A stretch of DNA of 64,000 bases. Source: Myxococcota bacterium (lineage in GTDB: Bacteria; Myxococcota_A; UBA9160; SZUA-336). Position numbers and translations under genes: made by a program. Positions 1 through 64,000 of the stretch are shown here, piece by piece. Below the pieces are notes generated by a model. That model was given only the letters and a program-made list of their open reading frames with translations, did not search any database and was not told the DNA's origin. Every line of letters starts with the position of its first letter. The stretch's first letter is position 1. The stretch lies in NCBI GenBank assembly GCA_046754285.1, contig JBHHVJ010000005.1:26330-90329 (forward strand), read 5' to 3'.

Positions 1-628
1 CCCCCCGATCTGGATTCCGGGCGCGGGATCGCTCGAGACCATGGAGTTCGTCGCGAAGCGACGCTACGCCTACATGGGCATCCCGTACTTCCACATCGAC
101 TTCTTCAAGAGGAACTACGCGATCTTTCGCGAGACCTGTGAGAAGGTCGGCTACTCCGCACATCCCGAGCAGATGGGCCTGCTGATGCCGATCTACGTCG
201 GCGAGACCGACGAGAAGGCGCGCCGAGAGTTCGAGGAGCACTTCTGGTACTTTCAGCGCAAGCTGATCCCGGGCCTCACGCTCTCTCCACCGGGCTACAC
301 CTCGACGCGTTCTGCGCTGCGCATCCTGCACGCGCTCCGGGACGGCAAGACCTTCATCAACAGCTGCGAGACCTGGGAGGACGTCGAGCGGGGCTGCTTC
401 GCGATCGTGGGCAGCCCCGAGACGGTCGCGGAGAAGATCGTGGAGCACGCACGGGAGATCGGCTGTGGCAACCTGCTCGGTCTGTTTCAGCTCGGGGACA
501 TGCCCCCCGAGAAGGCCCGCGAGAACGCCCGCCGCTACGCCGAGGCCGTGATGCCCCGCGTCGACAAGGCGCTCCCCGACACGGCCGAGCCCCCGCCCAC
601 GCCCGTGCCGTTCCCCGAGCGGAGCTGA
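1..628 (+). CDS. LLM-class (luciferase-like) flavin-dependent oxidoreductase, 5'-truncated by window edge
   Basis: The frame is open from base 2 with no stop before the ATG at 41. The C-terminal region (IVGSPETVAEKIVEHAREIGCGNLLGLFQLG) is typical of luciferase-like monooxygenases. Confidence 0.6.
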   Translation, partial: PPIWIPGAGSLETMEFVAKRRYAYMGIPYFHIDFFKRNYAIFRETCEKVGYSAHPEQMGLLMPIYVGETDEKARREFEEHFWYFQRKLIPGLTLSPPGYTSTRSALRILHALRDGKTFINSCETWEDVERGCFAIVGSPETVAEKIVEHAREIGCGNLLGLFQLGDMPPEKARENARRYAEAVMPRVDKALPDTAEPPPTPVPFPERS

Positions 629-631
629 GCC

Positions 632-1423
632 GTGGAGCAGACAACCGGCGTGATCGAGGTCTTGGGGCGAAAGATCCACGAGCTGCGGGGCGGGCAGGGG
701 CGCCCGCTGCTCTACCTGCACAGCGCGATGGGCGAGGCGGTCTGGCTCCCCCACCTGAGCGCGCTCGCCGAGCACTACGAGCTCCACGTCCCGGCCCACC
801 CCGGCTTCATGAGCTCCGAGGGGATCGAGCAGATCCGCAACATCGAGGATCTCGTCTTCCACTATCTCGCGCTCTTCGACGCGCTTGGCTGGGACGCCGT
901 CGACGTCGTCGGCCTCTCACTCGGCGGCTGGCTCGGGGCCGAGATCGCGGCCCGGTACCCCGAGCGCGTCTCGCGGCTCGTGCTCACGAGCTCGGTGGGC
1001 ATCTGGATCCGCGAGAGGCCGATCGCCGACCTCTTCGCGCTCGACTCGCGCCACCCGGAGCGGCTTCGTGAGCTTCTCTTTCACGACATCGACGCTCCGC
1101 TCGCGCAGCTCTTCGGCTCCCCCATGAGCGAGCTTCCCGACGAGGTGCTCGTGAACGTGATGAACGCCTTTGCCGCGACGGCGAAGATCGGCTGGAATCC
1201 CCTGCTGCACGACCCCCGCCTGGAGTCGCTGCTTCCCCGCGTGCGGGCCCGAACGCTCTGCCTGTGGGGCGAGAAGGATCGGGTCGTCCCCCCCGTCTAC
1301 GGCGAGAAGTTCGCACGGCTGATCCCCGACGCCCGCTTGGAGATCCTGCCCGACTGCGGCCACATGCTCCCGCTCGAGCGCCCCGAGGAGTTCGTGCGGG
1401 CCGTCCATGGGTTCCTGGGCTGA
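632..1423 (+). CDS. alpha/beta-fold hydrolase
   Basis: GTG start 3 nt after the upstream stop. Nucleophile elbow GLSLGGW, and C-terminal CGHMLPLERPEEF typical of the alpha/beta hydrolase (meta-cleavage-product hydrolase-like) fold. Confidence 0.75.
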   Translation: MEQTTGVIEVLGRKIHELRGGQGRPLLYLHSAMGEAVWLPHLSALAEHYELHVPAHPGFMSSEGIEQIRNIEDLVFHYLALFDALGWDAVDVVGLSLGGWLGAEIAARYPERVSRLVLTSSVGIWIRERPIADLFALDSRHPERLRELLFHDIDAPLAQLFGSPMSELPDEVLVNVMNAFAATAKIGWNPLLHDPRLESLLPRVRARTLCLWGEKDRVVPPVYGEKFARLIPDARLEILPDCGHMLPLERPEEFVRAVHGFLG

Positions 1424-1485
1424 AGCCACCCGGGGCGCCCCCACCGAAACTTGACGGATTTGTCCGGTTTGTTAGATACCCGTGG

Positions 1486-2586
1486 ATGGGCAAGATCCAA
1501 GAGAGCGACGTCCTCGAGGCCTTGAGGCCGATCGAGGATCCCGACTTCCGTCGCTCCATCGTCGACCTCGGGTTCATCAAGCAGCTGCAGATCGAGGGCT
1601 CGCGGGTGGCCTTCGACATCCAGCTCACGACTCCCGCGTGCCCGGTCAAGGAGCAGTTCCGCGAGGCCGCGCGGCGCGCGGTGCTCCAGCTCCCGGGGGT
1701 CGACGAGGTCGAGGTCTCGCTCACCGCGAGCACGCGCCCGTCGCAGAGCTCGGCCAGCTCGGAGATCCTGCCCAGCGTCCGGAACGTGGTGGCCGTGGCC
1801 AGCGGCAAGGGAGGCGTGGGCAAGTCCACCGTCGCGGTGAACCTCGCACTCGGCCTGCAGCAGCTCGGGGCCCGCGTCGGCCTGCTCGACTGTGACATCT
1901 ACGGCCCCTCGGTTCCGCTGATGCTCGGGGTCTCGGGCCAGCCGCAGATCACGCCCGAGCGCAAGATCGTCCCCAAGCAGAGCCACGGGCTCGAGCTGAT
2001 GTCGATCGGCTTCCTCGCGGAGGAAGGCGCCCCCGTGATCTGGCGCGGACCGATGGTGCACGGCGTGATCAAGCAGTTCCTCTCGGACGTGCTCTGGGGG
2101 GAGCTCGACTATCTGGTGCTCGATCTCCCGCCCGGTACCGGCGATGCCGTGCTCACGCTCACGCAGACCGCCCCGCTGGCGGGCGCGATCATCGTGTCCA
2201 CGCCCCAGGAGGTGGCGCTCATCGATGCCCGCAAGGGGCTGCGGATGTTCCAGCGTGTCCAGGTCCCCGTGCTCGGGATCGTCGAGAACATGAGCTTCTT
2301 CATCTGCCCGAGCTGCAGCGAGCGTCATGCGCTCTTCGGCGATGGGGGTGCGGAGCGAACGGCAGAAGAGCTGGGGGTGCCGGTCCTGGCACGCATCCCG
2401 CTCCAGCCGGACGTCGTCGTGGCCGGCGACGGGGGGACGCCGACCCTGCTCGGCGTGCCGGACTCACTCGCCGCCCGCGCCTTCTTGGAGCTCTCGGGCG
2501 AGGTGGCCCGCAAGCTCGCCGTGCTCGCCGCGGAGAAGCCCCCCGTGCTCGACAGCAACATCGAGTGGGTGAACACCCCCGGATGA
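1486..2586 (+). CDS. apbC: Fe-S cluster carrier ATPase Mrp/ApbC (N-terminal DUF59/MIP18 domain plus ParA-type NTPase)
   Basis: ATG at 1486 (MGKIQESDVLEALRPIEDPDF...). Deviant Walker A VASGKGGVGKST and the CPSC cluster-ligand motif. The longer 1264 ORF start overlaps the upstream gene in an Arg/Pro-rich frame. Confidence 0.9.
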   Translation: MGKIQESDVLEALRPIEDPDFRRSIVDLGFIKQLQIEGSRVAFDIQLTTPACPVKEQFREAARRAVLQLPGVDEVEVSLTASTRPSQSSASSEILPSVRNVVAVASGKGGVGKSTVAVNLALGLQQLGARVGLLDCDIYGPSVPLMLGVSGQPQITPERKIVPKQSHGLELMSIGFLAEEGAPVIWRGPMVHGVIKQFLSDVLWGELDYLVLDLPPGTGDAVLTLTQTAPLAGAIIVSTPQEVALIDARKGLRMFQRVQVPVLGIVENMSFFICPSCSERHALFGDGGAERTAEELGVPVLARIPLQPDVVVAGDGGTPTLLGVPDSLAARAFLELSGEVARKLAVLAAEKPPVLDSNIEWVNTPG

Positions 2587-2912
2587 AGATCGTCCGCTGG
2601 GACCGCAGCGCGCAGCGCTTCTCGAGCGAGAAGCTCCAGAAGGTGGGCCTTTTCGCGAGCGACCGCTTCCTGCTGGATCTCTACTGCCTCGAGCCCGGCC
2701 AGAGCCAACGGCCTCACACGCATCCCGGGTCCGAGAAGGTCTACCTGGTCCAGGAGGGCGTCGGCCGGTTTCGCATCGGCGACGAGGAGCGGAGCCTGGG
2801 TCCGGGGGAAGCGGTGCGAGCTGCGCCGGGCGAGCTGCACGGCGTGACGAACGCCTCCGAGCAGCGCCTCGTCGTGCTCACGCTCATGGCGCCCCCGCCG
2901 GAGCCCGCGTAG
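2583..2912 (+). CDS. cupin domain protein
   Basis: ATGA start/stop overlap with apbC. Cupin metal motif PHTHPGSEKVYLVQEG...GELHGVTN. Confidence 0.7.
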   Translation: MKIVRWDRSAQRFSSEKLQKVGLFASDRFLLDLYCLEPGQSQRPHTHPGSEKVYLVQEGVGRFRIGDEERSLGPGEAVRAAPGELHGVTNASEQRLVVLTLMAPPPEPA

Positions 2913-4182
2913 CATCCCGCTGCGGCGGGAGCCGGTCGGCCGACGGCGCGGCCTCGCCCTCCGCATCCTCGGGAGCGGGCTCCCGCGGCGGGGTCAGCTC
3001 GGCGAGCGGCTTCCCTTGCACGTGGCGGGGCGGATTGATTCCCAGCAGGCGTGTCACGGTGGGCGCGACATCCACCGCCCGCACCTCGCCCAGACGGTGA
3101 CCCGGCTTCACCCCGCGGCCGAGTGCGTAGAAGATGGCGGACATCTCGGGCAGGTCCGGTGCGTAGCCGTGGCCGCCGACGAGACCTCTCAGGCGACTCG
3201 TGAGGCTCGGCGGGTAGAACGAGTACGGGGGCCGGGTCATCAGCGTCAGGTCTCCGGAGCGGAGCGGGTGCACGGCGTGCAGCTCGCGGGGTATCTGGTC
3301 GCTCGGCCAAGCCCGGACGGGCTCGAGCGTGGCGAGCACGGCCAGTGCCTCGCTGCGACGCTCCGGCTGATCCAGCCAGACGTACGCCATGCCTCCGCCG
3401 GGGTAGAGCTCCGCGCCCAGGCCCGCGCGCGCGAGCGCACCGCGAACATCGAGCCGCTCGTCGGCGCGGGCCATGCCGTGGTCGCTGGTCACGATCAAGG
3501 TCGTCTCCGTCCAGAGACCGCGCGCGTCGAGCCCGGCGAGGAGCCGCTGCAGGGCTCGGTCCTGGCGCTCGAGCTGGCGGACCACGGCGGAATCTCCCGG
3601 GCCCTTGCGGTGTCCCACCGCATCCGCCCCGTGCCACCACGAGAGAATCAGTCGCGGCCGCGCATCCTCGGGCAGATCCAGCCAGGCGAGGATCTGCTCG
3701 ACCTTGGCAGACTCCGGTACGCTGCCGTCGAACGGAGCCTTGACGTAGCTCGCGGCCGTGCCGTGCCACGCCGTCTCGGAGCCGACCCAGTAGAAGACCG
3801 CCGCCCGTACACCCTGGCGTTCGGCGGTCACCCAGACGGGCTCGGCCTCCAGCCAGCTCGCGTCGCTCTCCCTCCGGTAGACGCCGCGCTCCCGATCTCG
3901 AAAACGGTTTCCAACGATGCCGTGGCGCTCCGCATAGGCTCCGGTCGCGAGCGCGGCGTGGTTCGGAAACGTGTTGGCCGGAAAGATGGGGCGCAGGCCA
4001 CGGGCGCGAGCGCCCTCGCGCTCCATGCGCTCGAGACCCGGAAGCCGCGCGCGGTCCGGATAGTCGTGCCGCGTGCCGTCCCAGGAGAGCAGGATCACCG
4101 TCGGCTCCCCCGCCTGGGCGGCGAGCGCGAGCAGGAGCGTGCCCGATACGACCCGCAGCAGCTGGGCTAAGCTGACCCGCAG
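2884..4182 (-). CDS. nucleotide pyrophosphatase/phosphodiesterase (NPP, alkaline-phosphatase superfamily), secreted
   Basis: Signal-peptide-like LLRVVSGTLLLALAAQA followed by LLSWDGTRHDY, FPNHAALATGAY, HGADAVGH and TSDHGM motifs. The 5' end is uncertain because no in-frame ATG/GTG/TTG lies upstream of the signal peptide; the CTG at 4182 is used as a placeholder. Confidence 0.7.
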   Translation of the reverse strand: MRVSLAQLLRVVSGTLLLALAAQAGEPTVILLSWDGTRHDYPDRARLPGLERMEREGARARGLRPIFPANTFPNHAALATGAYAERHGIVGNRFRDRERGVYRRESDASWLEAEPVWVTAERQGVRAAVFYWVGSETAWHGTAASYVKAPFDGSVPESAKVEQILAWLDLPEDARPRLILSWWHGADAVGHRKGPGDSAVVRQLERQDRALQRLLAGLDARGLWTETTLIVTSDHGMARADERLDVRGALARAGLGAELYPGGGMAYVWLDQPERRSEALAVLATLEPVRAWPSDQIPRELHAVHPLRSGDLTLMTRPPYSFYPPSLTSRLRGLVGGHGYAPDLPEMSAIFYALGRGVKPGHRLGEVRAVDVAPTVTRLLGINPPRHVQGKPLAELTPPREPAPEDAEGEAAPSADRLPPQRDATRAPAGAP

Positions 4183-4260
4183 ATGGTCGAGAGAAAGCCA
4201 TCGGGCAGGCCGACTCGAGGGTCGATCGACACACGCACAGGTGGGCCCGGCTCGCCGGAG

Positions 4261-5097
4261 ATGCGCCGGGACGGCGAGGAACGGACCCGAGCGAGAGAAC
4301 CGAGCGCGCCTCCGCGGGCGCTCTCGATCGCGGGCTCGGATCCCACCGGGGGCGCGGGGCTGCAGCTCGATCTTCGTGTCTTCGCCTGTCACTGCGTTCA
4401 CGGCATGGCGGTTCCCACCGCCCTCACGGTTCAAACTACCAAAGCCGTCTCGCGCGTCCTGCCGGTCTTCCCGAACGTCTTCTCGGAGCAGCTCGCCGCC
4501 CTGCTCGGGGACCTGCCTCCGAACGTGATCAAGCTCGGAATGCTGGCGACGGACGATCTCGTGCTGCTCGCCGCGCGGCTGCTCGAGCGGCACCCGATTC
4601 CCCTGATCGTGGATCCCGTGCTGCGCGCCAGCGACGGCACCTACCTGCTGGAGCGGCGAGCGTGGGCGAGCCTGATGGATCGCATCGTCGCCCGCGCGCG
4701 GCTCGTCACGCCGAACCTCGACGAGGCGGAGGCCCTCACCGGGAGCCGAGACCCCGAGCGCGCGGCGCGGCAGTTTCTCGATCTGGGCGCAGAGGCGGTC
4801 CTGATCAAGGGGGGACACGCGAGCGGCGCACCCGACGATCTTCTCGTCCTCCGCACGGGGGAGGCGAGCTGGCTGCCCGGGACACGGCGGGGGCCGGGGG
4901 CCGTGCACGGCACGGGCTGTGCTCTCTCCTCGGCCATCGCGGCGCGCCTCGCACGCGGCGAGCCGCTGCGGGAGGCCGTGGTGGCGGCGAAGGCGTATGT
5001 CGAGCGCGCGATCGCTCACGCCACGCGTTCGGGTGCGGGCGCCTCCCTGCTGACGCTCCCGCTGGAGCCACCCGCGAATCCGGAGGGGCGGGCGTGA
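4261..5097 (+). CDS. thiD: hydroxymethylpyrimidine/phosphomethylpyrimidine kinase
   Basis: IAGSDPTGGAGLQLDLRV, the GG anion hole and HGTGCALSSAIAA motifs. ATG at 4261 is preferred over the ORF start at 4183. Confidence 0.85.
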   Translation: MRRDGEERTRAREPSAPPRALSIAGSDPTGGAGLQLDLRVFACHCVHGMAVPTALTVQTTKAVSRVLPVFPNVFSEQLAALLGDLPPNVIKLGMLATDDLVLLAARLLERHPIPLIVDPVLRASDGTYLLERRAWASLMDRIVARARLVTPNLDEAEALTGSRDPERAARQFLDLGAEAVLIKGGHASGAPDDLLVLRTGEASWLPGTRRGPGAVHGTGCALSSAIAARLARGEPLREAVVAAKAYVERAIAHATRSGAGASLLTLPLEPPANPEGRA

Positions 5098-5696
5098 GCG
5101 AGGTTCTGGAGTTCTGGTTCGAGTTTGGCAGCAGCTACTCCTACCCGGCCGCCTTTCGTGTCGCCCGTCTCGTCGACGAAGAGGACCTTCGCGTCGTCTG
5201 GCGTCCATTTCTGCTCGGGCCGATCTTCCGTGCGCAGGGCCTTGGGGACTCGCCCTTCAACGCGATCCCGGCCAAGGGGCGCTACATGTGGCGCGACCTC
5301 GAGCGAATCTGTAGCGAGCTCGGCCTCCCCTTCCGGCGGCCCTCGGTGTTTCCGCGCAACGGCCTGCTCGCGGCCCGCGTGGCCACGGCCCACGCGGAGG
5401 CGCCCTGGCTGCCGCAGCTCGTGGTCGACGTCTACCGCGCGAACTTCGCCGAAGACCGCGAGATCTCCGACCCCGACGTGCTGCGGGAGCTGCTGACCAG
5501 GAGAGACCTGGATGCGGGGAGCGCTCTGGAGCGCGCTGAGGACCCGGGGACGAAGGCCGAGCTGCGCACCCACACCGAGCGGGCCCAGCAGCTCGGCATC
5601 TTCGGGGCGCCCACCTTCCGGGTCGGGAACGAGATCTTCTGGGGCGGCGATCGCCTGGATACGGCGCTGCGCTGGCTACGCCGCGCGACGACCTGA
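5094..5696 (+). CDS. 2-hydroxychromene-2-carboxylate isomerase family (DsbA-like thioredoxin fold)
   Basis: GTGA overlap with the thiD stop. N-terminal FWFEFGSSYSYPA and C-terminal GIFGAPTFRVGNEIFWGGDRL are typical of the HCCA isomerase/DsbA family. Confidence 0.7.
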   Translation: MSEVLEFWFEFGSSYSYPAAFRVARLVDEEDLRVVWRPFLLGPIFRAQGLGDSPFNAIPAKGRYMWRDLERICSELGLPFRRPSVFPRNGLLAARVATAHAEAPWLPQLVVDVYRANFAEDREISDPDVLRELLTRRDLDAGSALERAEDPGTKAELRTHTERAQQLGIFGAPTFRVGNEIFWGGDRLDTALRWLRRATT

Positions 5697-5724
5697 CGGG
5701 CCACCCGGCACCGCCAGCATCGAC

Positions 5725-5925
5725 TCAGCGCAGCCGCGAGAAGAGCTGGAGCAGCCCGGAGAGGAGAAGGCTGATCAGCACGCAGCTCGTGATCGGAACG
5801 TAGAGGCGAAAGCCTGGGCGCTCGATGCGAACGTCTCCCGGCAGACGTCCCAGAAGAGGAAGCGAGGGGCTCAGATGGATCAGCAGACCGAGCGCCAGCA
5901 GCAGCGCCCCCGTGACGATCAGCAT
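5725..5925 (-). CDS. small membrane protein, DUF2905-like
   Basis: 67-aa product from the internal ATG (MLIVTGALLLALGLLIHL...LPGDVRIERPGFRLYVPITSCVLISLLLS). Two hydrophobic helices flank a PGD(I/V)xxxR motif. Confidence 0.55.
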   Translation of the reverse strand: MLIVTGALLLALGLLIHLSPSLPLLGRLPGDVRIERPGFRLYVPITSCVLISLLLSGLLQLFSRLR

Positions 5926-6052
5926 GCGTCCGAGCCCGTCCACGCCGGTCCAGACTATGCCGCGAGGTCCGTTCCCGGGCCAGCCGGGGTGGCGAGGGCG
6001 GTGGTATCCTGGGAGCTCGCGCCGGGTACACGAGCGCAAGGCGGGAGGCGGG

Positions 6053-6721
6053 ATGAGCACCTACGTCCTGATGCGGATCCTGGAGTCGGCGCCCAAGCGC
6101 TACGACGCCGGCATCGGTCTGCTCACACTCGGGGCCGTGGGCCGCGCGTACGATCGGCTGGTGAGTCGGATCCCGGAGGGGGCGCGCGTGATCGACATCG
6201 GCTGCGGCACCGGCGCGCTCACGCTCCGCGCCGCCCGACGCGGCGCCTGCGTCAAGGGGATCGATGTGAACCCCGAGATGCTGGAACGGGCGAGGGAGCG
6301 CGTCCGGGCCGCGGGCCTCGAGGCCCGGGTCGAGCTCGTGGAGATGGGCGTGGCCGAGCTCGACCGGGAGGAGCGGGAGAGCTACGACGTCGTGGTCAGC
6401 GGGCTCTGCTTCTCGGAGCTGAGCCCCGACGAACAGCGGTACGCGCTCCGGCAGGTGGCACGTCTGCTGCGCGCGGATGGGCTGCTGCTGGTCGCCGATG
6501 AGGTTCGCCCTTCGGGTCCCGTGGCGCGGGCCGCGCAGAGATTGCTGCGCGCCCCGCTGGTGGCGATCACCTACCTCATCACCCAGCAGACGACCCATCC
6601 CGTCTCGGGGCTCCCCGAGCGGATCGCGGAGAGCGGCCTCCGAATCGAGTCGCAGCGCTCGAGCGCGCTCGGCGGTTTCATCGAGATCGTCGCGCGCAGG
6701 GCGGGAGCCGGGCCGGGATGA
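6053..6721 (+). CDS. class I SAM-dependent methyltransferase
   Basis: ATG at 6053. SAM-binding motif I VIDIGCGTGALTL and the downstream acidic loop. Its stop overlaps the next start (ATGA at 6718-6721). Confidence 0.8.
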   Translation: MSTYVLMRILESAPKRYDAGIGLLTLGAVGRAYDRLVSRIPEGARVIDIGCGTGALTLRAARRGACVKGIDVNPEMLERARERVRAAGLEARVELVEMGVAELDREERESYDVVVSGLCFSELSPDEQRYALRQVARLLRADGLLLVADEVRPSGPVARAAQRLLRAPLVAITYLITQQTTHPVSGLPERIAESGLRIESQRSSALGGFIEIVARRAGAGPG

Positions 6722-7875
6722 GCCGGCTGCGCTCGCTCGCTCTGGCGGGGGTCCAGACGCTGCTCCGGATGCTCCCCTTTCCGTGCCGAACCGGTCTGGT
6801 CGAGATCGGTCGTCCCGGTCCCGACTCGCCCGTGCTTCTCACGGGAAACTTCTGGCTCACCGTGGAGCGCGTGAAGCGCGCCCTCGGGGGACTCGACGCC
6901 TTTCTGCTCGTCGCAAACAGCCGGGGCGTCAACGTCTGGTGCGCCGCGACAGGGGGTCTGCTGACCAACCACGACGTGATCTCGGTTCTGAAGACCAGCG
7001 GAGTCGGTGAGCGGGTGAAGCACCGTCGGCTGATTCTGCCTCAGCTCGCGGCCACGGGGATCGAGGGCGGAGAGGTCCACAAGAAGACGGGTTGGCGCGT
7101 GCACTGGGGCCCGGTGCGATGCGAGGACCTGCCCGTGTATCTCCGGAACGGCCTCCGCAAGACCGTCGCGATGCGGACCGTCAGCTTTCCCTGGCGCGAG
7201 CGGCTCGAGATGGCCGTGGCCTGGGCCTTCCCCATCTCCCTGCTCTCGCTCGTGCTGCTCCCCTTCTGGCCCGGGGGCGTGGCGCCGCTCATGGCGGTCG
7301 TGTGGGCTCTCTCGCTCCTCCTCTTTCTGGCCTTCCCCCTCTACGAGCCGCTCGTGCGCGGGAAGAAGAAGCACATCGGCTTCGTCTTCTTCGATTTCGG
7401 GGAACGCGGGATCGTGCTGCTCCTCTGGCTCGTGCTGCTGGCCGGACTGGCCCTGACCAGCGCGCTCTCCGACGACTACAGCGCTGGATTCGCGGTCCGC
7501 TGGGGGGTGGCCTCGTTCGTCGTGCTCGCGATCCTTGGACTCGACCTCACCGGGAGCACGCCGCTGTACAAGAGCGGGCTGCACGAGGACCGGCAGCTCC
7601 GCATCACGCTGGACGAGGCGCGTTGCAAGGGCGCCGGGTTCTGCGAGCAGAGCTGTCCGACCCACGTCTTCGAGATGGAGCCGTCGCGGAAGCTCGTGCG
7701 CCTGCCACGCTCCGAACGCTGCGTCCAATGCGGCGCCTGCATCGTGCAGTGTCCCTTCGATGCGCTCTTCTTCCAGAGCCCCGACGGAGAGGTCGTGAGC
7801 CCCGAGACGATCCGCCGCTACAAGCTCAACCTGCTCGGGACGCGGCGCGTGCAGGCGCCGGAGCTGACCCACTGA
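6718..7875 (+). CDS. fused HgcA-like corrinoid-binding/transmembrane protein with C-terminal HgcB-like 4Fe-4S ferredoxin domain
   Basis: N-terminal PDSPVLLTGNFWLT...GVNVWCAATGG...LILPQLAATGIEG...VHWGPVRCEDLPVYL resembles the HgcA/CFeSP corrinoid domain, including the cap-helix Cys (codon 6940-6942). Roughly 4 hydrophobic helices span residues ~160-285. C-terminal CKGAGFCEQSCP plus CVQCGACIVQCP ferredoxin motifs. Confidence 0.7.
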   Translation: MSRLRSLALAGVQTLLRMLPFPCRTGLVEIGRPGPDSPVLLTGNFWLTVERVKRALGGLDAFLLVANSRGVNVWCAATGGLLTNHDVISVLKTSGVGERVKHRRLILPQLAATGIEGGEVHKKTGWRVHWGPVRCEDLPVYLRNGLRKTVAMRTVSFPWRERLEMAVAWAFPISLLSLVLLPFWPGGVAPLMAVVWALSLLLFLAFPLYEPLVRGKKKHIGFVFFDFGERGIVLLLWLVLLAGLALTSALSDDYSAGFAVRWGVASFVVLAILGLDLTGSTPLYKSGLHEDRQLRITLDEARCKGAGFCEQSCPTHVFEMEPSRKLVRLPRSERCVQCGACIVQCPFDALFFQSPDGEVVSPETIRRYKLNLLGTRRVQAPELTH

Positions 7876-8378
7876 GTCGCGCGCCGCTGGAGCCTCGGCC
7901 CGGAAGCTACGTGCTCGTGCTCCGTGAGGCGCGCCCGGGCCGGGCCGTCCGCTACGGCCGCGGGCGCTCCCTCAAGACCGGGACGGGCTTCTACCTCTAC
8001 GTGGGCAGCGCTCTGGGGCCGGGTGGAGTTCGTGCGCGCGTCCTGCGTCACTGCCGAGCCACGGGCGCCGTGCACTGGCACATCGACCGTCTGCGGCGGC
8101 AGCTCGAGCTCGTGCGCGTGTGGTTCTCGTACGGCACACATCGCATGGAGTGTCGCTGGGCCGCGGCTCTCGCCGGGCTGCGCAGCGCCACATTGCCCGC
8201 GGCGCGCTTCGGGGCCTCGGACTGCCGCTGTCCAGCCCATCTCATTCGCTTGCCCCACGAGCCACGTCCAATCCGCCCGCAAGTGCGGTCACCCGATGGG
8301 GCCGGCGTCGGCCCGGCGGTATACTGCGCCGATCCCGCGGAGCTCCTGACCTTCGCGAGGCAGAAGGGGGAACGCTGA
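7872..8378 (+). CDS. DUF123 (GIY-YIG/Uri-superfamily nuclease-like) protein
   Basis: GSYVLVL...GFYLYVGSALG...HWHIDRL...GASDCRCPAHL motifs. The start is uncertain: CTG at 7872 overlapping the upstream TGA, or GTG at 7911. Confidence 0.6.
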   Translation: MSRAPLEPRPGSYVLVLREARPGRAVRYGRGRSLKTGTGFYLYVGSALGPGGVRARVLRHCRATGAVHWHIDRLRRQLELVRVWFSYGTHRMECRWAAALAGLRSATLPAARFGASDCRCPAHLIRLPHEPRPIRPQVRSPDGAGVGPAVYCADPAELLTFARQKGER

Positions 8379-8379
8379 G

Positions 8380-8661
8380 ATGGACCTGAAGCTCTTCGCA
8401 ACCGTGTTCGGGACGATCTTCGTTGCGGAGCTGGGCGACAAGACGCAGCTGGCCACGCTGCTCTACGCCTCGCAGAAGAGCAACCCCCGGCTGACCGTGT
8501 TCGTCGCCGCCGCCGCGGCCCTCGTCCTGACCTCCGCGATCGGTGTGCTGGCGGGATCCGTGGTCGCCCAGTACCTGAGCGAGCGCGTTCTCTCCACGCT
8601 CGCGGGCGTGGGCTTCATCGCGGTCGGGGCCTGGACTCTGCTGCAGACCTACACGAGTTAG
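8380..8661 (+). CDS. UPF0016 (TMEM165/GDT1) family membrane protein, single-repeat form
   Basis: Signature ELGDKTQ motif in the first helix. 93 aa with three hydrophobic segments. Confidence 0.75.
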   Translation: MDLKLFATVFGTIFVAELGDKTQLATLLYASQKSNPRLTVFVAAAAALVLTSAIGVLAGSVVAQYLSERVLSTLAGVGFIAVGAWTLLQTYTS

Positions 8662-8707
8662 AGTCGACGGCGTACGGACGCACGGCGAGAAGACGAGGGA
8701 TGAAGCC

Positions 8708-9121
8708 ATGGAGATCAATGGAATCGCGCACGTGATGCTCACGGTGACGGATTTCGCGCGCGCTCGTGAGTTCTACGCTGCGCTGCTACCCTTCCTGGGG
8801 CTGAAGCCCGTCTTGGATGGCGAGGGTTTCTACTACTGCGTGGGCGGGCGAACGGCGTTGGGGATCCGCGCCTGCGCCCCAGAGCTCAGCCGGGAGCACT
8901 TCGTGCAGGAGCGGGTGGGGCTTCATCATCTCTGTTTTCGAGCGCGCACACGCGAGGACGTGGACGCGGTGCACCGACGCGTCGTGGAGCTCGGGGCCCG
9001 GATCGTGCACGAGCCCGAGGAGGGACCCTGGGCTCCAGGCTATTACTCGCTGCTCTTCGAGGACCCCGACGGGATTCGTCTGGAGGTCAACCACGTCCCC
9101 GGCAAGGGTCTGCTGGCGTAG
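8708..9121 (+). CDS. VOC (glyoxalase/bleomycin-resistance/dioxygenase) family protein
   Basis: INGIAHVMLTVTDFARAREFY...HLCFRA...DPDGIRLEVN pattern of the VOC fold. Confidence 0.75.
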   Translation: MEINGIAHVMLTVTDFARAREFYAALLPFLGLKPVLDGEGFYYCVGGRTALGIRACAPELSREHFVQERVGLHHLCFRARTREDVDAVHRRVVELGARIVHEPEEGPWAPGYYSLLFEDPDGIRLEVNHVPGKGLLA

Positions 9122-9150
9122 GTCGGGGTCGTGGAGGCCGTGACGTCCCT

Positions 9151-9720
9151 CTACTTCGCTCGCTCGACGTAGCGCAGCTCTCCGGGGTCGACCCGGATGC
9201 GATCGCCCGGGTTGATGAACGTGGGAACCGGAAGGGTCACGCCGTTCTCGAGCGTGGCCGGCTTGTTGGACTTGGCCGCCGTCTGACCCTTCAGGACGGG
9301 CTCGGTCTCCCGCACGGTGATCTCCACGGTCTTGGGGAGGCGAATCCCGATCGGCTTGCCGTCGAGCAGCTCGATCATCACACGCAGCCCCTCGTGCAGC
9401 CAGGGTCGCGCTTCCTCGAAGATCTCCCCCCCGACCTGGATCTGATCGTAGGTCTCGGCGTCCATGAAGACGGCGGTCTCCCCTTCGCCGTAGAGGTAGT
9501 CCATCTCGCGCGTCTCCACGATGGCGCGCTCGACGAAGTCGGCAGCCGAGAACTTGACCGCCCGCTGCGTGCCATCGAGCAGGTTCCGCAGCTTCGTCTG
9601 CACGAACCCTCGCTTGTTGCCGGGCGTGCGGTGCTCGAACTCGAGCACGCGATAGGGGATCCCTTCGTAGAGGATCGCCGTCCCCCGCCGCAGCGCCGTG
9701 GCCTGAATATCCGCCATCAT
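9151..9720 (-). CDS. efp: translation elongation factor P
   Basis: 189 aa. GTAILYEGIPYRVLEFEH...TKLRNLLDG...KPATLENGVTLPVPTFINPGDRIRVD...YVERA is full-length EF-P architecture. Confidence 0.9.
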   Translation of the reverse strand: MMADIQATALRRGTAILYEGIPYRVLEFEHRTPGNKRGFVQTKLRNLLDGTQRAVKFSAADFVERAIVETREMDYLYGEGETAVFMDAETYDQIQVGGEIFEEARPWLHEGLRVMIELLDGKPIGIRLPKTVEITVRETEPVLKGQTAAKSNKPATLENGVTLPVPTFINPGDRIRVDPGELRYVERAK

Positions 9721-11156
9721 CTCTCCTCGATCTGTCTCAGGCGCGCGAGCAGACGCTCCCAGATGTCGCCGAAGCCTCCGTTGGACATGATCAGCGCCAC
9801 GTCGTGTCCGCTGCGACCACGCACCAGGTGCTCGATGATCTCGTCCACGCGCGGGACGAAGGCCGCCTCCACGCCTCGCGCGCGCAGCTCCTCGACGACC
9901 CAGGCTGGGCGCATGCGCTCCGCCTCGGGCACGGCCTCGGCGCGGTGCACCTCCGCGACCACGACCCGATCAGCGCCGGAGAGCGCCTCGACATAGTCCG
10001 CCTCGAAGATTCGCCGGCGGCTGCTGTTCGTGCGGGGCTCGAAGACCGCCCAGAGACGACGATCCGGGAAGCGGGCCCGCATGGCCGCCGTGGTCTCGCG
10101 AACCGCGGTCGGGTGATGGGCGAAGTCATCCACGACAAGCATCCCCGCCGCCTCGCCCCGGACCTCCTGCCGACGACGAACGCCGCGATACCCCTCGAGG
10201 GCGTCGGCGATGGTCTCGAAAGAAACGCCCAGGCCGTGACAGAGCGCCGCCGAGCCCAGCGCGTTCTCGACGTTGTGGCGGCCGTGCATCGGCACTCGCA
10301 GTCGACCGAGCCTCCGCTCCCCACGCCAGACGGTGAAGCTCGTTCCCTGCTGATCAAAGCTCACGTCGGTGGGGTGCCAGAGTGCCTCGGCCCCGAAGCC
10401 GTAGCCCTCCACGGGCGCCGGACAGCCGCGGAGCACCTCCCGTACGGCCTCGACGTCGGTGGCCGCGACGATGCGTCCCTCCCCGGGAACCCGCTCCAGC
10501 AGAGCGTGAAAGGACTCCTGAATCTCCTCGAGAGAGTCATAGATGTCCGCGTGGTCGAACTCGCAGGAGGTCAGCAACACGCTGCGGGCGTCGTAGTGGA
10601 GGAACTTGGGTTTCTTGTCGAAGAAGGCCGTGTCGTACTCGTCTCCCTCGATCACGAAGTGCTCACCCTCACCGAGCCGGAAGCCGCCGGCGAGGTTCTC
10701 TGCGACGCCGCCCACGAGAACGCTCGGGTCCAGCCCCGCGTGGGTGAGGATCCAGCCCACGAGGCTCGTGCAGGTCGTCTTGCCGTGCGTGCCCGCAATC
10801 ACGACGCTGTGCTTTCCGCGGAGAAAGAAGAAGTGAACGGCATCCGAGAAGCTGAGAAACGGGAGCCCCGCATCGAGCGTCGCCTGCGCTTCCGGGTTCT
10901 CACGCCGCACGGCATTGCCGATCACGACGAGATCCGGGGGCTCGCGCAGCAGGTGATCGGAGTCGAAGCCCTTCGCGACCGAGATGCGGGCTTGGCGGAG
11001 CTGCTCGCTCATCGGGGGGTAGGCGTCGAGATCGCTTCCCGTGATGTGGAAGCCCCGATCGGCGAGCATGCAGGCGAGGGAGCCCATCCCCGTCCCCGCC
11101 ACGGCGACGAGGTGGATGTGTCGAATCGACTCGATGGCCGGAAGCTCACGCGGCAA
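9717..11156 (-). CDS. mpl: UDP-N-acetylmuramate:L-alanyl-gamma-D-glutamyl-meso-DAP ligase (Mur ligase family, Mpl-type)
   Basis: HIHLVAVAGTGMGSLACMLADRGFHITGSD and the P-loop IAGTHGKTTCTS. Mur-ligase length and domain order. Its stop overlaps the efp start. Confidence 0.85.
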   Translation of the reverse strand: MPRELPAIESIRHIHLVAVAGTGMGSLACMLADRGFHITGSDLDAYPPMSEQLRQARISVAKGFDSDHLLREPPDLVVIGNAVRRENPEAQATLDAGLPFLSFSDAVHFFFLRGKHSVVIAGTHGKTTCTSLVGWILTHAGLDPSVLVGGVAENLAGGFRLGEGEHFVIEGDEYDTAFFDKKPKFLHYDARSVLLTSCEFDHADIYDSLEEIQESFHALLERVPGEGRIVAATDVEAVREVLRGCPAPVEGYGFGAEALWHPTDVSFDQQGTSFTVWRGERRLGRLRVPMHGRHNVENALGSAALCHGLGVSFETIADALEGYRGVRRRQEVRGEAAGMLVVDDFAHHPTAVRETTAAMRARFPDRRLWAVFEPRTNSSRRRIFEADYVEALSGADRVVVAEVHRAEAVPEAERMRPAWVVEELRARGVEAAFVPRVDEIIEHLVRGRSGHDVALIMSNGGFGDIWERLLARLRQIEER

Positions 11157-12276
11157 GGAAGGCCTCCCAGATCAGATCATGGACACGGGGCCGCAGCTCG
11201 AAGCGGCTGCGTTTGGCGACGAGGTGGACGCGGTTCGAGAGCAGCACCACGATCATCCCGCGCTCGAGATCGATCCAGAGGCTCGTTCCCGTGAAGCCTG
11301 TGTGCCCGATGGAGCGGCGCAAGAAGTGGCTCCCAGAGGTGGACTGGCCCGCCGTGGGCGTGTCCCAGCCCAGCGCCCAGTCGCTCTCCGGTGTGAGCTC
11401 CTGCCGCGTGAAGAACTCACGGCTCAGCTCCGCCGGAAAGAGCCGGCTCTCCCCTCGCTCCGCGCGCAGCATCTCCTCGGCGAAACGCAGCACGTCGGGC
11501 CCGGTCGAGAACAGACCCGCGTGCCCGGCGATCCCGCCCATGGCCCAGGTGTTCCCGTCGTGGACCTCCCCCCAGAGCACCTTCTCCCGCCACGGGCACT
11601 GCTCGGTGGCCGCATAGCGAGCACGGGCCCCCGAGAACGGCAGCGGGTTGAAGTGTGTGTCCACCATCTCGAGTGACCGGTAGATCCGCCGCTCGCAGAA
11701 TGAGTCCAGGGGCTCCCCCGCAGCCTCGGCAACGATCTCGCCGAGCACGATGAACCCCAGATCCCCGTAGACCGAAGCCTCGCCCGCGTCGTGCACGGGA
11801 GCGCTGCGCAGAATCCGACTCACGATCGCCGCACGCCCCGCCTCCGTGGCGAGCCAGCGGTCCCCGCGCCTGCGTTCCCGCTCGCGCAGATCCTCATAGT
11901 AGGCTCGCCAGGGGCGAAGACCCGAGCTGTGGGTCAGGAGATGACGGATCGTGATCTCGGATTTTCCGTGCTCAGCAAACCCCGGGAGCAGCTCCGCCGC
12001 CGGCTGGTCCAGGGAGAGCTTCCCGTCCGCCACGAGCAGAAGAATCGCAGGTGTCGTCGCCATGACCTTCGTGAGCGAGGCGACGTCGTAGATCGTGTCC
12101 CCTCGGGTCTCGTGCCGCTCGGGACTGAGCACGGCAGCACCAAAGACCCCCTCGTACGCGAGCGCCTCCCCCATGCGAGCCTGGATGACCGCGCCCGGCA
12201 GCTCCCCGCGCTCGATCGCCTTCGCGACGGCACGATCGACCCGCTCGAGCTTCCTGCGTACCGCGGCCAGCTTCAA
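11146..12276 (-). CDS. serine hydrolase, beta-lactamase/PBP4*-AmpH-like family
   Basis: Active-site SxxK (ASLTKVM), HSSGL and HTGFTGTS motifs. Confidence 0.75.
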   Translation of the reverse strand: MKLAAVRRKLERVDRAVAKAIERGELPGAVIQARMGEALAYEGVFGAAVLSPERHETRGDTIYDVASLTKVMATTPAILLLVADGKLSLDQPAAELLPGFAEHGKSEITIRHLLTHSSGLRPWRAYYEDLRERERRRGDRWLATEAGRAAIVSRILRSAPVHDAGEASVYGDLGFIVLGEIVAEAAGEPLDSFCERRIYRSLEMVDTHFNPLPFSGARARYAATEQCPWREKVLWGEVHDGNTWAMGGIAGHAGLFSTGPDVLRFAEEMLRAERGESRLFPAELSREFFTRQELTPESDWALGWDTPTAGQSTSGSHFLRRSIGHTGFTGTSLWIDLERGMIVVLLSNRVHLVAKRSRFELRPRVHDLIWEAFLAA

Positions 12277-13205
12277 CCGTCGACCTCCACGACCGGATCC
12301 AGCATCGTGAGCGTTCCCCGCGAGCCGTCGAGCTCCGCACGAACCCCGAAGCCGAGGGCACGATGGTCGTGTACATGCCCGAAGGGGAGATCCTCGACGA
12401 TGGGTCCCTCGAACACCCGCATCAGCAGCTCGCGGAGCACCTCCCGCGCTGTGGGCTCAGGGTAGCGAGTCGACGAACAGGAGACGAGCTGTCCGATCGC
12501 CACCCCCGCCACGTCGCAGAGCTTCCCGGCTTCACGGAGCTGCACGACCATGCGATCGATTGCGTAGGGCTCCTCACAGACCTCTTCCAGAAAGAGAATG
12601 GCCCCGCGAGCATCGAGCTCCCAGGGAGTGCCGAGGCTGCTGGCGAGAGCCGTCAGGTTGCCGCCCACGAGCGGCCCCCGCACGCGTCCCTCGCGCAAGC
12701 CGTTTCCTCTCAGGGGCTCGAAGGCACCCGGTTCACCGCGTACGACCGCGAGCCAGCGGGCACGGGCCTCGTCACTCAGCTCCGGGCGCTCGAGCATCGG
12801 CCCGTGCACGGACGCTAGACCCGCACGACGCTGCAGCAGCAGGAGCAGGGCCGTGGCGTCGCTGTAGCCCACCATGAGCTTGCGCGCCGTACGGAGCTCG
12901 AGAGGCGTGAGCCGGCCCAGGATTCGCGAGAGCCCGTAGCCGCCGCGCGCGAGCACGATGCCACGGACCTCCGGGTCCCGCAGGAGCTGGACCAGATCCG
13001 CAGCACGCTCGTCGTCGCGGCCCGCCAGAAAGCCCGAACGGGAGCGCAGGTGCGGGGCGCAGCGCGGCGCATACCCCGCGGCCTCGAGCCAGGCCAGACC
13101 GGCGTCGAGGGCCGCGTCGTCCACGGGTCCCGCGGGCGCACAGACCCCCACGGTGCAGCCCTTCTCCAGCGGACGGGGGAGGACCAACGGCAGGCCCGCG
13201 GACAT
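12273..13205 (-). CDS. ldcA: LD-carboxypeptidase (peptidase S66, muramoyltetrapeptide carboxypeptidase)
   Basis: FLAGRDDERAADL, GGYG and GYSDATALL motifs (Ser nucleophile) and C-terminal FGH. Confidence 0.8.
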   Translation of the reverse strand: MSAGLPLVLPRPLEKGCTVGVCAPAGPVDDAALDAGLAWLEAAGYAPRCAPHLRSRSGFLAGRDDERAADLVQLLRDPEVRGIVLARGGYGLSRILGRLTPLELRTARKLMVGYSDATALLLLLQRRAGLASVHGPMLERPELSDEARARWLAVVRGEPGAFEPLRGNGLREGRVRGPLVGGNLTALASSLGTPWELDARGAILFLEEVCEEPYAIDRMVVQLREAGKLCDVAGVAIGQLVSCSSTRYPEPTAREVLRELLMRVFEGPIVEDLPFGHVHDHRALGFGVRAELDGSRGTLTMLDPVVEVDG

Positions 13206-14614
13206 CAGAAGGGAGGCTCGTCGACGTCGAAGCCCGCGGTCACCGGGGGTGGCTGGCGCTCGGAAAGGTTGTTGAAGCGCGTGTAGCGTCCCTCGAACTG
13301 GAGGCGGACCGTACCGATCGGGCCGTTCCGCTGCTTGGCGATGATCACCTCGGCGATCCCCTGGTCGGGGCTGTTCTCATCGTAGACCTCGTCCCGATAG
13401 ATGAACATCACGACGTCAGCATCCTGCTCGATCGCACCGGACTCACGCAGATCGGCGAGCATGGGGCGCTTGTTGGGCCGGGTCTCGGGACCCCGGTTGA
13501 GCTGGGAGAGGGCGATCACGGGGACGTCGAGCTCCTTGGCAAGCAGCTTGAGGGAGCGGCTGATCTCGGCGACCTCCTGCTCCCGGCGCTCGTCGCGTCC
13601 GCGTCCCTGGATGAGCTGAATGTAGTCCACGATGACCATGGTCAGATTCTCGTCGCGATGGAGCCGGCGAGCCTTGGCCGAAATGTCGCTGACGGTCACG
13701 ACGGCGCTGTCGTCGATGAAGATCCGGCGTTCCTCGAGGTGGCTCGCCGCACGGGTCAGCTGGCGGAGGTCGCGCTCGCCGAGCACACCCTCACGGAAGC
13801 GGGAGAAGTCCACCTCCGCTTCGCTCATGAGCAGACGCACGATGAGCTGCCGCTTGGTCATCTCGAGCGAGAAGATCGCCACACAGCCGTTCTGATCGCG
13901 AGCGTGATGGCTGGCGAAGTTGAGTGCCAGGGCCGTCTTGCCCATGCTCGGACGCGCCGCGATGATGATCAGGTCGCCGCCCTGCATCCCCCCGAGGTGC
14001 CGGTCGAGCGCGTCGAAGCCGACGCGGCAGCCGGTGACGTCCCCCGACTGCACGCGCTCGATGTACTCGAAGGCCCCTTGCAGTTCCTGCCGGACGCCCG
14101 AGAACCCCACGCGTGCATTGCCCATGGCAATGCGCAGAATCTCGCGCTCGGCCTCGTCGATGAGCTCCCGCACGGGGATCCCGCCCTCGTAGCCCTGCGC
14201 CGCGACGCGCTCGCAGCTGTGGATGAGACGACGCGCGAGCGCCTTGTCGCGGACGAGATCGGCGTGGTGCTCCACGTGGGCGGCCGTGGGCGTCGAGTCC
14301 ACCAGCTCATTCAGGTACGGCACCCCGCCGACCTGCTCGAGCAGGTCCTGCTCCTCCAGATAGTTCCGAAGGGTGATCAGCGTGATCGCCTGCTGCTTGG
14401 CCGCCAGCTCCTGGCAGGCCTGGAACAGGAGTCGATGGCTGGGAAGATCGAAGGAGTCCGCCGCGACCTTGTCCTCGATCTTGAACAGGGAGTCGTGGTC
14501 GAGGAGGATCGCACCGAGCACGGCCCGCTCGGCCTCGTGATCCGCGGGGATCGCCCGCGGGCTCGGATCGGGGCGTGACGAGCTCCGGCGGGTCGCTCCA
14601 TCCCCCTTCGCCAA
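13205..14614 (-). CDS. dnaB: replicative DNA helicase DnaB
   Basis: AERAVLGAILLD, Walker A ARPSMGKTALALN, and IVDYIQLI...SRSLKLLAKEL...ALSQLNR. A TTG start at 14614 preceded by GGGGGAGAG gives ~470 aa. The longer ATG ORF would overlap rplI. Confidence 0.9.
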   Translation of the reverse strand: MAKGDGATRRSSSRPDPSPRAIPADHEAERAVLGAILLDHDSLFKIEDKVAADSFDLPSHRLLFQACQELAAKQQAITLITLRNYLEEQDLLEQVGGVPYLNELVDSTPTAAHVEHHADLVRDKALARRLIHSCERVAAQGYEGGIPVRELIDEAEREILRIAMGNARVGFSGVRQELQGAFEYIERVQSGDVTGCRVGFDALDRHLGGMQGGDLIIIAARPSMGKTALALNFASHHARDQNGCVAIFSLEMTKRQLIVRLLMSEAEVDFSRFREGVLGERDLRQLTRAASHLEERRIFIDDSAVVTVSDISAKARRLHRDENLTMVIVDYIQLIQGRGRDERREQEVAEISRSLKLLAKELDVPVIALSQLNRGPETRPNKRPMLADLRESGAIEQDADVVMFIYRDEVYDENSPDQGIAEVIIAKQRNGPIGTVRLQFEGRYTRFNNLSERQPPPVTAGFDVDEPPF

Positions 14615-14654
14615 GTCTCTCCCCCCCTCGACGCGCCTGCGGCGCCCCGGCGTC

Positions 14655-15131
14655 CTAGTCCGTCGTGCTCCCCTCCGTGTCCGCGGCATCGATGACGCGG
14701 ACGCGGACGCGTCCCGTGACCTCGCGGTGCAGCCGGATCGCCACCTCGTACTCACCGAGCTGCTTGATCGGATCGTCGAGCTCGATCCTGCGTCGGTCGA
14801 TCTCAACGCCCTGCTCCGCCAGGCGCCGTGCAATCTCGGCGCTCGTGACGGATCCGAAGAGCTTGCCCTCCCCACCCGCCCGGACCCGGAACTCCAGCTC
14901 CGTCTCGTCCAGGCGGCGGGCCATGGCCTCGTGGTTGGCGATCTGCTTCCGAAGCCTCTCCTCGATCACGCGCTTCTTGTGCTCCAGCTCGCGCACCCGG
15001 CCCTTCGTGGCCAGCATCGCCTTGCCCTGGGGGAGCAGGTAGTTGCGTGCGTAGCCGGGCTTCACGTGCACCACGTCCCCGGCGTGCCCGAGCTTCTCGA
15101 TGTCCTCGGTCAGGATCAGATCGATGGCCAT
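14655..15131 (-). CDS. rplI: 50S ribosomal protein L9
   Basis: MAIDLILTEDIEKLGHAGDVVHVKPGYARNYLLPQGKA. Confidence 0.9.
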   Translation of the reverse strand: MAIDLILTEDIEKLGHAGDVVHVKPGYARNYLLPQGKAMLATKGRVRELEHKKRVIEERLRKQIANHEAMARRLDETELEFRVRAGGEGKLFGSVTSAEIARRLAEQGVEIDRRRIELDDPIKQLGEYEVAIRLHREVTGRVRVRVIDAADTEGSTTD

Positions 15132-15143
15132 CCGCCAGCTCCC

Positions 15144-15425
15144 CTAGACGTGCTGGGTCGTGAAGGGCATCAGGGCGATGTGCCGGGCGCGCTTGATCGC
15201 CACGGTGAGCGCCCGCTGGTGCCGGGCGCAGTTTCCGCTGATGCGTCGTGGAATGATCTTGTGCCGCTCCGTCACGAAGGTGCGCAGAACGCGCGCATCC
15301 TTGTAGTCGATCACGAGCTGGGAGTCCGCGCAGAAGCGACAGACCTTCTGGCGCGTGAACATCCGGCGGCCACCGCTGCGGCGCCGCTTGCGGCCTTGGG
15401 GTCTCTTGACGATGAGCTCGACCAT
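15144..15425 (-). CDS. rpsR: 30S ribosomal protein S18
   Basis: [15 protein letters not shown]...[32 protein letters not shown]. Confidence 0.92.
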
Positions 15426-15434
15426 GCCCGCCTC

Positions 15435-15998
15435 CTAACTCTCCGCCCGCTCCGCGGGCTTCTCGGTCGCGGACGGCTCGGCCTCTGGCTCGCTCGGGCC
15501 CGGCTCTTTCTCCCCGCCCGTCTCCGGCTCCAGAGCGGCCTCCGCCGCTGCCGCCGCCTCCGTCTGGCTCCGCTCGGCCGCGGCCTTTGCGTTCGCCGCC
15601 GCCTCCTGCTGGGCGCGCTCCTCCTCCTGACGCTCGCGCTCCTCGCGGCGGCGTTGCTGCTCCGCCTCCTGCTCGCGGGCCTCGGCGATGCGCGCCTCGA
15701 CGTCCCGTACGCGCTCGTTCGCCAGCACCGTGAGGAATCGGAGCACGTCCACGTCCAGCCGCATCAGGCGCTCGAGCTCCGGGATCAGGGCGCCGTCGGA
15801 CAGAAAACCGAGCTGAAAGTAGTGGCCCTTCTGGAACTTGCGAATCTCGTAGGCGAGCTTTCGCTTGCCCCAGTCATCACGGATCAGGTAGGTGCCGCCA
15901 CCCCGTGCGAGCACATCGTCGACGCGGGCGTGGATCTCCTTCTCGCGCTCGGGCGTGGCATCCGGCTGGATGACGTAAATGAACTCGTACTCGCGCAT
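15435..15998 (-). CDS. rpsF: 30S ribosomal protein S6 with long Glu/Ala-rich C-terminal tail
   Basis: ATG at 15998 preceded by GGAGGGA. MREYEFIYVIQPDATPE...GKRKLAYEI is the S6 core. About 85 extra E/A/Q-rich residues follow. Confidence 0.88.
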   Translation of the reverse strand: MREYEFIYVIQPDATPEREKEIHARVDDVLARGGGTYLIRDDWGKRKLAYEIRKFQKGHYFQLGFLSDGALIPELERLMRLDVDVLRFLTVLANERVRDVEARIAEAREQEAEQQRRREERERQEEERAQQEAAANAKAAAERSQTEAAAAAEAALEPETGGEKEPGPSEPEAEPSATEKPAERAES

Positions 15999-16146
15999 GG
16001 ACGTCCCTCCTGGTCGTGAGGGCCCCCGCCGTGGCGAGGACCGAGGCACGCGGATGAGGAGCGAAGTCTACCAGCTCTCCCGCCCGCCCGCGAGGCCGAC
16101 GGGCGCGCAGGCGAGCCCAGCGCGCCGATACTGCGCCCGGACGGCA

Positions 16147-16183
16147 GGGATCTGACTCGAGACGGTGTCTCGGGTCAGATCCC
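16147..16183 (-). terminator. 17-bp stem / 3-nt loop hairpin downstream of hppA (terminator-like, no U-tract)
   Basis: GGGATCTGACTCGAGAC-GGT-GTCTCGGGTCAGATCCC. There are 17 pairs with one non-Watson-Crick position. It is separated from the palindromic element only by the dinucleotide TA. Confidence 0.45.
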
Positions 16184-16185
16184 TA

Positions 16186-16347
16186 GTGTTCCGTCCCGGA
16201 AGTCCCGTTGCCTTTCTCGGTGCCGAGACGCGCAGCGGACAAGGCGCACGAGCGAGGAATATCCGTAGATATTCCGAGGGAGTGCAACACAGTCCGCGGG
16301 GATGGATCGGCGGCGAGCAAGGTGACCGGACTTCCGAGACGGGACAC
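16186..16347. mobile_element. 162-bp rod-like palindromic element with 20-bp terminal inverted repeats and flanking TA (candidate MITE; alternatively a structured ncRNA)
   Basis: GTGTTCCGTCCCGGAAGTCC (16186-16205) matches the reverse complement of GGACTTCCGAGACGGGACAC (16328-16347) at 18/20 positions. TA is present on both sides (16184-5, 16348-9). Imperfect arm symmetry continues inward for about 22 more nt. A central perfect hairpin GGAATATC-CGTA-GATATTCC lies at 16256-16275. The element is locally lower in GC and has no credible ORF. Confidence 0.45.
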
Positions 16348-18389
16348 TAGATGATGAGAGGCGCGATGACGACGGAGACGACGGCCATCAGCTTGATCAG
16401 GATGTTGAGCGAGGGCCCGGCGGTGTCCTTGAAAGGGTCCCCGACCGTATCGCCCACGACGGCGGCCTTGTGCGCATCCGAGCCCTTGCCGCCGTGCGCA
16501 CCGCTCTCGATCGTCTTCTTGCCGTTGTCCCAGGCCCCCCCGGCGTTGGCCATGAACAGGGCGAGCAGCACGCCCGAGACCGTCACCCCCGCCAGCAGAC
16601 CCCCGAGCGCCTCCTTGCCCACGATGAACCCCGTCAGGGCCGGGATCAGAACCGCCATCAGACCCGGCGCCATCATGCGCTTGATGGCCGCGGCCGTGGA
16701 GATGTCGACGCAGCGCGCGTAGTCCGCCTTGGCTGTGCCCTCCATGAGCCCGTCGATCTCACGGAATTGGCGGCGCACCTCCTCGATCATCTCACCGGCG
16801 GCGTCGCCTACGGCCTTCATGGCCATGGAGCTGAACAGGAAGGGAACCATGGCCCCCACGAAGACCCCGGCCATCACGATCGGGGAAAGCAGGCTGAGTT
16901 GCTCGAGCTGGGCCTGGGTGCGGAAGGCACTGAAGAGGGCGAGGGCCGTGAGCGCAGCGGAGCCGATCGCGAAGCCCTTTCCGATCGCCGCGGTCGTGTT
17001 GCCGACGGCGTCGAGCTTGTCGGTGCGTTCGCGAACTTCGGGAGGCAGATTGCTCATCTCCGAGATCCCGCCCGCGTTGTCCGCGATGGGCCCGTAAGCG
17101 TCGACGGCGAGCTGGACCCCGACGGTGCAGAGCATCCCGAGACCGCCGAGCGCGATGCCGTAGAGACCCGCAAGCTGGGAGGCGCCCACGAGAGCCGCCG
17201 CGATGATCAGGATCGGGAGCGCGGTGGACTGCATCCCGATGCCGAGCCCGGCGATGATGTTCGTCGCCTCACCGGTCGTGGAGGCGTTCGCGATGTCGTT
17301 CACGGGCTTGCGACCCGTGGCCGTGTAATGCTCCGTGGCCATGGCGATGAGCACTCCGCCGACGAGCCCGAGCACCATCGCACCGAGCAGGTTGAGCCGC
17401 CCCTCGGGAACGACGGCCCCGATCGCCACGTAGGCGACCGGAACCATGATGATGACCGAGCCGAAGATTCCCATGTTGAGGGCGAGCTGGGGGTTGCCGT
17501 CCTCACGGGTTCGGACCAGAAACGTCGAGACGATGGAGACGACGATCCCGAGGCCCGCGAGCACCAGCGGCAGCACGACGTAGTCGAGCTGGCGATCGGG
17601 GGAGACGCCGAGCGAGACGGCATAGGGGATGCCGAGAATCATCGCGCCGATGATCGCACCCACGTAGGACTCGAAGAGATCCGCTCCCATGCCCGCCACG
17701 TCGCCGACGTTGTCGCCCACGCAATCGGCGATCGCAGCGGGGTTGCGCGGATCGTCCTCGGGCAGCCCGGCCTCGACTTTGCCCACGAGGTCCGCCCCGA
17801 CATCCGCCGCCTTGGTGTAGATCCCGCCGCCCACGCGAGCGAAGAGCGCGATCGAGCTCGCCCCGAGGCTGAAGCCGGACAGCACCGTGAGGACATCCTG
17901 ACGAACCTCGGTGACGGAGGCTCCGAAGATCTTCGTGTAGAGCAGGAAGAGGACGGAAAGACCGAGCACGCCGAGGCCCACGACACACATCCCCATGACC
18001 GTGCCGCCGGCGAAGGCCACATCGAGCGCTTTGATCAGGGAGTGCCGTGCGGCGGCGCTGGTCCGCACGTTCGCGAGCGTGGCGACGCGCATTCCAAAGT
18101 AGCCGGCCAGGCCCGAGCACGCCGCGCCGACCGCAAAGGAGAGGGCGATCAGCGAGGTGCCCTGCTGGTAGTACCCGCCGGCCAGCAGGATTGCGACGGC
18201 CGCCACGAAGACGACCAGCACGCGATACTCACGGCGCAGGAAGGCCATCGCGCCCTCCTGGATGTAGCCAGCGATCTCCGCCATGCGCTCCGTACCCACC
18301 TCGGAGCGCTCAACGACGCGCGCGCGCCAGTAGGCAAAGAGGAGCGCCAGAACTCCCGAGCCTGCAACCGCCACGATGACCTGATTCAC
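16347..18389 (-). CDS. hppA: membrane-bound proton/sodium-translocating pyrophosphatase
   Basis: Multi-TM protein with [28 protein letters not shown] and [10 protein letters not shown] signatures. The GTG start at 18389 overlaps the pth stop (GTGA). Confidence 0.92.
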
Positions 18390-18985
18390 GCCTTCCCCTC
18401 CTCTTCTTGTGCGTCGACGAGTGAGATGCCGTTGTAGCGGTTCATCGCCTCCTCGACCCCCTCCTCCAGAATCGTCTCGATCGCGCACACGGCCAGATCC
18501 ACCGTCTCGAGAAAAATCCTCCGCTCCTCCTCGCGGATGCGGCTGAGCAGATGGGCCGTGGGATCGCGCGCGTCGCGCGGCCGTCCCACCCCCACGCGTA
18601 CGCGCGGGAAGTCACGCATTCCGAGCTGGTCGATCACGGACTGGAGCCCGTGGTGCCCGCCCGATCCCCCGCCCGGTCGAACGCGGATCCGTCCGCGCGG
18701 CAGGTCCATGTCGTCGAAGACCAGCAGCAGGTCCTCCGCTCCCAGAGGGAGGTACCGGACCGCCTCAGCCACGGAGAGCCCCGAGAGGTTCATGTAGGTC
18801 TCGGGCTTCAAGAGTGCGACCTCCTCACGACCGACCCGGCCCCGACGGAACCGGCCCTGGAACTTCTTGGTCTCGTTGCGGATGTGATGGCGCTCGGCGA
18901 AGCGGTCGCAGACCAGGAAGCCCGCATTGTGCGGCGTGTCCCGGTAGCGGGTCCCGGGATTGCCCAGGCCGACGATCAGCCGCAT
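18386..18985 (-). CDS. pth: peptidyl-tRNA hydrolase
   Basis: [23 protein letters not shown]...GGHHGLQS. Confidence 0.92.
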
Positions 18986-19000
18986 CCCGACGCGGGCGCC

Positions 19001-19681
19001 CTACCCGCTCTTCTCCGCTCCCCCATCGGAGGAGGACCCGGCCTCGCCCGCCGGCTCGGCCCCCTCGGCGGGTGGTGCCGCCTCGGCCTCGGCAGCCTCC
19101 TCACCCACCGCCACCTCTTCTTCCTCGATGCGCGGCGCCGTCACGGTGACCAGCGCGAGGTTCGCCTCGCCGACCGCTTCGACGCCCTCTGGAAGCTCGA
19201 CGTCCGAGAGCCGCAACGTATCGCCGACACCCAGGTCGGAGACGTCCACCGTGATATTGTCGGGAATCGCGAGCGGCAGGCACGAGACCTCGACCTCGCG
19301 CGCGAGCAGATTGAGGATCCCACCCAGCTCGACACCGGGCGCCCGTCCCTCGACGTGGACGGGGATTTCCACGTGCAGCTTCTTGGCCGTGTCCACCGCG
19401 TACAGGTCGCAGTGCACCAGCTTCTGCGAGACGGGATCCCGCTGCACATCCTTCACGAGCACCAGCTTGCCCTTGACCTGCTTCGCGCCCTTGAGGTCGA
19501 TCAGTGCGTTCGTGCCGCTTCGGAGCACGCGCTCGAGCGAGCGGCTCTCGATCGCGAGCGGCAGCGAGTCCACGCCCCCACCGTAGAGAATCGCCGGCAC
19601 CGCCCCCTGCGCGCGCAGCCGCCGGGCCGGCCCCTTGCCGCGCCCTTCACGAACGTCGACGTCGAGCTCGAGTCTCTGCAC
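19001..19681 (-). CDS. rplY: 50S ribosomal protein L25/general stress protein Ctc
   Basis: RLRAQGAVPAILYGGG...VLVKDVQRDPVSQKLVHCDLYAV. Acidic C-terminal tail. Confidence 0.88.
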   Translation of the reverse strand: MQRLELDVDVREGRGKGPARRLRAQGAVPAILYGGGVDSLPLAIESRSLERVLRSGTNALIDLKGAKQVKGKLVLVKDVQRDPVSQKLVHCDLYAVDTAKKLHVEIPVHVEGRAPGVELGGILNLLAREVEVSCLPLAIPDNITVDVSDLGVGDTLRLSDVELPEGVEAVGEANLALVTVTAPRIEEEEVAVGEEAAEAEAAPPAEGAEPAGEAGSSSDGGAEKSG

Positions 19682-19705
19682 CCCTCGTCTCCCTCGGTCC
19701 CACCC

Positions 19706-20653
19706 TCAGACGAAGAGGGAGCTGACCGACTCCTCGTTGTGGATTCTGCGAATCGACTCCGCCAGAAGCGGCGCGACCGACGTGACGATGACCTTCCCGC
19801 AGGCCTCCGCCTCGGGGCGGAGGGGGATGGAGTCGGTCACCACAAGGCTCTCGAGCGGGGACTCGGTGATCTCCTTGACCGCGTTCCCCGAGAGCACCGG
19901 ATGCGTGATCATCGCCAGCACGCGTCGGGCCCCGGCGTCCATGACCGCCTGTGCCGTCTGCGTGAGGGATCCCGCGGTATCGACGATGTCATCGACGATC
20001 ACGGCCGTGCGGCCGCGGACCTCACCGACGATGCGCAAGATCTCGGCGACGTTGGCCTTCTCGCGGCGCTTGTCCGCGATCGCCAGATCGGCGTCGAGAC
20101 GCTTGGCAAAGGCGCGGGCTCGCTCGACCCCCCCGGCGTCCGGCGAGACCACCGTGGTCTCTTCGCGCCGCGGCACCAGATCCCGGAGCCGATCCAGCAG
20201 AACGGGCATGGCGAAGAGGTTGTCGACCGGGATGTTGAAGAAGCCCTGGATCTGCCCCGCATGGAGGTCCAACGAGAGCACGCGGTTCGCCCCGGCGGCC
20301 GTGATCAGATCGGCCACGAGCTTGGCCGTGATGGGGGAGCGCGGGCGGACCTTGCGATCCTGCCGGGCGTAGCCGTAGTACGGGATCACACCCGTGATGC
20401 GCTTCGCCGAAGCCCGCCGGATGGTATCCAGCAGGATGAGCAGCTCCATCAGGTGGCTGTTGGCGGGCGCACACGTGGGCTGGATGACGAAGACATCCAT
20501 CCCCCGCACGTTCTCGCCCAGCTCCACGCTGGTCTCTCCGTCGCTGAAGCTCTTGACCTCGGCCCGACCGAGCTCGATGTCCAGGTAGTCGCAGATGGCC
20601 TGCGCCAGCCTGGGGTTCGCGTTGCCGGTGAAGATTCGGATGCTTCTCGTCAT
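19706..20653 (-). CDS. prs: ribose-phosphate pyrophosphokinase
   Basis: [20 protein letters not shown]..., [10 protein letters not shown] and [11 protein letters not shown], with the PRPP-binding loop [10 protein letters not shown]. Start taken at ATG 20653 (alternative 20671). The longer ORF runs through the tRNA. Confidence 0.92.
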
Positions 20654-20708
20654 GGGCCGACTCTGATCCATTCTCCCGCCGCCCGAGCCTCCCGGCCCGT
20701 CTGCGGAC

Positions 20709-20783
20709 TGGCTGGGGCGGCAGGATTCGAACCTGCGAATGACGGGTCCAAAGCCCGTTGCCTTACCACTTGGCGACGCCCCA
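20709..20783 (-). tRNA. tRNA-Gln (anticodon UUG), CCA encoded
   Basis: The reverse complement reads TGGGGCGTCGCCAAGTGGTAAGGCAACGGGCTTTGGACCCGTCATTCGCAGGTTCGAATCCTGCCGCCCCAGCCA. It is near-collinear with E. coli tRNA-Gln. Anticodon loop CUUUGGA and T-arm GGTTCGAATCC. Confidence 0.93.
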
Positions 20784-21653
20784 TCCCCAGTCACGGGTAG
20801 CGCTTCCGGGGGAGCTCACCGTCATTGTCACCGCTCCCTCGGGCAGCCGCACGCGCCCCGCGGCCGCCTCCGCCGCCCCTCTGTCGGGGAAGCGCCCGAA
20901 GACGGTGGGCCCGCTGCCGCTCATTCCGGTGGCGATCGCCCCCGCCTCCTCCAGCCGCCGCCGAGCCTCCCCGATCTGCGGATGGCGCCGCGCCACGACC
21001 GCTTCGAGGTCATTGGGCGGAGAGACGGTCAATCCCGAAGCCCCCAGGAGCGCCGCGATACTAGATCCCTGCCGCGGAAGCGTCAATTCAGTGGAGGCCG
21101 CGCGATAGGCCTCAGCGGTGGCCACGCCGAAGCGAAAGGCGACGAGCACCCACCACATCTCGGGGACCCCGGCGAGGGGCTCGAGGCGGTCTCCGACCCC
21201 GCGCGCCAGGCTCGGCCGCGGATCGAGGAAGAAGGGAACGTCGGCTCCCAGCTCGAGCGCGAGGGCGGCACGCGCTGGCGCGTCGAGGCGTTTTCCCGAC
21301 AGCTGTTCGATCCCGAGCAGCACGGCGGCGGCATCGGAGGAGCCCCCCCCGAGACCCGCGGCCACCGGGATGCCTTTCATCAGCCGCAGCCGCAGCTCTG
21401 GGGCCAGGCCGAGCTCGGTGCAGAGCCGCTCGGCCGCGCGGACGGCCAGGTTCGAGCGGTCTCGCGGCAGCTCCGCAGAGCCGGGCCCCGACAGATGAAG
21501 GGCGAGCCCAGCCCCGGGCTCCCGCTCGATCTCGATGCGGTCGAAGAGCCGGAGCGGCACCAGGACGGTCTCGATCTCGTGGTAGCCGTCGGGGCGTCGC
21601 CCCAGGATCCGCAGGCCCAGATTCAGCTTGGCGGGCGCGTGGAGCTGGAGCAT
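20763..21653 (-). CDS. ispE: 4-diphosphocytidyl-2-C-methyl-D-erythritol kinase
   Basis: [25 protein letters not shown]..., GHMP-kinase motif [14 protein letters not shown]. The last 7 codons and the stop lie inside the tRNA-Gln gene. Confidence 0.88.
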
Positions 21654-21667
21654 GACGGCTGCGGCGC

Positions 21668-22024
21668 CTAGCGCGCTCTCTCGCGCACCTCCACGAAGCG
21701 CATGCGGAGATCGTGCAACAGGCTCTCGAGCAGGCGCGCCTCGTCCTCGTCGAGGTTTCCGCGCGTCTTCTCCTGCAGCATGGCCAGAATCTCGATGGTC
21801 TGCTCCGCGAGCGGAAGGTTCGGCTCGCCGGGCTCCGACCGGCCCGGGGCGGGCGCCGCGCCCATGTGCACGAGCGCCGAGGTGGAGAGGGACAGGACGA
21901 AGGTCCCGAAGCCGATCGGGGGCAGGGCCTCAGCTTTGCCGGACTGCGGAGCCGCGGCTCCCGCCTCGTCGCTCACCTCGTCGACGATCTGAAAGCCCTT
22001 GCCCTCGCGCGCCTCAGGAGGCAC
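21668..22024 (-). CDS. DUF1844-like protein
   Basis: FGTFVLSLSTSALVHMG...LAEQTIEILAMLQEKTRGNLDEDEARLLESLLHDLRMRF matches my recollection of the DUF1844 pattern. Confidence 0.55.
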   Translation of the reverse strand: MPPEAREGKGFQIVDEVSDEAGAAAPQSGKAEALPPIGFGTFVLSLSTSALVHMGAAPAPGRSEPGEPNLPLAEQTIEILAMLQEKTRGNLDEDEARLLESLLHDLRMRFVEVRERAR

Positions 22025-22682
22025 GGCGCCGCTCCACCGCGTCCTCCCCCTCGGCCCGGTCGGGCTCCGCCGAGGGCCGTGTCGGATCGCGGCCCGTCAC
22101 ATCGAGCTCGTGCAGCAGCCGACGCGCGGCGACGAGACGCTGCACGCTCGTGAGGCTCGCTCCGATGGCGATGACCCAGAGCGCAGGCTGGACCCACCCG
22201 ATCAGCGCGCCGAGGATCAGCACCGCGCTTCGCTCGCCCCGCTCCATCAGCCCCAGGTTGAAGCGAGCCAGCTCGCACTCGGCCCGCGCCCGCAGGTAGC
22301 TGGTCATCACGGCGCTCCCGAGCGCCCAGCAGCCCAGCGCGACCCCGCCGGTCTGGCCGCGCGCGGCCAGGCCGACGATGATTCCGCTGTAGACGAGCAG
22401 ATCCGAGAGCCGGTCCATCGACGAGTCGTAGAACGCACCGCTGCGGGTGCAGCGGCCCTGCTCGCGCGCCACCACGCCGTCGATGAGATCGAAGAACCCG
22501 GCCAGGAGCAGCAGCAGCCCGCCGGTCAGTGGTCGGTTGAGAGCGAACGCAGCGCCCGAGACCAGAGAGGCTGCGACACCGAGCGATGTCAGCGTGTCCG
22601 GGTGAAGGCGGATCCGCGAGACGAACGGCAGGAGGCCAAGAACGACGCGATCCAGGTCGGCGCCGACCCGTGATTTGATCAC
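22014..22682 (-). CDS. CDP-alcohol phosphatidyltransferase family protein
   Basis: Signature DLIDGVVAREQG...GAFYDSSMDRLSD (D-x2-DG-x2-AR...G-x3-D-x3-D). Multiple TM segments. Confidence 0.8.
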   Translation of the reverse strand: MIKSRVGADLDRVVLGLLPFVSRIRLHPDTLTSLGVAASLVSGAAFALNRPLTGGLLLLLAGFFDLIDGVVAREQGRCTRSGAFYDSSMDRLSDLLVYSGIIVGLAARGQTGGVALGCWALGSAVMTSYLRARAECELARFNLGLMERGERSAVLILGALIGWVQPALWVIAIGASLTSVQRLVAARRLLHELDVTGRDPTRPSAEPDRAEGEDAVERRRAS

Positions 22683-22685
22683 CGG

Positions 22686-22949
22686 TCAGTCCTCGGGCTC
22701 GATCTGCGGAAGGGGGGGCGGGGCCGGCGGGTGTCGGCGCTCCTCTCGCATGCGCTCGATTCGCTCGGCGCGCGCAGTGGCCTCGCGCTCGAGCTCGTCG
22801 CGCAGGCGCTCGAGCTCCTCGTCGTCAACCGTCCGCACGCGGTCGGAGAGATCCGGAAGATCCTCGAGCGTCTTGGCGTGGGTCTCCCGTCGGAGCTCCC
22901 CCCGCAGGATGCGTCGGCCCAACAAGCGCTTGTCACCGAGCTCCGGCAC
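22686..22949 (-). CDS. hypothetical charged coiled-coil protein (87 aa)
   Basis: First ORF of the minus-strand operon and non-overlapping with neighbours. Glu/Arg-rich heptad-like region. No family recognised. Confidence 0.4.
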   Translation of the reverse strand: MPELGDKRLLGRRILRGELRRETHAKTLEDLPDLSDRVRTVDDEELERLRDELEREATARAERIERMREERRHPPAPPPLPQIEPED

Positions 22950-23004
22950 GCTGCACCTCCCGCCTCGTGTGCACGGCTCGGGATTCTAACGCGCCGTGCT
23001 CGCG

Positions 23005-23033
23005 TTGACAGCCCCGTGGGGCTGGGGTAATCT
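23005..23033 (+). promoter_or_regulatory. sigma70-type promoter upstream of bamD
   Basis: Exact TTGACA (23005-23010), a 17-nt spacer, then TAATCT (23028-23033), inside a sharply AT-enriched patch ~35 nt upstream of the bamD start. Confidence 0.55.
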
Positions 23034-23068
23034 GAAAAAACCTTGAAAAATCAAAAGGTTATAGGCTT

Positions 23069-23899
23069 GTGATGGGGTGGTCAGAGACCCCCGGCAGGCG
23101 CCAGGCGTACACGGGCGCGTCCGCGGCGCTCGCCGTGGTCCTGCTCTGGGGCTGCGCGAGCGCTCCGCCGGTGGAGGAGGTGCCCTCCGCCGAGTCCTAC
23201 TACCGGCGCGGGCTCGAGGTGCTGCAGGGGCGCCGCGTCCTCCTCTTCCTGCACGACGTGGACTACCCGCACGCCATCGAGCTCTTCCAGGAAGTAATCG
23301 ACAACTACCCCTACAGCGAGTTTGCAACCCTGGCCGAGCTCAAGATCGCCGATGTCCACTTCGAGCAGGACAACTACGAGGAGGCCGCCAGCTACTACCA
23401 GGACTTTGTCGAGCTGCACCCGCGCCATGCCCAGGTTCCCTACTCGATCTACCGCAACGGACTCTGCTCCTTCCGAAGCATGCGCGGTGTGGATCAGGAC
23501 CAGACGCCCACCCACGAGGCGATCGCGCAGTTTCGCGTGCTGCTCGAGCGCTATCCGGAGTCGCCCCTCGCTGCGGAGGCCCACGAGAAGCTGCAGGAGG
23601 CGGTGGATCAGCTCGCGGAGCACGAGCTGGAGGTGGCGGAGTTCTACATCCGCCGCGGCGACTATCACGCCGCAGCTCGACGCTACCGACGCGCTCTGGA
23701 TCTGTATCCCGAGCACTCGCGCCGCCTCTACACGCTGGAGCAGCTCGCACGCGTGCTGCAACGGATGGACCGCCACGACGAGGCCGATCGGATCCTGCAA
23801 CGCGTCTCTGAGCTCCGCGCTGCCGAGGAGCGCGGCGAGACTCCGGATTCCCACTACGTGAATCTGGGCGCCGACGATCTGTCCGATCGCGGCCGCTGA
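23069..23899 (+). CDS. bamD: outer membrane protein assembly factor BamD (TPR lipoprotein)
   Basis: Lipobox LLWGC. TPR-like repeats with YPYSEFATLAELKIADVHFEQDNYEEAASYYQDFVELHP, typical of BamD/YfiO. Confidence 0.8.
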   Translation: MMGWSETPGRRQAYTGASAALAVVLLWGCASAPPVEEVPSAESYYRRGLEVLQGRRVLLFLHDVDYPHAIELFQEVIDNYPYSEFATLAELKIADVHFEQDNYEEAASYYQDFVELHPRHAQVPYSIYRNGLCSFRSMRGVDQDQTPTHEAIAQFRVLLERYPESPLAAEAHEKLQEAVDQLAEHELEVAEFYIRRGDYHAAARRYRRALDLYPEHSRRLYTLEQLARVLQRMDRHDEADRILQRVSELRAAEERGETPDSHYVNLGADDLSDRGR

Positions 23900-23917
23900 G
23901 CGGTCCGGACCGAGAGC

Positions 23918-26545
<2,628 letters not shown>

Positions 26546-26589
26546 CGCCGGGGTAGCATAGAAGAGCCGTCTGGGGCGGGAAAGGGGGG

Positions 26590-27762
26590 CTAGAACCTCT
26601 CGATCTTGAGGTCGTCGTCCTCCTTCTCGACGAGATCGATCTCGCGGCTTCCGGGCTCTTCGTCGAAGTCCTCCCACGTCCCGTCCGAGGCGGAGGCGAT
26701 GCCCTTGAAGCGCAGCGCGAAGTCATCCGGATTCGAGACGTGACGCAGGGCCTCCTCGTAGCTCACGAGCCCGTTGCGGACGTGGGACATCAGCGATTGG
26801 TCGAACGTCTGCATGCCGTAGGTCGTGAAGCCCTTCGAGATCGCATCGGAGATCTCCTTGCCGCGATCCGGGTCGGCGATGCACTCCCGGATGAGGCCCG
26901 TGGAGACCATGATCTCGAGCGCGGGAACACGCCCTTTGCCGTCCTTGCGGGGTACGAGGCGCTGGCTGAGGATTCCCCGCAGGATCGTGGAGAGCTGGAG
27001 GCGGATCTGCGCCTGCTGATGCGGCGGAAAGGCCGCGACGATCCGGGTGATGGTCTCGGTGGCATCGATCGTGTGCAGGGTCGAGAGAACGAGGTGACCC
27101 GTCTCCGCCGCCGTGAGCGCGGTCTCGATGGTCTCGAGATCGCGCATCTCCCCAACGAGTATGACGTCGGGATCCTGACGTAGTGCCGCACGCAGCGCAC
27201 TCGAGAAGCTTCCCGTGTCGACCCCGATCTCGCGTTGGTTCACGATCGAACGCTTGTCGCGGATCAGGAACTCGATCGGATCCTCGATCGTCATCACGTG
27301 ACACGTCTTGTGCGTATTGATGTAATCGATCATCGCGGCGAGGGTCGTCGACTTGCCGGATCCGGTCGTGCCGGTCACCAGGATCAGGCCGCGCGGCTCC
27401 ATGGCGATCCGCTCCACGACCTTGGGCAGCTCGAGCTGCTCGAGGGTCTTCACGCCGAAAGGAATCACTCGAAAAACCGTACCGATCGTGCCGCGCTGCC
27501 GGAACGCGTTCACGCGAAAGCGGCCCACCCCCGCGATCGAGTAGGCCAGATCGACCTCGTGGTACTTCTCGAACCGCTTCTTCTGAGCAGCCGTCATGAT
27601 CGTGTCGAGAATCTCGTTGAGCTGCTCGGCCTTGAGCCGCTCCCCACCCTTGAGCGGGACCAGGGCCCCATCGACACGAAAGACCGGCGGCAGGCCCGCC
27701 TTCAGATGGATGTCCGAGGCGTTGCCTTTGACCGCGGTTCGGAGGATCTCGTTGAGCTGCAT
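26590..27762 (-). CDS. pilT: type IV pilus retraction ATPase PilT with acidic C-terminal extension
   Basis: ATG at 27762 (MQLNEILRTAVKGNASDIHL...). Walker A GTTGSGKSTT, ALRQDPDVILVGEMRD and TLHT motifs. About 40 extra acidic residues at the C terminus. Confidence 0.9.
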   Translation of the reverse strand: MQLNEILRTAVKGNASDIHLKAGLPPVFRVDGALVPLKGGERLKAEQLNEILDTIMTAAQKKRFEKYHEVDLAYSIAGVGRFRVNAFRQRGTIGTVFRVIPFGVKTLEQLELPKVVERIAMEPRGLILVTGTTGSGKSTTLAAMIDYINTHKTCHVMTIEDPIEFLIRDKRSIVNQREIGVDTGSFSSALRAALRQDPDVILVGEMRDLETIETALTAAETGHLVLSTLHTIDATETITRIVAAFPPHQQAQIRLQLSTILRGILSQRLVPRKDGKGRVPALEIMVSTGLIRECIADPDRGKEISDAISKGFTTYGMQTFDQSLMSHVRNGLVSYEEALRHVSNPDDFALRFKGIASASDGTWEDFDEEPGSREIDLVEKEDDDLKIERF

Positions 27763-27865
27763 CGCCGCCCCATCGCACCCGTGCACACACTGGGTACCTG
27801 CGGCTGGATCGACGAGCCCTGCCGAGTTCTTGAGCGGCTGAGACGCGGGCGCTGACGCCCCTGCC

Positions 27866-28978
<1,113 letters not shown>

Positions 28979-29001
28979 TGGCTTCCTTTCCTAGCTCTCC
29001 G

Positions 29002-29610
29002 CTAGCTCTCGGGGGCGAATTCGCTCTGGGAGGCATCCACCTCCTGGAGGAGGAGGTGGGCCAGGGGGACGTGGCTCGCGCCGGAGGGGGAGAGCCGGCT
29101 CTCGTAGAGTACGACCTCGCTGACCTCGAAGCACGGCGGCTCGGCGTCTGGTGCCGGAGCGAGCTCGGCTAGCGGGATCGCCGACGGCTGACGCAGACGG
29201 CCCAGGGTCAGATGAGCGCGGTACGGTCTGCGCTCGCGCTCGACACCGATCCGCGCCGCAGCCGCATCGAGCCGGCGCGCCAAGCGGGCCAGCTCGGCTG
29301 CGCCGCGGGACACGCCGAGCCAGATGATCCGGGCACGCCGGGCGTCTGGAAAGCTCCCGAGCCCGCCGAGGGCCACGGAGAAGGGCTTCTGGCGCCCCAG
29401 CTTGGCCTGGGCGTTCCGCACCAGCACGGGCACGCGCTCCGGATCGATGTCGCCGAGGAACTTCAGCGTGAGGTGCAGGTTCTCCTCCGGCACCCAGCGC
29501 ACCTGCGATCCGAGCCGAAGCCGCAGGCGGGCCGCACGGGCCAGCGCGAGCCGCCGCAGCTCGCTGGGCAACGTGACCGCCAGAAAGGCGCGCAGCGTCT
29601 CACGGCTCAT
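29002..29610 (-). CDS. thpR: RNA 2',3'-cyclic phosphodiesterase (2H phosphoesterase, ThpR/LigT)
   Basis: Two H-x-T-x motifs (HLTLKFLG and HLTLGRL). Confidence 0.8.
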   Translation of the reverse strand: MSRETLRAFLAVTLPSELRRLALARAARLRLRLGSQVRWVPEENLHLTLKFLGDIDPERVPVLVRNAQAKLGRQKPFSVALGGLGSFPDARRARIIWLGVSRGAAELARLARRLDAAAARIGVERERRPYRAHLTLGRLRQPSAIPLAELAPAPDAEPPCFEVSEVVLYESRLSPSGASHVPLAHLLLQEVDASQSEFAPES

Positions 29611-30923
29611 CGTCGGCTCTCCTGTGGTGACGCCGAAGGACGGCCCAGACGCGGGAAGCCCTGCTCGGGCAGCTCAAGCCCGAGCAGGCGGCGGCGGATC
29701 CAGTCCAGCGCCAGCTGGCTCGCGAGCCACTTGTTCCGGCTCCGCTCACGCATCAGTGAGTAACGGCGGGCCACGCTGCCCTGCGCATCCGCGAGCGCGA
29801 GCCAGAGCGTGCCCACGGGCTTGGCGGGCGTGCCCCCTCCGGGTCCGGCCACGCCCGTGGTGGCCACGGCCAGATCGGCGGCGGCGCGCTGACGGATCCC
29901 CTCGGCCATCTGTCGGGCCACGGCCTCCGACACCGCACCGTGCGCCTCCAACACGGCCGCCGTCACACCGAGCTCCCGCTGCTTGGCGGTGTTCGCATAG
30001 GCGACGACGGAGAGCCTCAGGAACTCGGAGCTCCCCGGAACGTCCGTGAGCCGGCTGGCGAGCAGCCCACCGGTGCAGGACTCCGCCAGAGCCAGCGTGT
30101 GGCCTCGGGCCCGCAGCTGCTCCGCGACGATCTCCTCGAGGGATCGCTCGCCCTCGCCCAGCACCAGATCACCCAGCCGCTCCTGGATCCGCCCCAGGAG
30201 GTCGCGAAGCTTGTGCTCGGCCTCCGCCTCCGTCGGCGCGCGGACCACCACCCGCACGAGGTTGTCGGGGAACTGGGTCCGGAAGCCGATCGTGACCGCC
30301 GGGTCGTCGAGGGCCAGATCCCCAAGCTCGCGGTCGAGGTTGGACTCTCCGAGGCCGAAGGTTCGGAGCAGCCCCGAGCGCACGACCCCCCCGTCGCCGA
30401 GCCGTGTCGCGAGGCGTGGAAGGATCTGCTCGTCCACCATTCGCTGCAGCTCGCGGGGAACCCCCGGCGTGAAGAAGAGCAGGGCCCCTTCCGCCTCGAG
30501 CATGAAGCCGGGGGCCGTACCGAGCGGATTGGGAAGGATCTCGGCCCCGTCCGGGAACTCCGCCTGCTTGGCGTTGTTCTCGCTCATCTCGCGCCCGAGC
30601 GAGCGGAAGAAGCCGCGGATGCGCTCGAGCTCCACCGGGTCCTGGACGAGCGTCCGACCGAAGGCCCGCGCCGCCACCGCGGTCGTGATGTCGTCCCGCG
30701 TCGGACCGAGGCCACCCGAGACCAGCACCACACGAGCCGAGCGTGCCGCGCTGCGCAGGACCTCGTGGATCGGCTCCGGCTCGTCCGCGACTGTCAGCTG
30801 ACGGCGGGTCTCCAGGTCCAGTCGAAGCAGACGCTCGGCGAGAAAGGCCTTGTTCGTGTCGACGATCTCCCCGCGCAACAGCTCGTCGCCGATCGTCACG
30901 ACCCAGGCACCGTCGCGGCTCAT
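29607..30923 (-). CDS. cinA: CinA (MoCF-biosynthesis-like domain plus nicotinamide-nucleotide amidohydrolase PncC domain)
   Basis: ATG at 30923 (MSRDGAWVVTIGDELLRGEIVDTNKAFLA...GGLGPTRDDIT...). C-terminal ESCTGGLLA and GVAGPGGG motifs. Confidence 0.88.
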   Translation of the reverse strand: MSRDGAWVVTIGDELLRGEIVDTNKAFLAERLLRLDLETRRQLTVADEPEPIHEVLRSAARSARVVLVSGGLGPTRDDITTAVAARAFGRTLVQDPVELERIRGFFRSLGREMSENNAKQAEFPDGAEILPNPLGTAPGFMLEAEGALLFFTPGVPRELQRMVDEQILPRLATRLGDGGVVRSGLLRTFGLGESNLDRELGDLALDDPAVTIGFRTQFPDNLVRVVVRAPTEAEAEHKLRDLLGRIQERLGDLVLGEGERSLEEIVAEQLRARGHTLALAESCTGGLLASRLTDVPGSSEFLRLSVVAYANTAKQRELGVTAAVLEAHGAVSEAVARQMAEGIRQRAAADLAVATTGVAGPGGGTPAKPVGTLWLALADAQGSVARRYSLMRERSRNKWLASQLALDWIRRRLLGLELPEQGFPRLGRPSASPQESRR

Positions 30924-31384
30924 CCGAGGCCCTCCGGCAGCGCGAGACGCCAGAGGAGCTGCCCGAGCCCGTTGGCCATCAGCCCGGCCACGAGATCGTC
31001 GGCCATCACGCCGAGTCCCCCGCGCAGGGACTCCGCCGCGCGCACGGGCCAGGGCTTCCAGATGTCGAAGAGGCGGAAGAGCGCGAAGCCCACCAGCCCC
31101 ACGTCGAGGCGCGCGGGAAGCAGCGCCAAGGCCAGGAGCATGCCCGCGACCTCGTCGATCGTGATGCGCGCATCGTCCGGCTGGCCGAGCAGCACCTCGG
31201 CCCGGCCCGCCGCCCAGACGCCCAGGCCGGACAGGGCGGCGACGGCCAGCAGATACGCCGCAGGCGAGAGGCGGGTCAGCGGCAGCCAGAGCAGCAAGCC
31301 CACCAGAGCGCCGGCGGTGCCGGGCGCAAACGGGGCGTAGCCGGAGCCCCCTCCGGTGGCGACGAGGAGAACGTGTTTTCTCAT
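30920..31384 (-). CDS. pgpA: phosphatidylglycerophosphatase A
   Basis: GSGYAPFAPGTAGALVG...TIDEVAGM...FRLFDIWKPWP...GGLGVMADDLVAG. Confidence 0.85.
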   Translation of the reverse strand: MRKHVLLVATGGGSGYAPFAPGTAGALVGLLLWLPLTRLSPAAYLLAVAALSGLGVWAAGRAEVLLGQPDDARITIDEVAGMLLALALLPARLDVGLVGFALFRLFDIWKPWPVRAAESLRGGLGVMADDLVAGLMANGLGQLLWRLALPEGLG

Positions 31385-31554
31385 TAGATTTCAAGCACTT
31401 CCGCTTGTAGATCGCATCCTAGAGCCGCACCGCTGGGGGTGTCAAGGAGGCGAAAGCATATCGAAAGACGACAGCAGCGCCAGGCGCGCGAGGCGCCTCC
31501 TCAAGCCCGCTCGGATCGCCGCCGATTCTCGTCTCGAGGAGAGCCTGCACGCTC

Positions 31555-33171
31555 GTGGATGGGAATCGCATGCGGGAGACATCCCTGGGGCCCGACGACG
31601 TCGCGCCCCTCTTGACGGAGCTCGGACGCGCCCTGCGCGCGCGCCGCTTCTATCCGCCAACCCACCCCGCGCTCCGTGAGGCCCTGGAGCGCTCCACCGC
31701 GATCTGGCGGCAGGGGATGCAGCAGGGTCAGGAGCTCCACCTCGAGCTTCGCAATGGCTCGTTCGTGCTCCCCTGCGGAACGCCTGTGCGGGGCAGCGGG
31801 ATCGACGAGGTGGCTGCGGAGCTGCGCGTGCGGGGCATCCGGCGCCTGCGCGTTCATCGCGACCTCGAGCCGGAAGAGCTCCTGGCCCTGATCGACGCGC
31901 TGGCCATGAGCGTCGAGGAGCTGGCGGAGGCCGGTGGGCTGGAGCAGCTCCTGACCCGCGCCGGGGCCCGACACATCACCACGTCGGAGATGGATTTTGC
32001 CGAGCACCTCCGGCACGTTCGCGAGCCCGCGCCCGCTGCCGCGCCCGAAGGACTGGCGTTCGGGGCTGCACACGAGTTCATCGAGGACGTCGTCCGCGCG
32101 GCCGCCGCGGACGAGGACGCGGACGCGGCGGAGCCGCACCGGGCCGACCTGATCGGCGAGCTGACCGCCATGCTCAAGGAGCTCGAAGGCTGCGAGGAGC
32201 CCGGGGACTACTACCGCATCTGCAATCGAATCGATGAGCAGGTCAGCCGCATGGTGCTCGCCAAGCACGTGCTCGACGCCTACCGCGCGGTGCGCGTCTT
32301 CTGCCGCCACGCGGGAGAGGGCAGCGGCCGTCCCGCAGAGATCCGACGCGAAGCCCAGTCCCGGCTGCGCACCCTGCTCGGAGATCGCGCCATGCTGAAC
32401 CTCGTGACGGGTCTGGCGTGCAGCGGCGAAGGGCTCTCGAGCGTCCAGGCTACTCAGGTGCTGATCACCCTCGGGGCCGCTGCGGTCCCGCGCCTGCTGG
32501 AGCTCAGCGAGCACGGCACGGCCGTCGAGCAGAGTCAGGTGACGGCCATCCTGATCGCGATGGGGGACAGCGCGCTCCCGGCCATCATGGAGGAGCTCGA
32601 GTCTCCGATCCCGGATCGCGTCCGGCGGACGATCCGGCTGCTCGGCCGCACCCAGAACCCGCGTGGTGTGGACTGTCTGCTCGATCGGCTGCTCGACGAC
32701 GATCCGGAGATGCAGCGCGAGGTGGCCCGCGCTCTCGCGCGCATCGGAACCGGTCGGGCCGTCAAGGGACTCGTCGAGGCCGCCCGACGCTGCCCGGATC
32801 TGGCGGAGCTGGTCGCCAGCTCGCTGGGGGACACACGCAGCCCGGCGGCTCTGCAAGCCCTGATCGGCATGCTGGATCGCCGTGCGCGCTATCCAACAGC
32901 CGTCAAGCGCGCGGCGATCCGCAGCCTCGGTCGGATGCGCAGCCCGCACGCGCTCGCCGTCCTTCGCCAGGTTCTGGAGCGTCGCTCGCTGCTCTTCTTC
33001 CGGGCCCGGAAGAATCGCGAGCTCCGTGTCGCGGCGGCCCAGGCGATCGGAAAGATTGGAGGCGACGAGGCCACCCTCGTCCTGAGCGCGCACGCTCGCA
33101 GCGGCGACCCCGAGGTCGCGCGGGTCTGCCGCGAATCGCTCGAGCGTCTGGCCAGCAGCACAGCCCGATGA
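31555..33171 (+). CDS. HEAT-repeat protein with N-terminal domain paralogous to the N terminus of the downstream HD-GYP protein
   Basis: The C-terminal half has repeated (D/N)PxVRxxAxxALGxxG-type HEAT/PBS-lyase repeats. The N-terminal ~130 aa aligns by eye with the start of the 33168 ORF. GTG 31555 or ATG 31570 start. Confidence 0.65.
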   Translation: MDGNRMRETSLGPDDVAPLLTELGRALRARRFYPPTHPALREALERSTAIWRQGMQQGQELHLELRNGSFVLPCGTPVRGSGIDEVAAELRVRGIRRLRVHRDLEPEELLALIDALAMSVEELAEAGGLEQLLTRAGARHITTSEMDFAEHLRHVREPAPAAAPEGLAFGAAHEFIEDVVRAAAADEDADAAEPHRADLIGELTAMLKELEGCEEPGDYYRICNRIDEQVSRMVLAKHVLDAYRAVRVFCRHAGEGSGRPAEIRREAQSRLRTLLGDRAMLNLVTGLACSGEGLSSVQATQVLITLGAAAVPRLLELSEHGTAVEQSQVTAILIAMGDSALPAIMEELESPIPDRVRRTIRLLGRTQNPRGVDCLLDRLLDDDPEMQREVARALARIGTGRAVKGLVEAARRCPDLAELVASSLGDTRSPAALQALIGMLDRRARYPTAVKRAAIRSLGRMRSPHALAVLRQVLERRSLLFFRARKNRELRVAAAQAIGKIGGDEATLVLSAHARSGDPEVARVCRESLERLASSTAR

Positions 33172-34523
33172 GCCGCAAGCTGCTGCAGACTTGCTTGAAG
33201 CACGTGCAGAGCGCCCTCAAGGCGGCGACGCTCTACCCCTCCGGTCATCCCGGCATCGAGGGTCCGCTGCGCGACTTCGTGCGCGGCATCGGCAAGCTTC
33301 TCGAAGCCGGTCATGCGGTCGTCCTCGGAATCGTCGACGACGTGCTGGTCTTCGATGAGATCCCGTTCTACGAGACCGAGGGTACGTGGCGGCCGCTCTA
33401 TCGAGCCCTGCGCAACCGGAAGCTGGAGTCGATCACGTTCATGGAGGGCTTCACGAGCGAGGAAATGGTGGGGATCCTCGAGATCCTGCGTGGACCTCGC
33501 GACGGCGACCCGGACGATCTCGCGGCCGCCTGGAAGGCGCGCGGAATCGTGCACGCCAGCTTTCGCGAGCTGATCGAGGCCGAAGACATCCGCGCCCGCG
33601 CGCACCAGACCTACCACGAGTCGCTCGGCGTCGTCGTGGAGCTCTTCAGCGAGATCCGCATGGGCAAGGTGCCATCGGGACCGGCGGCGGTGCGCGTCAT
33701 CGATGGAATGCAGGACATCGTCCTTCAGGACCGAAACGCTCTGCTCGGTATGGCGATGATGAAGTCCTACGACGCCTACACCTTCAACCACTCCGTGAAC
33801 ACGTCGATCTTCTGCCTCTCGCTGGGCGCCCATCTGGAGCTCCCACCGGAAGAGTTCCGCGCGCTCGGGCTGGCCGGGCTGCTGCACGACATGGGCAAGG
33901 TGCGCACCGACGAGGCGATCATCAAGAAGCCCGGCGCGCTCGATGAGCAGGAGATGCGTTTGATGCGGCTGCACCCCGAGCTCGGCGTCGAAATCCTCCA
34001 GAGCATGAAGGACATGCGCGACGACGCCATGACCATGGTCCTGCAGCACCACGTCCGTTTCGATCGACAGGGCTATCCGCGACTCCCGGTCGGCACCGAG
34101 ATCCATCCGCTCTCGGAAGCCATCGGCCTCGCGGACTGCTACGACGCCCTCACGACGACGCGGCCCTACCAACGAGCCCGCCATCCAGGCGAGGCCATGC
34201 GCATCATCCGAAGGGGAGCCGGATCCGCCTATGCGCCCGAGCTCGTCGAGAAGTTCCTGGCGATGCTCGGGACCTATCCCATCGGGGAGCTGGTGCGGCT
34301 GGCGACCGGAGAGCTCGCAGTCGTCGTGGCCACCAACCCGCGCGACGCCACGGCGCCGGTCGTGCGGCTCGTGATGGACCGAGACGGCCTGCTGCTCCCG
34401 CGCAGCCGACGCGTCGAGCTGGCCGACCCCGCAGAGGCCGCTCGACAAATCGTGGCGCGTGTCGATCCCACCGCCCGCGCCATCGACATCGCCGGGGTTC
34501 TCGAGGAGGAGTCGGAGGCCTGA
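33168..34523 (+). CDS. HD-GYP domain cyclic-di-GMP phosphodiesterase-type protein
   Basis: ATGA overlap with the upstream stop. HD motif LLHDMGKV and HHVRFDRQGYP (HD-GYP signature). Confidence 0.85.
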   Translation: MSRKLLQTCLKHVQSALKAATLYPSGHPGIEGPLRDFVRGIGKLLEAGHAVVLGIVDDVLVFDEIPFYETEGTWRPLYRALRNRKLESITFMEGFTSEEMVGILEILRGPRDGDPDDLAAAWKARGIVHASFRELIEAEDIRARAHQTYHESLGVVVELFSEIRMGKVPSGPAAVRVIDGMQDIVLQDRNALLGMAMMKSYDAYTFNHSVNTSIFCLSLGAHLELPPEEFRALGLAGLLHDMGKVRTDEAIIKKPGALDEQEMRLMRLHPELGVEILQSMKDMRDDAMTMVLQHHVRFDRQGYPRLPVGTEIHPLSEAIGLADCYDALTTTRPYQRARHPGEAMRIIRRGAGSAYAPELVEKFLAMLGTYPIGELVRLATGELAVVVATNPRDATAPVVRLVMDRDGLLLPRSRRVELADPAEAARQIVARVDPTARAIDIAGVLEEESEA

Positions 34524-34644
34524 CGGGGCCGCCGCGAGTGACTTCGGCTCGTGCGGAAGGCCGAGCGGCTGGAGACTCCCTCGCCGTGCACACCAGCGAG
34601 GTCGGCGCACCGAGAACGGCCCGGAGGGGAGCTCGGGTCGTCGG

Positions 34645-35250
34645 CTAGGCGCCGGGCGGCGGGCTGGGGAGCGGCGCCGGGTCCGTGGAGCAGGACTCCG
34701 CAAGCGCACGGAGGGCGGCCGCACGGATCGGAGGATCGAGGTGGTCGGTGAAGACCGCAACGCGATCGGCGTTTGCGCCACCGATCTCCGCGAGTGCCCG
34801 GAGCGCTTCGCGAACCACGGCTCCGTCCTCGTCGTCGAGCGTCGTCTCCAGGAACGGGACAACGCGCCGATCCCCGTGCTTTCCCAGGGCGACGATCGCG
34901 GTCCGACGGACGAGCGGCTCCGGATCCTCGAGCCGTTCGATCAGCGGCTCGAGCATGCGCACATCGGGAAGCTCCGCGAGCGTGCGGGCAGCCGCCGCGC
35001 GGACGTCCACAATCGGATCTGCGAGGGCGCGGCGCAGGGCTTCACGTGCCCGCGCATGGCGCAGTCGACCCAGCCCGTAGACGGCCTGTACGCGCTCGCG
35101 CAGATCCTCACCCACGAGACGCGCTAGCAACCGGTCGAGGCTCCTCTCCTCCTCGAAGCGATCGAGCGCCAGCGCCGCCGCCTTCCGCACGCCGGCGTCG
35201 GGATCCTCCAGAGCCCCACGCAGAAGCTCTCTCAGCCTGGCGTCCTCCAT
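34645..35250 (-). CDS. HEAT-repeat protein
   Basis: Repeated DPxxxVRxAAxxAL motifs throughout the 201 aa. Confidence 0.65.
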   Translation of the reverse strand: MEDARLRELLRGALEDPDAGVRKAAALALDRFEEERSLDRLLARLVGEDLRERVQAVYGLGRLRHARAREALRRALADPIVDVRAAAARTLAELPDVRMLEPLIERLEDPEPLVRRTAIVALGKHGDRRVVPFLETTLDDEDGAVVREALRALAEIGGANADRVAVFTDHLDPPIRAAALRALAESCSTDPAPLPSPPPGA

Positions 35251-35326
35251 CGCTTCTTCCTATCGGCGGCTCTTCCGCGGACCTGACCCCTGACCCCGCC
35301 CAAAGCAGGCTGCTAATGTCCCGCCG

Positions 35327-35746
35327 ATGCGTACGATGGCTCTGGATTACGGGAGACGCCGCATCGGGGTCGCCGTGACGGATCCGCTCGGAATTCTGGC
35401 CCAGCCGCTGGAGACGATCGAGCACGGCCGCCCGGGAGCGGTGCCGGCGCTCGAGCGCATCGCCGCGCTGGTGCGGGAGTACGAGGTCGGCCGCATCGTG
35501 CTCGGCCTGCCCCTGCACATGAACGGACAGGCCGGCGTGGAGACCGAAGAGGTGCGCCGCTTCGGTCGGAGCTTGGAGCAGCACACCGCTCTCCCGGTCG
35601 CCTACTTCGACGAGCGCTGGACGACGATCGAGGCTCAGCGCAGCCTTCAGGAAGCGGGGCTGAGGGCGGAGCAGCAACGCGGCCCGGCCGACCGCGTGGC
35701 GGCAGCTCTGCTGCTCCGCGCCTACCTGGAGTGCGCGGCCCGATGA
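35327..35746 (+). CDS. ruvX: Holliday junction resolvase-like RuvX/YqgF
   Basis: MALDYGRRRIGVAVTD...LGLPLHMNGQAG...DERWTT. Confidence 0.88.
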   Translation: MRTMALDYGRRRIGVAVTDPLGILAQPLETIEHGRPGAVPALERIAALVREYEVGRIVLGLPLHMNGQAGVETEEVRRFGRSLEQHTALPVAYFDERWTTIEAQRSLQEAGLRAEQQRGPADRVAAALLLRAYLECAAR

Positions 35747-36783
35747 GGCGTGGGCTCTGGATCGGCGGCGCCGCGGCCATGCTCGCCGCGCTCGCGGCTG
35801 TGAGCCTCGCGGTGCGGGGGCTGTGGCTTCCCGCAGGAGCGGGACGGGCACCCCAGCTCTTCCAGGTCCGGGAGGGCGACACGCTCGCCACGGTGGCCCA
35901 ACGGCTCGCGGAGCAGGGACTGCTGCCGCGGAGTGCCTTCTTCGGGCCCAACGTGCTGGTCGTCTACGGGCGGCTCGCGGGTCTGGAGCGCGGGATCAAG
36001 AGCGGCGAATACGACGTGGATCCCGGTGAGACACCCGTCGCGATCCTCCGGAAGCTGGTGCGCGGATCGGTCAAGACGCATGCGGTGACGCTTCCGGAGG
36101 GGCTGCGTACGGACGAGGTCGCGCATCGCCTCGAATCGGCCGGCATCGTCGAGGCACAGCGCTTCCTCGAGCTGTCCCGCGACCCCGAACTGACCCGATC
36201 GCTCGGAATCGAGGCGAGCTCGCTCGAGGGGTACCTCTACCCGGAGACCTATCGCTTCCGCCGCAACACGCCCGCGCGCGATGTGCTGCGCCAGATGGTC
36301 GAGGAATTCCGCTCGCGCTGGACCCCCGCGGACCGAGCCATTCTCGCGCGCAGCGGCCTCAGCCTGCACGAAGCCGTCACGCTCGCCTCGATCGTCGAGA
36401 AGGAGAGCGCCGTCGACGAGGAACGCCGCCTCATCGCCGCCGTCTTCCGCAACCGGCTTGCGCGGAGGATGCGCCTGCAGTCGGACCCCACGGTCATCTA
36501 CGGTCTCCTGCTCACGCGCGGTACGTTCGACGGAAACCTCCGGCGGCGCGATCTCCGCACGGATACACCCTACAACACCTACACGCGCTCCGGCCTACCA
36601 CCCGGGCCGATCGCCAACCCGACCATGGAGTCGATCCGAGCCGTGCTTGAGCCGGAGGACGTGCCGTACCTCTACTTCGTGTCGCGCAACGACGGCACAC
36701 ACGAGTTCTCCCGAACGCTCCGCGAGCACAATCGCGCGGTGGAGCGCTACCAGAAAAGACCGCGAAGCGAAGCCCCGTCGTGA
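35743..36783 (+). CDS. mltG: endolytic peptidoglycan transglycosylase MltG (YceG)
   Basis: ATGA overlap with the ruvX stop. N-terminal TM segment, LEGYLYPETYRF, ASIVEKE and YNTYTRSGLPPGPIANP. Confidence 0.88.
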   Translation: MRRGLWIGGAAAMLAALAAVSLAVRGLWLPAGAGRAPQLFQVREGDTLATVAQRLAEQGLLPRSAFFGPNVLVVYGRLAGLERGIKSGEYDVDPGETPVAILRKLVRGSVKTHAVTLPEGLRTDEVAHRLESAGIVEAQRFLELSRDPELTRSLGIEASSLEGYLYPETYRFRRNTPARDVLRQMVEEFRSRWTPADRAILARSGLSLHEAVTLASIVEKESAVDEERRLIAAVFRNRLARRMRLQSDPTVIYGLLLTRGTFDGNLRRRDLRTDTPYNTYTRSGLPPGPIANPTMESIRAVLEPEDVPYLYFVSRNDGTHEFSRTLREHNRAVERYQKRPRSEAPS

Positions 36784-36814
36784 CCCTCTGCGGATCCCGG
36801 CCCAGGAGCCCTCG

Positions 36815-37402
36815 ATGACACCCGAGCTCTTCTTTTTGGAACACCTTCCCCGCGCCTGGAACGCGAGGCTCAGCACGCTGTCCGACGAGCGCAGAGCCAC
36901 GCTGCGCGATCTCAGCTTCGAGCTCGAGATCGAGCTGAGCAGCGGCGCCGGCCAGAACTTCCACCTGCGCGTCCGCGACGGCGAGATGCAGCCGGTGGAA
37001 CAGAGGGCCGCCCACCCTCTGGTCACGCTCGTGCTCGACGTCGACGCGTTCGAGGAGCTTCTCGGGCAGCTCGGCAAGCCCGCCCTCGCACGGCTCGCCG
37101 AGCTGGGCGGGGGCTCCACGCCGGGCCTGAGCGCCGCCTCCGTGGCGGCCCTGCGCGAGCTGCGTGGCAGCATCCGCCTCGACGTCAGCGGAGCGCGTCC
37201 CTGGAGCATCCGCCTGCACTGTGGTCCGGGGCCGATCCCCGATCCGCCCGACACCACGCTGCAGCTCTCCTCCGAGACCTGGGAGGAGCTGATCAGCGGC
37301 CAGCTCGAGCCGCAGGCCGCGCTCCTCACCGGCCAGCTCGCTCTCGAGGGGAAGCTCGACCTCCCGCTGCGGCTGGCACTCGCCCTGGTGCGCGGGGACT
37401 GA
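36815..37402 (+). CDS. SCP2 sterol-binding-domain-like protein
   Basis: ATG at 36815. The C-terminal ETWEELISGQLEPQAALLTGQLALEGKLDLPLRL is typical of SCP2 domains. Confidence 0.6.
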   Translation: MTPELFFLEHLPRAWNARLSTLSDERRATLRDLSFELEIELSSGAGQNFHLRVRDGEMQPVEQRAAHPLVTLVLDVDAFEELLGQLGKPALARLAELGGGSTPGLSAASVAALRELRGSIRLDVSGARPWSIRLHCGPGPIPDPPDTTLQLSSETWEELISGQLEPQAALLTGQLALEGKLDLPLRLALALVRGD

Positions 37403-37455
37403 GGCGCGAGTTCCGCACTCGGCCGCGCCCGCCGACGGAGAGGCGCGGGGAGCCG

Positions 37456-37484
37456 CTGAGCACCGGCGAGGCGCCGGTGCTCAG
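37456..37484. terminator. perfect 13-bp stem / 3-nt loop hairpin between convergent SCP2-like gene and mreB
   Basis: CTGAGCACCGGCG-AGG-CGCCGGTGCTCAG. The right arm covers the mreB stop codon. No U-tract. Confidence 0.5.
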
Positions 37485-38518
37485 TCGGGCATCGAGACCT
37501 CGCGCAGCAGGTCGAGGGAGTCGAGAGCCTTGCCGGCCCCGGTGGCGACGGCGGTGAAGGGATCCTCGCTCCTCACGATCGGGAGCTTGGTCTCGGCGCG
37601 CAGGAGCTGGTCGAAGTCGCGGAGCATGGCGCCACCGCCGACCAGGACGATGCCGCGATCCACGATGTCGGCCGCGAGCTCGGGCGGGGTTCGCTCGAGC
37701 GTCTGGAGCACGGTGTCGATGATCTGATGGATGGGCTCGGCGAGCGCCTCCCGAACCTCATCGCTGGTCATCACAATCATCTTGGGCACGCCGGCGACCA
37801 GATCCCGTCCCTTGATCTCCATCGTCTTCGTATTGCCCTTCCCGAGCACCGTACCGATGGTGATTTTGATGATCTCAGAAGTTCGTTCACCGATTAGAAG
37901 GTTCTGCTTGCGCTTCACATAGTTGATGATCGCGTCGTCGAGCTTGTCGCCTCCCACGCGTACGGAGCTGGAGGTGACGATCTGAGCCAGCGAGATCACC
38001 GCGACGTCCGTCGTGCCGCCCCCTATGTCGATCACCATGTTGCCGCGCGGCTCGATGACGTTCAGGCCCGCTCCGAGCGCGGCGGCCATGGGCTCCTCGA
38101 TCAGGTGAACCTCGCGGGCCCCGGCCGAGATCGCCGACTCACGAACGGCACGCTTCTCCACCGAGGTGATGCAGGGCGGCACGCAGATGACGATGCGTGG
38201 GCGGACGAGCCGCGTGCGGTTGTGGGCCTTCTGGATGAAGTAGCGCAGCATCGCCTCGGTGACCTCGAAGTCCGCGATGACGCCATCCTTGATCGGACGA
38301 ATCGCCCGGATGCTGCCCGGCGTACGACCGACCATCTGCTTCGCTTCGGTGCCCACGGCGAGCACACGACGCGTGCCGTTGGCGCAGTCCGCCAGCGCGA
38401 CGACCGAGGGTTCGCTGCAGATGATTCCGCGACCCCGCGCGTAGACGAGGGTGTTCGCCGTACCGAGATCGATCGCGAGGTCGTTCGAGAGCAGCCCCGC
38501 CAACCAGCTGAATACCAT
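37481..38518 (-). CDS. mreB: rod shape-determining protein MreB
   Basis: DLAIDLGTANTLVY, VICVPPCIT, IDIGGGTTDVAV and GGGAMLRDFD. Confidence 0.96.
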   Translation of the reverse strand: MVFSWLAGLLSNDLAIDLGTANTLVYARGRGIICSEPSVVALADCANGTRRVLAVGTEAKQMVGRTPGSIRAIRPIKDGVIADFEVTEAMLRYFIQKAHNRTRLVRPRIVICVPPCITSVEKRAVRESAISAGAREVHLIEEPMAAALGAGLNVIEPRGNMVIDIGGGTTDVAVISLAQIVTSSSVRVGGDKLDDAIINYVKRKQNLLIGERTSEIIKITIGTVLGKGNTKTMEIKGRDLVAGVPKMIVMTSDEVREALAEPIHQIIDTVLQTLERTPPELAADIVDRGIVLVGGGAMLRDFDQLLRAETKLPIVRSEDPFTAVATGAGKALDSLDLLREVSMPD

Positions 38519-38596
38519 CGCAAGAGCTCCGCCATGGGGGAGGGGGACCCCTCTTCCATCGGCAGAAGCGCGGGAAACCTGAGCCGAGCTGACGTC

Positions 38597-38821
38597 TCAG
38601 GGGCTCTCGGGGAGCGGCTCGTCGAGCAGGGCGCCGAGATCGCGGACGCGGTCACGCACCGCCTCCAGTCGGCCCTGCTGGGCACGAATCAGCAGCTCGC
38701 GCTGCGCGAGACGTTCCTCGAGCGCACGCGTCTCCGCCTCCAGCGCCCGCACACGAGCGCCCAGCTCCAGGCGCGCCCAGACGAGCAACGCCAGGCTGAT
38801 CGCGAGGGCCAGGCCCAGCAT
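38597..38821 (-). CDS. hypothetical small membrane-anchored coiled-coil protein (74 aa)
   Basis: MLGLALAISLALLVWA hydrophobic anchor followed by a heptad-like RALEAETRALEERLAQRELLIRAQQGRLEAV. The longer 38597-39304 ORF overlaps pafA and is rejected upstream of 38821. Confidence 0.35.
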   Translation of the reverse strand: MLGLALAISLALLVWARLELGARVRALEAETRALEERLAQRELLIRAQQGRLEAVRDRVRDLGALLDEPLPESP

Positions 38822-38925
38822 CCAGGATACACGCGGGGCTCGGCGAGGCCGCGGCGAAGGTTCCGCGGGTGGCCGATCCTCCGCGCGCTCGCTGGAGATC
38901 CTTCTCAGTCTCCGGACCGACAAGC

Positions 38926-40332
38926 TCAGCTCTGGATGACGAGCTTCGAGAGGGACGTGCGGCGCAGATTCGTCTTCTGAATGGTGCGAACCAGCTCCGT
39001 CACCTTCTCGGTGTCGGTCTCGAAGGGGTTGTTGCAGATCACGCGCACATTGAGCAGGTTTCCGAGCCGGATGTTCGACCAGTCCAGGTCGTACTGGATG
39101 TTGTTCTGCCGGGCCAGCTTGATGAAGTCTCCTCGCATTCGCGCACGCGTATCCTGGGGCGGCTCCGTCTTGGCCTTCTCGATCTCGGCGTCGCTGAAGA
39201 CGCGGTCCACTCGATCCGATCGCTCCAGAAGATAGAAGAATCCCCGATCGGTACGGATGTCGTGGTACTGGAGGTCGATCATGAAGATCCTCGGATCGTG
39301 CCACGCGATCTGCCGTCGGCTGGCGTACTCACGGATCAGCTTGCGCTTGATCACCCAATCGATCTTGCGGTCGAGCCGCTCCGGATCGTCTTCGAGGCAG
39401 TCGAGGATGTGCTCCCACTCCTCGATGCCCTGGCGAAGCTGGGCGCTGACGGGGTACTGCTCCATGTAGCGTCGCGCCATCTCGCAGTAGTCACGCTGGA
39501 TCTCGATTGGCGAGTACTCGCGTCCGCTCTCGAGGCGCAGCTTCTTCTTGCACGTCGTATCGTACGAGATGTCCTTGATGGCCTTCACGGGATGTCGGAG
39601 CGTGAAGTCCTTGTTGATGAAGTTGTCCTCGATCATCTGAAGGACGATCGCGCACGTCGCGATCTTGACGAAGTTCGTGTACTCCGACATGTTGGAGTCG
39701 CCGACGATCACGTGCAGTCGCCGATACTTCTCACGATCCGCGTGCGGCTCGTCGCGCGTATTGATGATCGACCGGTCGTTGGTCGTCGTCCCCGAGATCT
39801 TCTGATAGATGTGCTGGGCGCGCTGGCTGATGCAGTAGTGAACGCCGTCCTGGGTCTGGAAGACCTTTCCGGCGCCCGTGAAGATCTGCCGCGTGACGAG
39901 GAACGGGATCAGCTGCTCCGCGAGATAGTAGAAGTCCACGTCGCGATCGACGAGGTAGTTCTCGTGACAGCCGTAGGAGTTGCCAACGAAGTCGGTGTTG
40001 TTCTTGAAGATCGAGAGCTTTCCAGCCACGCGCTCTTCTCGAATCTTCTCTTCGGCATAGAGCTGGAGGTCCTCCAGGATCCGCTCCCCCGCGCGATCGA
40101 AGATCACGAGGTCCCGCGGGCTCGCGCACTCCGGGGTCGCATACTCCGGGTGGCAGCCGGTGTCCTGGTAGAAGCGTGCGCCGTTCTCGAGGAATACGTT
40201 CAGGAAGTGCTCGGTGGTGATCAGCTTCTCGAACAGGAACCGAATCGCCTTCTCCACAGGGAGGGTCTTGCGCCCCTCCGGAGTGAAGATAATGCCGTAC
40301 TCGGTCTCCAGGCCGTAGATCCGCTTCTGCAC
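38926..40332 (-). CDS. pafA: Pup--protein ligase PafA
   Basis: MQKRIYGLETEYGI..., the carboxylate-amine-ligase fold shared with Dop, and IINTRDEPHAD...YRRLHVIVGDSNM. It is the shorter of the two paralogues and sits downstream of prcA, as in actinobacteria. Confidence 0.85.
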   Translation of the reverse strand: MQKRIYGLETEYGIIFTPEGRKTLPVEKAIRFLFEKLITTEHFLNVFLENGARFYQDTGCHPEYATPECASPRDLVIFDRAGERILEDLQLYAEEKIREERVAGKLSIFKNNTDFVGNSYGCHENYLVDRDVDFYYLAEQLIPFLVTRQIFTGAGKVFQTQDGVHYCISQRAQHIYQKISGTTTNDRSIINTRDEPHADREKYRRLHVIVGDSNMSEYTNFVKIATCAIVLQMIEDNFINKDFTLRHPVKAIKDISYDTTCKKKLRLESGREYSPIEIQRDYCEMARRYMEQYPVSAQLRQGIEEWEHILDCLEDDPERLDRKIDWVIKRKLIREYASRRQIAWHDPRIFMIDLQYHDIRTDRGFFYLLERSDRVDRVFSDAEIEKAKTEPPQDTRARMRGDFIKLARQNNIQYDLDWSNIRLGNLLNVRVICNNPFETDTEKVTELVRTIQKTNLRRTSLSKLVIQS

Positions 40333-40336
40333 GATG

Positions 40337-41020
40337 CTATCCGCTCAGCAGCTCCCGGATCTCGTCCGTTCCGAGCTTGCGGAACTTCCGACCTTCACGG
40401 GCGCGCTCAAGCACCGCCACCTCGAGGCTCTGCTCGTTCAGCTCGCCCACACCGCCGTTGGCGGCCAGCAGAGACTTGCGGCTGAGCTTGACCGCTTCAT
40501 CGAGCTTCATCTCCTCGCTCCAGCTTTCGCGCAGCACGCCGCAGATCTTGTCCGCGTCCCCACCGATCGAGGCATAGCGCTCGTGATCGTTCACGCTCCC
40601 ATCGTACAGAATCTGGTAGAGCGCGTTCTGGGTCTCCCCCACCTCGGCGACGAGCAGCTCCACCTCGAAGGGCTTCATTTCCCGCGTGAAGATGCTTCCC
40701 AGAACCGTGGAGTACTCGTTCGCCAGGCTCTTGGCCATGACGTCGTCGCGGCAGTACGAGTACCCGCGCAGGTCGGCGTAGCGGATCCCAGCCTTGCGCA
40801 GGTTCTCGTACTCATCGAACTTCCCGACGGCCGCAAAGGCGATGCGATCGTAAATCTCGGAGATCTTGCGCAGGCTCGCACTGCGGTTCTCACCCATCAG
40901 CATGATGCCACCGGCGTACTCCAGGGCTACGATCGGCTTGCCGCGAGCGATCCCCTTGCGGGCGTACTCGGCCTTGTCCTGATACCACTGCTCCGGCGAG
41001 ACATAGAGCGGTGCGGTCAT
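40337..41020 (-). CDS. prcA: 20S proteasome alpha subunit
   Basis: YVSPEQWYQDKAEYARKGIARGKPIVALEY. No propeptide or Thr1. Overlaps prcB by 4 nt. Confidence 0.88.
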   Translation of the reverse strand: MTAPLYVSPEQWYQDKAEYARKGIARGKPIVALEYAGGIMLMGENRSASLRKISEIYDRIAFAAVGKFDEYENLRKAGIRYADLRGYSYCRDDVMAKSLANEYSTVLGSIFTREMKPFEVELLVAEVGETQNALYQILYDGSVNDHERYASIGGDADKICGVLRESWSEEMKLDEAVKLSRKSLLAANGGVGELNEQSLEVAVLERAREGRKFRKLGTDEIRELLSG

Positions 41021-41808
41021 GTTCCTCCACCTGTCGACCCGCGCTCGGTGACGCGTTCATAGGCCTGAAGCAGCTCCCGATCGGAGACCTCATCAACGCC
41101 GGTTCGCGTGATCAGCAGAAAGGTCGGATAGATCTCGCGTCGGACGTCGAACCCCCCGGTTCCGCGGTCCTCATCCGCCGCATCCACCAGCGCCTCGACC
41201 CCCGCTTCGATGGCCATGTTGCGGGTGAGGCCCGACGCACGCCAGGACTTCTTCAGGCTGGAACGCGCGTCCTTGCCCCCCGAACCCGTGGCGTAGTAGT
41301 CGGTCTCGGCGTAGCGACCTCCGGTCACGTCGAACTTGTAGATCCTCCCCCGGCCCTTCTGGAGATCGTAACCGGCAAAGAGCGGCATGACGACCAGTCC
41401 CTGCATGGCCGCGGGAAGATTCTGCCGAATAAGGAACGATAGCCGATTCGCCTTCCCCTCGAAGGTGAGCGCCTGCCCCTCGAGCTTCTCGTAGTGCTCG
41501 AGCTCGAGCCGAAACATGTGGGTCATCTCGATCGCCGGCCCCGCCGCACCCGCGATGGCGATCGCGCAGCTCTCATCGATCTTGTAGACCTTCTCGATGT
41601 CACGCGTCGCCACCTGATAGCCTTCGGTCGCCAGACGGTCGCCCGCCATGAGCACGCCATCCTCGTAGACCAGCGCCAGGACCGTGGTGCCGTGCGGCAT
41701 CTGGATCACCGACCAGTCAATCTTGCGGAAGTCGGGGACCAGGCCGGAACAATCCGACTGCAGATACTCGAAGAAGCTCGACCCCTGATAGGACTGGCCT
41801 GGAAACAC
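41017..41808 (-). CDS. prcB: 20S proteasome beta subunit (with propeptide)
   Basis: Propeptide followed by HG|TTVLALVYEDGVLMAGDR, with the catalytic Thr1 context. Confidence 0.9.
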   Translation of the reverse strand: MFPGQSYQGSSFFEYLQSDCSGLVPDFRKIDWSVIQMPHGTTVLALVYEDGVLMAGDRLATEGYQVATRDIEKVYKIDESCAIAIAGAAGPAIEMTHMFRLELEHYEKLEGQALTFEGKANRLSFLIRQNLPAAMQGLVVMPLFAGYDLQKGRGRIYKFDVTGGRYAETDYYATGSGGKDARSSLKKSWRASGLTRNMAIEAGVEALVDAADEDRGTGGFDVRREIYPTFLLITRTGVDEVSDRELLQAYERVTERGSTGGGT

Positions 41809-41811
41809 GCT

Positions 41812-42066
41812 CTACTCGCCTCCCCTCTGGACGTAGTTCTTCACGAACTCTTCGGCGTTCTCTTCGAGCACCTCGTCGATCTCGTCGATGAGGGAATCCA
41901 TCTCCTCCTTCAGCTCCTCACCGCGCTTGGCCATCTTCTTCTGCCCCGAGGAGTCGTCGGTCTTCCCGTCGCCCCCGGCACCGTCGTCACTCTTCTTCTT
42001 CTGTGTCTGATCCGCGGCGCCCCAGATCGGCGTCAACGTCTCGTCTGCGTGTCGATAGGTCTTCAT
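41812..42066 (-). CDS. pup: prokaryotic ubiquitin-like protein Pup (ends GGE)
   Basis: The C-terminal half EEMDSLIDEIDEVLEENAEEFVKNYVQRGGE is near-collinear with M. tuberculosis Pup (...DDLLDEIDDVLEENAEDFVRAYVQKGGQ). GAGGAGAGG lies upstream of the ATG. Confidence 0.9.
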   Translation of the reverse strand: MKTYRHADETLTPIWGAADQTQKKKSDDGAGGDGKTDDSSGQKKMAKRGEELKEEMDSLIDEIDEVLEENAEEFVKNYVQRGGE

Positions 42067-42076
42067 GGTCCTCTCC

Positions 42077-43561
42077 TCAAGCCGTCAAGTTGCGAACCAG
42101 ATCCTCCACGGTCGGGCTCGCATCGAGGAGTTCCTCCACGTGCGCCTTCGTCCCCTTGAGTGGCTCGTTCATCAGGATTCGCTTGATCGGATCGTCTCCC
42201 ATGTTAAACGAGATCGAGTCCCAGTTCACTCCGAAGATCGCATCCGAGAATCTTCGGATGCACTCCCCACGAAAATAGGCGCGCGTGTCCGTCGGGGGCT
42301 GCCGGATCGCGCGTTGGATCGCGTCGTCCTCGACGATCCGCTCCACCCCACCGCGGCGCTCGAGCAGAAAGTAGAGCCCCTTCTCGGGACGGATGTCGTG
42401 GTACTGCAGATCGAGCATCTGCACCTGCGGGTGCTTCCAGTCGAGGTTCCTCTTGTGGATGTACTCCTGGATGATCTTCCGTTTGATGACCCAGTCGACC
42501 TCACGGTCGAGCTGCATGGGATCCTCGGCGAGTCGCTCCAGGACCGACTCCCAACGGACCAGGACATCCTTGGTGATGGGATCGATCTCGCGGGAGCTGA
42601 AGTACGTCAGCGCGGCCTCCAGGAACTCCTGCTGGATCTGGATCGCGCTGCGGCGCCCGCCGCGCTCCATCACGTACTCGCGTCGACAATCCGGATCGTG
42701 TGAGATCTCCTTGATGACCCGCACGGGATCCGTGATCGCGAGGCTCCGGTTCAGAGCCCCGTCCTCGATCATCGCGAGCACGATGGACGTGACGCCCACC
42801 CGCAGATAGGTCGAGACCTCGCAGAGATTCGAATCGCCCACGATCACGTGGAGACGTCGATACTTCTCGCGGTCCGCATGCGGCTCATCGCGCGTATTGA
42901 TGATGGGCCGCTTGACCATCGTGTCGAGGGCCACCTCGGTCTCGAAGAAGTCCGCACGCTGGCTGATCTGGTAGTCGCAGGGGGAGGCACGGTTCTCGCT
43001 TCCGACCTTTCCCGATCCACAGAAGATCTGCCGCGTGACCAGAAACGGCGTCATGTACTCCACGATCTCCTTGAACGGGGTTCGGCGCTCGATCAGGTAG
43101 TTCTCGTGATTCCCGTAGGAGTTCCCCTTGCGGTCACTGTTGTTCTTGTAGATCAGCAGCACGTTCCCCGGGGGCAGGAGTGCACAGGCGGCCCGACGAG
43201 CGATCTCCAGCGTGCGTTCGCCCGCACGCTCGTAGGCGATCAGGTCGCAGACGTTCGTGATCTCGGGTGTCGAGTACTCAGGGTGGGCGTGGTCCACGTA
43301 GAAACGTGCCCCGTTGGCGAGCGTCTTGTTCCGCGCGATGTTCTCCTGCTGGTTCGGCGTGTACTTCTCCCCTTCGACGTTGAACCCGCGCGCGTCAGCG
43401 AGCGGATTCTCCTGGTCGTAGTCCCACAGGATCTGTGCCTCGCAGTTCTCCTCGTAGGCGTTCACCAGAAGGACGCAGCTCGATATCGGATCGAAGTCAC
43501 GATCGTTCTGGACCGTGATTCCGTACTCGATCTCGGACCCGATGACCTTGGGGAGAGGCAT
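42077..43561 (-). CDS. dop: depupylase/deamidase Dop
   Basis: PafA paralogue (VIGSEIEYGI..., IINTRDEPHAD...YRRLHVIVGDSNL). It is 26 aa longer than the pafA product and lies between arc and pup, as in actinobacteria. Confidence 0.8.
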   Translation of the reverse strand: MPLPKVIGSEIEYGITVQNDRDFDPISSCVLLVNAYEENCEAQILWDYDQENPLADARGFNVEGEKYTPNQQENIARNKTLANGARFYVDHAHPEYSTPEITNVCDLIAYERAGERTLEIARRAACALLPPGNVLLIYKNNSDRKGNSYGNHENYLIERRTPFKEIVEYMTPFLVTRQIFCGSGKVGSENRASPCDYQISQRADFFETEVALDTMVKRPIINTRDEPHADREKYRRLHVIVGDSNLCEVSTYLRVGVTSIVLAMIEDGALNRSLAITDPVRVIKEISHDPDCRREYVMERGGRRSAIQIQQEFLEAALTYFSSREIDPITKDVLVRWESVLERLAEDPMQLDREVDWVIKRKIIQEYIHKRNLDWKHPQVQMLDLQYHDIRPEKGLYFLLERRGGVERIVEDDAIQRAIRQPPTDTRAYFRGECIRRFSDAIFGVNWDSISFNMGDDPIKRILMNEPLKGTKAHVEELLDASPTVEDLVRNLTA

Positions 43562-43609
43562 GTCTTGGTCTCGGCTTCCTCCGCGGTTTGAGCAGCTCCA
43601 GGCACAGGC

Positions 43610-45433
43610 CTAGAGGTACTGACCCGATCCCCCCACCGTCTCGATCGAGCGTTCAGTACGGCTGATGCCACTGATGAGCGTGCGCACGTTGATGATGCGC
43701 TCTCCCTTGCGACCGGAGATTCGCGCCCAGTCATCGGGGTTGGTCGTGTTGGGCAGATCCTCGTTCTCCTTGAATTCCTCCCGTACCGCGTCCAGCAGAT
43801 CGTCGGTCTTGATCCCCGTCTCACCGTGCTCGATCGAGCGCTTCACACCCTTCTTCTTGGCGCGATCGACGATGTTGCGGATCATGGCCCCGCTGGCGAA
43901 GTCCTTGAAGAAGAAAATCTCGCGCTCGCCCTTCGCGTAGGTGACCTCCAGGAACTTGTTCTCCTCGGTCTCCGCGTACATGTTCTCGATGACCGCGTCC
44001 ACCATACCGCGCACGATCTTCTGAGGCTCGTCCCCGTACCGCGCTCGTGCCTCTGCGTGGTACGGAAGACCGGTCTTGAGATACTTGATGAAGATCTCCC
44101 GCGCCCCCTTCGCATCGGGTCGGTTCACCTTGACCTTCAGGTCCAGTCGGCCGGGCCGCAGCACGGCGGGATCGATCAGGTCCTGCCGGTTCGAGGCGCC
44201 GATCACGATCACGTTCCGAAGCGACTCGACGCCGTCGATCTCCGAGAGGAACTGGGCCACCACCGTGGCCTCCATGTCCGAGGAGATTCCCGACCCACGC
44301 ATGCGGAAGAGCGAGTCCATTTCGTCGAAGAAGATCACGACGGGAACGTCCTCCTCGGCCTTCTCGCGTGCGTTCTTGAAGACTTCGCGGATCTTGTGCT
44401 CGGTCTCGCCCACGTACTTGTTCAGCAGCTCCGGACCTTTGACGTTCAGGAAGTAGCTCTTGGCTTCTCCCCCACGGACCTCCGCGATCCGCTGCGCGAG
44501 GCTGTTCGCAACCGCCTTTCCGATCATCGTCTTTCCGCAGCCCGGGGGACCGTAGAGAAGGATGCCCTTGGGCGGCGCCAGGTCGTACTTCCGGAACTCG
44601 TCGGCGTGCAGGTACGGTAGCTCGATCGCATCGCGCAGCACCTCGATCTGATCGCCGAGGCCGCCGATGTCCTCATAATTGACGTTCGGCACCTCTTCCA
44701 GCACCACCTGGTCCACCGTGGACTTGGGCAGCTTCTCGACGCCGAAGCCCGTGCGCGGGCTGACCAGGAGGTTGTCCCCGGCCTTCAGACGCTCTCGCCG
44801 CATCGGCTGGCTCAACGTCACGACGCGCTCTTCGTCGGCGCGGCCGAGCACGATCACGCGTCCATCGTCGAGCACCTCCGAGACCTGCGCCACCTCGCCG
44901 CGCGGCTCGAAGCCGCAGGCGTCGACCACGTTGAAGGCCTCGTTCAGGACCAGGAGCTGGCCCTCCATGAGATCCTCGATGCGGACGCTGGGGTGCACGT
45001 TGACCCGCATCATCTTGCCATCGACGTTGATCTCGATCGTTCCGTCCTTGTTCGCGCGCTCAAACGTCCCGTAGGTGTTCGGCGGCGCACAGAGCTTGTC
45101 CACTTCCTCCTTGAGCATGTCGATCTGCTGCTTCGCATCCTGGAGAGTGTTGACGAGCTTCTCGTTCTGCCGCTCGGCGTCGTAGATCTGCTGCCGAGCG
45201 CGCTCGTGCCTCTGTCGCAGGAGCTCGTACTCCATGAGCAGACGCTCGACCCGGCGCACGAGATCCCCCGCGTCCGGCCCCAGGAAGTGCAGCGCGTCCC
45301 TCAAGCTCTCCAGATCATCGAGATCCCGCGCACCCTCCGGCCGCGGCTCGTCGCGTGTGCCCGGGGACGAGATGCGCTTCATCACGTCCCGCACGAAACC
45401 TCGTCGCCCAGATCCTGATCCCGACTCGCTCAT
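43610..45433 (-). CDS. arc: proteasome-associated AAA ATPase ARC/Mpa
   Basis: N-terminal coiled coil, OB-like region, AAA module (GPPGCGKTMIGKAVA, VVIFFDEMD) and C-terminal ...GSGQYL docking motif. Confidence 0.92.
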   Translation of the reverse strand: MSESGSGSGRRGFVRDVMKRISSPGTRDEPRPEGARDLDDLESLRDALHFLGPDAGDLVRRVERLLMEYELLRQRHERARQQIYDAERQNEKLVNTLQDAKQQIDMLKEEVDKLCAPPNTYGTFERANKDGTIEINVDGKMMRVNVHPSVRIEDLMEGQLLVLNEAFNVVDACGFEPRGEVAQVSEVLDDGRVIVLGRADEERVVTLSQPMRRERLKAGDNLLVSPRTGFGVEKLPKSTVDQVVLEEVPNVNYEDIGGLGDQIEVLRDAIELPYLHADEFRKYDLAPPKGILLYGPPGCGKTMIGKAVANSLAQRIAEVRGGEAKSYFLNVKGPELLNKYVGETEHKIREVFKNAREKAEEDVPVVIFFDEMDSLFRMRGSGISSDMEATVVAQFLSEIDGVESLRNVIVIGASNRQDLIDPAVLRPGRLDLKVKVNRPDAKGAREIFIKYLKTGLPYHAEARARYGDEPQKIVRGMVDAVIENMYAETEENKFLEVTYAKGEREIFFFKDFASGAMIRNIVDRAKKKGVKRSIEHGETGIKTDDLLDAVREEFKENEDLPNTTNPDDWARISGRKGERIINVRTLISGISRTERSIETVGGSGQYL

Positions 45434-45824
45434 CTACCGTTCTCGCCTCCGGCCGCTTGCGTCGGCTGCTGCCGGCGAAAGCCGTCGTGGAGTCCCGACA
45501 CCTTCCGCCACAGCCAGTGTTGTTGTGCAATCGACATACCAATGCCCAAGAGCGGGGGGAGACGATGGGGAGACACACACGCAACCCCGCGGCCGCGACC
45601 CTCGCGGCCCGGCAGGTCGGCTGCCTCTCCGCACGCTATCCACTCGAAAAGTGTAGGAAAAAAATCGTCTGGCCGGGGAGGCGACCGGCGCGGCCCCGGG
45701 GGCCGGCGGCTGGAGACCTCCGGCGGGGCGCCACGCTGGGGGACGACGAGACCCAACCGGGCTCCCAGCCCGCCGCGAAATACCGAGAAACACGTGAAAA
45801 AACGCCCAGTTACAACGCCCAGCG

Positions 45825-45852
45825 AATCTAACATAGGCCCCGGCACTGTCAA
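45825..45852 (-). promoter_or_regulatory. candidate sigma70-type promoter within the long arc leader
   Basis: On the minus strand: TTGACA (45852-45847), a 16-nt spacer, then TAGATT (45830-45825). This would give a ~385-nt untranslated leader or a separate small transcript. Confidence 0.35.
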
Positions 45853-46005
45853 CCGCGCAGGGGGCGGGCGGACGCGGAATCCCCTTGAAATCCCGGTAGA
45901 TTGGCGCTCCGAGGCGCGGCCGCGCGAGGTCCCCCTGCGCGCGGATCTTCGCGCTTCGTGACGTCGGAAGCTTGACGGCGTGCGTCGGCACCTTGCCACT
46001 CCAAG

Positions 46006-46651
46006 TCAGCGCAGATCGATCACTTCGGTGTCCTTGGGCACCGAGATTGTGAACTTCTCTTCCGCGACCCCCGTGTTCTCCCGCAGCGCCTGGAAGCGGA
46101 TTCGGGTGCGGTTTCCGAAGAGATCCACGACCAGGGACTCGCGCAGCGCGTAGGTCTCGGGGTCCACCCAGATCTCCAACGACGCAAAGCCCGCCTCCGA
46201 GCGCGGCGTGAGCTCGAGCCCGAGGGCGTCGGGGCGGGACTCGTGCGCGGGCTTCGCCTCGAAGAGCGTTTGCAGCCGCGCGCCGCCGAGCAGGAACTGC
46301 AGAGCCGTGGGCGAGATCGCATCGGGGGTCAGGGACGCGATCTGGAGCTGCCGATCCTCGGGGCTGTAGATGCGCAGCGTCTTGCCGTCCATCACGATCA
46401 CGCGCCGCTCGGGCGCCGTGTACTCCCAGCGCATGCGTCCGGGGCGCAGCACGGTGACCGTGCCACGCGTCCGCTCTTCCTTGCCCAGCGACGCCACGAG
46501 GCTGTCCTGGACGAACGCCGCCTGGAGATCGGTGACGCCTTCGTAGTGGCGCTCCACGGCTTCCAGAACATCGCGAGCCGCATCGCCATCGGCTCCGGCG
46601 AGCAGCAGCAGCGTGAGCGCGGCTCCGACCAGGCTTCGACGGCTCCGTCGC

Positions 46652-46665
<14 letters not shown>
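46006..46665 (-). CDS. lolA: outer-membrane lipoprotein carrier protein LolA
   Basis: Signal peptide, then FVQDSLVASLGKEERTRGTVTVLRPGRMRWEYTAPERRVIVMDGKTLRIYSPEDRQ, the LolA beta-barrel pattern. Confidence 0.8.
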
Positions 46666-48932
<2,267 letters not shown>

Positions 48933-48940
<8 letters not shown>

Positions 48941-49793
48941 GGAGCAGGGCCCCTCCTCCCACGGTCGCGCAGTAGAGCGCGAAGGGAATCAGTCGCCGTC
49001 GGACCACGACCCAACGCAGGGCGGTCAGGGAGAGCGTCCCCGTCACGAAGGCCGCCACGAAGCCGACCGCGAGCGGCACGATCTCTCCACGGACTCCCGA
49101 GGCTCCCGCCCGTGTGATCTCCAGCAGGTTCGCCCCGAGCACCGCAGGAACCGAGAGCAGGATCGAGAACTCGACGGCCACCTCGGGACGCGCCCCCCGC
49201 CACAGGGCCGCCGCCACCGTGGAGCCCGAGCGCGAGATGCCCGGCAGAACGCCGATGCCCTGGGCCACGCCGATCGAGAGGGCATCGGCGACGCCGAGCT
49301 CCCCAGGGCCACGCTCACGACGGCCAAAGCGTTCCGCCGCCAGGAGGATGCCCCCCGTCGCCAGCAGGGCGACCCCAACACGGGAGGGCTGCTCGTGCAT
49401 TCGCTCGACCGCGCCGCGCAGCGAGAGACCGATCAGCGCCGTGGGAACGCTCGCGAGCGCGATGAGAAGCAGCCAGCGGCGCGCCAGGGCCCGCTCAGGC
49501 GCGAGCGGCCGCCGCGTCCCGAGGCTCGGGAGTGCCCTCAGCAGCTCCGCCAGACGTCGGCGCAGCACGAGCGCGATCGCACCCAGGGTCCCGAGGTGGA
49601 CGATGACTTCGAAGAGCAGGCCCGAGCTCTGGGCCTGCGGGAGGCAGGCCCGCGCGAGCGCGAGATGCCCCGACGAGGAGACGGGCAGGAACTCCGTCGC
49701 GCCCTGCAAGACCCCGAGCCCGAGCGCCTGAGACAGTGTCACCCGTCCTCCTGCGAGCCGTATCCGCGGCAGACCCCCCCGCTCGCAGGGCAC
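48933..49793 (-). CDS. uppP: undecaprenyl-diphosphate phosphatase
   Basis: GVLQGATEFLPVSSSGHL and PGISRSGST motifs. An alternative GTG start lies at 49742. Confidence 0.88.
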
Positions 49794-49960
49794 CGTCGGG
49801 ACGCCTTCGGGACGCGGTCAGTGCGAACGGCTGGCTTCCATCAGAGGGGCGTCTCAAGATCGGAAACGAGGAGCGGAAAGGCAAGCCGCGGGGTCCGGAA
49901 GCGTGCTAGTGTTCCGGATCAGTCCCCCGCCCTCCTCCGTGGTCCCGCAAGGAGAACGTC

Positions 49961-50392
49961 ATGGCAGGTTCGAGAGGCCTGAACAAGGTGATGTTGATTG
50001 GAAACCTCGGGCGCGACCCCGAGCTTCGCTACACGCAGAACGGCCAGGCGGTAGCCAACTTCACGCTGGCGACCAACGAGACCTGGACGAACCGGAACGG
50101 CGAGGCGCAGGAGCGCACCGAGTGGCATCGGATCGTCGTGTGGGGAAAGCTCGCGGAGATCGCCAACGAGTATCTCGCGAAGGGCAAGCAGGTCTACGTC
50201 GAGGGACGCCTTCAGACACGCGAGTGGGAGGATCGGGAGGGCAAGAAGCGCTCCACGACCGAGATCACCGCGGAGCGCTTCCTCATGCTCGGGTCGCGCG
50301 GGGACCCGGGCTACCAGACCGGGCCGGCTCCGACGGGCGAGGATCCCGGCGGTCCGCCTCCCGCTCCCGAAGGCGACGACATCCCGTTCTAA
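49961..50392 (+). CDS. ssb: single-stranded DNA-binding protein
   Basis: [19 protein letters not shown]...[14 protein letters not shown]. Gly/Pro-rich linker and C-terminal DDIPF. AAGGAGAA lies upstream. Confidence 0.95.
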
Positions 50393-50493
50393 CGGGTATC
50401 GGCGGGCGGAGCCTCGCCTCGCGGGCTTGGCCTCGCGGGGGGGACGACGAGGTGGAGTGGTCGCGCGCGGCGGGAGCAGGTCTGTGCGCGCGG

Positions 50494-50826
50494 TCAGGCG
50501 CGCAGCTTGCGGACGGCGGCGTTGATCGCGGCGCGAGTCGTGGGATCGAGATCGAGGAACTCGACGCCCATGCCCGAAGGTCGCTCGGCCTTGCCGTCGC
50601 TCACCCACGCCACACGGGCCTCGACCCGAATCGGGCCGTCAATGCCGGGAAAGCTGAACTCGAGCTGGACGAGCTCGTCGAGCTCCGCGGGGGCGTCGGT
50701 CTCGATGAACATTCCACCCTCGTTGATGTTGGAGGCGAACTCCTGGAAGAAGGCATCCACGGTGCCGTAGGCCACGGGAATCCGGGTCGGCTTTCGCGCC
50801 CCCTGGCGGCGTTCGGTTCTCGACAT
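50494..50826 (-). CDS. PilZ domain protein
   Basis: RRQGARKPTRIPV (RxxxR-type N-terminal motif) and NINEGGMFIETD...MGVEF. ATG at 50826 preceded by GGTGGAG. Confidence 0.7.
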   Translation of the reverse strand: MSRTERRQGARKPTRIPVAYGTVDAFFQEFASNINEGGMFIETDAPAELDELVQLEFSFPGIDGPIRVEARVAWVSDGKAERPSGMGVEFLDLDPTTRAAINAAVRKLRA

Positions 50827-50848
50827 GGGCGGCTCCACCTTCGCCTCC

Positions 50849-51550
50849 TCATCGGCCCCCATCCCGACCCGCTTGAGGCGGGAGCCAGCCCATGCGGGCG
50901 AAGCTCCGGTAGCCCTCGTGGCCGACCACGATGTGGTCCAGAAGCCGGATGCCGAGGATCTCGCCCGCACGCGCCAGGCGCCGCGTCACCTCGTGGTCCT
51001 CGTGGCTGGGTGACGGATCCCCACTCGGATGGTTGTGAATCGCCACGATCGCCGCGGCCGCCTCCCTCAGCGCGGGCGCGAACACCTCGCGCGGGTGGAC
51101 CAGGCTCTGGTTCAGGCTGCCTCGACTGACCTGTACCTCCCGGATCAGACGGTGCCGGCTGTCGAGCAGCAGTACGAAGAAGAGCTCCTGACGCGCACGT
51201 CGCAGGCGCGCCCCGAAGCAGGCGTGAACCTGCTCCGGGGAGTGGAGCCGCTCGGCGGAGCGCAAGGGGGCCTGGGCGAGCCGCGACCCCAGCTCCAGCG
51301 CGGCACGGAGGCAGGCGACCTTTGCGGGGCCCATGCCCGCCACGGCCTGCAGCTCGGCATCTCCGGCCTCGGCCAGCCCATCGAGCGAGGCGAATCGGTG
51401 CACGAGACGCGCGGCCAGATCCAGCGAGGAGCTTCCCGCGGGGCCCGTCCGGAGCAGAACGGCCAGCAGCTCCACGAGCGCCAGCCCCTCCGCCCCCTCT
51501 CGGCGCAGCCGCTCGCGCGGCCCCTCGCCGCGAAGCGTTTGGAAGGACAA
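50849..51550 (-). CDS. radC: RadC-family JAB-domain protein
   Basis: ELLAVLLRTG HhH region. JAMM motif IVAIHNHPSGDPSPSHED. Confidence 0.88.
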   Translation of the reverse strand: MSFQTLRGEGPRERLRREGAEGLALVELLAVLLRTGPAGSSSLDLAARLVHRFASLDGLAEAGDAELQAVAGMGPAKVACLRAALELGSRLAQAPLRSAERLHSPEQVHACFGARLRRARQELFFVLLLDSRHRLIREVQVSRGSLNQSLVHPREVFAPALREAAAAIVAIHNHPSGDPSPSHEDHEVTRRLARAGEILGIRLLDHIVVGHEGYRSFARMGWLPPQAGRDGGR

Positions 51551-51616
51551 GGAGCTTCCCTTCCGGGGCGAGGGGGGTGGGGCGCTGGGAGTTCTTAGCA
51601 GATCGGCTGCCCGCGT

Positions 51617-52810
51617 TCAGCGAAGACACGCGCGCCGCGCCGCCTCGGCCGCCACGTACGCGGCGTGGAAGATCCTCGCGCTGAGAGCCGGAGCGACCAG
51701 CGAGCGGAGCACGAGCTCCGGCTCCGGCTCACGCCGGGACACCGCGTCCAGCAGCGCCAGGTAGCCCTTGACCTCGAGGGAGCGTTGCAACGCGAGCTCG
51801 AGCTCGAGCGGGCTGCCGGTGCGCAGTGATCGGCCGTCGAGCATCTCGACGCGGCCGCGTGCCCGGTGTCCGAGCTGCCGCATCGCCTCGTACCTGTAGA
51901 GCGTCGCCAGCGTGGCAGCCGTTCGGTAGCGGCGGGCCGTGCCCGCCGCATCGAGCTTCTCGCGGAGCGAGTCTTCGAAGACCAGGGAGCAGCGATCCGG
52001 AGGCCGAGCGCCGGCGACCTCGATGCGCCGCCGGATCTCCTCGGGCGTGGGGGCGAGCTCGCCCTCGGGCACCAGGTCCAGCACCGAGAAGTGTCGCTTG
52101 CGCACGGCGTCGTAGCTCTGTCGCGAGCGCAGCTCGAGCCCAGCGCTCGACGTCGCGACACGCAGCAGGAGATCCTCGCCCACCTGACTCACCTCCACGG
52201 TCCGCACGTGGCCCCCGCTGAAGGCGGGAGGGGTCTCGAGCTTGCTGGCGGTCCGTGTGAGAGTCAGCAGGAAGCCGTTCGAAGCTCGCAGACGACTCAC
52301 GCGGATCTCGGGCTCCTCGGTCGTCACGAGCGTGAGCGTGCTGCGGTTGGCGATGTGCGCGTGGCCCAATGAGACGAGTGCATTCGGAAGAGGGTCCAGT
52401 CGAATGACCAGGCGCGAGTCGCGAAGTCGTGCACCGACGGTCACCTCCTTGGAGGCGTAGCCGTCGGCCGAGACCCGGATCGTCACGTGATCGCGACGCG
52501 TCGTCTGCGCGCGCTGTGGCAGGCGCAGCCGCGCCGGAGCGGTGCCGGTCTCGAAGCGTTTCTGGAAGTTCGCGCGGATGTAGTAGCAACGCAGGAGAGC
52601 CCCGCTGGGGACGGTCTCGACCGTGAGGTAGCGCTCGCCGTACCAGTAGCTCCAGCCCCCCAGCAGCGCCGTGAAGGCGATGAGCAGGTTGGCGGGCGTC
52701 CAGTTCGCCGGCTCCTCGGGAACCAGGTCGATCTCGTCCCGCCGTTCGGTCGCCGGCACGCCGGGGGCCAGCAGCAGGCACACGAGCAGAGCCGCCGTCG
52801 CGCGCATCAT
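51617..52810 (-). CDS. hypothetical secreted/membrane-anchored protein (397 aa)
   Basis: ATG-ATG at 52810 with the signal-like MMRATAALLVCLLLAPG and a second hydrophobic segment (ANLLIAFTALLGGWSYWY). Coding-like composition. No family recognised. Confidence 0.5.
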   Translation of the reverse strand: MMRATAALLVCLLLAPGVPATERRDEIDLVPEEPANWTPANLLIAFTALLGGWSYWYGERYLTVETVPSGALLRCYYIRANFQKRFETGTAPARLRLPQRAQTTRRDHVTIRVSADGYASKEVTVGARLRDSRLVIRLDPLPNALVSLGHAHIANRSTLTLVTTEEPEIRVSRLRASNGFLLTLTRTASKLETPPAFSGGHVRTVEVSQVGEDLLLRVATSSAGLELRSRQSYDAVRKRHFSVLDLVPEGELAPTPEEIRRRIEVAGARPPDRCSLVFEDSLREKLDAAGTARRYRTAATLATLYRYEAMRQLGHRARGRVEMLDGRSLRTGSPLELELALQRSLEVKGYLALLDAVSRREPEPELVLRSLVAPALSARIFHAAYVAAEAARRACLR

Positions 52811-52826
52811 CCCGTCCGCGAGCAGC

Positions 52827-53315
52827 TCAGCGGTCTTCGGCTTCCCAGAGGCCGCTCTTCCCCCCGGACTTCCGCACCAGCCGGACCGCCTCCACGACCA
52901 TGCCACGATCGATCGACTTGCACATGTCGTAGATCGTAAGCGCTGCCGCGGACACCGCCACGAGGGCCTCCATCTCGACGCCGGTTCGCGACGACGCACA
53001 GGCCCACACGGAGATCTCCACCGCCGTGGCGCCTTTCGGCAGGTCGAACTCGACCTCGATCACGTCGAGAGCCAGGGGGTGGCAGAGCGGAATCCACTCC
53101 GAGGTGCGCTTGGCGGCTTGGATCGCCGCGATGCGCGCCACGCCGAGCACGTCTCCCTTCTCCGCACCCCCCTCACGGATGGAGCGCAGCGCAGCGGCCG
53201 ACATGCGCACGCGGCCGCGCGCCACGGCCTCACGGCGCGTGCTCGGCTTGGCCCCGACGTCCACCATCCGTGCGCGCCCCCGCTCGTCCAGATGGCTGGA
53301 GCGGGGAGCGCTCAC
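52827..53315 (-). CDS. moaC: cyclic pyranopterin monophosphate synthase MoaC
   Basis: MVDVGAKPSTRREA...KGDVLGVARIAAIQAAKRTSEWIPLCHPL...GVEMEALVAVSAAALTIYDMCK. Confidence 0.92.
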   Translation of the reverse strand: MSAPRSSHLDERGRARMVDVGAKPSTRREAVARGRVRMSAAALRSIREGGAEKGDVLGVARIAAIQAAKRTSEWIPLCHPLALDVIEVEFDLPKGATAVEISVWACASSRTGVEMEALVAVSAAALTIYDMCKSIDRGMVVEAVRLVRKSGGKSGLWEAEDR

Positions 53316-54169
53316 TGTGCGGGTTCCGTCCCGACGCGCTTCTCGATCCAGGCGTGGATGTCTTCCAGCACCCGCTCCGCCTCCGGCTCGTTCAGGACCT
53401 CGTGGCGCAGCCCGGGATAGCCCCGCAGCTCGCAGAGGGCCGGACCCAACGCCGCGTAGAGCTCACGGCTGCCCTCGATCGAGCAGACACGGTCGTCCTC
53501 GCCGTGAACGATCAGCAGGGGCGTGCGAATTCGCTCCGCCTGCGCACGCACCCGCTCGGCGGCTCGCAGCAGCTCGGTCGCCAGGCGCACGCTGAGGGCG
53601 GTGCTGATCAGCGGGTCCGCGACGTAGGCCTGCACCACAGCCGGATCGCGCGAGAGCCATTCAGGCTCGAAGCCCGCATCGAAGCGCAGGCGCGGAAAGA
53701 TCCTCGCGAGCCCCGCCGCGGCCAGGCGACGCAGGCGACCGACGCTCATGCCGGCCCGCAGGGCCGGACCCGAGAGCACCGCGGCGGCGAGGGGCGGCTC
53801 ACGAAGCGCCAGCAGACCGGAGACGATCAGTCCGCCCATGCTGTGCCCGAGGAGGATCAGCGGAGTGCCCGATGGGTGCGCTCGACGCACGAGCCCCAGT
53901 AGGCGTTCCAGATCGTCGAGAAGCGTGTCGAACGACGGCGCATGGTTGCGCGGTCCCTCACTCTCCCCATGGCCACGATGATCGTAGGCATGCACGGCGT
54001 ATCCGCGTGCGTTGAGCCAGCGGGCCACCCGCTCGTACCTCGCGGAGTGCTCCCCGAGACCGTGTACGATCACGAGAACACGCTGGGCATCTTGAACGGG
54101 CCAGTGGCGCCACAGCAGGCGGAGGCCATCGGCCCCTTCGAGGCGTCCTCGACGCGCCTCGGAGCTCAA
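53312..54169 (-). CDS. alpha/beta hydrolase (lysophospholipase/monoacylglycerol-lipase-like)
   Basis: HGLGEHSARY, nucleophile elbow GHSMGG, and C-terminal GLRHEVLNE. Confidence 0.8.
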   Translation of the reverse strand: MSSEARRGRLEGADGLRLLWRHWPVQDAQRVLVIVHGLGEHSARYERVARWLNARGYAVHAYDHRGHGESEGPRNHAPSFDTLLDDLERLLGLVRRAHPSGTPLILLGHSMGGLIVSGLLALREPPLAAAVLSGPALRAGMSVGRLRRLAAAGLARIFPRLRFDAGFEPEWLSRDPAVVQAYVADPLISTALSVRLATELLRAAERVRAQAERIRTPLLIVHGEDDRVCSIEGSRELYAALGPALCELRGYPGLRHEVLNEPEAERVLEDIHAWIEKRVGTEPAQ

Positions 54170-54750
54170 TGGCTCTCCCGCTCCGACGCGGTCAACGACG
54201 AGAGCTCGAGCCCCGGGAGCATGCTGCGAACGCGGTGCAGGTAGCCGTCCCCACGAATCCGACTGCCCCAGTAGTAGCTGAGGATTCCCGCGTCCTCGCC
54301 GAGCCTGCGAATGTTGTCAGCGAGGATCGTGCAGCCCGCCTCGATGTTGGTCTCGATGAAGAGCGGATTCCCCGGTAGGTCGAGCTGCTCGAACATGTGA
54401 GGCATGACCTGCATCAACCCCAGGGCGCCCTTGGGGCTGCGCGCCTCGGGCCGCAGGTCGCTCTCGGCGACCATCACACGCAGCACGAGCTCAGGCGAGA
54501 GCCCTTGCTCAGCTGAGCAGCGCAGCACTGCGGCCGCGATCCGCTCAGCCGCGTACGACCCGAGGCTCGGGTTCCGCTCGAGCAGGACCGTGGCGATCTC
54601 ATCCCGCGGAGGTGCCGGGGACCGGGGAGCGCCGGACGCTCCACCCTCGACAGCGAGGAGGGCTGAATCGAGACGACTCTCCAGCGAGGAGCCCGACACC
54701 AGCAGGAGGGCCCCAGCGAGTATCGCGCTCCACTCCTTCCTCTTCGACAT
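54166..54750 (-). CDS. lytic transglycosylase (SLT domain)
   Basis: ATG at 54750, signal/anchor segment, catalytic ES (MVAESDL) and GALGLMQVMP motifs. Confidence 0.8.
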   Translation of the reverse strand: MSKRKEWSAILAGALLLVSGSSLESRLDSALLAVEGGASGAPRSPAPPRDEIATVLLERNPSLGSYAAERIAAAVLRCSAEQGLSPELVLRVMVAESDLRPEARSPKGALGLMQVMPHMFEQLDLPGNPLFIETNIEAGCTILADNIRRLGEDAGILSYYWGSRIRGDGYLHRVRSMLPGLELSSLTASERESH

Positions 54751-54855
54751 CGGGACTCCTGGTCGGCGGATGCCCGACCACTCACGCCCCCCGTGCGCGG
54801 AGCCGGACGTCGGCGGACCTCTCGCTCCGCCGACCGGGGGAATCACAGGCACGCA

Positions 54856-54873
54856 GGAGATCGCGCGATCTCC
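54856..54873. repeat. perfect 18-bp palindrome in divergent intergenic region
   Basis: GGAGATCGCGCGATCTCC is identical to its own reverse complement. It lies ~105 nt upstream of the SLT gene start. Confidence 0.6.
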
Positions 54874-55135
54874 CCGTTCCGTGCCACAAGCCTATACGTC
54901 GAGCCAGAGGTGTCAACGAGGAACTTATCGGCATCCGCAGCCGACAGGGTGAGCCGGTCGCGCCCGGCTCCGCCAGCGCGACCGCTCGCGCTCCAGAGCC
55001 CATCGTCCCTGTGCATGGACTCTGGAGGAAGCCTGGTAAGCTCCTAGATTAGACAGTGATTTCAGGATTCGAGAAGGAGGATCTAAGCCGCACCGGCGGC
55101 GCCGCCGATGAGCGGGTCGGGGGGGCAGGAACGAC

Positions 55136-56626
55136 GTGGGCGAAATCGTTCAGCTACGGGTGACCTCTTGGCCGCAGGCCTCCGACGGCGCCGAGGCGCC
55201 AGCACTGCGCGAGTCCCTGCTGCAGTTCAAGGCCGCGGACGGCAGCCACTTCATCGACGCGGTCGAGCTCCCGCGACTGGCCGCGCTCGGGATCGAGTCC
55301 GAGATCGTGCGTCGCATTCCGGTTGCGACGCTCCCCGTGCGCTTTCACCAGGCCAGCCCGGCCGAAGTGGCGGATCCTCCACCGATCGAGGCGCGCACCG
55401 CGGTGCTCGCGCGGCTGCTCTCCGAGGACCGTGCCAGCAGCGAGGTGCACGTGCGCTACCTGGGACGGAACCGATCGGTGCCGCCCGACGGCTTCGTGCA
55501 GGATTGCGCCGGCGGAGGACGGAGCTACGTCTGGCAGGTCATTCCGAGCGAGGCGTTCGTGCGGCGGCCCGAGATTCAGGAGCGTTTCAGCGCGCTGCGA
55601 CGCCACTTCATGAGCCCCGACACGCGCGTTGTGCTTTCGCTCGGCTCGGGAGGGGTCAAGCTCTTCGCCCATGCGACGGCGCTGCGCCTGCTCGAGATGC
55701 TCGACTGCGCTCCGCACATCGACGAGATCTGGGGATCGAGCGCGGGCGCGGTCGTGGGCCTCCTCTACAGCCACGGTCTTTCGCCGCAGGCGATCGAGCA
55801 GAGTGGCTACGATCTCTACTCGGGACGCTTCGATCTCGCGATCCGTCCGACCAAGTTCCAGCTGCTTCGGCATCTGATCCGGGACACGATCATCCCCTCC
55901 GACGGTCCGGACGCTGCCGGCTTCGTCGACTGCGCACAGGGCCTGTCCCGCATGCTCGACCAGTACTGTGCGTCGTTCCGCACGCGACGGCCCTTCTACT
56001 GCATCGCTTTCAACCTTCGCGAGTGCCGGCCGGAGGTGCTCACGCCAGTCGAGGTGCCGGAGCATCTCGCGGATCTGCTCGTCCACACCGATGCGCGGGA
56101 GGCCGCGCTCGCCTCCTCGACGGTTCCCTTGCTCTTCGTGCCCCGCACGATCGAGCGCGACGGCGAGAAGACTCCCTACGTCGATGGCTCGACCACCGAG
56201 GACGTACCCCTGTACTCACCCGTGCTCAAGTGGGACCGAGATCGAGCGGCCGGGGCCGAAAGCCGGAGGCGGCTGCTGATTCTGTACGTCAAGCTCACGG
56301 GGGGCGTGGCGCAGTACCGCTCGTTCGCCGGACGGATGGGCAAGCTGAGGCTGCTCCAGGCGGTGGCCTCGGCGGGCATGCAGACGATGCACGAGCGCGA
56401 CGTGGCGCTGCTCTCCGCCCGTCCGGACGTCACGCTCCTGCGTCTGCAGTTTCACGACTCTCAGCCGGACTTCTTCGAGACACGCCGGATTCCTGAGTTC
56501 ATCCGCATGGCCAAGGAGAGCTTCCCGCTGCAGCTCGAGGCGATCGAGGAGCGGCTGCGAGCCCGCGACGACGTGGACGAGCCGCCACTCCGGGCAGCGG
56601 GAGGCGGGGGCCTCGTCGACGCCTGA
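55136..56626 (+). CDS. patatin-like phospholipase with ~165-aa N-terminal domain of unknown function
   Basis: Patatin motifs SLGSGGVKLF (oxyanion Gly-rich loop), GSSAG (GxSxG) and YVDGST (catalytic Asp). GTG start at 55136. Confidence 0.8.
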   Translation: MGEIVQLRVTSWPQASDGAEAPALRESLLQFKAADGSHFIDAVELPRLAALGIESEIVRRIPVATLPVRFHQASPAEVADPPPIEARTAVLARLLSEDRASSEVHVRYLGRNRSVPPDGFVQDCAGGGRSYVWQVIPSEAFVRRPEIQERFSALRRHFMSPDTRVVLSLGSGGVKLFAHATALRLLEMLDCAPHIDEIWGSSAGAVVGLLYSHGLSPQAIEQSGYDLYSGRFDLAIRPTKFQLLRHLIRDTIIPSDGPDAAGFVDCAQGLSRMLDQYCASFRTRRPFYCIAFNLRECRPEVLTPVEVPEHLADLLVHTDAREAALASSTVPLLFVPRTIERDGEKTPYVDGSTTEDVPLYSPVLKWDRDRAAGAESRRRLLILYVKLTGGVAQYRSFAGRMGKLRLLQAVASAGMQTMHERDVALLSARPDVTLLRLQFHDSQPDFFETRRIPEFIRMAKESFPLQLEAIEERLRARDDVDEPPLRAAGGGGLVDA

Positions 56627-56668
56627 GACCGACTACTCAAGTCGGCCCGCGTTCCGTACGTTCGAGGC

Positions 56669-57973
56669 ATGGACCTGCGCTCGGGGCTGCCGGGACGCGT
56701 GCGCGAGCTGGTGGCCCACCTGGCCGCCGCGGACGTCCCCGTGTTTCTCGTCGGAGGCGGCGTACGCGATCTGCTCCTCGGACGGCCGATCCGCGACATC
56801 GATCTGGTCGTCGGCCGGCCGCTCGACGCGCTCCAGGCTCTGCTTCCCGAAGCGACACGGATCGACGCTGCGACCCCCGTGCTGCTTCTGCGGGAGGACG
56901 CCCACGCGCCGCGAATCGAGATCACGACGCTGCGGGGTCCGGTCGAATCGCTCGAGGCCGACCTTCGGGAGCGCGACTTCACGCTCAACGCGATCGCGTT
57001 CGATCTACAGCAGGGCCGCTGGATCGATCCGCTGGGCGGTCGCCACGACCTGGAAGCGCGGCGCCTGCGTGCCGCCAACCTCGCGCGCTCGTTTCGCGCG
57101 GACCCCCTGCGCATCCAACGGGGTGTGCGCCTCGGGCTGGAGCTGGATCTGAGCCTGGATCCGCCCACGGGCCACGCCATGGAACATGAGGCCTGGCGCC
57201 TGGCCGGGGTGGCCGGAGAGCGCCGGCGAGACGAGCTCCTCCGGATGCTGGAGCTCGCCTTGCCCTCGCGAGGTCTCGAGCAGCTCCGCGAGCTCGGGGC
57301 TCTGGCAGCTCTGCTCCCCGAGCTGCTCCGCGAGGTCGCCGTGGCCCAGAGCGCACCCCACCGCGAGGATGTGTATGCGCACACGCTCCGCGTGTGCGAC
57401 CTGCTCCGGCCCGCTCCCCGCCTGCGGCTCGCGGCCCTGCTGCACGACGCCGGCAAGCCCGAGACCAAGCGACGGCGAGCAGACGGTCGTTTCTCATTCC
57501 ATCGACACGAGCAGCGTGGCGTTCGACACGTGGAGCGCTGCGCCAACCGGCTGCGCCTGTCGCGACGGGACCGGAGCCGAATCGCCGCACTCGTGCGCCA
57601 CCATCTCCTGTTTCCGGAGCGGCTCGAAAGCGAGAAGGCGCTGCGCAGGATGCTGCACCGCGTGGGGCGCGATATCCTGCCCGAGCTCCTCGAGCTGCGC
57701 CGCGCGGATCTGGCCGCACGCGATCCCGACGGACGTCCGCCCCCGGAGTGGTCCGAAGTCGAGAGGCGCATCCGGGCACTCGATGCCGATGAGCCTGCCG
57801 AGCCGAAGCTGGCCATCGGGGGAAAGGAGATCATGCACGAGCTCGGGATCGGGGAAGGACCCGAGGTGGGACGCTGGCTGCGGCGTTTGCGACGGCGCGT
57901 GCTCGAGCACCCCCACGAGAACCAACGCGAGCGCCTGCGGGCATGGCTCCGTGAGGGGCGGAGGGAGGACTGA
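56669..57973 (+). CDS. cca: CCA-adding tRNA nucleotidyltransferase / poly(A) polymerase family with HD domain
   Basis: FLVGGGVRDLLLGRPIRDIDLVV, RDFTLNAIAF, and HD region LLHDAGKPET. Confidence 0.85.
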   Translation: MDLRSGLPGRVRELVAHLAAADVPVFLVGGGVRDLLLGRPIRDIDLVVGRPLDALQALLPEATRIDAATPVLLLREDAHAPRIEITTLRGPVESLEADLRERDFTLNAIAFDLQQGRWIDPLGGRHDLEARRLRAANLARSFRADPLRIQRGVRLGLELDLSLDPPTGHAMEHEAWRLAGVAGERRRDELLRMLELALPSRGLEQLRELGALAALLPELLREVAVAQSAPHREDVYAHTLRVCDLLRPAPRLRLAALLHDAGKPETKRRRADGRFSFHRHEQRGVRHVERCANRLRLSRRDRSRIAALVRHHLLFPERLESEKALRRMLHRVGRDILPELLELRRADLAARDPDGRPPPEWSEVERRIRALDADEPAEPKLAIGGKEIMHELGIGEGPEVGRWLRRLRRRVLEHPHENQRERLRAWLREGRRED

Positions 57974-57975
57974 GG

Positions 57976-58755
57976 ATGTACCCCGAGCTCTTTCGCATCG
58001 GCGATTTCTCGGTCTCGACGTTCGGCGTGATGATGGCCATCGCGTTTCTGGTCGGCGGCGAGCTGGCGGCACGCTCCTTCGAACGCGCGGGCGAGCGACG
58101 CGAGATCGCCTGGCAGCTCGTCACCTGGTGCGCGATCGGGGGAATCCTGGGCGCGAAGCTCTGGTACGTGGTCGAGCAGGCCGCGCGAAACTCGGGTGTG
58201 CCCTGGACGGAGTTCCTGCTCTCCCGCAGCGGCCTGACGTGGTATGGAGGCTTCGCCGGCGGGACGATCGCGGGCCTGCTCGGTGGAAGACACTACGGGG
58301 TCCGACTCTCCAGGCTGGTCGATCTCGCCGCACCCACGCTGGCGGCCGGACAGGCGATCGGCCGCATCGGCTGCCTGCTCGTCGGGGACGACTACGGGCG
58401 ACCCAGCGATCTGCCCTGGGCCATCTCCTTTCCGAACGGGCTCCCGCCCACGATCGACGAGGCGGGGCACGTCTTCTCCGTGCACCCCACGATGGTCTAC
58501 GAGACGCTCTGGCTGGGGGCCGCCACCCTCTGGCTGTGGCGAAGACGCGGGCGCTCACCCTTCCTCTTCGGGGAGTACCTCTTCCTGGCTGGCACGGGTC
58601 GCCTTTGGATCGAGCTGCTTCGTACCAACCCGCCCGCGCTCGGCCCACTCACCAACGCTCAGCTCGTCGCCTCGCTCTGCCTGGCGATCGGGTTGGCCGA
58701 ATGGCTGCGGCGCCGCGTGCAGCGGCCCGGCGTCAGCCCCGGGGCAGCTGCATGA
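57976..58755 (+). CDS. lgt: prolipoprotein diacylglyceryl transferase
   Basis: GLTWYGGFAGG, GQAIGRIGCLLVGDDYGRPSDLPWAISFP and HPTMVYE. Confidence 0.9.
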   Translation: MYPELFRIGDFSVSTFGVMMAIAFLVGGELAARSFERAGERREIAWQLVTWCAIGGILGAKLWYVVEQAARNSGVPWTEFLLSRSGLTWYGGFAGGTIAGLLGGRHYGVRLSRLVDLAAPTLAAGQAIGRIGCLLVGDDYGRPSDLPWAISFPNGLPPTIDEAGHVFSVHPTMVYETLWLGAATLWLWRRRGRSPFLFGEYLFLAGTGRLWIELLRTNPPALGPLTNAQLVASLCLAIGLAEWLRRRVQRPGVSPGAAA

Positions 58756-59659
58756 GCGTCTCGGCGAGGTCGAGCGCGCGACGGCCGAGCCGCGGGTCGA
58801 CGCTCTCGCTCGTCGCACCGATCGACTCCAGGACCTTACGCGCCCGCTCCCGCCACTCGGGATAGCCGCCCGCGCCGTCTCTGATCCAGCGCTCGAGACC
58901 CTCGAGCGCGGCCTGAACGTCTCCCGCGTAGTAGCGCGCCATCCCCCCCGCGTAGCTGCACGTGCTCCGCGCCGCGGCGTCGGTGTCCTCCCCGTCGGCG
59001 AGCACGGCCTCGGCCTCCGCGAAGTGGCCGTTGTCGAGCAGGCTGCGCACGGCCAGCATCCGCCCGCTACGCGCGCTCCCGTAGACGTGATCGAGCAGCT
59101 CCTCGAGGGGCATCCCGAACACCGCCTGCACACGGGCGGGGTCCTCGGTCAGGCTACGCGCGACAGCACCGCTGGGTGGCATCTGCCGGAGCACGATCAG
59201 AAGCTGGTCGCGCGTCTCGCGAAAGAGGTTGGCCAGCTCGGTCTCGGACTCGAACATGCGCCGGCGACCCGCCTCGAAGAGCCGACGAAAGGCCTCGGCA
59301 AGCGCGCTCGACGCGGAGCCCTCGGACGCCATGCGCTTGAGGCGAGGCTGGTACGTGGTGGTCAGGTAGAAGCTCTCACGGAACTTCATCGCCTCGTGGA
59401 AGAGCGCCGCGACGGCCAGATCGAGAAGCTCCTCCGCCTCGAGCTGGCTCGAGTCCTCGGCCCCGTTTCGTCGGAAGAGCGCGTGGCACTCCTCCTTGAG
59501 CCGATACAGGGTACTCTCCTCGGACTCCCCGACCAGCCGTTCGATCCAGGCAAAGTCCAGGTCCCCCGCCGGAAGTCGATCCCGGATGCGGGCCGAGAGC
59601 ACGAAGGCATCCTGGAAGTCCCGCACGATCTGAGCCACCCGCCGCTCCCGCAGATTCAA
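58733..59659 (-). CDS. hypothetical protein (308 aa)
   Basis: Uninterrupted ORF with coding-like composition, convergent with lgt (23-nt overlap). TPR-like C-terminal segment. No family recognised. Confidence 0.5.
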   Translation of the reverse strand: MNLRERRVAQIVRDFQDAFVLSARIRDRLPAGDLDFAWIERLVGESEESTLYRLKEECHALFRRNGAEDSSQLEAEELLDLAVAALFHEAMKFRESFYLTTTYQPRLKRMASEGSASSALAEAFRRLFEAGRRRMFESETELANLFRETRDQLLIVLRQMPPSGAVARSLTEDPARVQAVFGMPLEELLDHVYGSARSGRMLAVRSLLDNGHFAEAEAVLADGEDTDAAARSTCSYAGGMARYYAGDVQAALEGLERWIRDGAGGYPEWRERARKVLESIGATSESVDPRLGRRALDLAETLMQLPRG

Positions 59660-59800
59660 CGACCCCCTCCCGTTTTGCGGAGGCCCGGCCCCACCCTAGA
59701 ATGCTGCGCGCATGGCGCGGACCCCCTCTTCCCTCACGATACCAGATCGGCGCCCCACGGGTGGGCGGGTCGGCTGATGTCTCCCCAGCGTGGCGGAGCC

Positions 59801-61072
59801 ATGGCGAGGGCGATCCTCTTCGCCACGATCCTGATCGACTTCGTCGGCTTCAGCATCCTGTTGCCCGTGCTTCCCACCTACCTGCAGCGCCAGGGCTACT
59901 CCGGCGGCGAGGTGGGCTTGATCCTCGCCCTCTACGTGATCGGGCTGGTGATCTTCCTGCCGTTCTGGGGCTGGATCTCCGACCGCGTCGGGCGGCGGCC
60001 CGTGATTCTGCTCTGCCTGCTCGGCACCAGCGCCTCCTTCGCCGGCCTCGTGGTGGCCGCGAGCCTGGCGGCGTTCTGCGTCGCGCGCCTGCTCGGCGGC
60101 TTCTTCGGGGCCAGCGTGGGCACGGCGCAGGCCTACGTCACGGACATCACGGACGAAGAGGGGCGCGCACACGGGCTGGCCCTTCTCGGCGGCGCTGCGG
60201 GGGGGGGAATGGTGCTCGGTCCGGCCCTCGGCGGGATCCTCGGCGGGATCCACGAGCTGCTGCCGATCTACGTGCCGGCGCTGCTCGCGCTCGGCAACGC
60301 CGTGCTCGCGGCGTTCTTTCTCCCCGAGTCCCGCCGGGACACGATCCGCCCGGCCCGAAGCCAGCCCATCCTGCCGGCCCTGATTCCCACGCCGCTGCTC
60401 CTGCTGCTGCGGGCACACGACAACCGCACCCGGACCTATCTCTACCTGTTCTTCCACATCTTCGCGGCCTTTGCCGCGCTCGAGGCGATGTTCCCCCTCT
60501 ACGCCCGGGCGGCTCTGGGCTGGGGGGTCCTCGAGACCGGGCTCTTCCTGGGCTACCTGGGTCTGGCGATGGGGTTGACCCAGGGGCTCGCGGTCGGGCG
60601 CGCCACCGCCGCCGTGGGTGAGGTCCCGCTCGTGGTCGTGGGGCTGGCCCTCTCGGGAACCTGCCTGCTCACGCTCGCGGCCGCGCGCAGCACGCCGGCC
60701 CTGGCGCTGCTCGGCCTGGGCGTCGCGCTGGGCAACGGCCTCTACCTTCCGACCTTCACCAGCCTCTTCTCGAAGCACTGCGGCGAGGAGACCCGGAGTG
60801 GCGAGTACCTGGCGCAGAGCCAGTCGATGCTGAATACGGGCCGTGGGGTCGGCTTTCTCTGGGGTGGCTGGGCGCTCGAGCGGCTCGGGCTGACGGCTCC
60901 GTTCGTGCTGGGGGGCATCGGCATTCTGCTCGCGCTGGGCATCTTTGCCGTCGGCGTTCGCTACCTCGTGCCACGCCCCAGCCTGACCTCGGGTCATCGG
61001 GAGACACCCGAGATTCGGTATTCTCCAGTTTCCCGGGGGGGTGGAGCGAAAGAGCCCAGGAGGAGCCAATGA
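59801..61072 (+). CDS. MFS transporter (Tet/TCR-like)
   Basis: MARAILFATILIDFVGFSILLPVLP..., motif A-like GWISDRVGRRPV, about 12 hydrophobic segments. Alternative ATG at 59777. The 58244 ORF start is an artefactual upstream extension. Confidence 0.8.
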   Translation: MARAILFATILIDFVGFSILLPVLPTYLQRQGYSGGEVGLILALYVIGLVIFLPFWGWISDRVGRRPVILLCLLGTSASFAGLVVAASLAAFCVARLLGGFFGASVGTAQAYVTDITDEEGRAHGLALLGGAAGGGMVLGPALGGILGGIHELLPIYVPALLALGNAVLAAFFLPESRRDTIRPARSQPILPALIPTPLLLLLRAHDNRTRTYLYLFFHIFAAFAALEAMFPLYARAALGWGVLETGLFLGYLGLAMGLTQGLAVGRATAAVGEVPLVVVGLALSGTCLLTLAAARSTPALALLGLGVALGNGLYLPTFTSLFSKHCGEETRSGEYLAQSQSMLNTGRGVGFLWGGWALERLGLTAPFVLGGIGILLALGIFAVGVRYLVPRPSLTSGHRETPEIRYSPVSRGGGAKEPRRSQ

Positions 61073-62772
61073 GCGAGGCGGTGGAGCGAGAACGCCTGGA
61101 CGTGGACATCCTTTTCGTGGGTGCCGGACCCGCCACCCTCGCCGCTGCGATTCGGCTGGTGGATCTCTGCCGGGAGAAGGGCCGAGATCTCCCCGCGATG
61201 CTGGTAATCGAGAAGGCGTCAGAGATCGGCGAGCACCAGCTCTCGGGAGCGGTGATGAAGCCCAACGCGATCGCCGAGCTGATGCCCGACTACCGGGAGA
61301 AGGGCTTCCCCTACCACTACGAGGTCACGAAGGACCGCTTCTACTTCTTCACCCGCAAGCGCGCGATCCGGCCGCCGATCACGCCACCCCAGTTCGCCAA
61401 CCACGGCAACCTGGTGGTCTCGCTGAGCGATGTGGTCAAGTGGCTCGCGGAGCAGGCCGAGGGACGCGAGGTCGAGATCTACCCCGGCTTTCCTGCGGCC
61501 CGGCTTCTCTTCGCGGACGGGCGGGTGGCCGGTGTGCAGATCCAGGACCGGGGCGTCGACAAGGACGGCAAGCCGAAGAGCGTCTTCGAGCCCGGGCCCG
61601 AAATTCATGCCCGCTGCGTGGTCCTCGGCGAGGGCCCGCGCGGCTCGTGCACGAGGCAGCTCCTGGAGCGCTTCCCCGACCTGCAGGGTCCGAACCCGCA
61701 GGTCTTCGCCACCGGCATCAAGGAGATCTGGAGGATCAAGCCCGAGAATCACGTTCCGGGCCGCGTGATCCACACCATGGGCTGGCCGGCCGACCCGGAG
61801 ACCTTCGGTGGGTCGTGGATCTACGATCTGAAGGACTCCCTCGTGTCGATCGGCTTCGTGACGGGGCTCGATGCGAGCAGTCCCTACAACGACCCGCACG
61901 ACAACATGCAGCGTTTCAAGCTGCATCCCTTCATGCGCCGCCTGCTCAACGGCGGCGAGATCGTTCGCTACGGCGCGAAGACGATCCCGGAGGGCGGCCT
62001 GTTCAGCCAGCCACGGCTCTACGGCGACGGCGTCCTGATCGTGGGAGACTCGGCGTCGCTCTGCAACGGCGAGAAGCTCAAGGGTGTGCACATGGCGCTC
62101 AAGAGCGGAATGCTCGCGGCCGAGACCCTCTACCAGGCGCTCGAGAAGGACGACTTCTCATCGGCCACGCTCAGCCGAGTCCAGGAGCTCTACCGTGCCT
62201 CCTGGGCCTATGCCGAGCATCGGCGCTCGCGGAACTTCCACGCCGCCTGGAAGTGGGTGCACCGCATGCCGCCCTGGCTCGGCTGGGTGAGGCAGCTTCC
62301 CTTCGTGCTCAACACCGGCGTCTCGATGCTCACGGGGGGTCGGGGCCTGCAGGCACGGATCACGGCCGAGTCCGACCACACCCACTACCACCGAATCTCC
62401 GAGCTCACGCGCGGAGAGCTGGCCAAGAAGGAGAAGGTGGCCTACGACAACCGCTACACCTTCGACAAGGTGACCGCGGTGGCTCACGCTGGAGCACGTC
62501 ACGAGGTGGACCAGCCGCACCATCTGGTCGTGGCGGATCCGGAGCTCTGTTCGACGCGCTGTGCCGAGGAGTACGACAACCCCTGCGAGCACTTCTGCCC
62601 GGCCGCGGTGTACGAGATGATCGACGATGAGATGCGACCCGGTCGGAAGAAGCTCGTGATCCACCACGAGAACTGCGTCCACTGCAAGACCTGTGACATC
62701 GCTGACCCCTACCAGGTGATCACCTGGACGACTCCGGAGGGCGGAGACGGGCCGGACTACACACAGATGTGA
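61069..62772 (+). CDS. electron-transfer flavoprotein:ubiquinone oxidoreductase
   Basis: FAD motif ILFVGAGPATLAAAIRL and the C-terminal 4Fe-4S region CEHFCPAAVY...CVHCKTCDIADPYQVITWTTPEGGDGPDYTQM. Confidence 0.92.
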   Translation: MSEAVERERLDVDILFVGAGPATLAAAIRLVDLCREKGRDLPAMLVIEKASEIGEHQLSGAVMKPNAIAELMPDYREKGFPYHYEVTKDRFYFFTRKRAIRPPITPPQFANHGNLVVSLSDVVKWLAEQAEGREVEIYPGFPAARLLFADGRVAGVQIQDRGVDKDGKPKSVFEPGPEIHARCVVLGEGPRGSCTRQLLERFPDLQGPNPQVFATGIKEIWRIKPENHVPGRVIHTMGWPADPETFGGSWIYDLKDSLVSIGFVTGLDASSPYNDPHDNMQRFKLHPFMRRLLNGGEIVRYGAKTIPEGGLFSQPRLYGDGVLIVGDSASLCNGEKLKGVHMALKSGMLAAETLYQALEKDDFSSATLSRVQELYRASWAYAEHRRSRNFHAAWKWVHRMPPWLGWVRQLPFVLNTGVSMLTGGRGLQARITAESDHTHYHRISELTRGELAKKEKVAYDNRYTFDKVTAVAHAGARHEVDQPHHLVVADPELCSTRCAEEYDNPCEHFCPAAVYEMIDDEMRPGRKKLVIHHENCVHCKTCDIADPYQVITWTTPEGGDGPDYTQM

Positions 62773-62791
62773 TAGACGGACGCCGCCTGCC

Positions 62792-63145
62792 TTACGGCTC
62801 GCAGGCGTCGCCGATCCCGTCGCCGTCCTGGTCCTGCTGGCTCTTGTTCGGGGTCGTGGGGCAGTTGTCTTGCGGATCGGAGATCCCGTCGCCGTCGCCG
62901 TCCGGAGCCCGCGACTCGGGATCCGCGATCCAGTAGCCGAGCAGGGCGCCCAGCACACCCCCCGCCAGCGCACCGGCGGCCGCCGCACCCCCGTCGTCCA
63001 CGCCCGCACCGGCCACGGCCCCCGCAACACCGCCCAGCAGCGCTCCATCCTTGACGCCGGGGGTCGCACAGGCGAGGAGGACGAGCAGAGCCGCGAGGCC
63101 CGGAGCCCGCACGCCAGAGGATCGCGTCGCGATCCGGGACGACAC
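62792..63145 (-). CDS. small lipoprotein with glycine-zipper segment and thrombospondin type-3-like Ca-binding repeats
   Basis: Lipobox LLAC, a GxxxG-rich segment ([33 protein letters not shown]), then [15 protein letters not shown]...[15 protein letters not shown] start. Confidence 0.6.
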
Positions 63146-63150
63146 GAGGC

Positions 63151-64000
63151 TCAGCCGCAGCCCCCCGTCTCACCGCAGTTCGGACAGCTGTAGCAGGCGC
63201 CGGCTCTCTGCATGATCGTGCCGCAGTCCGTGCAGGGAGGGGCGTCTTCGTGACCCACGAGCGCCACATCACTCTGGCTCCCGCCGCGAATCGGCACGAC
63301 CCGCTCCCGGGACCCAGGGACCGGCGCGGGGGCGCCGACGTTGGTCTGGGCCTCGCCGAGCTGCGCATCGGGATCCGCCGCATCGGCCTCTCCGCTCAAG
63401 AAGGTCAGCCCGAGCCAGCGGAAGACGTAGTCGGTCACCGACTTGGCAAAGGGAATCGCGCTGTTCTGCGTGAAGCCCGACGGCTCGAAGCGCGTGTGGC
63501 TGAACTTGTCCACGAGCGCCTTGAGCGGGACGCCGTACTGCAACGCGATCGAGGTCATGATCGCGACGGTGTCCATCAGGCCCGAGATCGTGGAGCCCTC
63601 CTTGGCCATCTTGAGGAAGACCTCACCGGGCTGGCCGTCCTCGTAGAGGCCGACCGTGAGGTAGCCGTCGTGGCCCGCGATCGAGAACTTGTGTGTCACG
63701 GCCTCCCGAACATCCGGCAGCTTCCGGCGCAGCGGTCGCACCTCGCCGTCGCCTGAGGCCGCCTGGGCGGGCTCGTCCTCCTGACGCGTGCTGAGCGGCT
63801 GGGTGCGCTTGGAGCCGTCCCGATAGATCGCGAGCGCCTTGAGCCCCAGCTTCCAGCCCTCCAGATACGCGGCCTCGATGTCCTCGACCGTCGACTCCTT
63901 GGGCATGTTCACGGTCTTGGAGATTCCGCCCGAGAGGAACGGCTGCACCGCACCCATCATCCGAAGATGACCCAGGTAGTGAATGACACGGGAACCTCGA
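63151..64000 (-). CDS. nrdJ: vitamin-B12-dependent (class II) ribonucleotide reductase, C-terminal part (5' end beyond window)
   Basis: The frame is open to the window edge (…[29 protein letters not shown]…[12 protein letters not shown]…). Cys-rich tail [27 protein letters not shown]. Confidence 0.88.

Follow-up and report, generated by a model that had tools for sequence, protein, structure and literature searches.

The gene pair formed by cpaM and an hgcAB-like fusion gene, located in a window of 64,000 nucleotides (the whole stretch of DNA that was analysed, from Myxococcota bacterium GCA_046754285.1, JBHHVJ010000005.1:26330-90329), is inherited as a unit, and patterns of conservation across genomes argue that the SAM-dependent methyltransferase CpaM is a genuine partner of the HgcAB-like protein. 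By analogy with characterized corrinoid enzymes, we consider it slightly better than an even chance (a probability of roughly 0.55) that the two genes constitute a self-contained methyl-relay module, in which a methyl group would pass from SAM to a membrane-associated corrinoid and on to an acceptor that is probably not Hg(II).

Surveys for mercury methylators routinely catch fused HgcAB-like genes, which are then set aside because their function is unassigned and the carriers that were tested gave no methylmercury. Literature searches on CpaM, on 'HgcAB-like fusion' and on the Pyrococcus furiosus accessions retrieved no functional study, and CpaM is mentioned in none of the papers of the library that was searched. 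The use of SAM by true HgcAB, together with the near-constant association of the fused family with a SAM methyltransferase of its own, either adjacent or fused, provides a testable scheme for this family. The pair in the window is an ordinary, correctly annotated member of a curated family and is not new; the additions made here are the adjacency counts, the co-evolution of the two proteins, their occurrence as single-chain fusions, the clade signatures, and the absence of the HgcB thiols.

Family assignment and co-inheritance of the gene pair

All features described below lie on the + strand, at positions counted from the start of the window. The cpaM gene (6053-6721) encodes a class I SAM-dependent methyltransferase of 222 aa, as indicated by NCBIfam and Pfam matches, an AlphaFold2 (AF2) model and the GenBank name, and it is followed by the hgcAB-like fusion gene (6718-7875; 385 aa), identified by NCBIfam model NF043039 and the GenBank name. 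The ATG of the latter (6718-6720) overlaps the last sense codon of cpaM and its TGA stop (6719-6721), and the resulting ATGA start/stop overlap at 6718-6721, suggestive of translational coupling, is read directly from the sequence; the first-pass annotation had placed both ORFs and their overlap correctly. The fusion protein scored 439.3 bits with NF043039 ('HgcAB-like fusion protein'; cut-off 285, E 1.4e-131), with residues 12-350 aligned on model positions 5-349 of 350, and CpaM scored 293.7 bits with NF043040 ('corrinoid protein-associated methyltransferase CpaM'; cut-off 180, E 6.7e-88), with residues 3-216 aligned on model positions 1-216 of 216. With such E-values the family matches do not arise by chance. 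As in the family definitions, a single chain combines a CdhD-type corrinoid domain, TM helices and a ferredoxin domain (Pfam, AF2), and CpaM adjoins a corrinoid (HgcAB-like) protein, in the window through the ATGA overlap. The exact GenBank records, belonging to a Myxococcota MAG, already name the pair 'HgcAB-like fusion protein' and CpaM. The statements that had been read from the sequence in the first-pass annotation all hold, but the novelty implied by its interest in the pair was overstated, since NF043039 and NF043040 were already curated and GenBank names both proteins.

The proposal that the adjacent methyltransferase is a partner enzyme gained support from a survey of homologues, which showed the pairing to be conserved. 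In 76 of 78 informative genomes cpaM is found directly upstream of the hgcAB-like gene on the same strand, in lineages including Binatia, Gemmatimonadota, Myxococcota, Acidobacteriota, Dehalococcoidia, Desulfobacterales, Methanococcoides, Bathyarchaeia and others; the two remaining genomes (L019 and L020) carry the hgcAB-like gene without cpaM within 8 kb. Where the upstream cpaM is complete (74 loci), the junction is comparable to the ATGA overlap in 66 cases (estimated gap of 12 nt or less). Moreover, pairwise distances among CpaM sequences correlate with those among the fusion proteins (Mantel mirror-tree r 0.72), a value that was reached by none of 999 permutations. Finally, CpaM and the HgcAB-like protein occur in other lineages as a single chain: 13 such proteins are present among the best 150 representatives at 50% identity, the six of these thirteen that were checked all score above both curated cut-offs, and 313 single chains were found at E<=1e-20, with lengths of 557-629 aa and query coverages of 94-100% among the matches listed (120 of 313). 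That these triple fusions are frameshift artefacts is excluded by their linkers of 15-60 aa and their 33-46% identity to the window protein, as well as by their recurrence on many independent contigs of up to 2.9 Mb.

All-against-all clustering of the ORFs within 7 kb of the pair at 81 loci yielded no third conserved neighbour; the next most frequent family after cpaM occurs at 8 of the 81 loci, and the DUF123 gene downstream in the window is not conserved among them. No riboswitch or other Rfam family, cobalamin riboswitch included, was detected near the pair, and no acs or cdh genes were found in its vicinity. The scan for promoters and terminators near the pair was empty, as expected at the GC content of the window. 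Elsewhere the window encodes the C-terminus of a ribonucleotide reductase with a TSCPD domain, which we take to be the layout of class II B12-dependent enzymes and which would be consistent with corrinoid use.

Domain architecture of the fusion protein

The proposal of an HgcA-like corrinoid and membrane protein fused to an HgcB-like ferredoxin agrees with NCBIfam, Pfam, PDB-sequence and Foldseek matches alike. The corrinoid-binding domain of the CFeSP/HgcA type (approximately residues 20-145; 6775-7152) was recognized by Pfam CdhD (PF03599; residues 23-135, E 7.8e-15) and also matches the corrinoid domain in CFeSP large subunits of known structure (2h9a/4c1n; residues 21-138, E 7e-13). The top Foldseek match of the AF2 model is the published HgcA model 9a0b_A (E 4.5e-11), with further matches to 2ycl, 4c1n, 2h9a and 4djd, and the model superimposes on CFeSP structures with an rmsd of 3.2-3.7 Å over approximately 130 residues. 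The earlier assignment of residues 1-150 to this type of domain is therefore backed by significant profile and structural matches.

Within this domain, the cap-helix motif GVNVWCAATGG (residues 70-80; 6925-6957) retains the cysteine that had been noted before, Cys75 with its TGC codon at 6940-6942, which is the counterpart of the strictly conserved cap-helix Cys of HgcA (Cys93 of Pseudodesulfovibrio mercurii ND132) and is invariant in 81 of 81 relatives. The departure of NVWCAATGG from the HgcA motif is real, but it is no peculiarity of this gene: the whole clade has (T/A)GG, and the signature deduced from the 81 relatives is G-x-N-(V/I)-W-C-(A/S/G)-(A/S)-(T/A)-G-G.

The membrane domain (7192-7557) consists, according to the secondary structure of the AF2 model, which is of moderate confidence in this region (residues 159 to 280), of four long helices at residues 159-180, 185-213, 232-250 and 256-280, in accordance with the approximately four hydrophobic helices described earlier. 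The loop between TM2 and TM3 (residues 214-231) is rich in K and R, so that the positive-inside rule would place both soluble domains on the same, cytoplasmic side. The fourth helix leads into the conserved motif D276-L-T-G-S-T-P-x-Y-K-S-G-L-H289 (7543-7584), in which D276, L277, G279, S280, P282, K285, S286 and L288 are invariant in an alignment of 53 homologues and highly conserved at the 81 loci.

Several Fer4 models of Pfam matched residues 296-350, and profile searches of the kind suggested in the first-pass annotation returned NF043039 above its cut-off as well as the CdhD and Fer4 domains. The ferredoxin module has the two motifs that were ascribed to it, one canonical and one with three cysteines. 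Motif 1, CKGAGFCEQSCP (7624-7659), reads CxxAxxCxxxCP with C303, A306, C309 and C313; its second position is A, V, T, P, S or I, and never Cys, in the 81 relatives, whereas a complete set of four Cys is present there in more distant fused subfamilies. Motif 2, CVQCGACIVQCP (7720-7755), is a canonical CxxCxxCxxxCP formed by C335, C338, C341 and C345, all four of which are invariant (81/81), and the invariant set among the 81 relatives comprises the cap-helix C75 and the seven cluster-binding Cys. With A306 in place of a Cys, the ligand scheme of HgcB would leave the distal cluster with only C303, C309 and C345 as ligands. In 7Fe ferredoxins, an absent middle Cys in a ferredoxin fold usually denotes a [3Fe-4S] cluster, and not a SAM-binding [4Fe-4S] cluster; the distal cluster would probably be of the former type. 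That the three-Cys cluster is a SAM-binding site resembling that of radical SAM enzymes is unlikely, given its ferredoxin fold, the lack of a radical SAM domain and the four-Cys site in sister subfamilies.

Downstream of motif 2, homologue alignments revealed a conserved Cys-free C-terminal extension (residues 347-376; 7756-7845) of the form SPxGxxxxPExxRxFKLNLLGxR, in which G357, R366, K369, L370, N371, G374 and R376 are invariant. The window protein has no Cys after C345; only four of the 81 relatives have a Cys anywhere in the tail, each at position 351, and equivalents of Cys73 and of the C-terminal Cys pair of HgcB are absent from all 81. The three-Cys motif and the Cys-free tail are present as described in the first-pass annotation, but they are clade-wide signatures and not oddities of this gene. 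Besides C75, the fusion protein has no conserved free thiol among the 81 relatives.

The AF2 model of the fusion protein, constructed from 53 close homologues, reached an overall pLDDT of only 63.5; it is unreliable at the cap helix (pLDDT 42 across this segment) and in the ferredoxin domain (both below 50), so the geometry of a relay is not derivable from it.

A candidate methyl relay and its precedents

The first enzyme of the proposed relay, CpaM, matched the Pfam families Methyltransf_25, Methyltransf_11 and Methyltransf_31, and its AF2 model (pLDDT 83) has the Rossmann methyltransferase fold. The SAM-binding motif I, D48-I-G-C-G-T-G54 (6194-6214), is conserved among 51 homologues, with G50, C51 and G52 invariant and D48, T53 and G54 conserved in at least 90%, and D71, E122, D149 and E150 are invariant as well; the near-complete conservation of this motif and of the acidic residues speaks for the relay. 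Only two Cys of CpaM are conserved, C51 within motif I and C119.

Purified true HgcAB obtains its methyl group from SAM via Me-cob(III)alamin with Cys-thiolate ligation, and the HgcB clusters act as electron mediators (PMC11588087; PNAS 2024). With SAM as the methyl source of true HgcAB, the best reading of the fused system would be a transfer from SAM through CpaM to a Cys-on methyl-corrinoid and from there to the acceptor. CpaM would bind SAM and pass its methyl group to the Co(I) of the corrinoid bound by the N-terminal domain of the fusion protein, where methyl-Co(III) would have the Cys75 thiolate as its lower axial ligand, an arrangement demonstrated in true HgcA. The methyl group could then depart as a carbanion or radical equivalent towards an electrophilic acceptor beyond the reach of SAM alone, and the C-terminal ferredoxin domain would return electrons to cobalt to regenerate Co(I), presumably by way of the distal three-Cys cluster, which is probably [3Fe-4S], and then of the proximal [4Fe-4S] cluster. 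The acceptor is probably not Hg(II), because the clade lacks the cysteines that HgcB uses for mercury; the substrate other than Hg suggested in the first-pass annotation fits this clade-wide absence of thiols needed for Hg methylation. Several observations weigh against the relay. True HgcAB needs no additional methyltransferase for its reaction with SAM (PMC11588087), and it is thus not evident that a loading enzyme would be required; the CpaM fold is that of a generic small-molecule methyltransferase (Coq5/UbiE, RebM, PmtA) that gives no hint of corrinoid recognition; and the fusion gene lacks a nearby cpaM in the two genomes mentioned above.

The closest characterized system is HgcA/HgcB of P. 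mercurii ND132 (NF040863 and NF040864), which has in common with the window protein a corrinoid domain of the CFeSP type, whose cap-helix Cys is predicted to bind Co as the lower ligand, as well as a C-terminal membrane domain, a two-cluster ferredoxin partner and SAM as the likely methyl source. HgcA and HgcB are two polypeptides, with five TM helices in HgcA, whereas the window protein is one chain with four predicted TM helices; the HgcA cap ends in GK and the window cap in TGG; and the window protein differs from HgcB by its three-Cys first Fe-S motif and by the lack of Cys73 and of a C-terminal Cys. Furthermore, the window gene has a dedicated SAM methyltransferase gene attached, unlike HgcA/HgcB. 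The fused HgcAB proteins of P. furiosus and Methanococcoides methylutens (Podar 2015; Gilmour 2018) belong to family NF043039 and share their architecture with the window protein, which shows no essential difference from them and is a member of the same family; a copy from a Methanococcoides MAG has 55% identity to it and an identical gene arrangement.

Parts of the proposed chemistry have counterparts in other corrinoid enzymes. CFeSP (AcsC/CdhE) of the Wood-Ljungdahl pathway has a homologous corrinoid-binding Rossmann domain (2h9a, 4c1n, 4djd) and follows a similar logic, with a separate methyltransferase (MeTr) that loads the corrinoid and an Fe-S cluster that re-reduces it. In contrast to the window protein, CFeSP is a soluble protein that lacks the cap-helix Cys. 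Its methyl donor is methyl-tetrahydrofolate, and the enzyme that loads it has a TIM-barrel fold and is not a class I SAM methyltransferase; the CFeSP large subunit model NF003195 gave 76.5 bits (cut-off 306), with only its C-terminal corrinoid domain aligned. The reactivation module of MetH (AdoMet domain and flavodoxin) resembles the proposed chemistry in that methylation of Co(I) by SAM would favour one-electron reduction, whereas MetH is soluble and His-on, its AdoMet domain has a fold different from that of class I methyltransferases, and SAM is used for repair only and not at each turnover. A further counterpart is provided by the radical SAM methylases of class B, which depend on cobalamin and include TsrM: Co(I) receives a methyl group from SAM and delivers it to a substrate that is unreactive towards SAM, and the Fe-S cluster is ligated by three Cys (PMC11588087). 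The window pair differs from these enzymes by having no radical SAM domain or CxxxCxxC motif, and by a three-Cys site that is situated in a ferredoxin fold.

Alternative acceptors and functions

A soft metal or metalloid (As, Sb, Se, Te, Sn or Bi) is a conceivable but unlikely acceptor; this would be a special case of the methyl relay with the acceptor named, and would provide a corrinoid alternative to ArsM-type detoxification or volatilization. It is established chemistry that methyl-corrinoids donate methyl groups to metals as carbanion or radical equivalents, and DFT work is cited in PMC11588087; according to a preprint, true hgcAB of P. mercurii is under the control of an ArsR-like regulator. 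A possible ArsR-like HTH gene, recognized in the sequence of a cluster representative, is found near the pair at 3 of the 81 loci. The best named matches of CpaM outside its own family are ArsM-type models (E 6e-17), but the best of these scores only 61 bits against a cut-off of 510 and covers the SAM-binding core only. CpaM, with C51 and C119 as its sole conserved cysteines, lacks the set of cysteines with which ArsM binds As(III), and ArsM-like metalloid binding by this protein was rejected on that ground. The fusion protein offers no conserved free thiol except C75 either, and ars, mer or tellurite genes are not conserved beside the pair.

It is rather improbable that CpaM is a conventional C- or O-methyltransferase acting on a quinone or lipid, with the HgcAB-like protein as its membrane anchor or redox partner. 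The structures nearest to the CpaM model (Coq5, RebM/AtmM and PmtA in Foldseek) include Coq5/UbiE-type quinone methylases (TM 0.75) and the phospholipid N-methyltransferase PmtA, the JGI annotation is UbiE/MenG, and the partner of CpaM is an integral membrane protein. The Foldseek search as a whole returned approximately 1,800 generic class I methyltransferases and is uninformative on the substrate, and the UbiE/MenG models reached 54.8 bits against a cut-off of 158. Such a function would leave unexplained the invariant cap-helix Cys and intact corrinoid domain, as well as the transfer of the pair as a unit across bacteria and archaea with very different quinones and lipids.

A role in the processing or trafficking of cobalamin, in which incoming corrinoid, captured by the membrane protein through Cys ligation, would be reduced at the ferredoxin domain and methylated by CpaM to supply other enzymes with methylcobalamin, appears very unlikely. 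The B12 transporter BtuM provides a precedent for Cys-on corrinoid binding by a membrane protein (cited in PMC7305189), MetH is reactivated through reductive methylation with SAM, and the module occurs in very diverse genomes without conserved substrate-related neighbours. On the other hand, the corrinoid is a fixed prosthetic group of the CFeSP/HgcA-type domain in every characterized relative, the pair has no btu or cob linkage and no upstream cobalamin riboswitch, and similarity of the TM domain to transporters was not detected with Pfam or Foldseek.

That the clade is a real, HgcAB-like mercury methylase, possibly active in oxic soils or waters and with CpaM only speeding the loading of the methyl group, is highly improbable despite the corrinoid domain, cap-helix Cys, membrane domain, two-cluster ferredoxin and SAM-derived methyl group that recall true HgcAB. 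The fusion protein stays below the curated cut-offs of both HgcA (NF040863; 161.4 bits, cut-off 275) and HgcB (NF040864; 45.6 bits, cut-off 99), its TM helices number four and not five, and NVWCAATGG falls outside the accepted high-stringency Hg-MATE cap motif N(V/I)WC(A/S)(A/S/G)GK. Of the two complete CxxCxxCxxxCP motifs of HgcB the first is represented by CxxAxxCxxxCP, and the stretch approximately 12 residues past the second, where HgcB has a Cys, reads F-x-S-P-x-G with an invariant G357; equivalents of the essential Cys73 of HgcB and of its C-terminal Cys94/95, at least one of which is expected in HgcB, are missing in 81 of 81 relatives. The statement of the first-pass annotation that fused HgcAB-like genes exist and that those tested did not methylate Hg agrees with the literature, as neither P. 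furiosus nor M. methylutens made MeHg with its fused HgcAB (PMC4646819; PMC5893877). These are the only two cultured carriers tested, and Podar et al. pointed out that a negative whole-cell test is no proof that the fused enzyme is incapable of the reaction; moreover, cpaM is disrupted at its N-terminus in a Methanococcoides MAG, and this genus may therefore be a poor test case for MeHg. For metagenome surveys, the combination of a cpaM neighbour, a TGG cap motif and the lack of HgcB thiols can serve as a practical rule to score a fused gene as probably not a mercury methylase.

The window subgroup has Val317 ('CPTxVFEV') and the three-Cys site of the distal cluster, and its lineages are labelled Myxococcota, Binatia, Gemmatimonadota and Acidobacteriota. 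It is hardly to be expected that this subgroup represents a SAM-to-corrinoid methylase that tolerates oxygen and alkylates mercury, or some other toxic metal, in oxic soils and waters; if true, methylated metals would also arise outside the anaerobes to which they are now attributed. The other subgroup comprises mostly anaerobe-type lineages and archaea, and carries Cys317 together with His325.

A curated gene pair with a three-part fusion protein

Two overlapping genes are encoded on the forward strand, namely cpaM (6053-6721, +), specifying a 222-aa class I SAM methyltransferase, and the hgcAB-like gene (6718-7875, +), specifying a 385-aa protein, whose ATG (6718-6720) shares nucleotides with the end of cpaM, namely with its final sense codon and its TGA stop (6719-6721). 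ORF reading placed both genes, their strand and their overlap where the first-pass annotation had them. The corrinoid, membrane and ferredoxin parts that it had proposed for the 385-aa protein were likewise recovered. The Pfam CdhD model matches residues 23-135 (E 7.8e-15) and the corrinoid domain of the solved CFeSP large subunits 2h9a and 4c1n matches residues 21-138 (E 7e-13), four long helices are modelled between residues 159 and 280, and 4Fe-4S ferredoxin models match residues 296-350; residues 1-150 thus show significant similarity to HgcA/CFeSP. The AlphaFold2 (AF2) model, built with 53 homologues as input, has a moderate mean pLDDT of 63.5, the cap helix and the ferredoxin domain being poorly modelled. 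In the PDB library it best matches the published HgcA model 9a0b_A (E 4.5e-11), followed by five CFeSP structures (rmsd 3.2-3.7 Å over ~130 residues). Reading of the sequence identified Cys75 (codon TGC, 6940-6942, +) within NVWCAATGG, Fe-S motif 1 (CKGAGFCEQSCP) and Fe-S motif 2 (CVQCGACIVQCP), and no Cys between C345 and the C-terminus, in agreement with the Cys-free tail noted before.

Both genes already carry names and are members of a curated family pair. The 385-aa protein scores 439.3 bits with the NCBIfam equivalog NF043039 'HgcAB-like fusion protein' (cut-off 285), and stays below the cut-offs of the true HgcA (161.4 bits, cut-off 275) and HgcB (45.6 bits, cut-off 99) models, while the 222-aa protein scores 293.7 bits with NF043040 'corrinoid protein-associated methyltransferase CpaM' (cut-off 180). 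In GenBank, identical sequences of both proteins, encoded on a 101-kb contig of a Myxococcota MAG, bear exactly these two names. The first-pass reading was real and correctly interpreted, but it concerns a pair that curators had defined. Fused HgcAB was described in 2015 (PMC4646819) and forms a clade apart from HgcA (PMC10083202). In line with the first-pass annotation, the cultured fused carriers Pyrococcus furiosus and Methanococcoides methylutens made no methylmercury (PMC5893877), which is why the Hg-MATE protocol handles fused HgcAB cautiously (PMC10087281). No mention of CpaM or of a methyltransferase neighbour was found in the searchable literature, and the pairing is thus known to database curators, yet seems unexplored in these papers.

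Linkage and natural fusion of CpaM and the HgcAB-like protein

A genome scan with one genome per species yielded 186 relatives, of which the best 80 loci (51-68% identity) were kept. Their labels include bacterial ones (Binatia, Gemmatimonadota, Myxococcota, Acidobacteriota, Gammaproteobacteria, Methylomirabilales, Dehalococcoidia, Desulfobacterales, Chloroflexota, and Marinimicrobia/Fidelibacterota) as well as archaeal ones (Methanococcoides, Bathyarchaeia, and Hydrothermarchaeota). A strong CpaM match lies immediately upstream on the same strand in 74 of the 80 loci, with an estimated junction of at most 12 nt in 66 of these 74. Two further loci (L015, L049) have a cpaM truncated by the contig end, and two others (L013, L022) provide no upstream sequence and were left out as uninformative, bringing adjacency to 76 of 78 informative genomes. 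Only at L019 and L020 is cpaM absent within 8 kb; there (~6000-9200 in these loci), close hgcAB-like relatives (64-68% identical) are preceded by unrelated ORFs, one of which, in L019, appears hydrolase-like by eye. Clustering of all ORFs within 7 kb revealed no third conserved gene, the next commonest family occurring in 8 of 81 loci. Moreover, pairwise distances of CpaM and the fusion protein correlate (r 0.72), with a maximum of at most 0.16 over 999 permutations.

When 1.84 billion cluster representatives were searched exhaustively, 1,870 relatives were found at E<=1e-3, and 200 reached E<=1e-30. A full CpaM domain precedes the HgcAB-like part in a single chain in 13 of the best 150 representatives, and all six of the fusions that were checked exceed both curated cut-offs. 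With one such triple fusion as query, 313 proteins were matched at E<=1e-20; those listed, 120 in number, range from 557 to 629 aa with a query coverage of 94-100%. The listed proteins come from several independent sources, with records labelled Draconibacterium or Calditrichaeota and one record from a metagenome of a hydrothermal vent among them, and their contigs reach 2.9 Mb. In these chains the methyltransferase adjoins the corrinoid domain. No evidence speaks more strongly for the two proteins working as one machine than these Rosetta-stone fusions, which together with the adjacency bear out the partner role suggested earlier for the methyltransferase. Beside one triple-fusion gene (P0412, found on 21 contigs of a single lineage), Fe/Mn superoxide dismutase and MsrA/MsrB methionine sulfoxide reductase are encoded (8191-9939 in L084-L086), which is at most a hint of an oxidative-stress link in that lineage.

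Conserved residues of the fusion protein and CpaM

Exactly eight Cys (C75, C303, C309, C313, C335, C338, C341, C345) are invariant in the 81 aligned relatives, which all share the cap motif G-x-N-(V/I)-W-C-(A/S/G)-(A/S)-(T/A)-G-G. NVWCAATGG does differ from the list of cap motifs accepted for true HgcA, which lacks the TGG form, but given this uniformity TGG is the norm of the clade and not a local oddity. None of the 81 relatives has a Cys at the second position of motif 1. In HgcB, cluster A is bound by Cys20/23/26/60 and cluster B, the one nearer to cobalt, by Cys50/53/56/30 (PMC7305189). Mapped onto the clade, this scheme would make the ligand-depleted cluster (C303, C309, C345) the distal, electron-entry one. 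Ferredoxins lacking the middle Cys normally hold a [3Fe-4S] cluster (7Fe ferredoxins), and the distal cluster may be of this type. The three-Cys motif is a trait of the window's clade; in more distant fused subfamilies and in triple fusions, both motifs are mostly complete. Behind motif 2 follows a conserved tail (SPxGxxxxPExxRxFKLNLLGxR) that contains no Cys, whereas HgcB has Cys73, essential for mercury methylation, and Cys94/95, required for full activity (PMC7305189), all without counterpart in the clade. With four modelled membrane helices instead of the five of HgcA, the ferredoxin and corrinoid domains would lie on the same membrane side.

Within the clade, a Val317 subgroup, including the window's protein, comprises mostly Myxococcota-, Binatia-, Gemmatimonadota- or Acidobacteriota-labelled lineages, and a Cys317 plus His325 subgroup mostly anaerobe-type lineages and archaea. 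A distant fused subfamily (P0301, P0308, P0342, P0329) carries ~140-190 additional, mostly hydrophobic N-terminal residues that look membrane-spanning, two complete 4-Cys motifs in most members, and the cap motif N(I/V)WCSSLxG (NVWCAAGAG in P0329). P0342 and P0329 also have CxCxxC in their C-terminal tail, which may be a metal site and is not present in the window's clade.

The AF2 model of CpaM is confident (pLDDT 83) and has an ordinary class I fold, with Coq5, RebM/AtmM, MitM and PmtA as nearest structures. Conserved features include SAM motif I (D-x-G-C-G-T-G), the acidic residues D71, E122, D149 and E150, a nearly invariant N-terminus (MSTYxLMxxLESxPxRYD), and a T-Q-Q-T-T motif in a low-confidence lid helix. 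An ArsM-like metalloid site was ruled out, since merely two Cys are conserved. In a Methanococcoides sp. MAG (L032, 4928-5620), the gene upstream of hgcAB-like is chimeric, a 72-aa segment that contains AGPGAGKT and appears helicase-like by eye standing in place of CpaM residues 1-60, so that the SAM-binding loop GCGTG is lost. CpaM may be defective in this genus, or the locus may be an assembly artefact; a defect would matter, as Hg methylation has been tested in just two organisms with fused HgcAB, one of them M. methylutens.

A possible methyl relay and the genomic surroundings

In 2024, purified HgcAB was found to use SAM and not methyl-tetrahydrofolate as methyl donor, via a methyl-cob(III)alamin intermediate with a Cys thiolate ligand and with the HgcB clusters as electron mediators (PMC11588087). 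Because of this result, and of the gene linkage, clade signatures and CpaM features, the partnership, architecture and conserved residues demonstrated here are most economically read as a methyl relay, to which we assign a probability of about 0.55, inferring all chemical steps by homology. CpaM would take up SAM, whose methyl group would then reach the Co(I) of the corrinoid domain, the resulting methyl-Co(III) would be ligated by Cys75, the methyl would be released to an acceptor as a carbanion or radical equivalent, and the ferredoxin domain would bring cobalt back to Co(I). Against this scheme stand L019 and L020 without nearby cpaM, and true HgcAB, which works without a separate methyltransferase (PMC11588087). 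What remains of interest is the function that fused HgcAB-like proteins serve, and this becomes directly testable through the linkage to cpaM, the naturally occurring fusions and the finding that true HgcAB uses SAM.

A specific metal(loid) acceptor, as a sub-case of the relay, appears improbable. Somewhat less probable is that CpaM is an independent quinone or lipid methylase, with which its structural similarity to Coq5 and PmtA would agree. The genes around the pair have housekeeping or unrelated roles (a DsbA-like gene, DUF2905, DUF123, a GDT1-family gene, glyoxalase, efp, mpl, and dnaB), and no riboswitch was found near it. A role in cobalamin processing is a slim prospect. Genuine Hg methylation is the least probable alternative, the kinship with HgcA notwithstanding, and mercury is an unlikely acceptor because the HgcB thiols are missing and the culture tests were negative.

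The DUF123 gene (7911-8378, +) starts 35 nt past the hgcAB-like stop and may be co-transcribed with it; this adjacency was seen in none of the other 80 loci. Further downstream, an electron-transfer-flavoprotein:ubiquinone oxidoreductase (61069-62772, +) points to a respiratory, quinone-using lifestyle, in contrast to the strict-anaerobe carriers of true hgcAB. Pfam matches at 63151-64000 (-, cut by the window end) comprise a ribonucleotide reductase C-terminus followed by a TSCPD domain, a layout that we take to be that of the class II, adenosylcobalamin (B12)-dependent enzyme and that suggests use of corrinoids by the organism. Both genes fit a respiring, corrinoid-using organism. Finally, Pfam matches delineate a complete Pup-proteasome cluster (38926-45433, -), encoding a PafA-like Pup ligase, two proteasome subunits, Pup (84 aa), a Dop-like second Pup-ligase-family protein and an Mpa/ARC AAA ATPase. 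To our knowledge such a complete cluster is unusual in a Myxococcota-labelled genome; at codon positions 1 and 2 it is poorer in GC than neighbouring genes, and it may have been acquired horizontally.

Follow-up and report, generated by a model that had tools for sequence, protein, structure and literature searches.

A probable IS630-type MITE at the hppA stop codon of a Myxococcota bacterium and the conserved centre of its family

The hppA locus and the inserted element

We analysed a 64,000-nt stretch of DNA (the window) from the genome assembly of a Myxococcota bacterium (3.47 Mb in 124 contigs, 68.4% GC). On its minus strand lies an intact hppA gene for an H+-translocating pyrophosphatase (positions 16347–18488; Pfam H_PPase, E = 9.6e-274, profile positions 1–645 of 645), and the next gene downstream is rpsF for ribosomal protein S6 (15435–15998, minus strand; Pfam Ribosomal_S6, E = 6.3e-25). 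Between the two genes sits an element of 162 bp (16186–16347), recognisable by seven identical loci, a rod-like fold and compensatory base pairs, and described here on its plus strand, which folds better and carries the G.A and G.U pairs. Directly adjoining the CTAG at its left border is an 18-bp hairpin (16146–16184) with arms that are 94% complementary.

Together with its bounding tetramers the element spans 168 nt (16183–16350), reading CTAG-TGTTCCGTCCCGGAAGTCC...GGACTTCCGAGACGGGACA-CTAG. A duplicated TA stands on either side, the left copy (16184–16185) within the CTAG at 16183–16186 and the right copy (16348–16349) within the CTAG at 16347–16350, which also contains the TAG stop codon of hppA (16349–16347). 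The terminal inverted repeats, GTGTTCCGTCCCGGAAGTCC on the left (16186–16205, plus strand) and GGACTTCCGAGACGGGACAC on the right (16328–16347, plus strand), pair at 18 of 20 positions, the remaining two being a T.G wobble and a C.A mismatch, and in a repeat search the arms reached 44 nt with a complementarity of 82% (16183–16226 with 16307–16350). At the centre is a perfect 8-bp hairpin (GGAATATC-CGTA-GATATTCC, 16256–16275, plus strand), which covaries across the family described below. Both strands of the 168 nt fold into a rod: the plus strand forms a single one of −105.5 kcal/mol (z = −11.9) and the minus strand one of −90.6 kcal/mol (z = −8.6), with 0 of 200 shuffles folding as well in either case. 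The GC content of the element is 63.6%, compared to 67% in its flanks and 68.5% in the window, and its only ORFs are frames of 48–61 codons that run through it. The first-pass annotation of this DNA had reported the 20-bp repeats with one wobble, some 22 nt of further arm symmetry, the central hairpin, the TA on both sides, the lower GC content and the lack of a credible ORF, and all of these observations held up.

The same annotation had proposed that the element inserted cleanly behind the hppA stop codon, ahead of the hairpin. In related genomes from other genera, hppA is followed by rpsF and lacks the element but keeps the CTAG: the gene ends ...PLII* with ATC-TAG in two of them (G019 and G021) and ...PLIV* with GTC-TAG in a third (G006). 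Their flanks downstream of hppA are unalignable and the genera are different ones, so that this identifies an orthologous CTAG, not a precise empty site; a scan of metagenomes for the joined hppA flanks found none. The kept CTAG is in keeping with the proposal, under which the 18-bp hairpin would have stood after the hppA stop before the insertion. The long 3' hairpin that the element now adds may affect the hppA mRNA. As a separate observation, the hairpin at 16146–16184 belongs to a small family of ~65-nt repeats, with 5–6 related copies elsewhere in the genome.

A second reading offered at first pass was a resident, 6S-like RNA gene. More broadly, the element could be a structured non-coding RNA kept by the host, rod-shaped and 6S-like or acting as a 3'-UTR stabiliser or terminator, with the repeats being gene copies. 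Searching Rfam 15 with cmscan, we found no match for the window region at E ≤ 10, and Rfam likewise gave none for the loci of six relatives at E ≤ 0.1; the best score on the element (MIR898, 21.7 bits against a cut-off of 75) was taken as chance. Scans for sigma-70 promoters and intrinsic terminators in and around the element returned no site. These results, along with the orthologous hppA site that lacks the element, argue against a host RNA, and the resident 6S-like gene is unsupported.

Copies, target sites and stop codons

As expected for a mobile element, the sequence is multi-copy. Seven copies in the genome are 100% identical over exactly 168 bp, an identity that is possibly slightly flattering because a short-read assembler may collapse differences between repeats. 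All seven are bounded by CTAG, and hence flanked by TA, and their surroundings are unrelated from the first base beyond it. An eighth, degenerate copy of 149 bp lies 563 bp from one of the seven, and none of 72,556 plasmids searched with blastn matched the element. For all seven copies, the TAG of a long ORF falls within one of the flanking CTAGs. Five of the abutting ORFs have a Pfam family (H_PPase, DsbA-like, Abhydrolase_11, AcrB and, as the fifth, GNAT), and for the first four the match stops no more than one position short of where the profile ends, indicating that the abutting genes are not truncated.

Related elements are widespread. Using BLAST, we identified full-length 168-bp relatives with 66–76% identity in other genera of the same family, and a covariance model built from 15 members had tens of matches per genome in four relatives (G012, G011, G004 and G021). 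From relatives, GTDB species genomes and metagenomes, we compiled a set of 78 non-redundant full-length members, 61 of which abut the stop of a coding-like ORF in the correct frame, compared to 0–3 in shifted-frame controls. The stop lies at the left end in 22 of these, at the right end in 32 and at both ends in 7, where convergent genes have one common CTAG. Orientation relative to the gene is unbiased in the full set (22 versus 32, p = 0.22); an orientation bias among the first 51 copies (24 versus 10) was gone with 78.

To read the stop-codon share, the distribution of the tetramer itself has to be considered. CTAG is 11-fold depleted in the genome (891 sites versus ~10,100 expected), and the 875 sites not belonging to the element comprise 334 stops of coding-like ORFs, 273 sites inside ORFs and 268 others. 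Stop codons thus account for 38% of the CTAG sites in total, and for 55% if only sites outside coding-like ORFs are counted. The share observed in the family (78%) exceeds this background (p = 2e-5), the 'other' class of which includes unclassified genes. We attribute the position on stop codons largely to the CTAG target and to the loss of insertions within genes; active targeting of stop codons was rejected as a superfluous assumption given the stop share among CTAG sites. A literature search on IS630 MITEs at CTAG or at stop codons gave nothing specific.

The ends of the 78 members also reveal the size of the target duplication. Of the 78 members, 70 have CTAG on the left and 67 have it on the right, and the exceptions differ between the two sides: deviant left ends read xTAG (GTAG, TTAG) and deviant right ends CTAy (CTAA, CTAT, CTAC). 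Such a pattern results from duplication of TA in an xTAy target by an element with fixed termini G...C. Duplication of 4 bp would make both end tetramers identical, and the end variants therefore speak against it.

An IS630-family partner

The first-pass annotation had seen no transposase in the window, and we found no DDE_3 transposase there. The only DDE_3 (PF13358) matches of the genome are located at the heads of two other contigs (C41 and C52) with an exact 55-bp overlap. When joined, these contigs yield an element of 1132 bp, bounded by CTAG and coding for a 348-aa protein with HTH_23/29/32 and DDE_3 domains. The ends of this IS630-family element (CTAGTGTATCGTCTGTGAAGTCG and CTAGTGTACCGTCTCGAAAGTGA) match those of the 162-bp element (CTAGTGTTCCGTCCCGGAAGTCC and CTAGTGTCCCGTCTCGGAAGTCC) at 17–19 of 23 positions, with 17–18 of 23 for the left repeat plus CTAG and 19 of 23 for the right repeat plus CTAG, which resembles the right end of the longer element. 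Searching the whole genome for the 23-mer with up to five mismatches, we found only ~7 other sites, two of which are exactly the ends of the 1132-bp element. Beyond the ~22 terminal bases there is no homology between the two interiors, nor is there any complementarity to the transposase mRNA beyond the ends.

Matching termini occur on DDE_3 elements in three independent genomes. In G011, a relative rich in these short elements, DDE_3 contigs bear the ends CTAGTGTTCTG... and CTAGGAGCC...: a 1171-bp DDE_3 contig starts with CTAGTGTTCTGAG..., and after a second DDE_3 fragment comes the end CTAGGAGCC..., corresponding to the second type of terminal repeat in the short-element family. The 348-aa transposase shares 52% identity, across 97% of its length, with RefSeq genes annotated as 'IS630 family transposase' on Streptomyces plasmids. 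On one of these (NZ_CP109325.1, a plasmid of Streptomyces sp. NBC_01592), the IS630 element has the ends CTAGTGTCCTGCGCCGGAGAT... and ...ATCTCCGGCGCAGGACACTAG, near the family consensus CTAGTGTCCTGTCCCGGGAGTT, and is placed on the TAG of a GNAT gene; the left terminal repeat of the hppA copy resembles its end CTAGTGTCCTGCGCCGGAGAT. A DDE_3 gene is absent from six of seven relatives rich in the short elements and from a Planctomycetota metagenome-assembled genome (MAG) that carries a sister family, probably due to loss of repeats during assembly. As the 1132-bp element is split over two contigs and its repeats are similar but not identical to those of the short element, the exact mobiliser may be a different one.

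These termini bear on the possibility of an IS5-family (DDE_Tnp_1) MITE with a 4-bp duplication of the complete CTAG, as opposed to an IS630-type element that duplicates TA. TNA duplications are typical of IS5, IS1031 and Harbinger elements, and the Planctomycetota sister family duplicates a 3-bp TNA within CTNAG; the Myxococcota genome itself has 8 DDE_Tnp_1 genes, and nearly all copies have CTAG at both ends. MITEPsy1 of Pseudomonas syringae, which also inserts at CTAG, is attributed to IS5 and duplicates 4 bp, either CTAG or YTAA (PMC3189936). The element described here differs from MITEPsy1 in its 2-bp TA duplication, as indicated by the unequal left and right end variants, and in its IS630-family ends. 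Furthermore, the contigs with the 8 DDE_Tnp_1 genes lack any terminal-repeat-like site, and in all three genomes it is DDE_3 elements that have the matching termini, making an IS5 origin very improbable.

Several known elements are comparable. IS630 of Shigella sonnei targets the TA in 5'-CTAG-3', and both it and the element on NZ_CP109325.1 resemble the present one in this target and in nearly the same outermost bases (CTAGTGTCCTG...), but they are autonomous, ~1.1 kb long and transposase-encoding, whereas the short element has no gene. The ERIC/YPAL repeats of enterobacteria and the Correia elements are rod-like intergenic palindromes, 127–170 bp long, with insertion at TA and transcription together with neighbouring genes in either orientation. 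ERIC has a conserved central part and, to our knowledge, no established transposase partner, and the Correia elements of Neisseria contain an IHF site and promoter elements. These palindromes differ in sequence and host, and the likeness is one of mechanism and shape only. By mechanism, the closest analogue is RUP with IS630-Spn1 in Streptococcus pneumoniae, where an IS630-family insertion sequence of the genome has terminal repeats like those of RUP and movement in trans was proposed (PMC3049150). RUP is likewise short and non-coding, with IS630-like repeats and hairpins predicted in transcripts, but it is AT-rich, 107 bp long and found in a Firmicute, whereas the present element is GC-rich, 162 bp long and a full rod; the passages that describe RUP note no preference for stop codons or CTAG (PMC3049150). 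Here, moreover, the centre is better conserved than the ends, and the comparison with RUP is again by mechanism and shape, not by sequence.

Taken together, the element is very probably a gene-less MITE of the IS630/Tc1-mariner kind, moved by IS630-type transposases with a CTAG/TA target, as the first-pass annotation had suggested from the repeats and the TA flanks. Judging from the matching ends, transposases with HTH and DDE_3 domains would recognise the ~22-bp terminal inverted repeats in trans and insert the MITE by cut-and-paste into the TA of the rare palindrome CTAG, duplicating the TA. Because the duplicated TA lies within CTAG, CTAG is rebuilt at both junctions. Many CTAGs in this 68% GC genome are a C followed by a TAG stop, and such a stop is regenerated on insertion, so that surviving copies accumulate on stops in either orientation. 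At the present locus, the insertion would have separated the hppA stop codon from the hairpin behind it.

A conserved, strand-specific core

The fold of the MITE is maintained in evolution. Across the family, 90.6% of cells are paired, compared to 79.5% in shuffles and ~35% when the partners are slid, and compensatory changes are found in 33 of 55 pairs versus 15.1 in shuffles; 0 of 500 shuffles equalled the observed value in either test.

Conservation is concentrated at the centre. Invariant columns cluster mid-element and not in the terminal repeats, with GGCGC.CGA.CGA on the 5' side and AG..CAAC on the 3' side. The core consists of GGCGCRCGAGCGAGG, the covarying hairpin and then GAGSGAGYGCAAC, and includes two tandem G.A pairs; from the outside inwards, its helix runs through GCRC/GYGC, a G.A and an A.G pair, covarying G-C and C-G pairs, a second G.A and A.G, and the apical stem. 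In the hppA copy, the 5' block is CAAGGCGCACGAGCGAGG (16240–16257, plus strand) and the 3' block, which forms a helix with it, is CGAGGGAGTGCAACAC (16275–16290, plus strand). Based on a subset of members that was not ascertained by the core, conservation within the family is highest in the 5' block (1.65 bits per site), followed by the 3' block (1.55), the terminal repeats (1.41) and the arms (1.23).

This structure favours one strand. The complementary strand of the core has C.U in place of the G.A pairs, and of 70 unique members, 69 have the better fold on the plus strand (mean of −116 versus −98 kcal/mol). In pairs predicted on both strands, G.U cells are more frequent than A.C cells (62 versus 23).

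Strand-specific folding and a conserved hairpin core are also what would be expected of a REP- or REPIN-like palindrome handled as single-stranded DNA by an HUH enzyme (Y1, RAYT or IS200/IS605-type), and the genome encodes two Y1_Tnp proteins. REP and IS200/IS605 elements, however, are not known to have long terminal inverted repeats or a TA duplication, both of which are present here, and the ends of the element match those of IS630. No copy lies next to the Y1_Tnp genes, around which REP or REPIN palindromes would cluster, or elsewhere on their contigs (C118 and C11), which lack any terminal-repeat-like site, and neighbouring copies on one Planctomycetota contig face both ways. Handling by an HUH enzyme is accordingly an extremely improbable explanation.

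An exact-pattern scan showed that the core is also present in elements with quite different ends. One core-bearing element with CTAGGAGATTGACCCAAGACTG ends was found in a genome of the same class, and another, again with different ends, in Latescibacterota. In the 9.1-Mb Planctomycetota MAG, 475 terminal-repeat matches correspond to ~240 core-bearing elements of 166 bp, the sister family with the TNA duplication. The motif CGGAAGT is common to all end types and lies at an equal distance from the end; the Latescibacterota genome contains 37 DDE_3 genes, and the motif was absent at the eight loci checked. The core is not universal, given that a subfamily in G011 has replaced the CGAGCGAG motif and yet proliferated. 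Searches for the core on its own elsewhere in the genome gave only one chance half-match each, and no paper in our literature search matched the sequence of the core or of the terminal repeats.

Mutations in individual copies provide a further view of the core. We counted private (single-copy) substitutions, which mostly arose after insertion, in 52 Planctomycetota and 27 G012 copies and found 30 in the 68 core sites versus 167 in the 244 remaining sites, which makes them 35% rarer in the core (one-sided p = 0.013). Decay of the terminal repeats is about as fast as that of the arms.

Some of these observations would suit a non-coding RNA kept by the host: the better-folding plus strand, the preference for G.U over A.C in strand-neutral pairs, conserved internal loops and tandem G.A pairs between covarying helices, and private mutations that are ~35% rarer in the core. 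On the other hand, every copy is bounded exactly by CTAG/TA and the termini match IS630 ends, mutations do accumulate in the core of individual copies, and the G011 subfamily proliferates without the CGAGCGAG motif. Because members lie in both orientations (22 versus 32), read-through transcription would yield the well-folding strand in less than half of the copies. The weak protection per copy, the lack of orientation bias and the lack of promoter-like sites make a host RNA function of each copy unlikely, and we regard an RNA gene family as a quite improbable account of the element. In a weaker form of the idea, the element may carry a strand-specific folded module.

Plain MITE biology does not account for the strand asymmetry or for the conservation of the core. 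From a decay that is only ~35% slower, the conservation across elements with different ends and the folding of one strand, we infer a cis-acting structural module, one that matters mainly for propagation of the element, as the terminal repeats do, and not for a host function of each copy. A filter acting on propagation best explains why conservation between lineages is so strong. It may act as DNA, single-stranded DNA or RNA. A bolder version, which we consider possible but rather doubtful, is that the central ~50–100 nt form an undescribed strand-specific structured module (GCAAGGCGCRCGAGCGAGG, the covarying hairpin and GAGSGAGYGCAACRC, including fixed internal loops and the two tandem G.A pairs) that is carried by IS630-type MITEs of several phyla while their ends and duplication size (TA or TNA) are exchanged, and that acts in cis on the element's own spread or as RNA. 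Acting in cis, it could for instance serve as a hinge or fold-back by which so short a transposon brings its two ends together, or it could be recognised as a folded single strand by a protein of the host or the transposon.

Apart from its conserved centre, the element is ordinary selfish DNA, a new family of a well-known kind. For annotation, it accounts for the 164-bp insert after hppA, for several short spurious ORFs and for some contig breaks in the MAG, and it shows that, in GC-rich bacteria of soil and sediment, the usual nature of 'hairpins on stop codons' is that of IS630-type MITEs and not of purpose-built terminators. It also illustrates how a target preference, here TA in CTAG, renders a transposon nearly harmless by restoring the stop codon that it hits, even where two convergent ones overlap. 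The one thing that would surprise specialists is that the strand-specific core outlives changes of the ends. Should the core turn out to be a module for mobility in cis or for an RNA function, bacterial MITEs would gain a new functional part, and, if the bolder version is true, a conserved 'core domain' comparable to the core domains of eukaryotic SINEs.

Copies and transposases in the window's genome

A 1132-bp IS630-family element, whose ends match the MITE termini, lies outside the window and is split over two contigs of the same genome (C41:1-913, minus strand, and C52:1-274). Both contigs begin within this element, and they overlap by exactly 55 bp. The assembly breaks inside the element, which suggests that the genome holds at least two copies or variants of it. 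The genome also encodes two Y1_Tnp genes of IS200/IS605 or RAYT-like type (C118:1102-1455 and C11:10210-10533) and eight DDE_Tnp_1 transposase genes on eight short contigs (C96-C120 and C58). Most of these genes are located on very short contigs, and further repeat families therefore also fragment the assembly.

One member of the MITE family is degenerate: a 149-bp copy at C15:26361-26509 (L004:2231-2379), situated 563 bp from an intact copy. Part of its 5' core is missing, and it is thus an older insertion. Within the window, a solo CTAGTGTTCCGG at 49906-49917 corresponds to 12 nt of the MITE end; an ssb-like gene follows approximately 55 nt downstream. This match has no partner end and probably arose by chance.

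Related elements in other genomes

The same core as that of the MITE occurs in a 166-bp rod element present in ~240 copies in the Planctomycetota MAG JACPWG01 (G061; for example, L220-L299). These elements end in GTACCGCYCCACGGAAGTCGG and duplicate TNA within CTNAG. Whichever of the four bases stands at N, the TNA word spells a stop codon on one of the two strands. A 263-bp element of this genome (L230) has the same ends and a quite different interior. No DDE_3 gene was found in JACPWG01, the host of these TNA-duplicating elements.

A subfamily in another genome, G011 (copies L327-L339), retains GCAAGGCG...CCAACGC and the apical ATCCGTTGAT hairpin, with an ordinary helix in place of the CGAGCGAG/tandem G.A segment. 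Even with this altered core, there were still 77 model matches in G011. Another core-carrying contig, CAYGWM010000031.1 (L072, L042 and L050), is titled 'uncultured Spirochaetales' at NCBI. What is apparently the same genome, given agreement in contig number and coordinates, is placed in the class of the window's genome, so the Spirochaetales label is probably wrong.

On a Streptomyces plasmid, an annotated IS630-family element (L340; NZ_CP109325.1:178819-180341) lies at the TAG codon that terminates a GNAT gene. The transposase's own reading frame closes on the TAG contained in the CTAG at the element's far end, and the target therefore completes the transposase stop codon.

A hairpin repeat adjoining the MITE

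The hairpin next to the MITE (window 16118-16186) belongs to a ~65-nt repeat with six to seven copies in total, the others being elsewhere in the window's genome at C1:34455-34483, C2:118559-118580, C7:11388-11408, C50:1273-1292, C55:9849-9870 and C57:12042-12066. The repeat, GCCGATACCGCGCC.GGACGGCAGGAGTCTGACCCGAGACGGAGTCTCGGGTCAGACTCCTAG, has an 18-bp stem and a conserved apex, GAGACGGWGTCTC, and is absent from Rfam. CTAG or CTAA is frequent at its end. It may represent a second small repeat family, mobile or terminator-like, and a source of CTAG targets.
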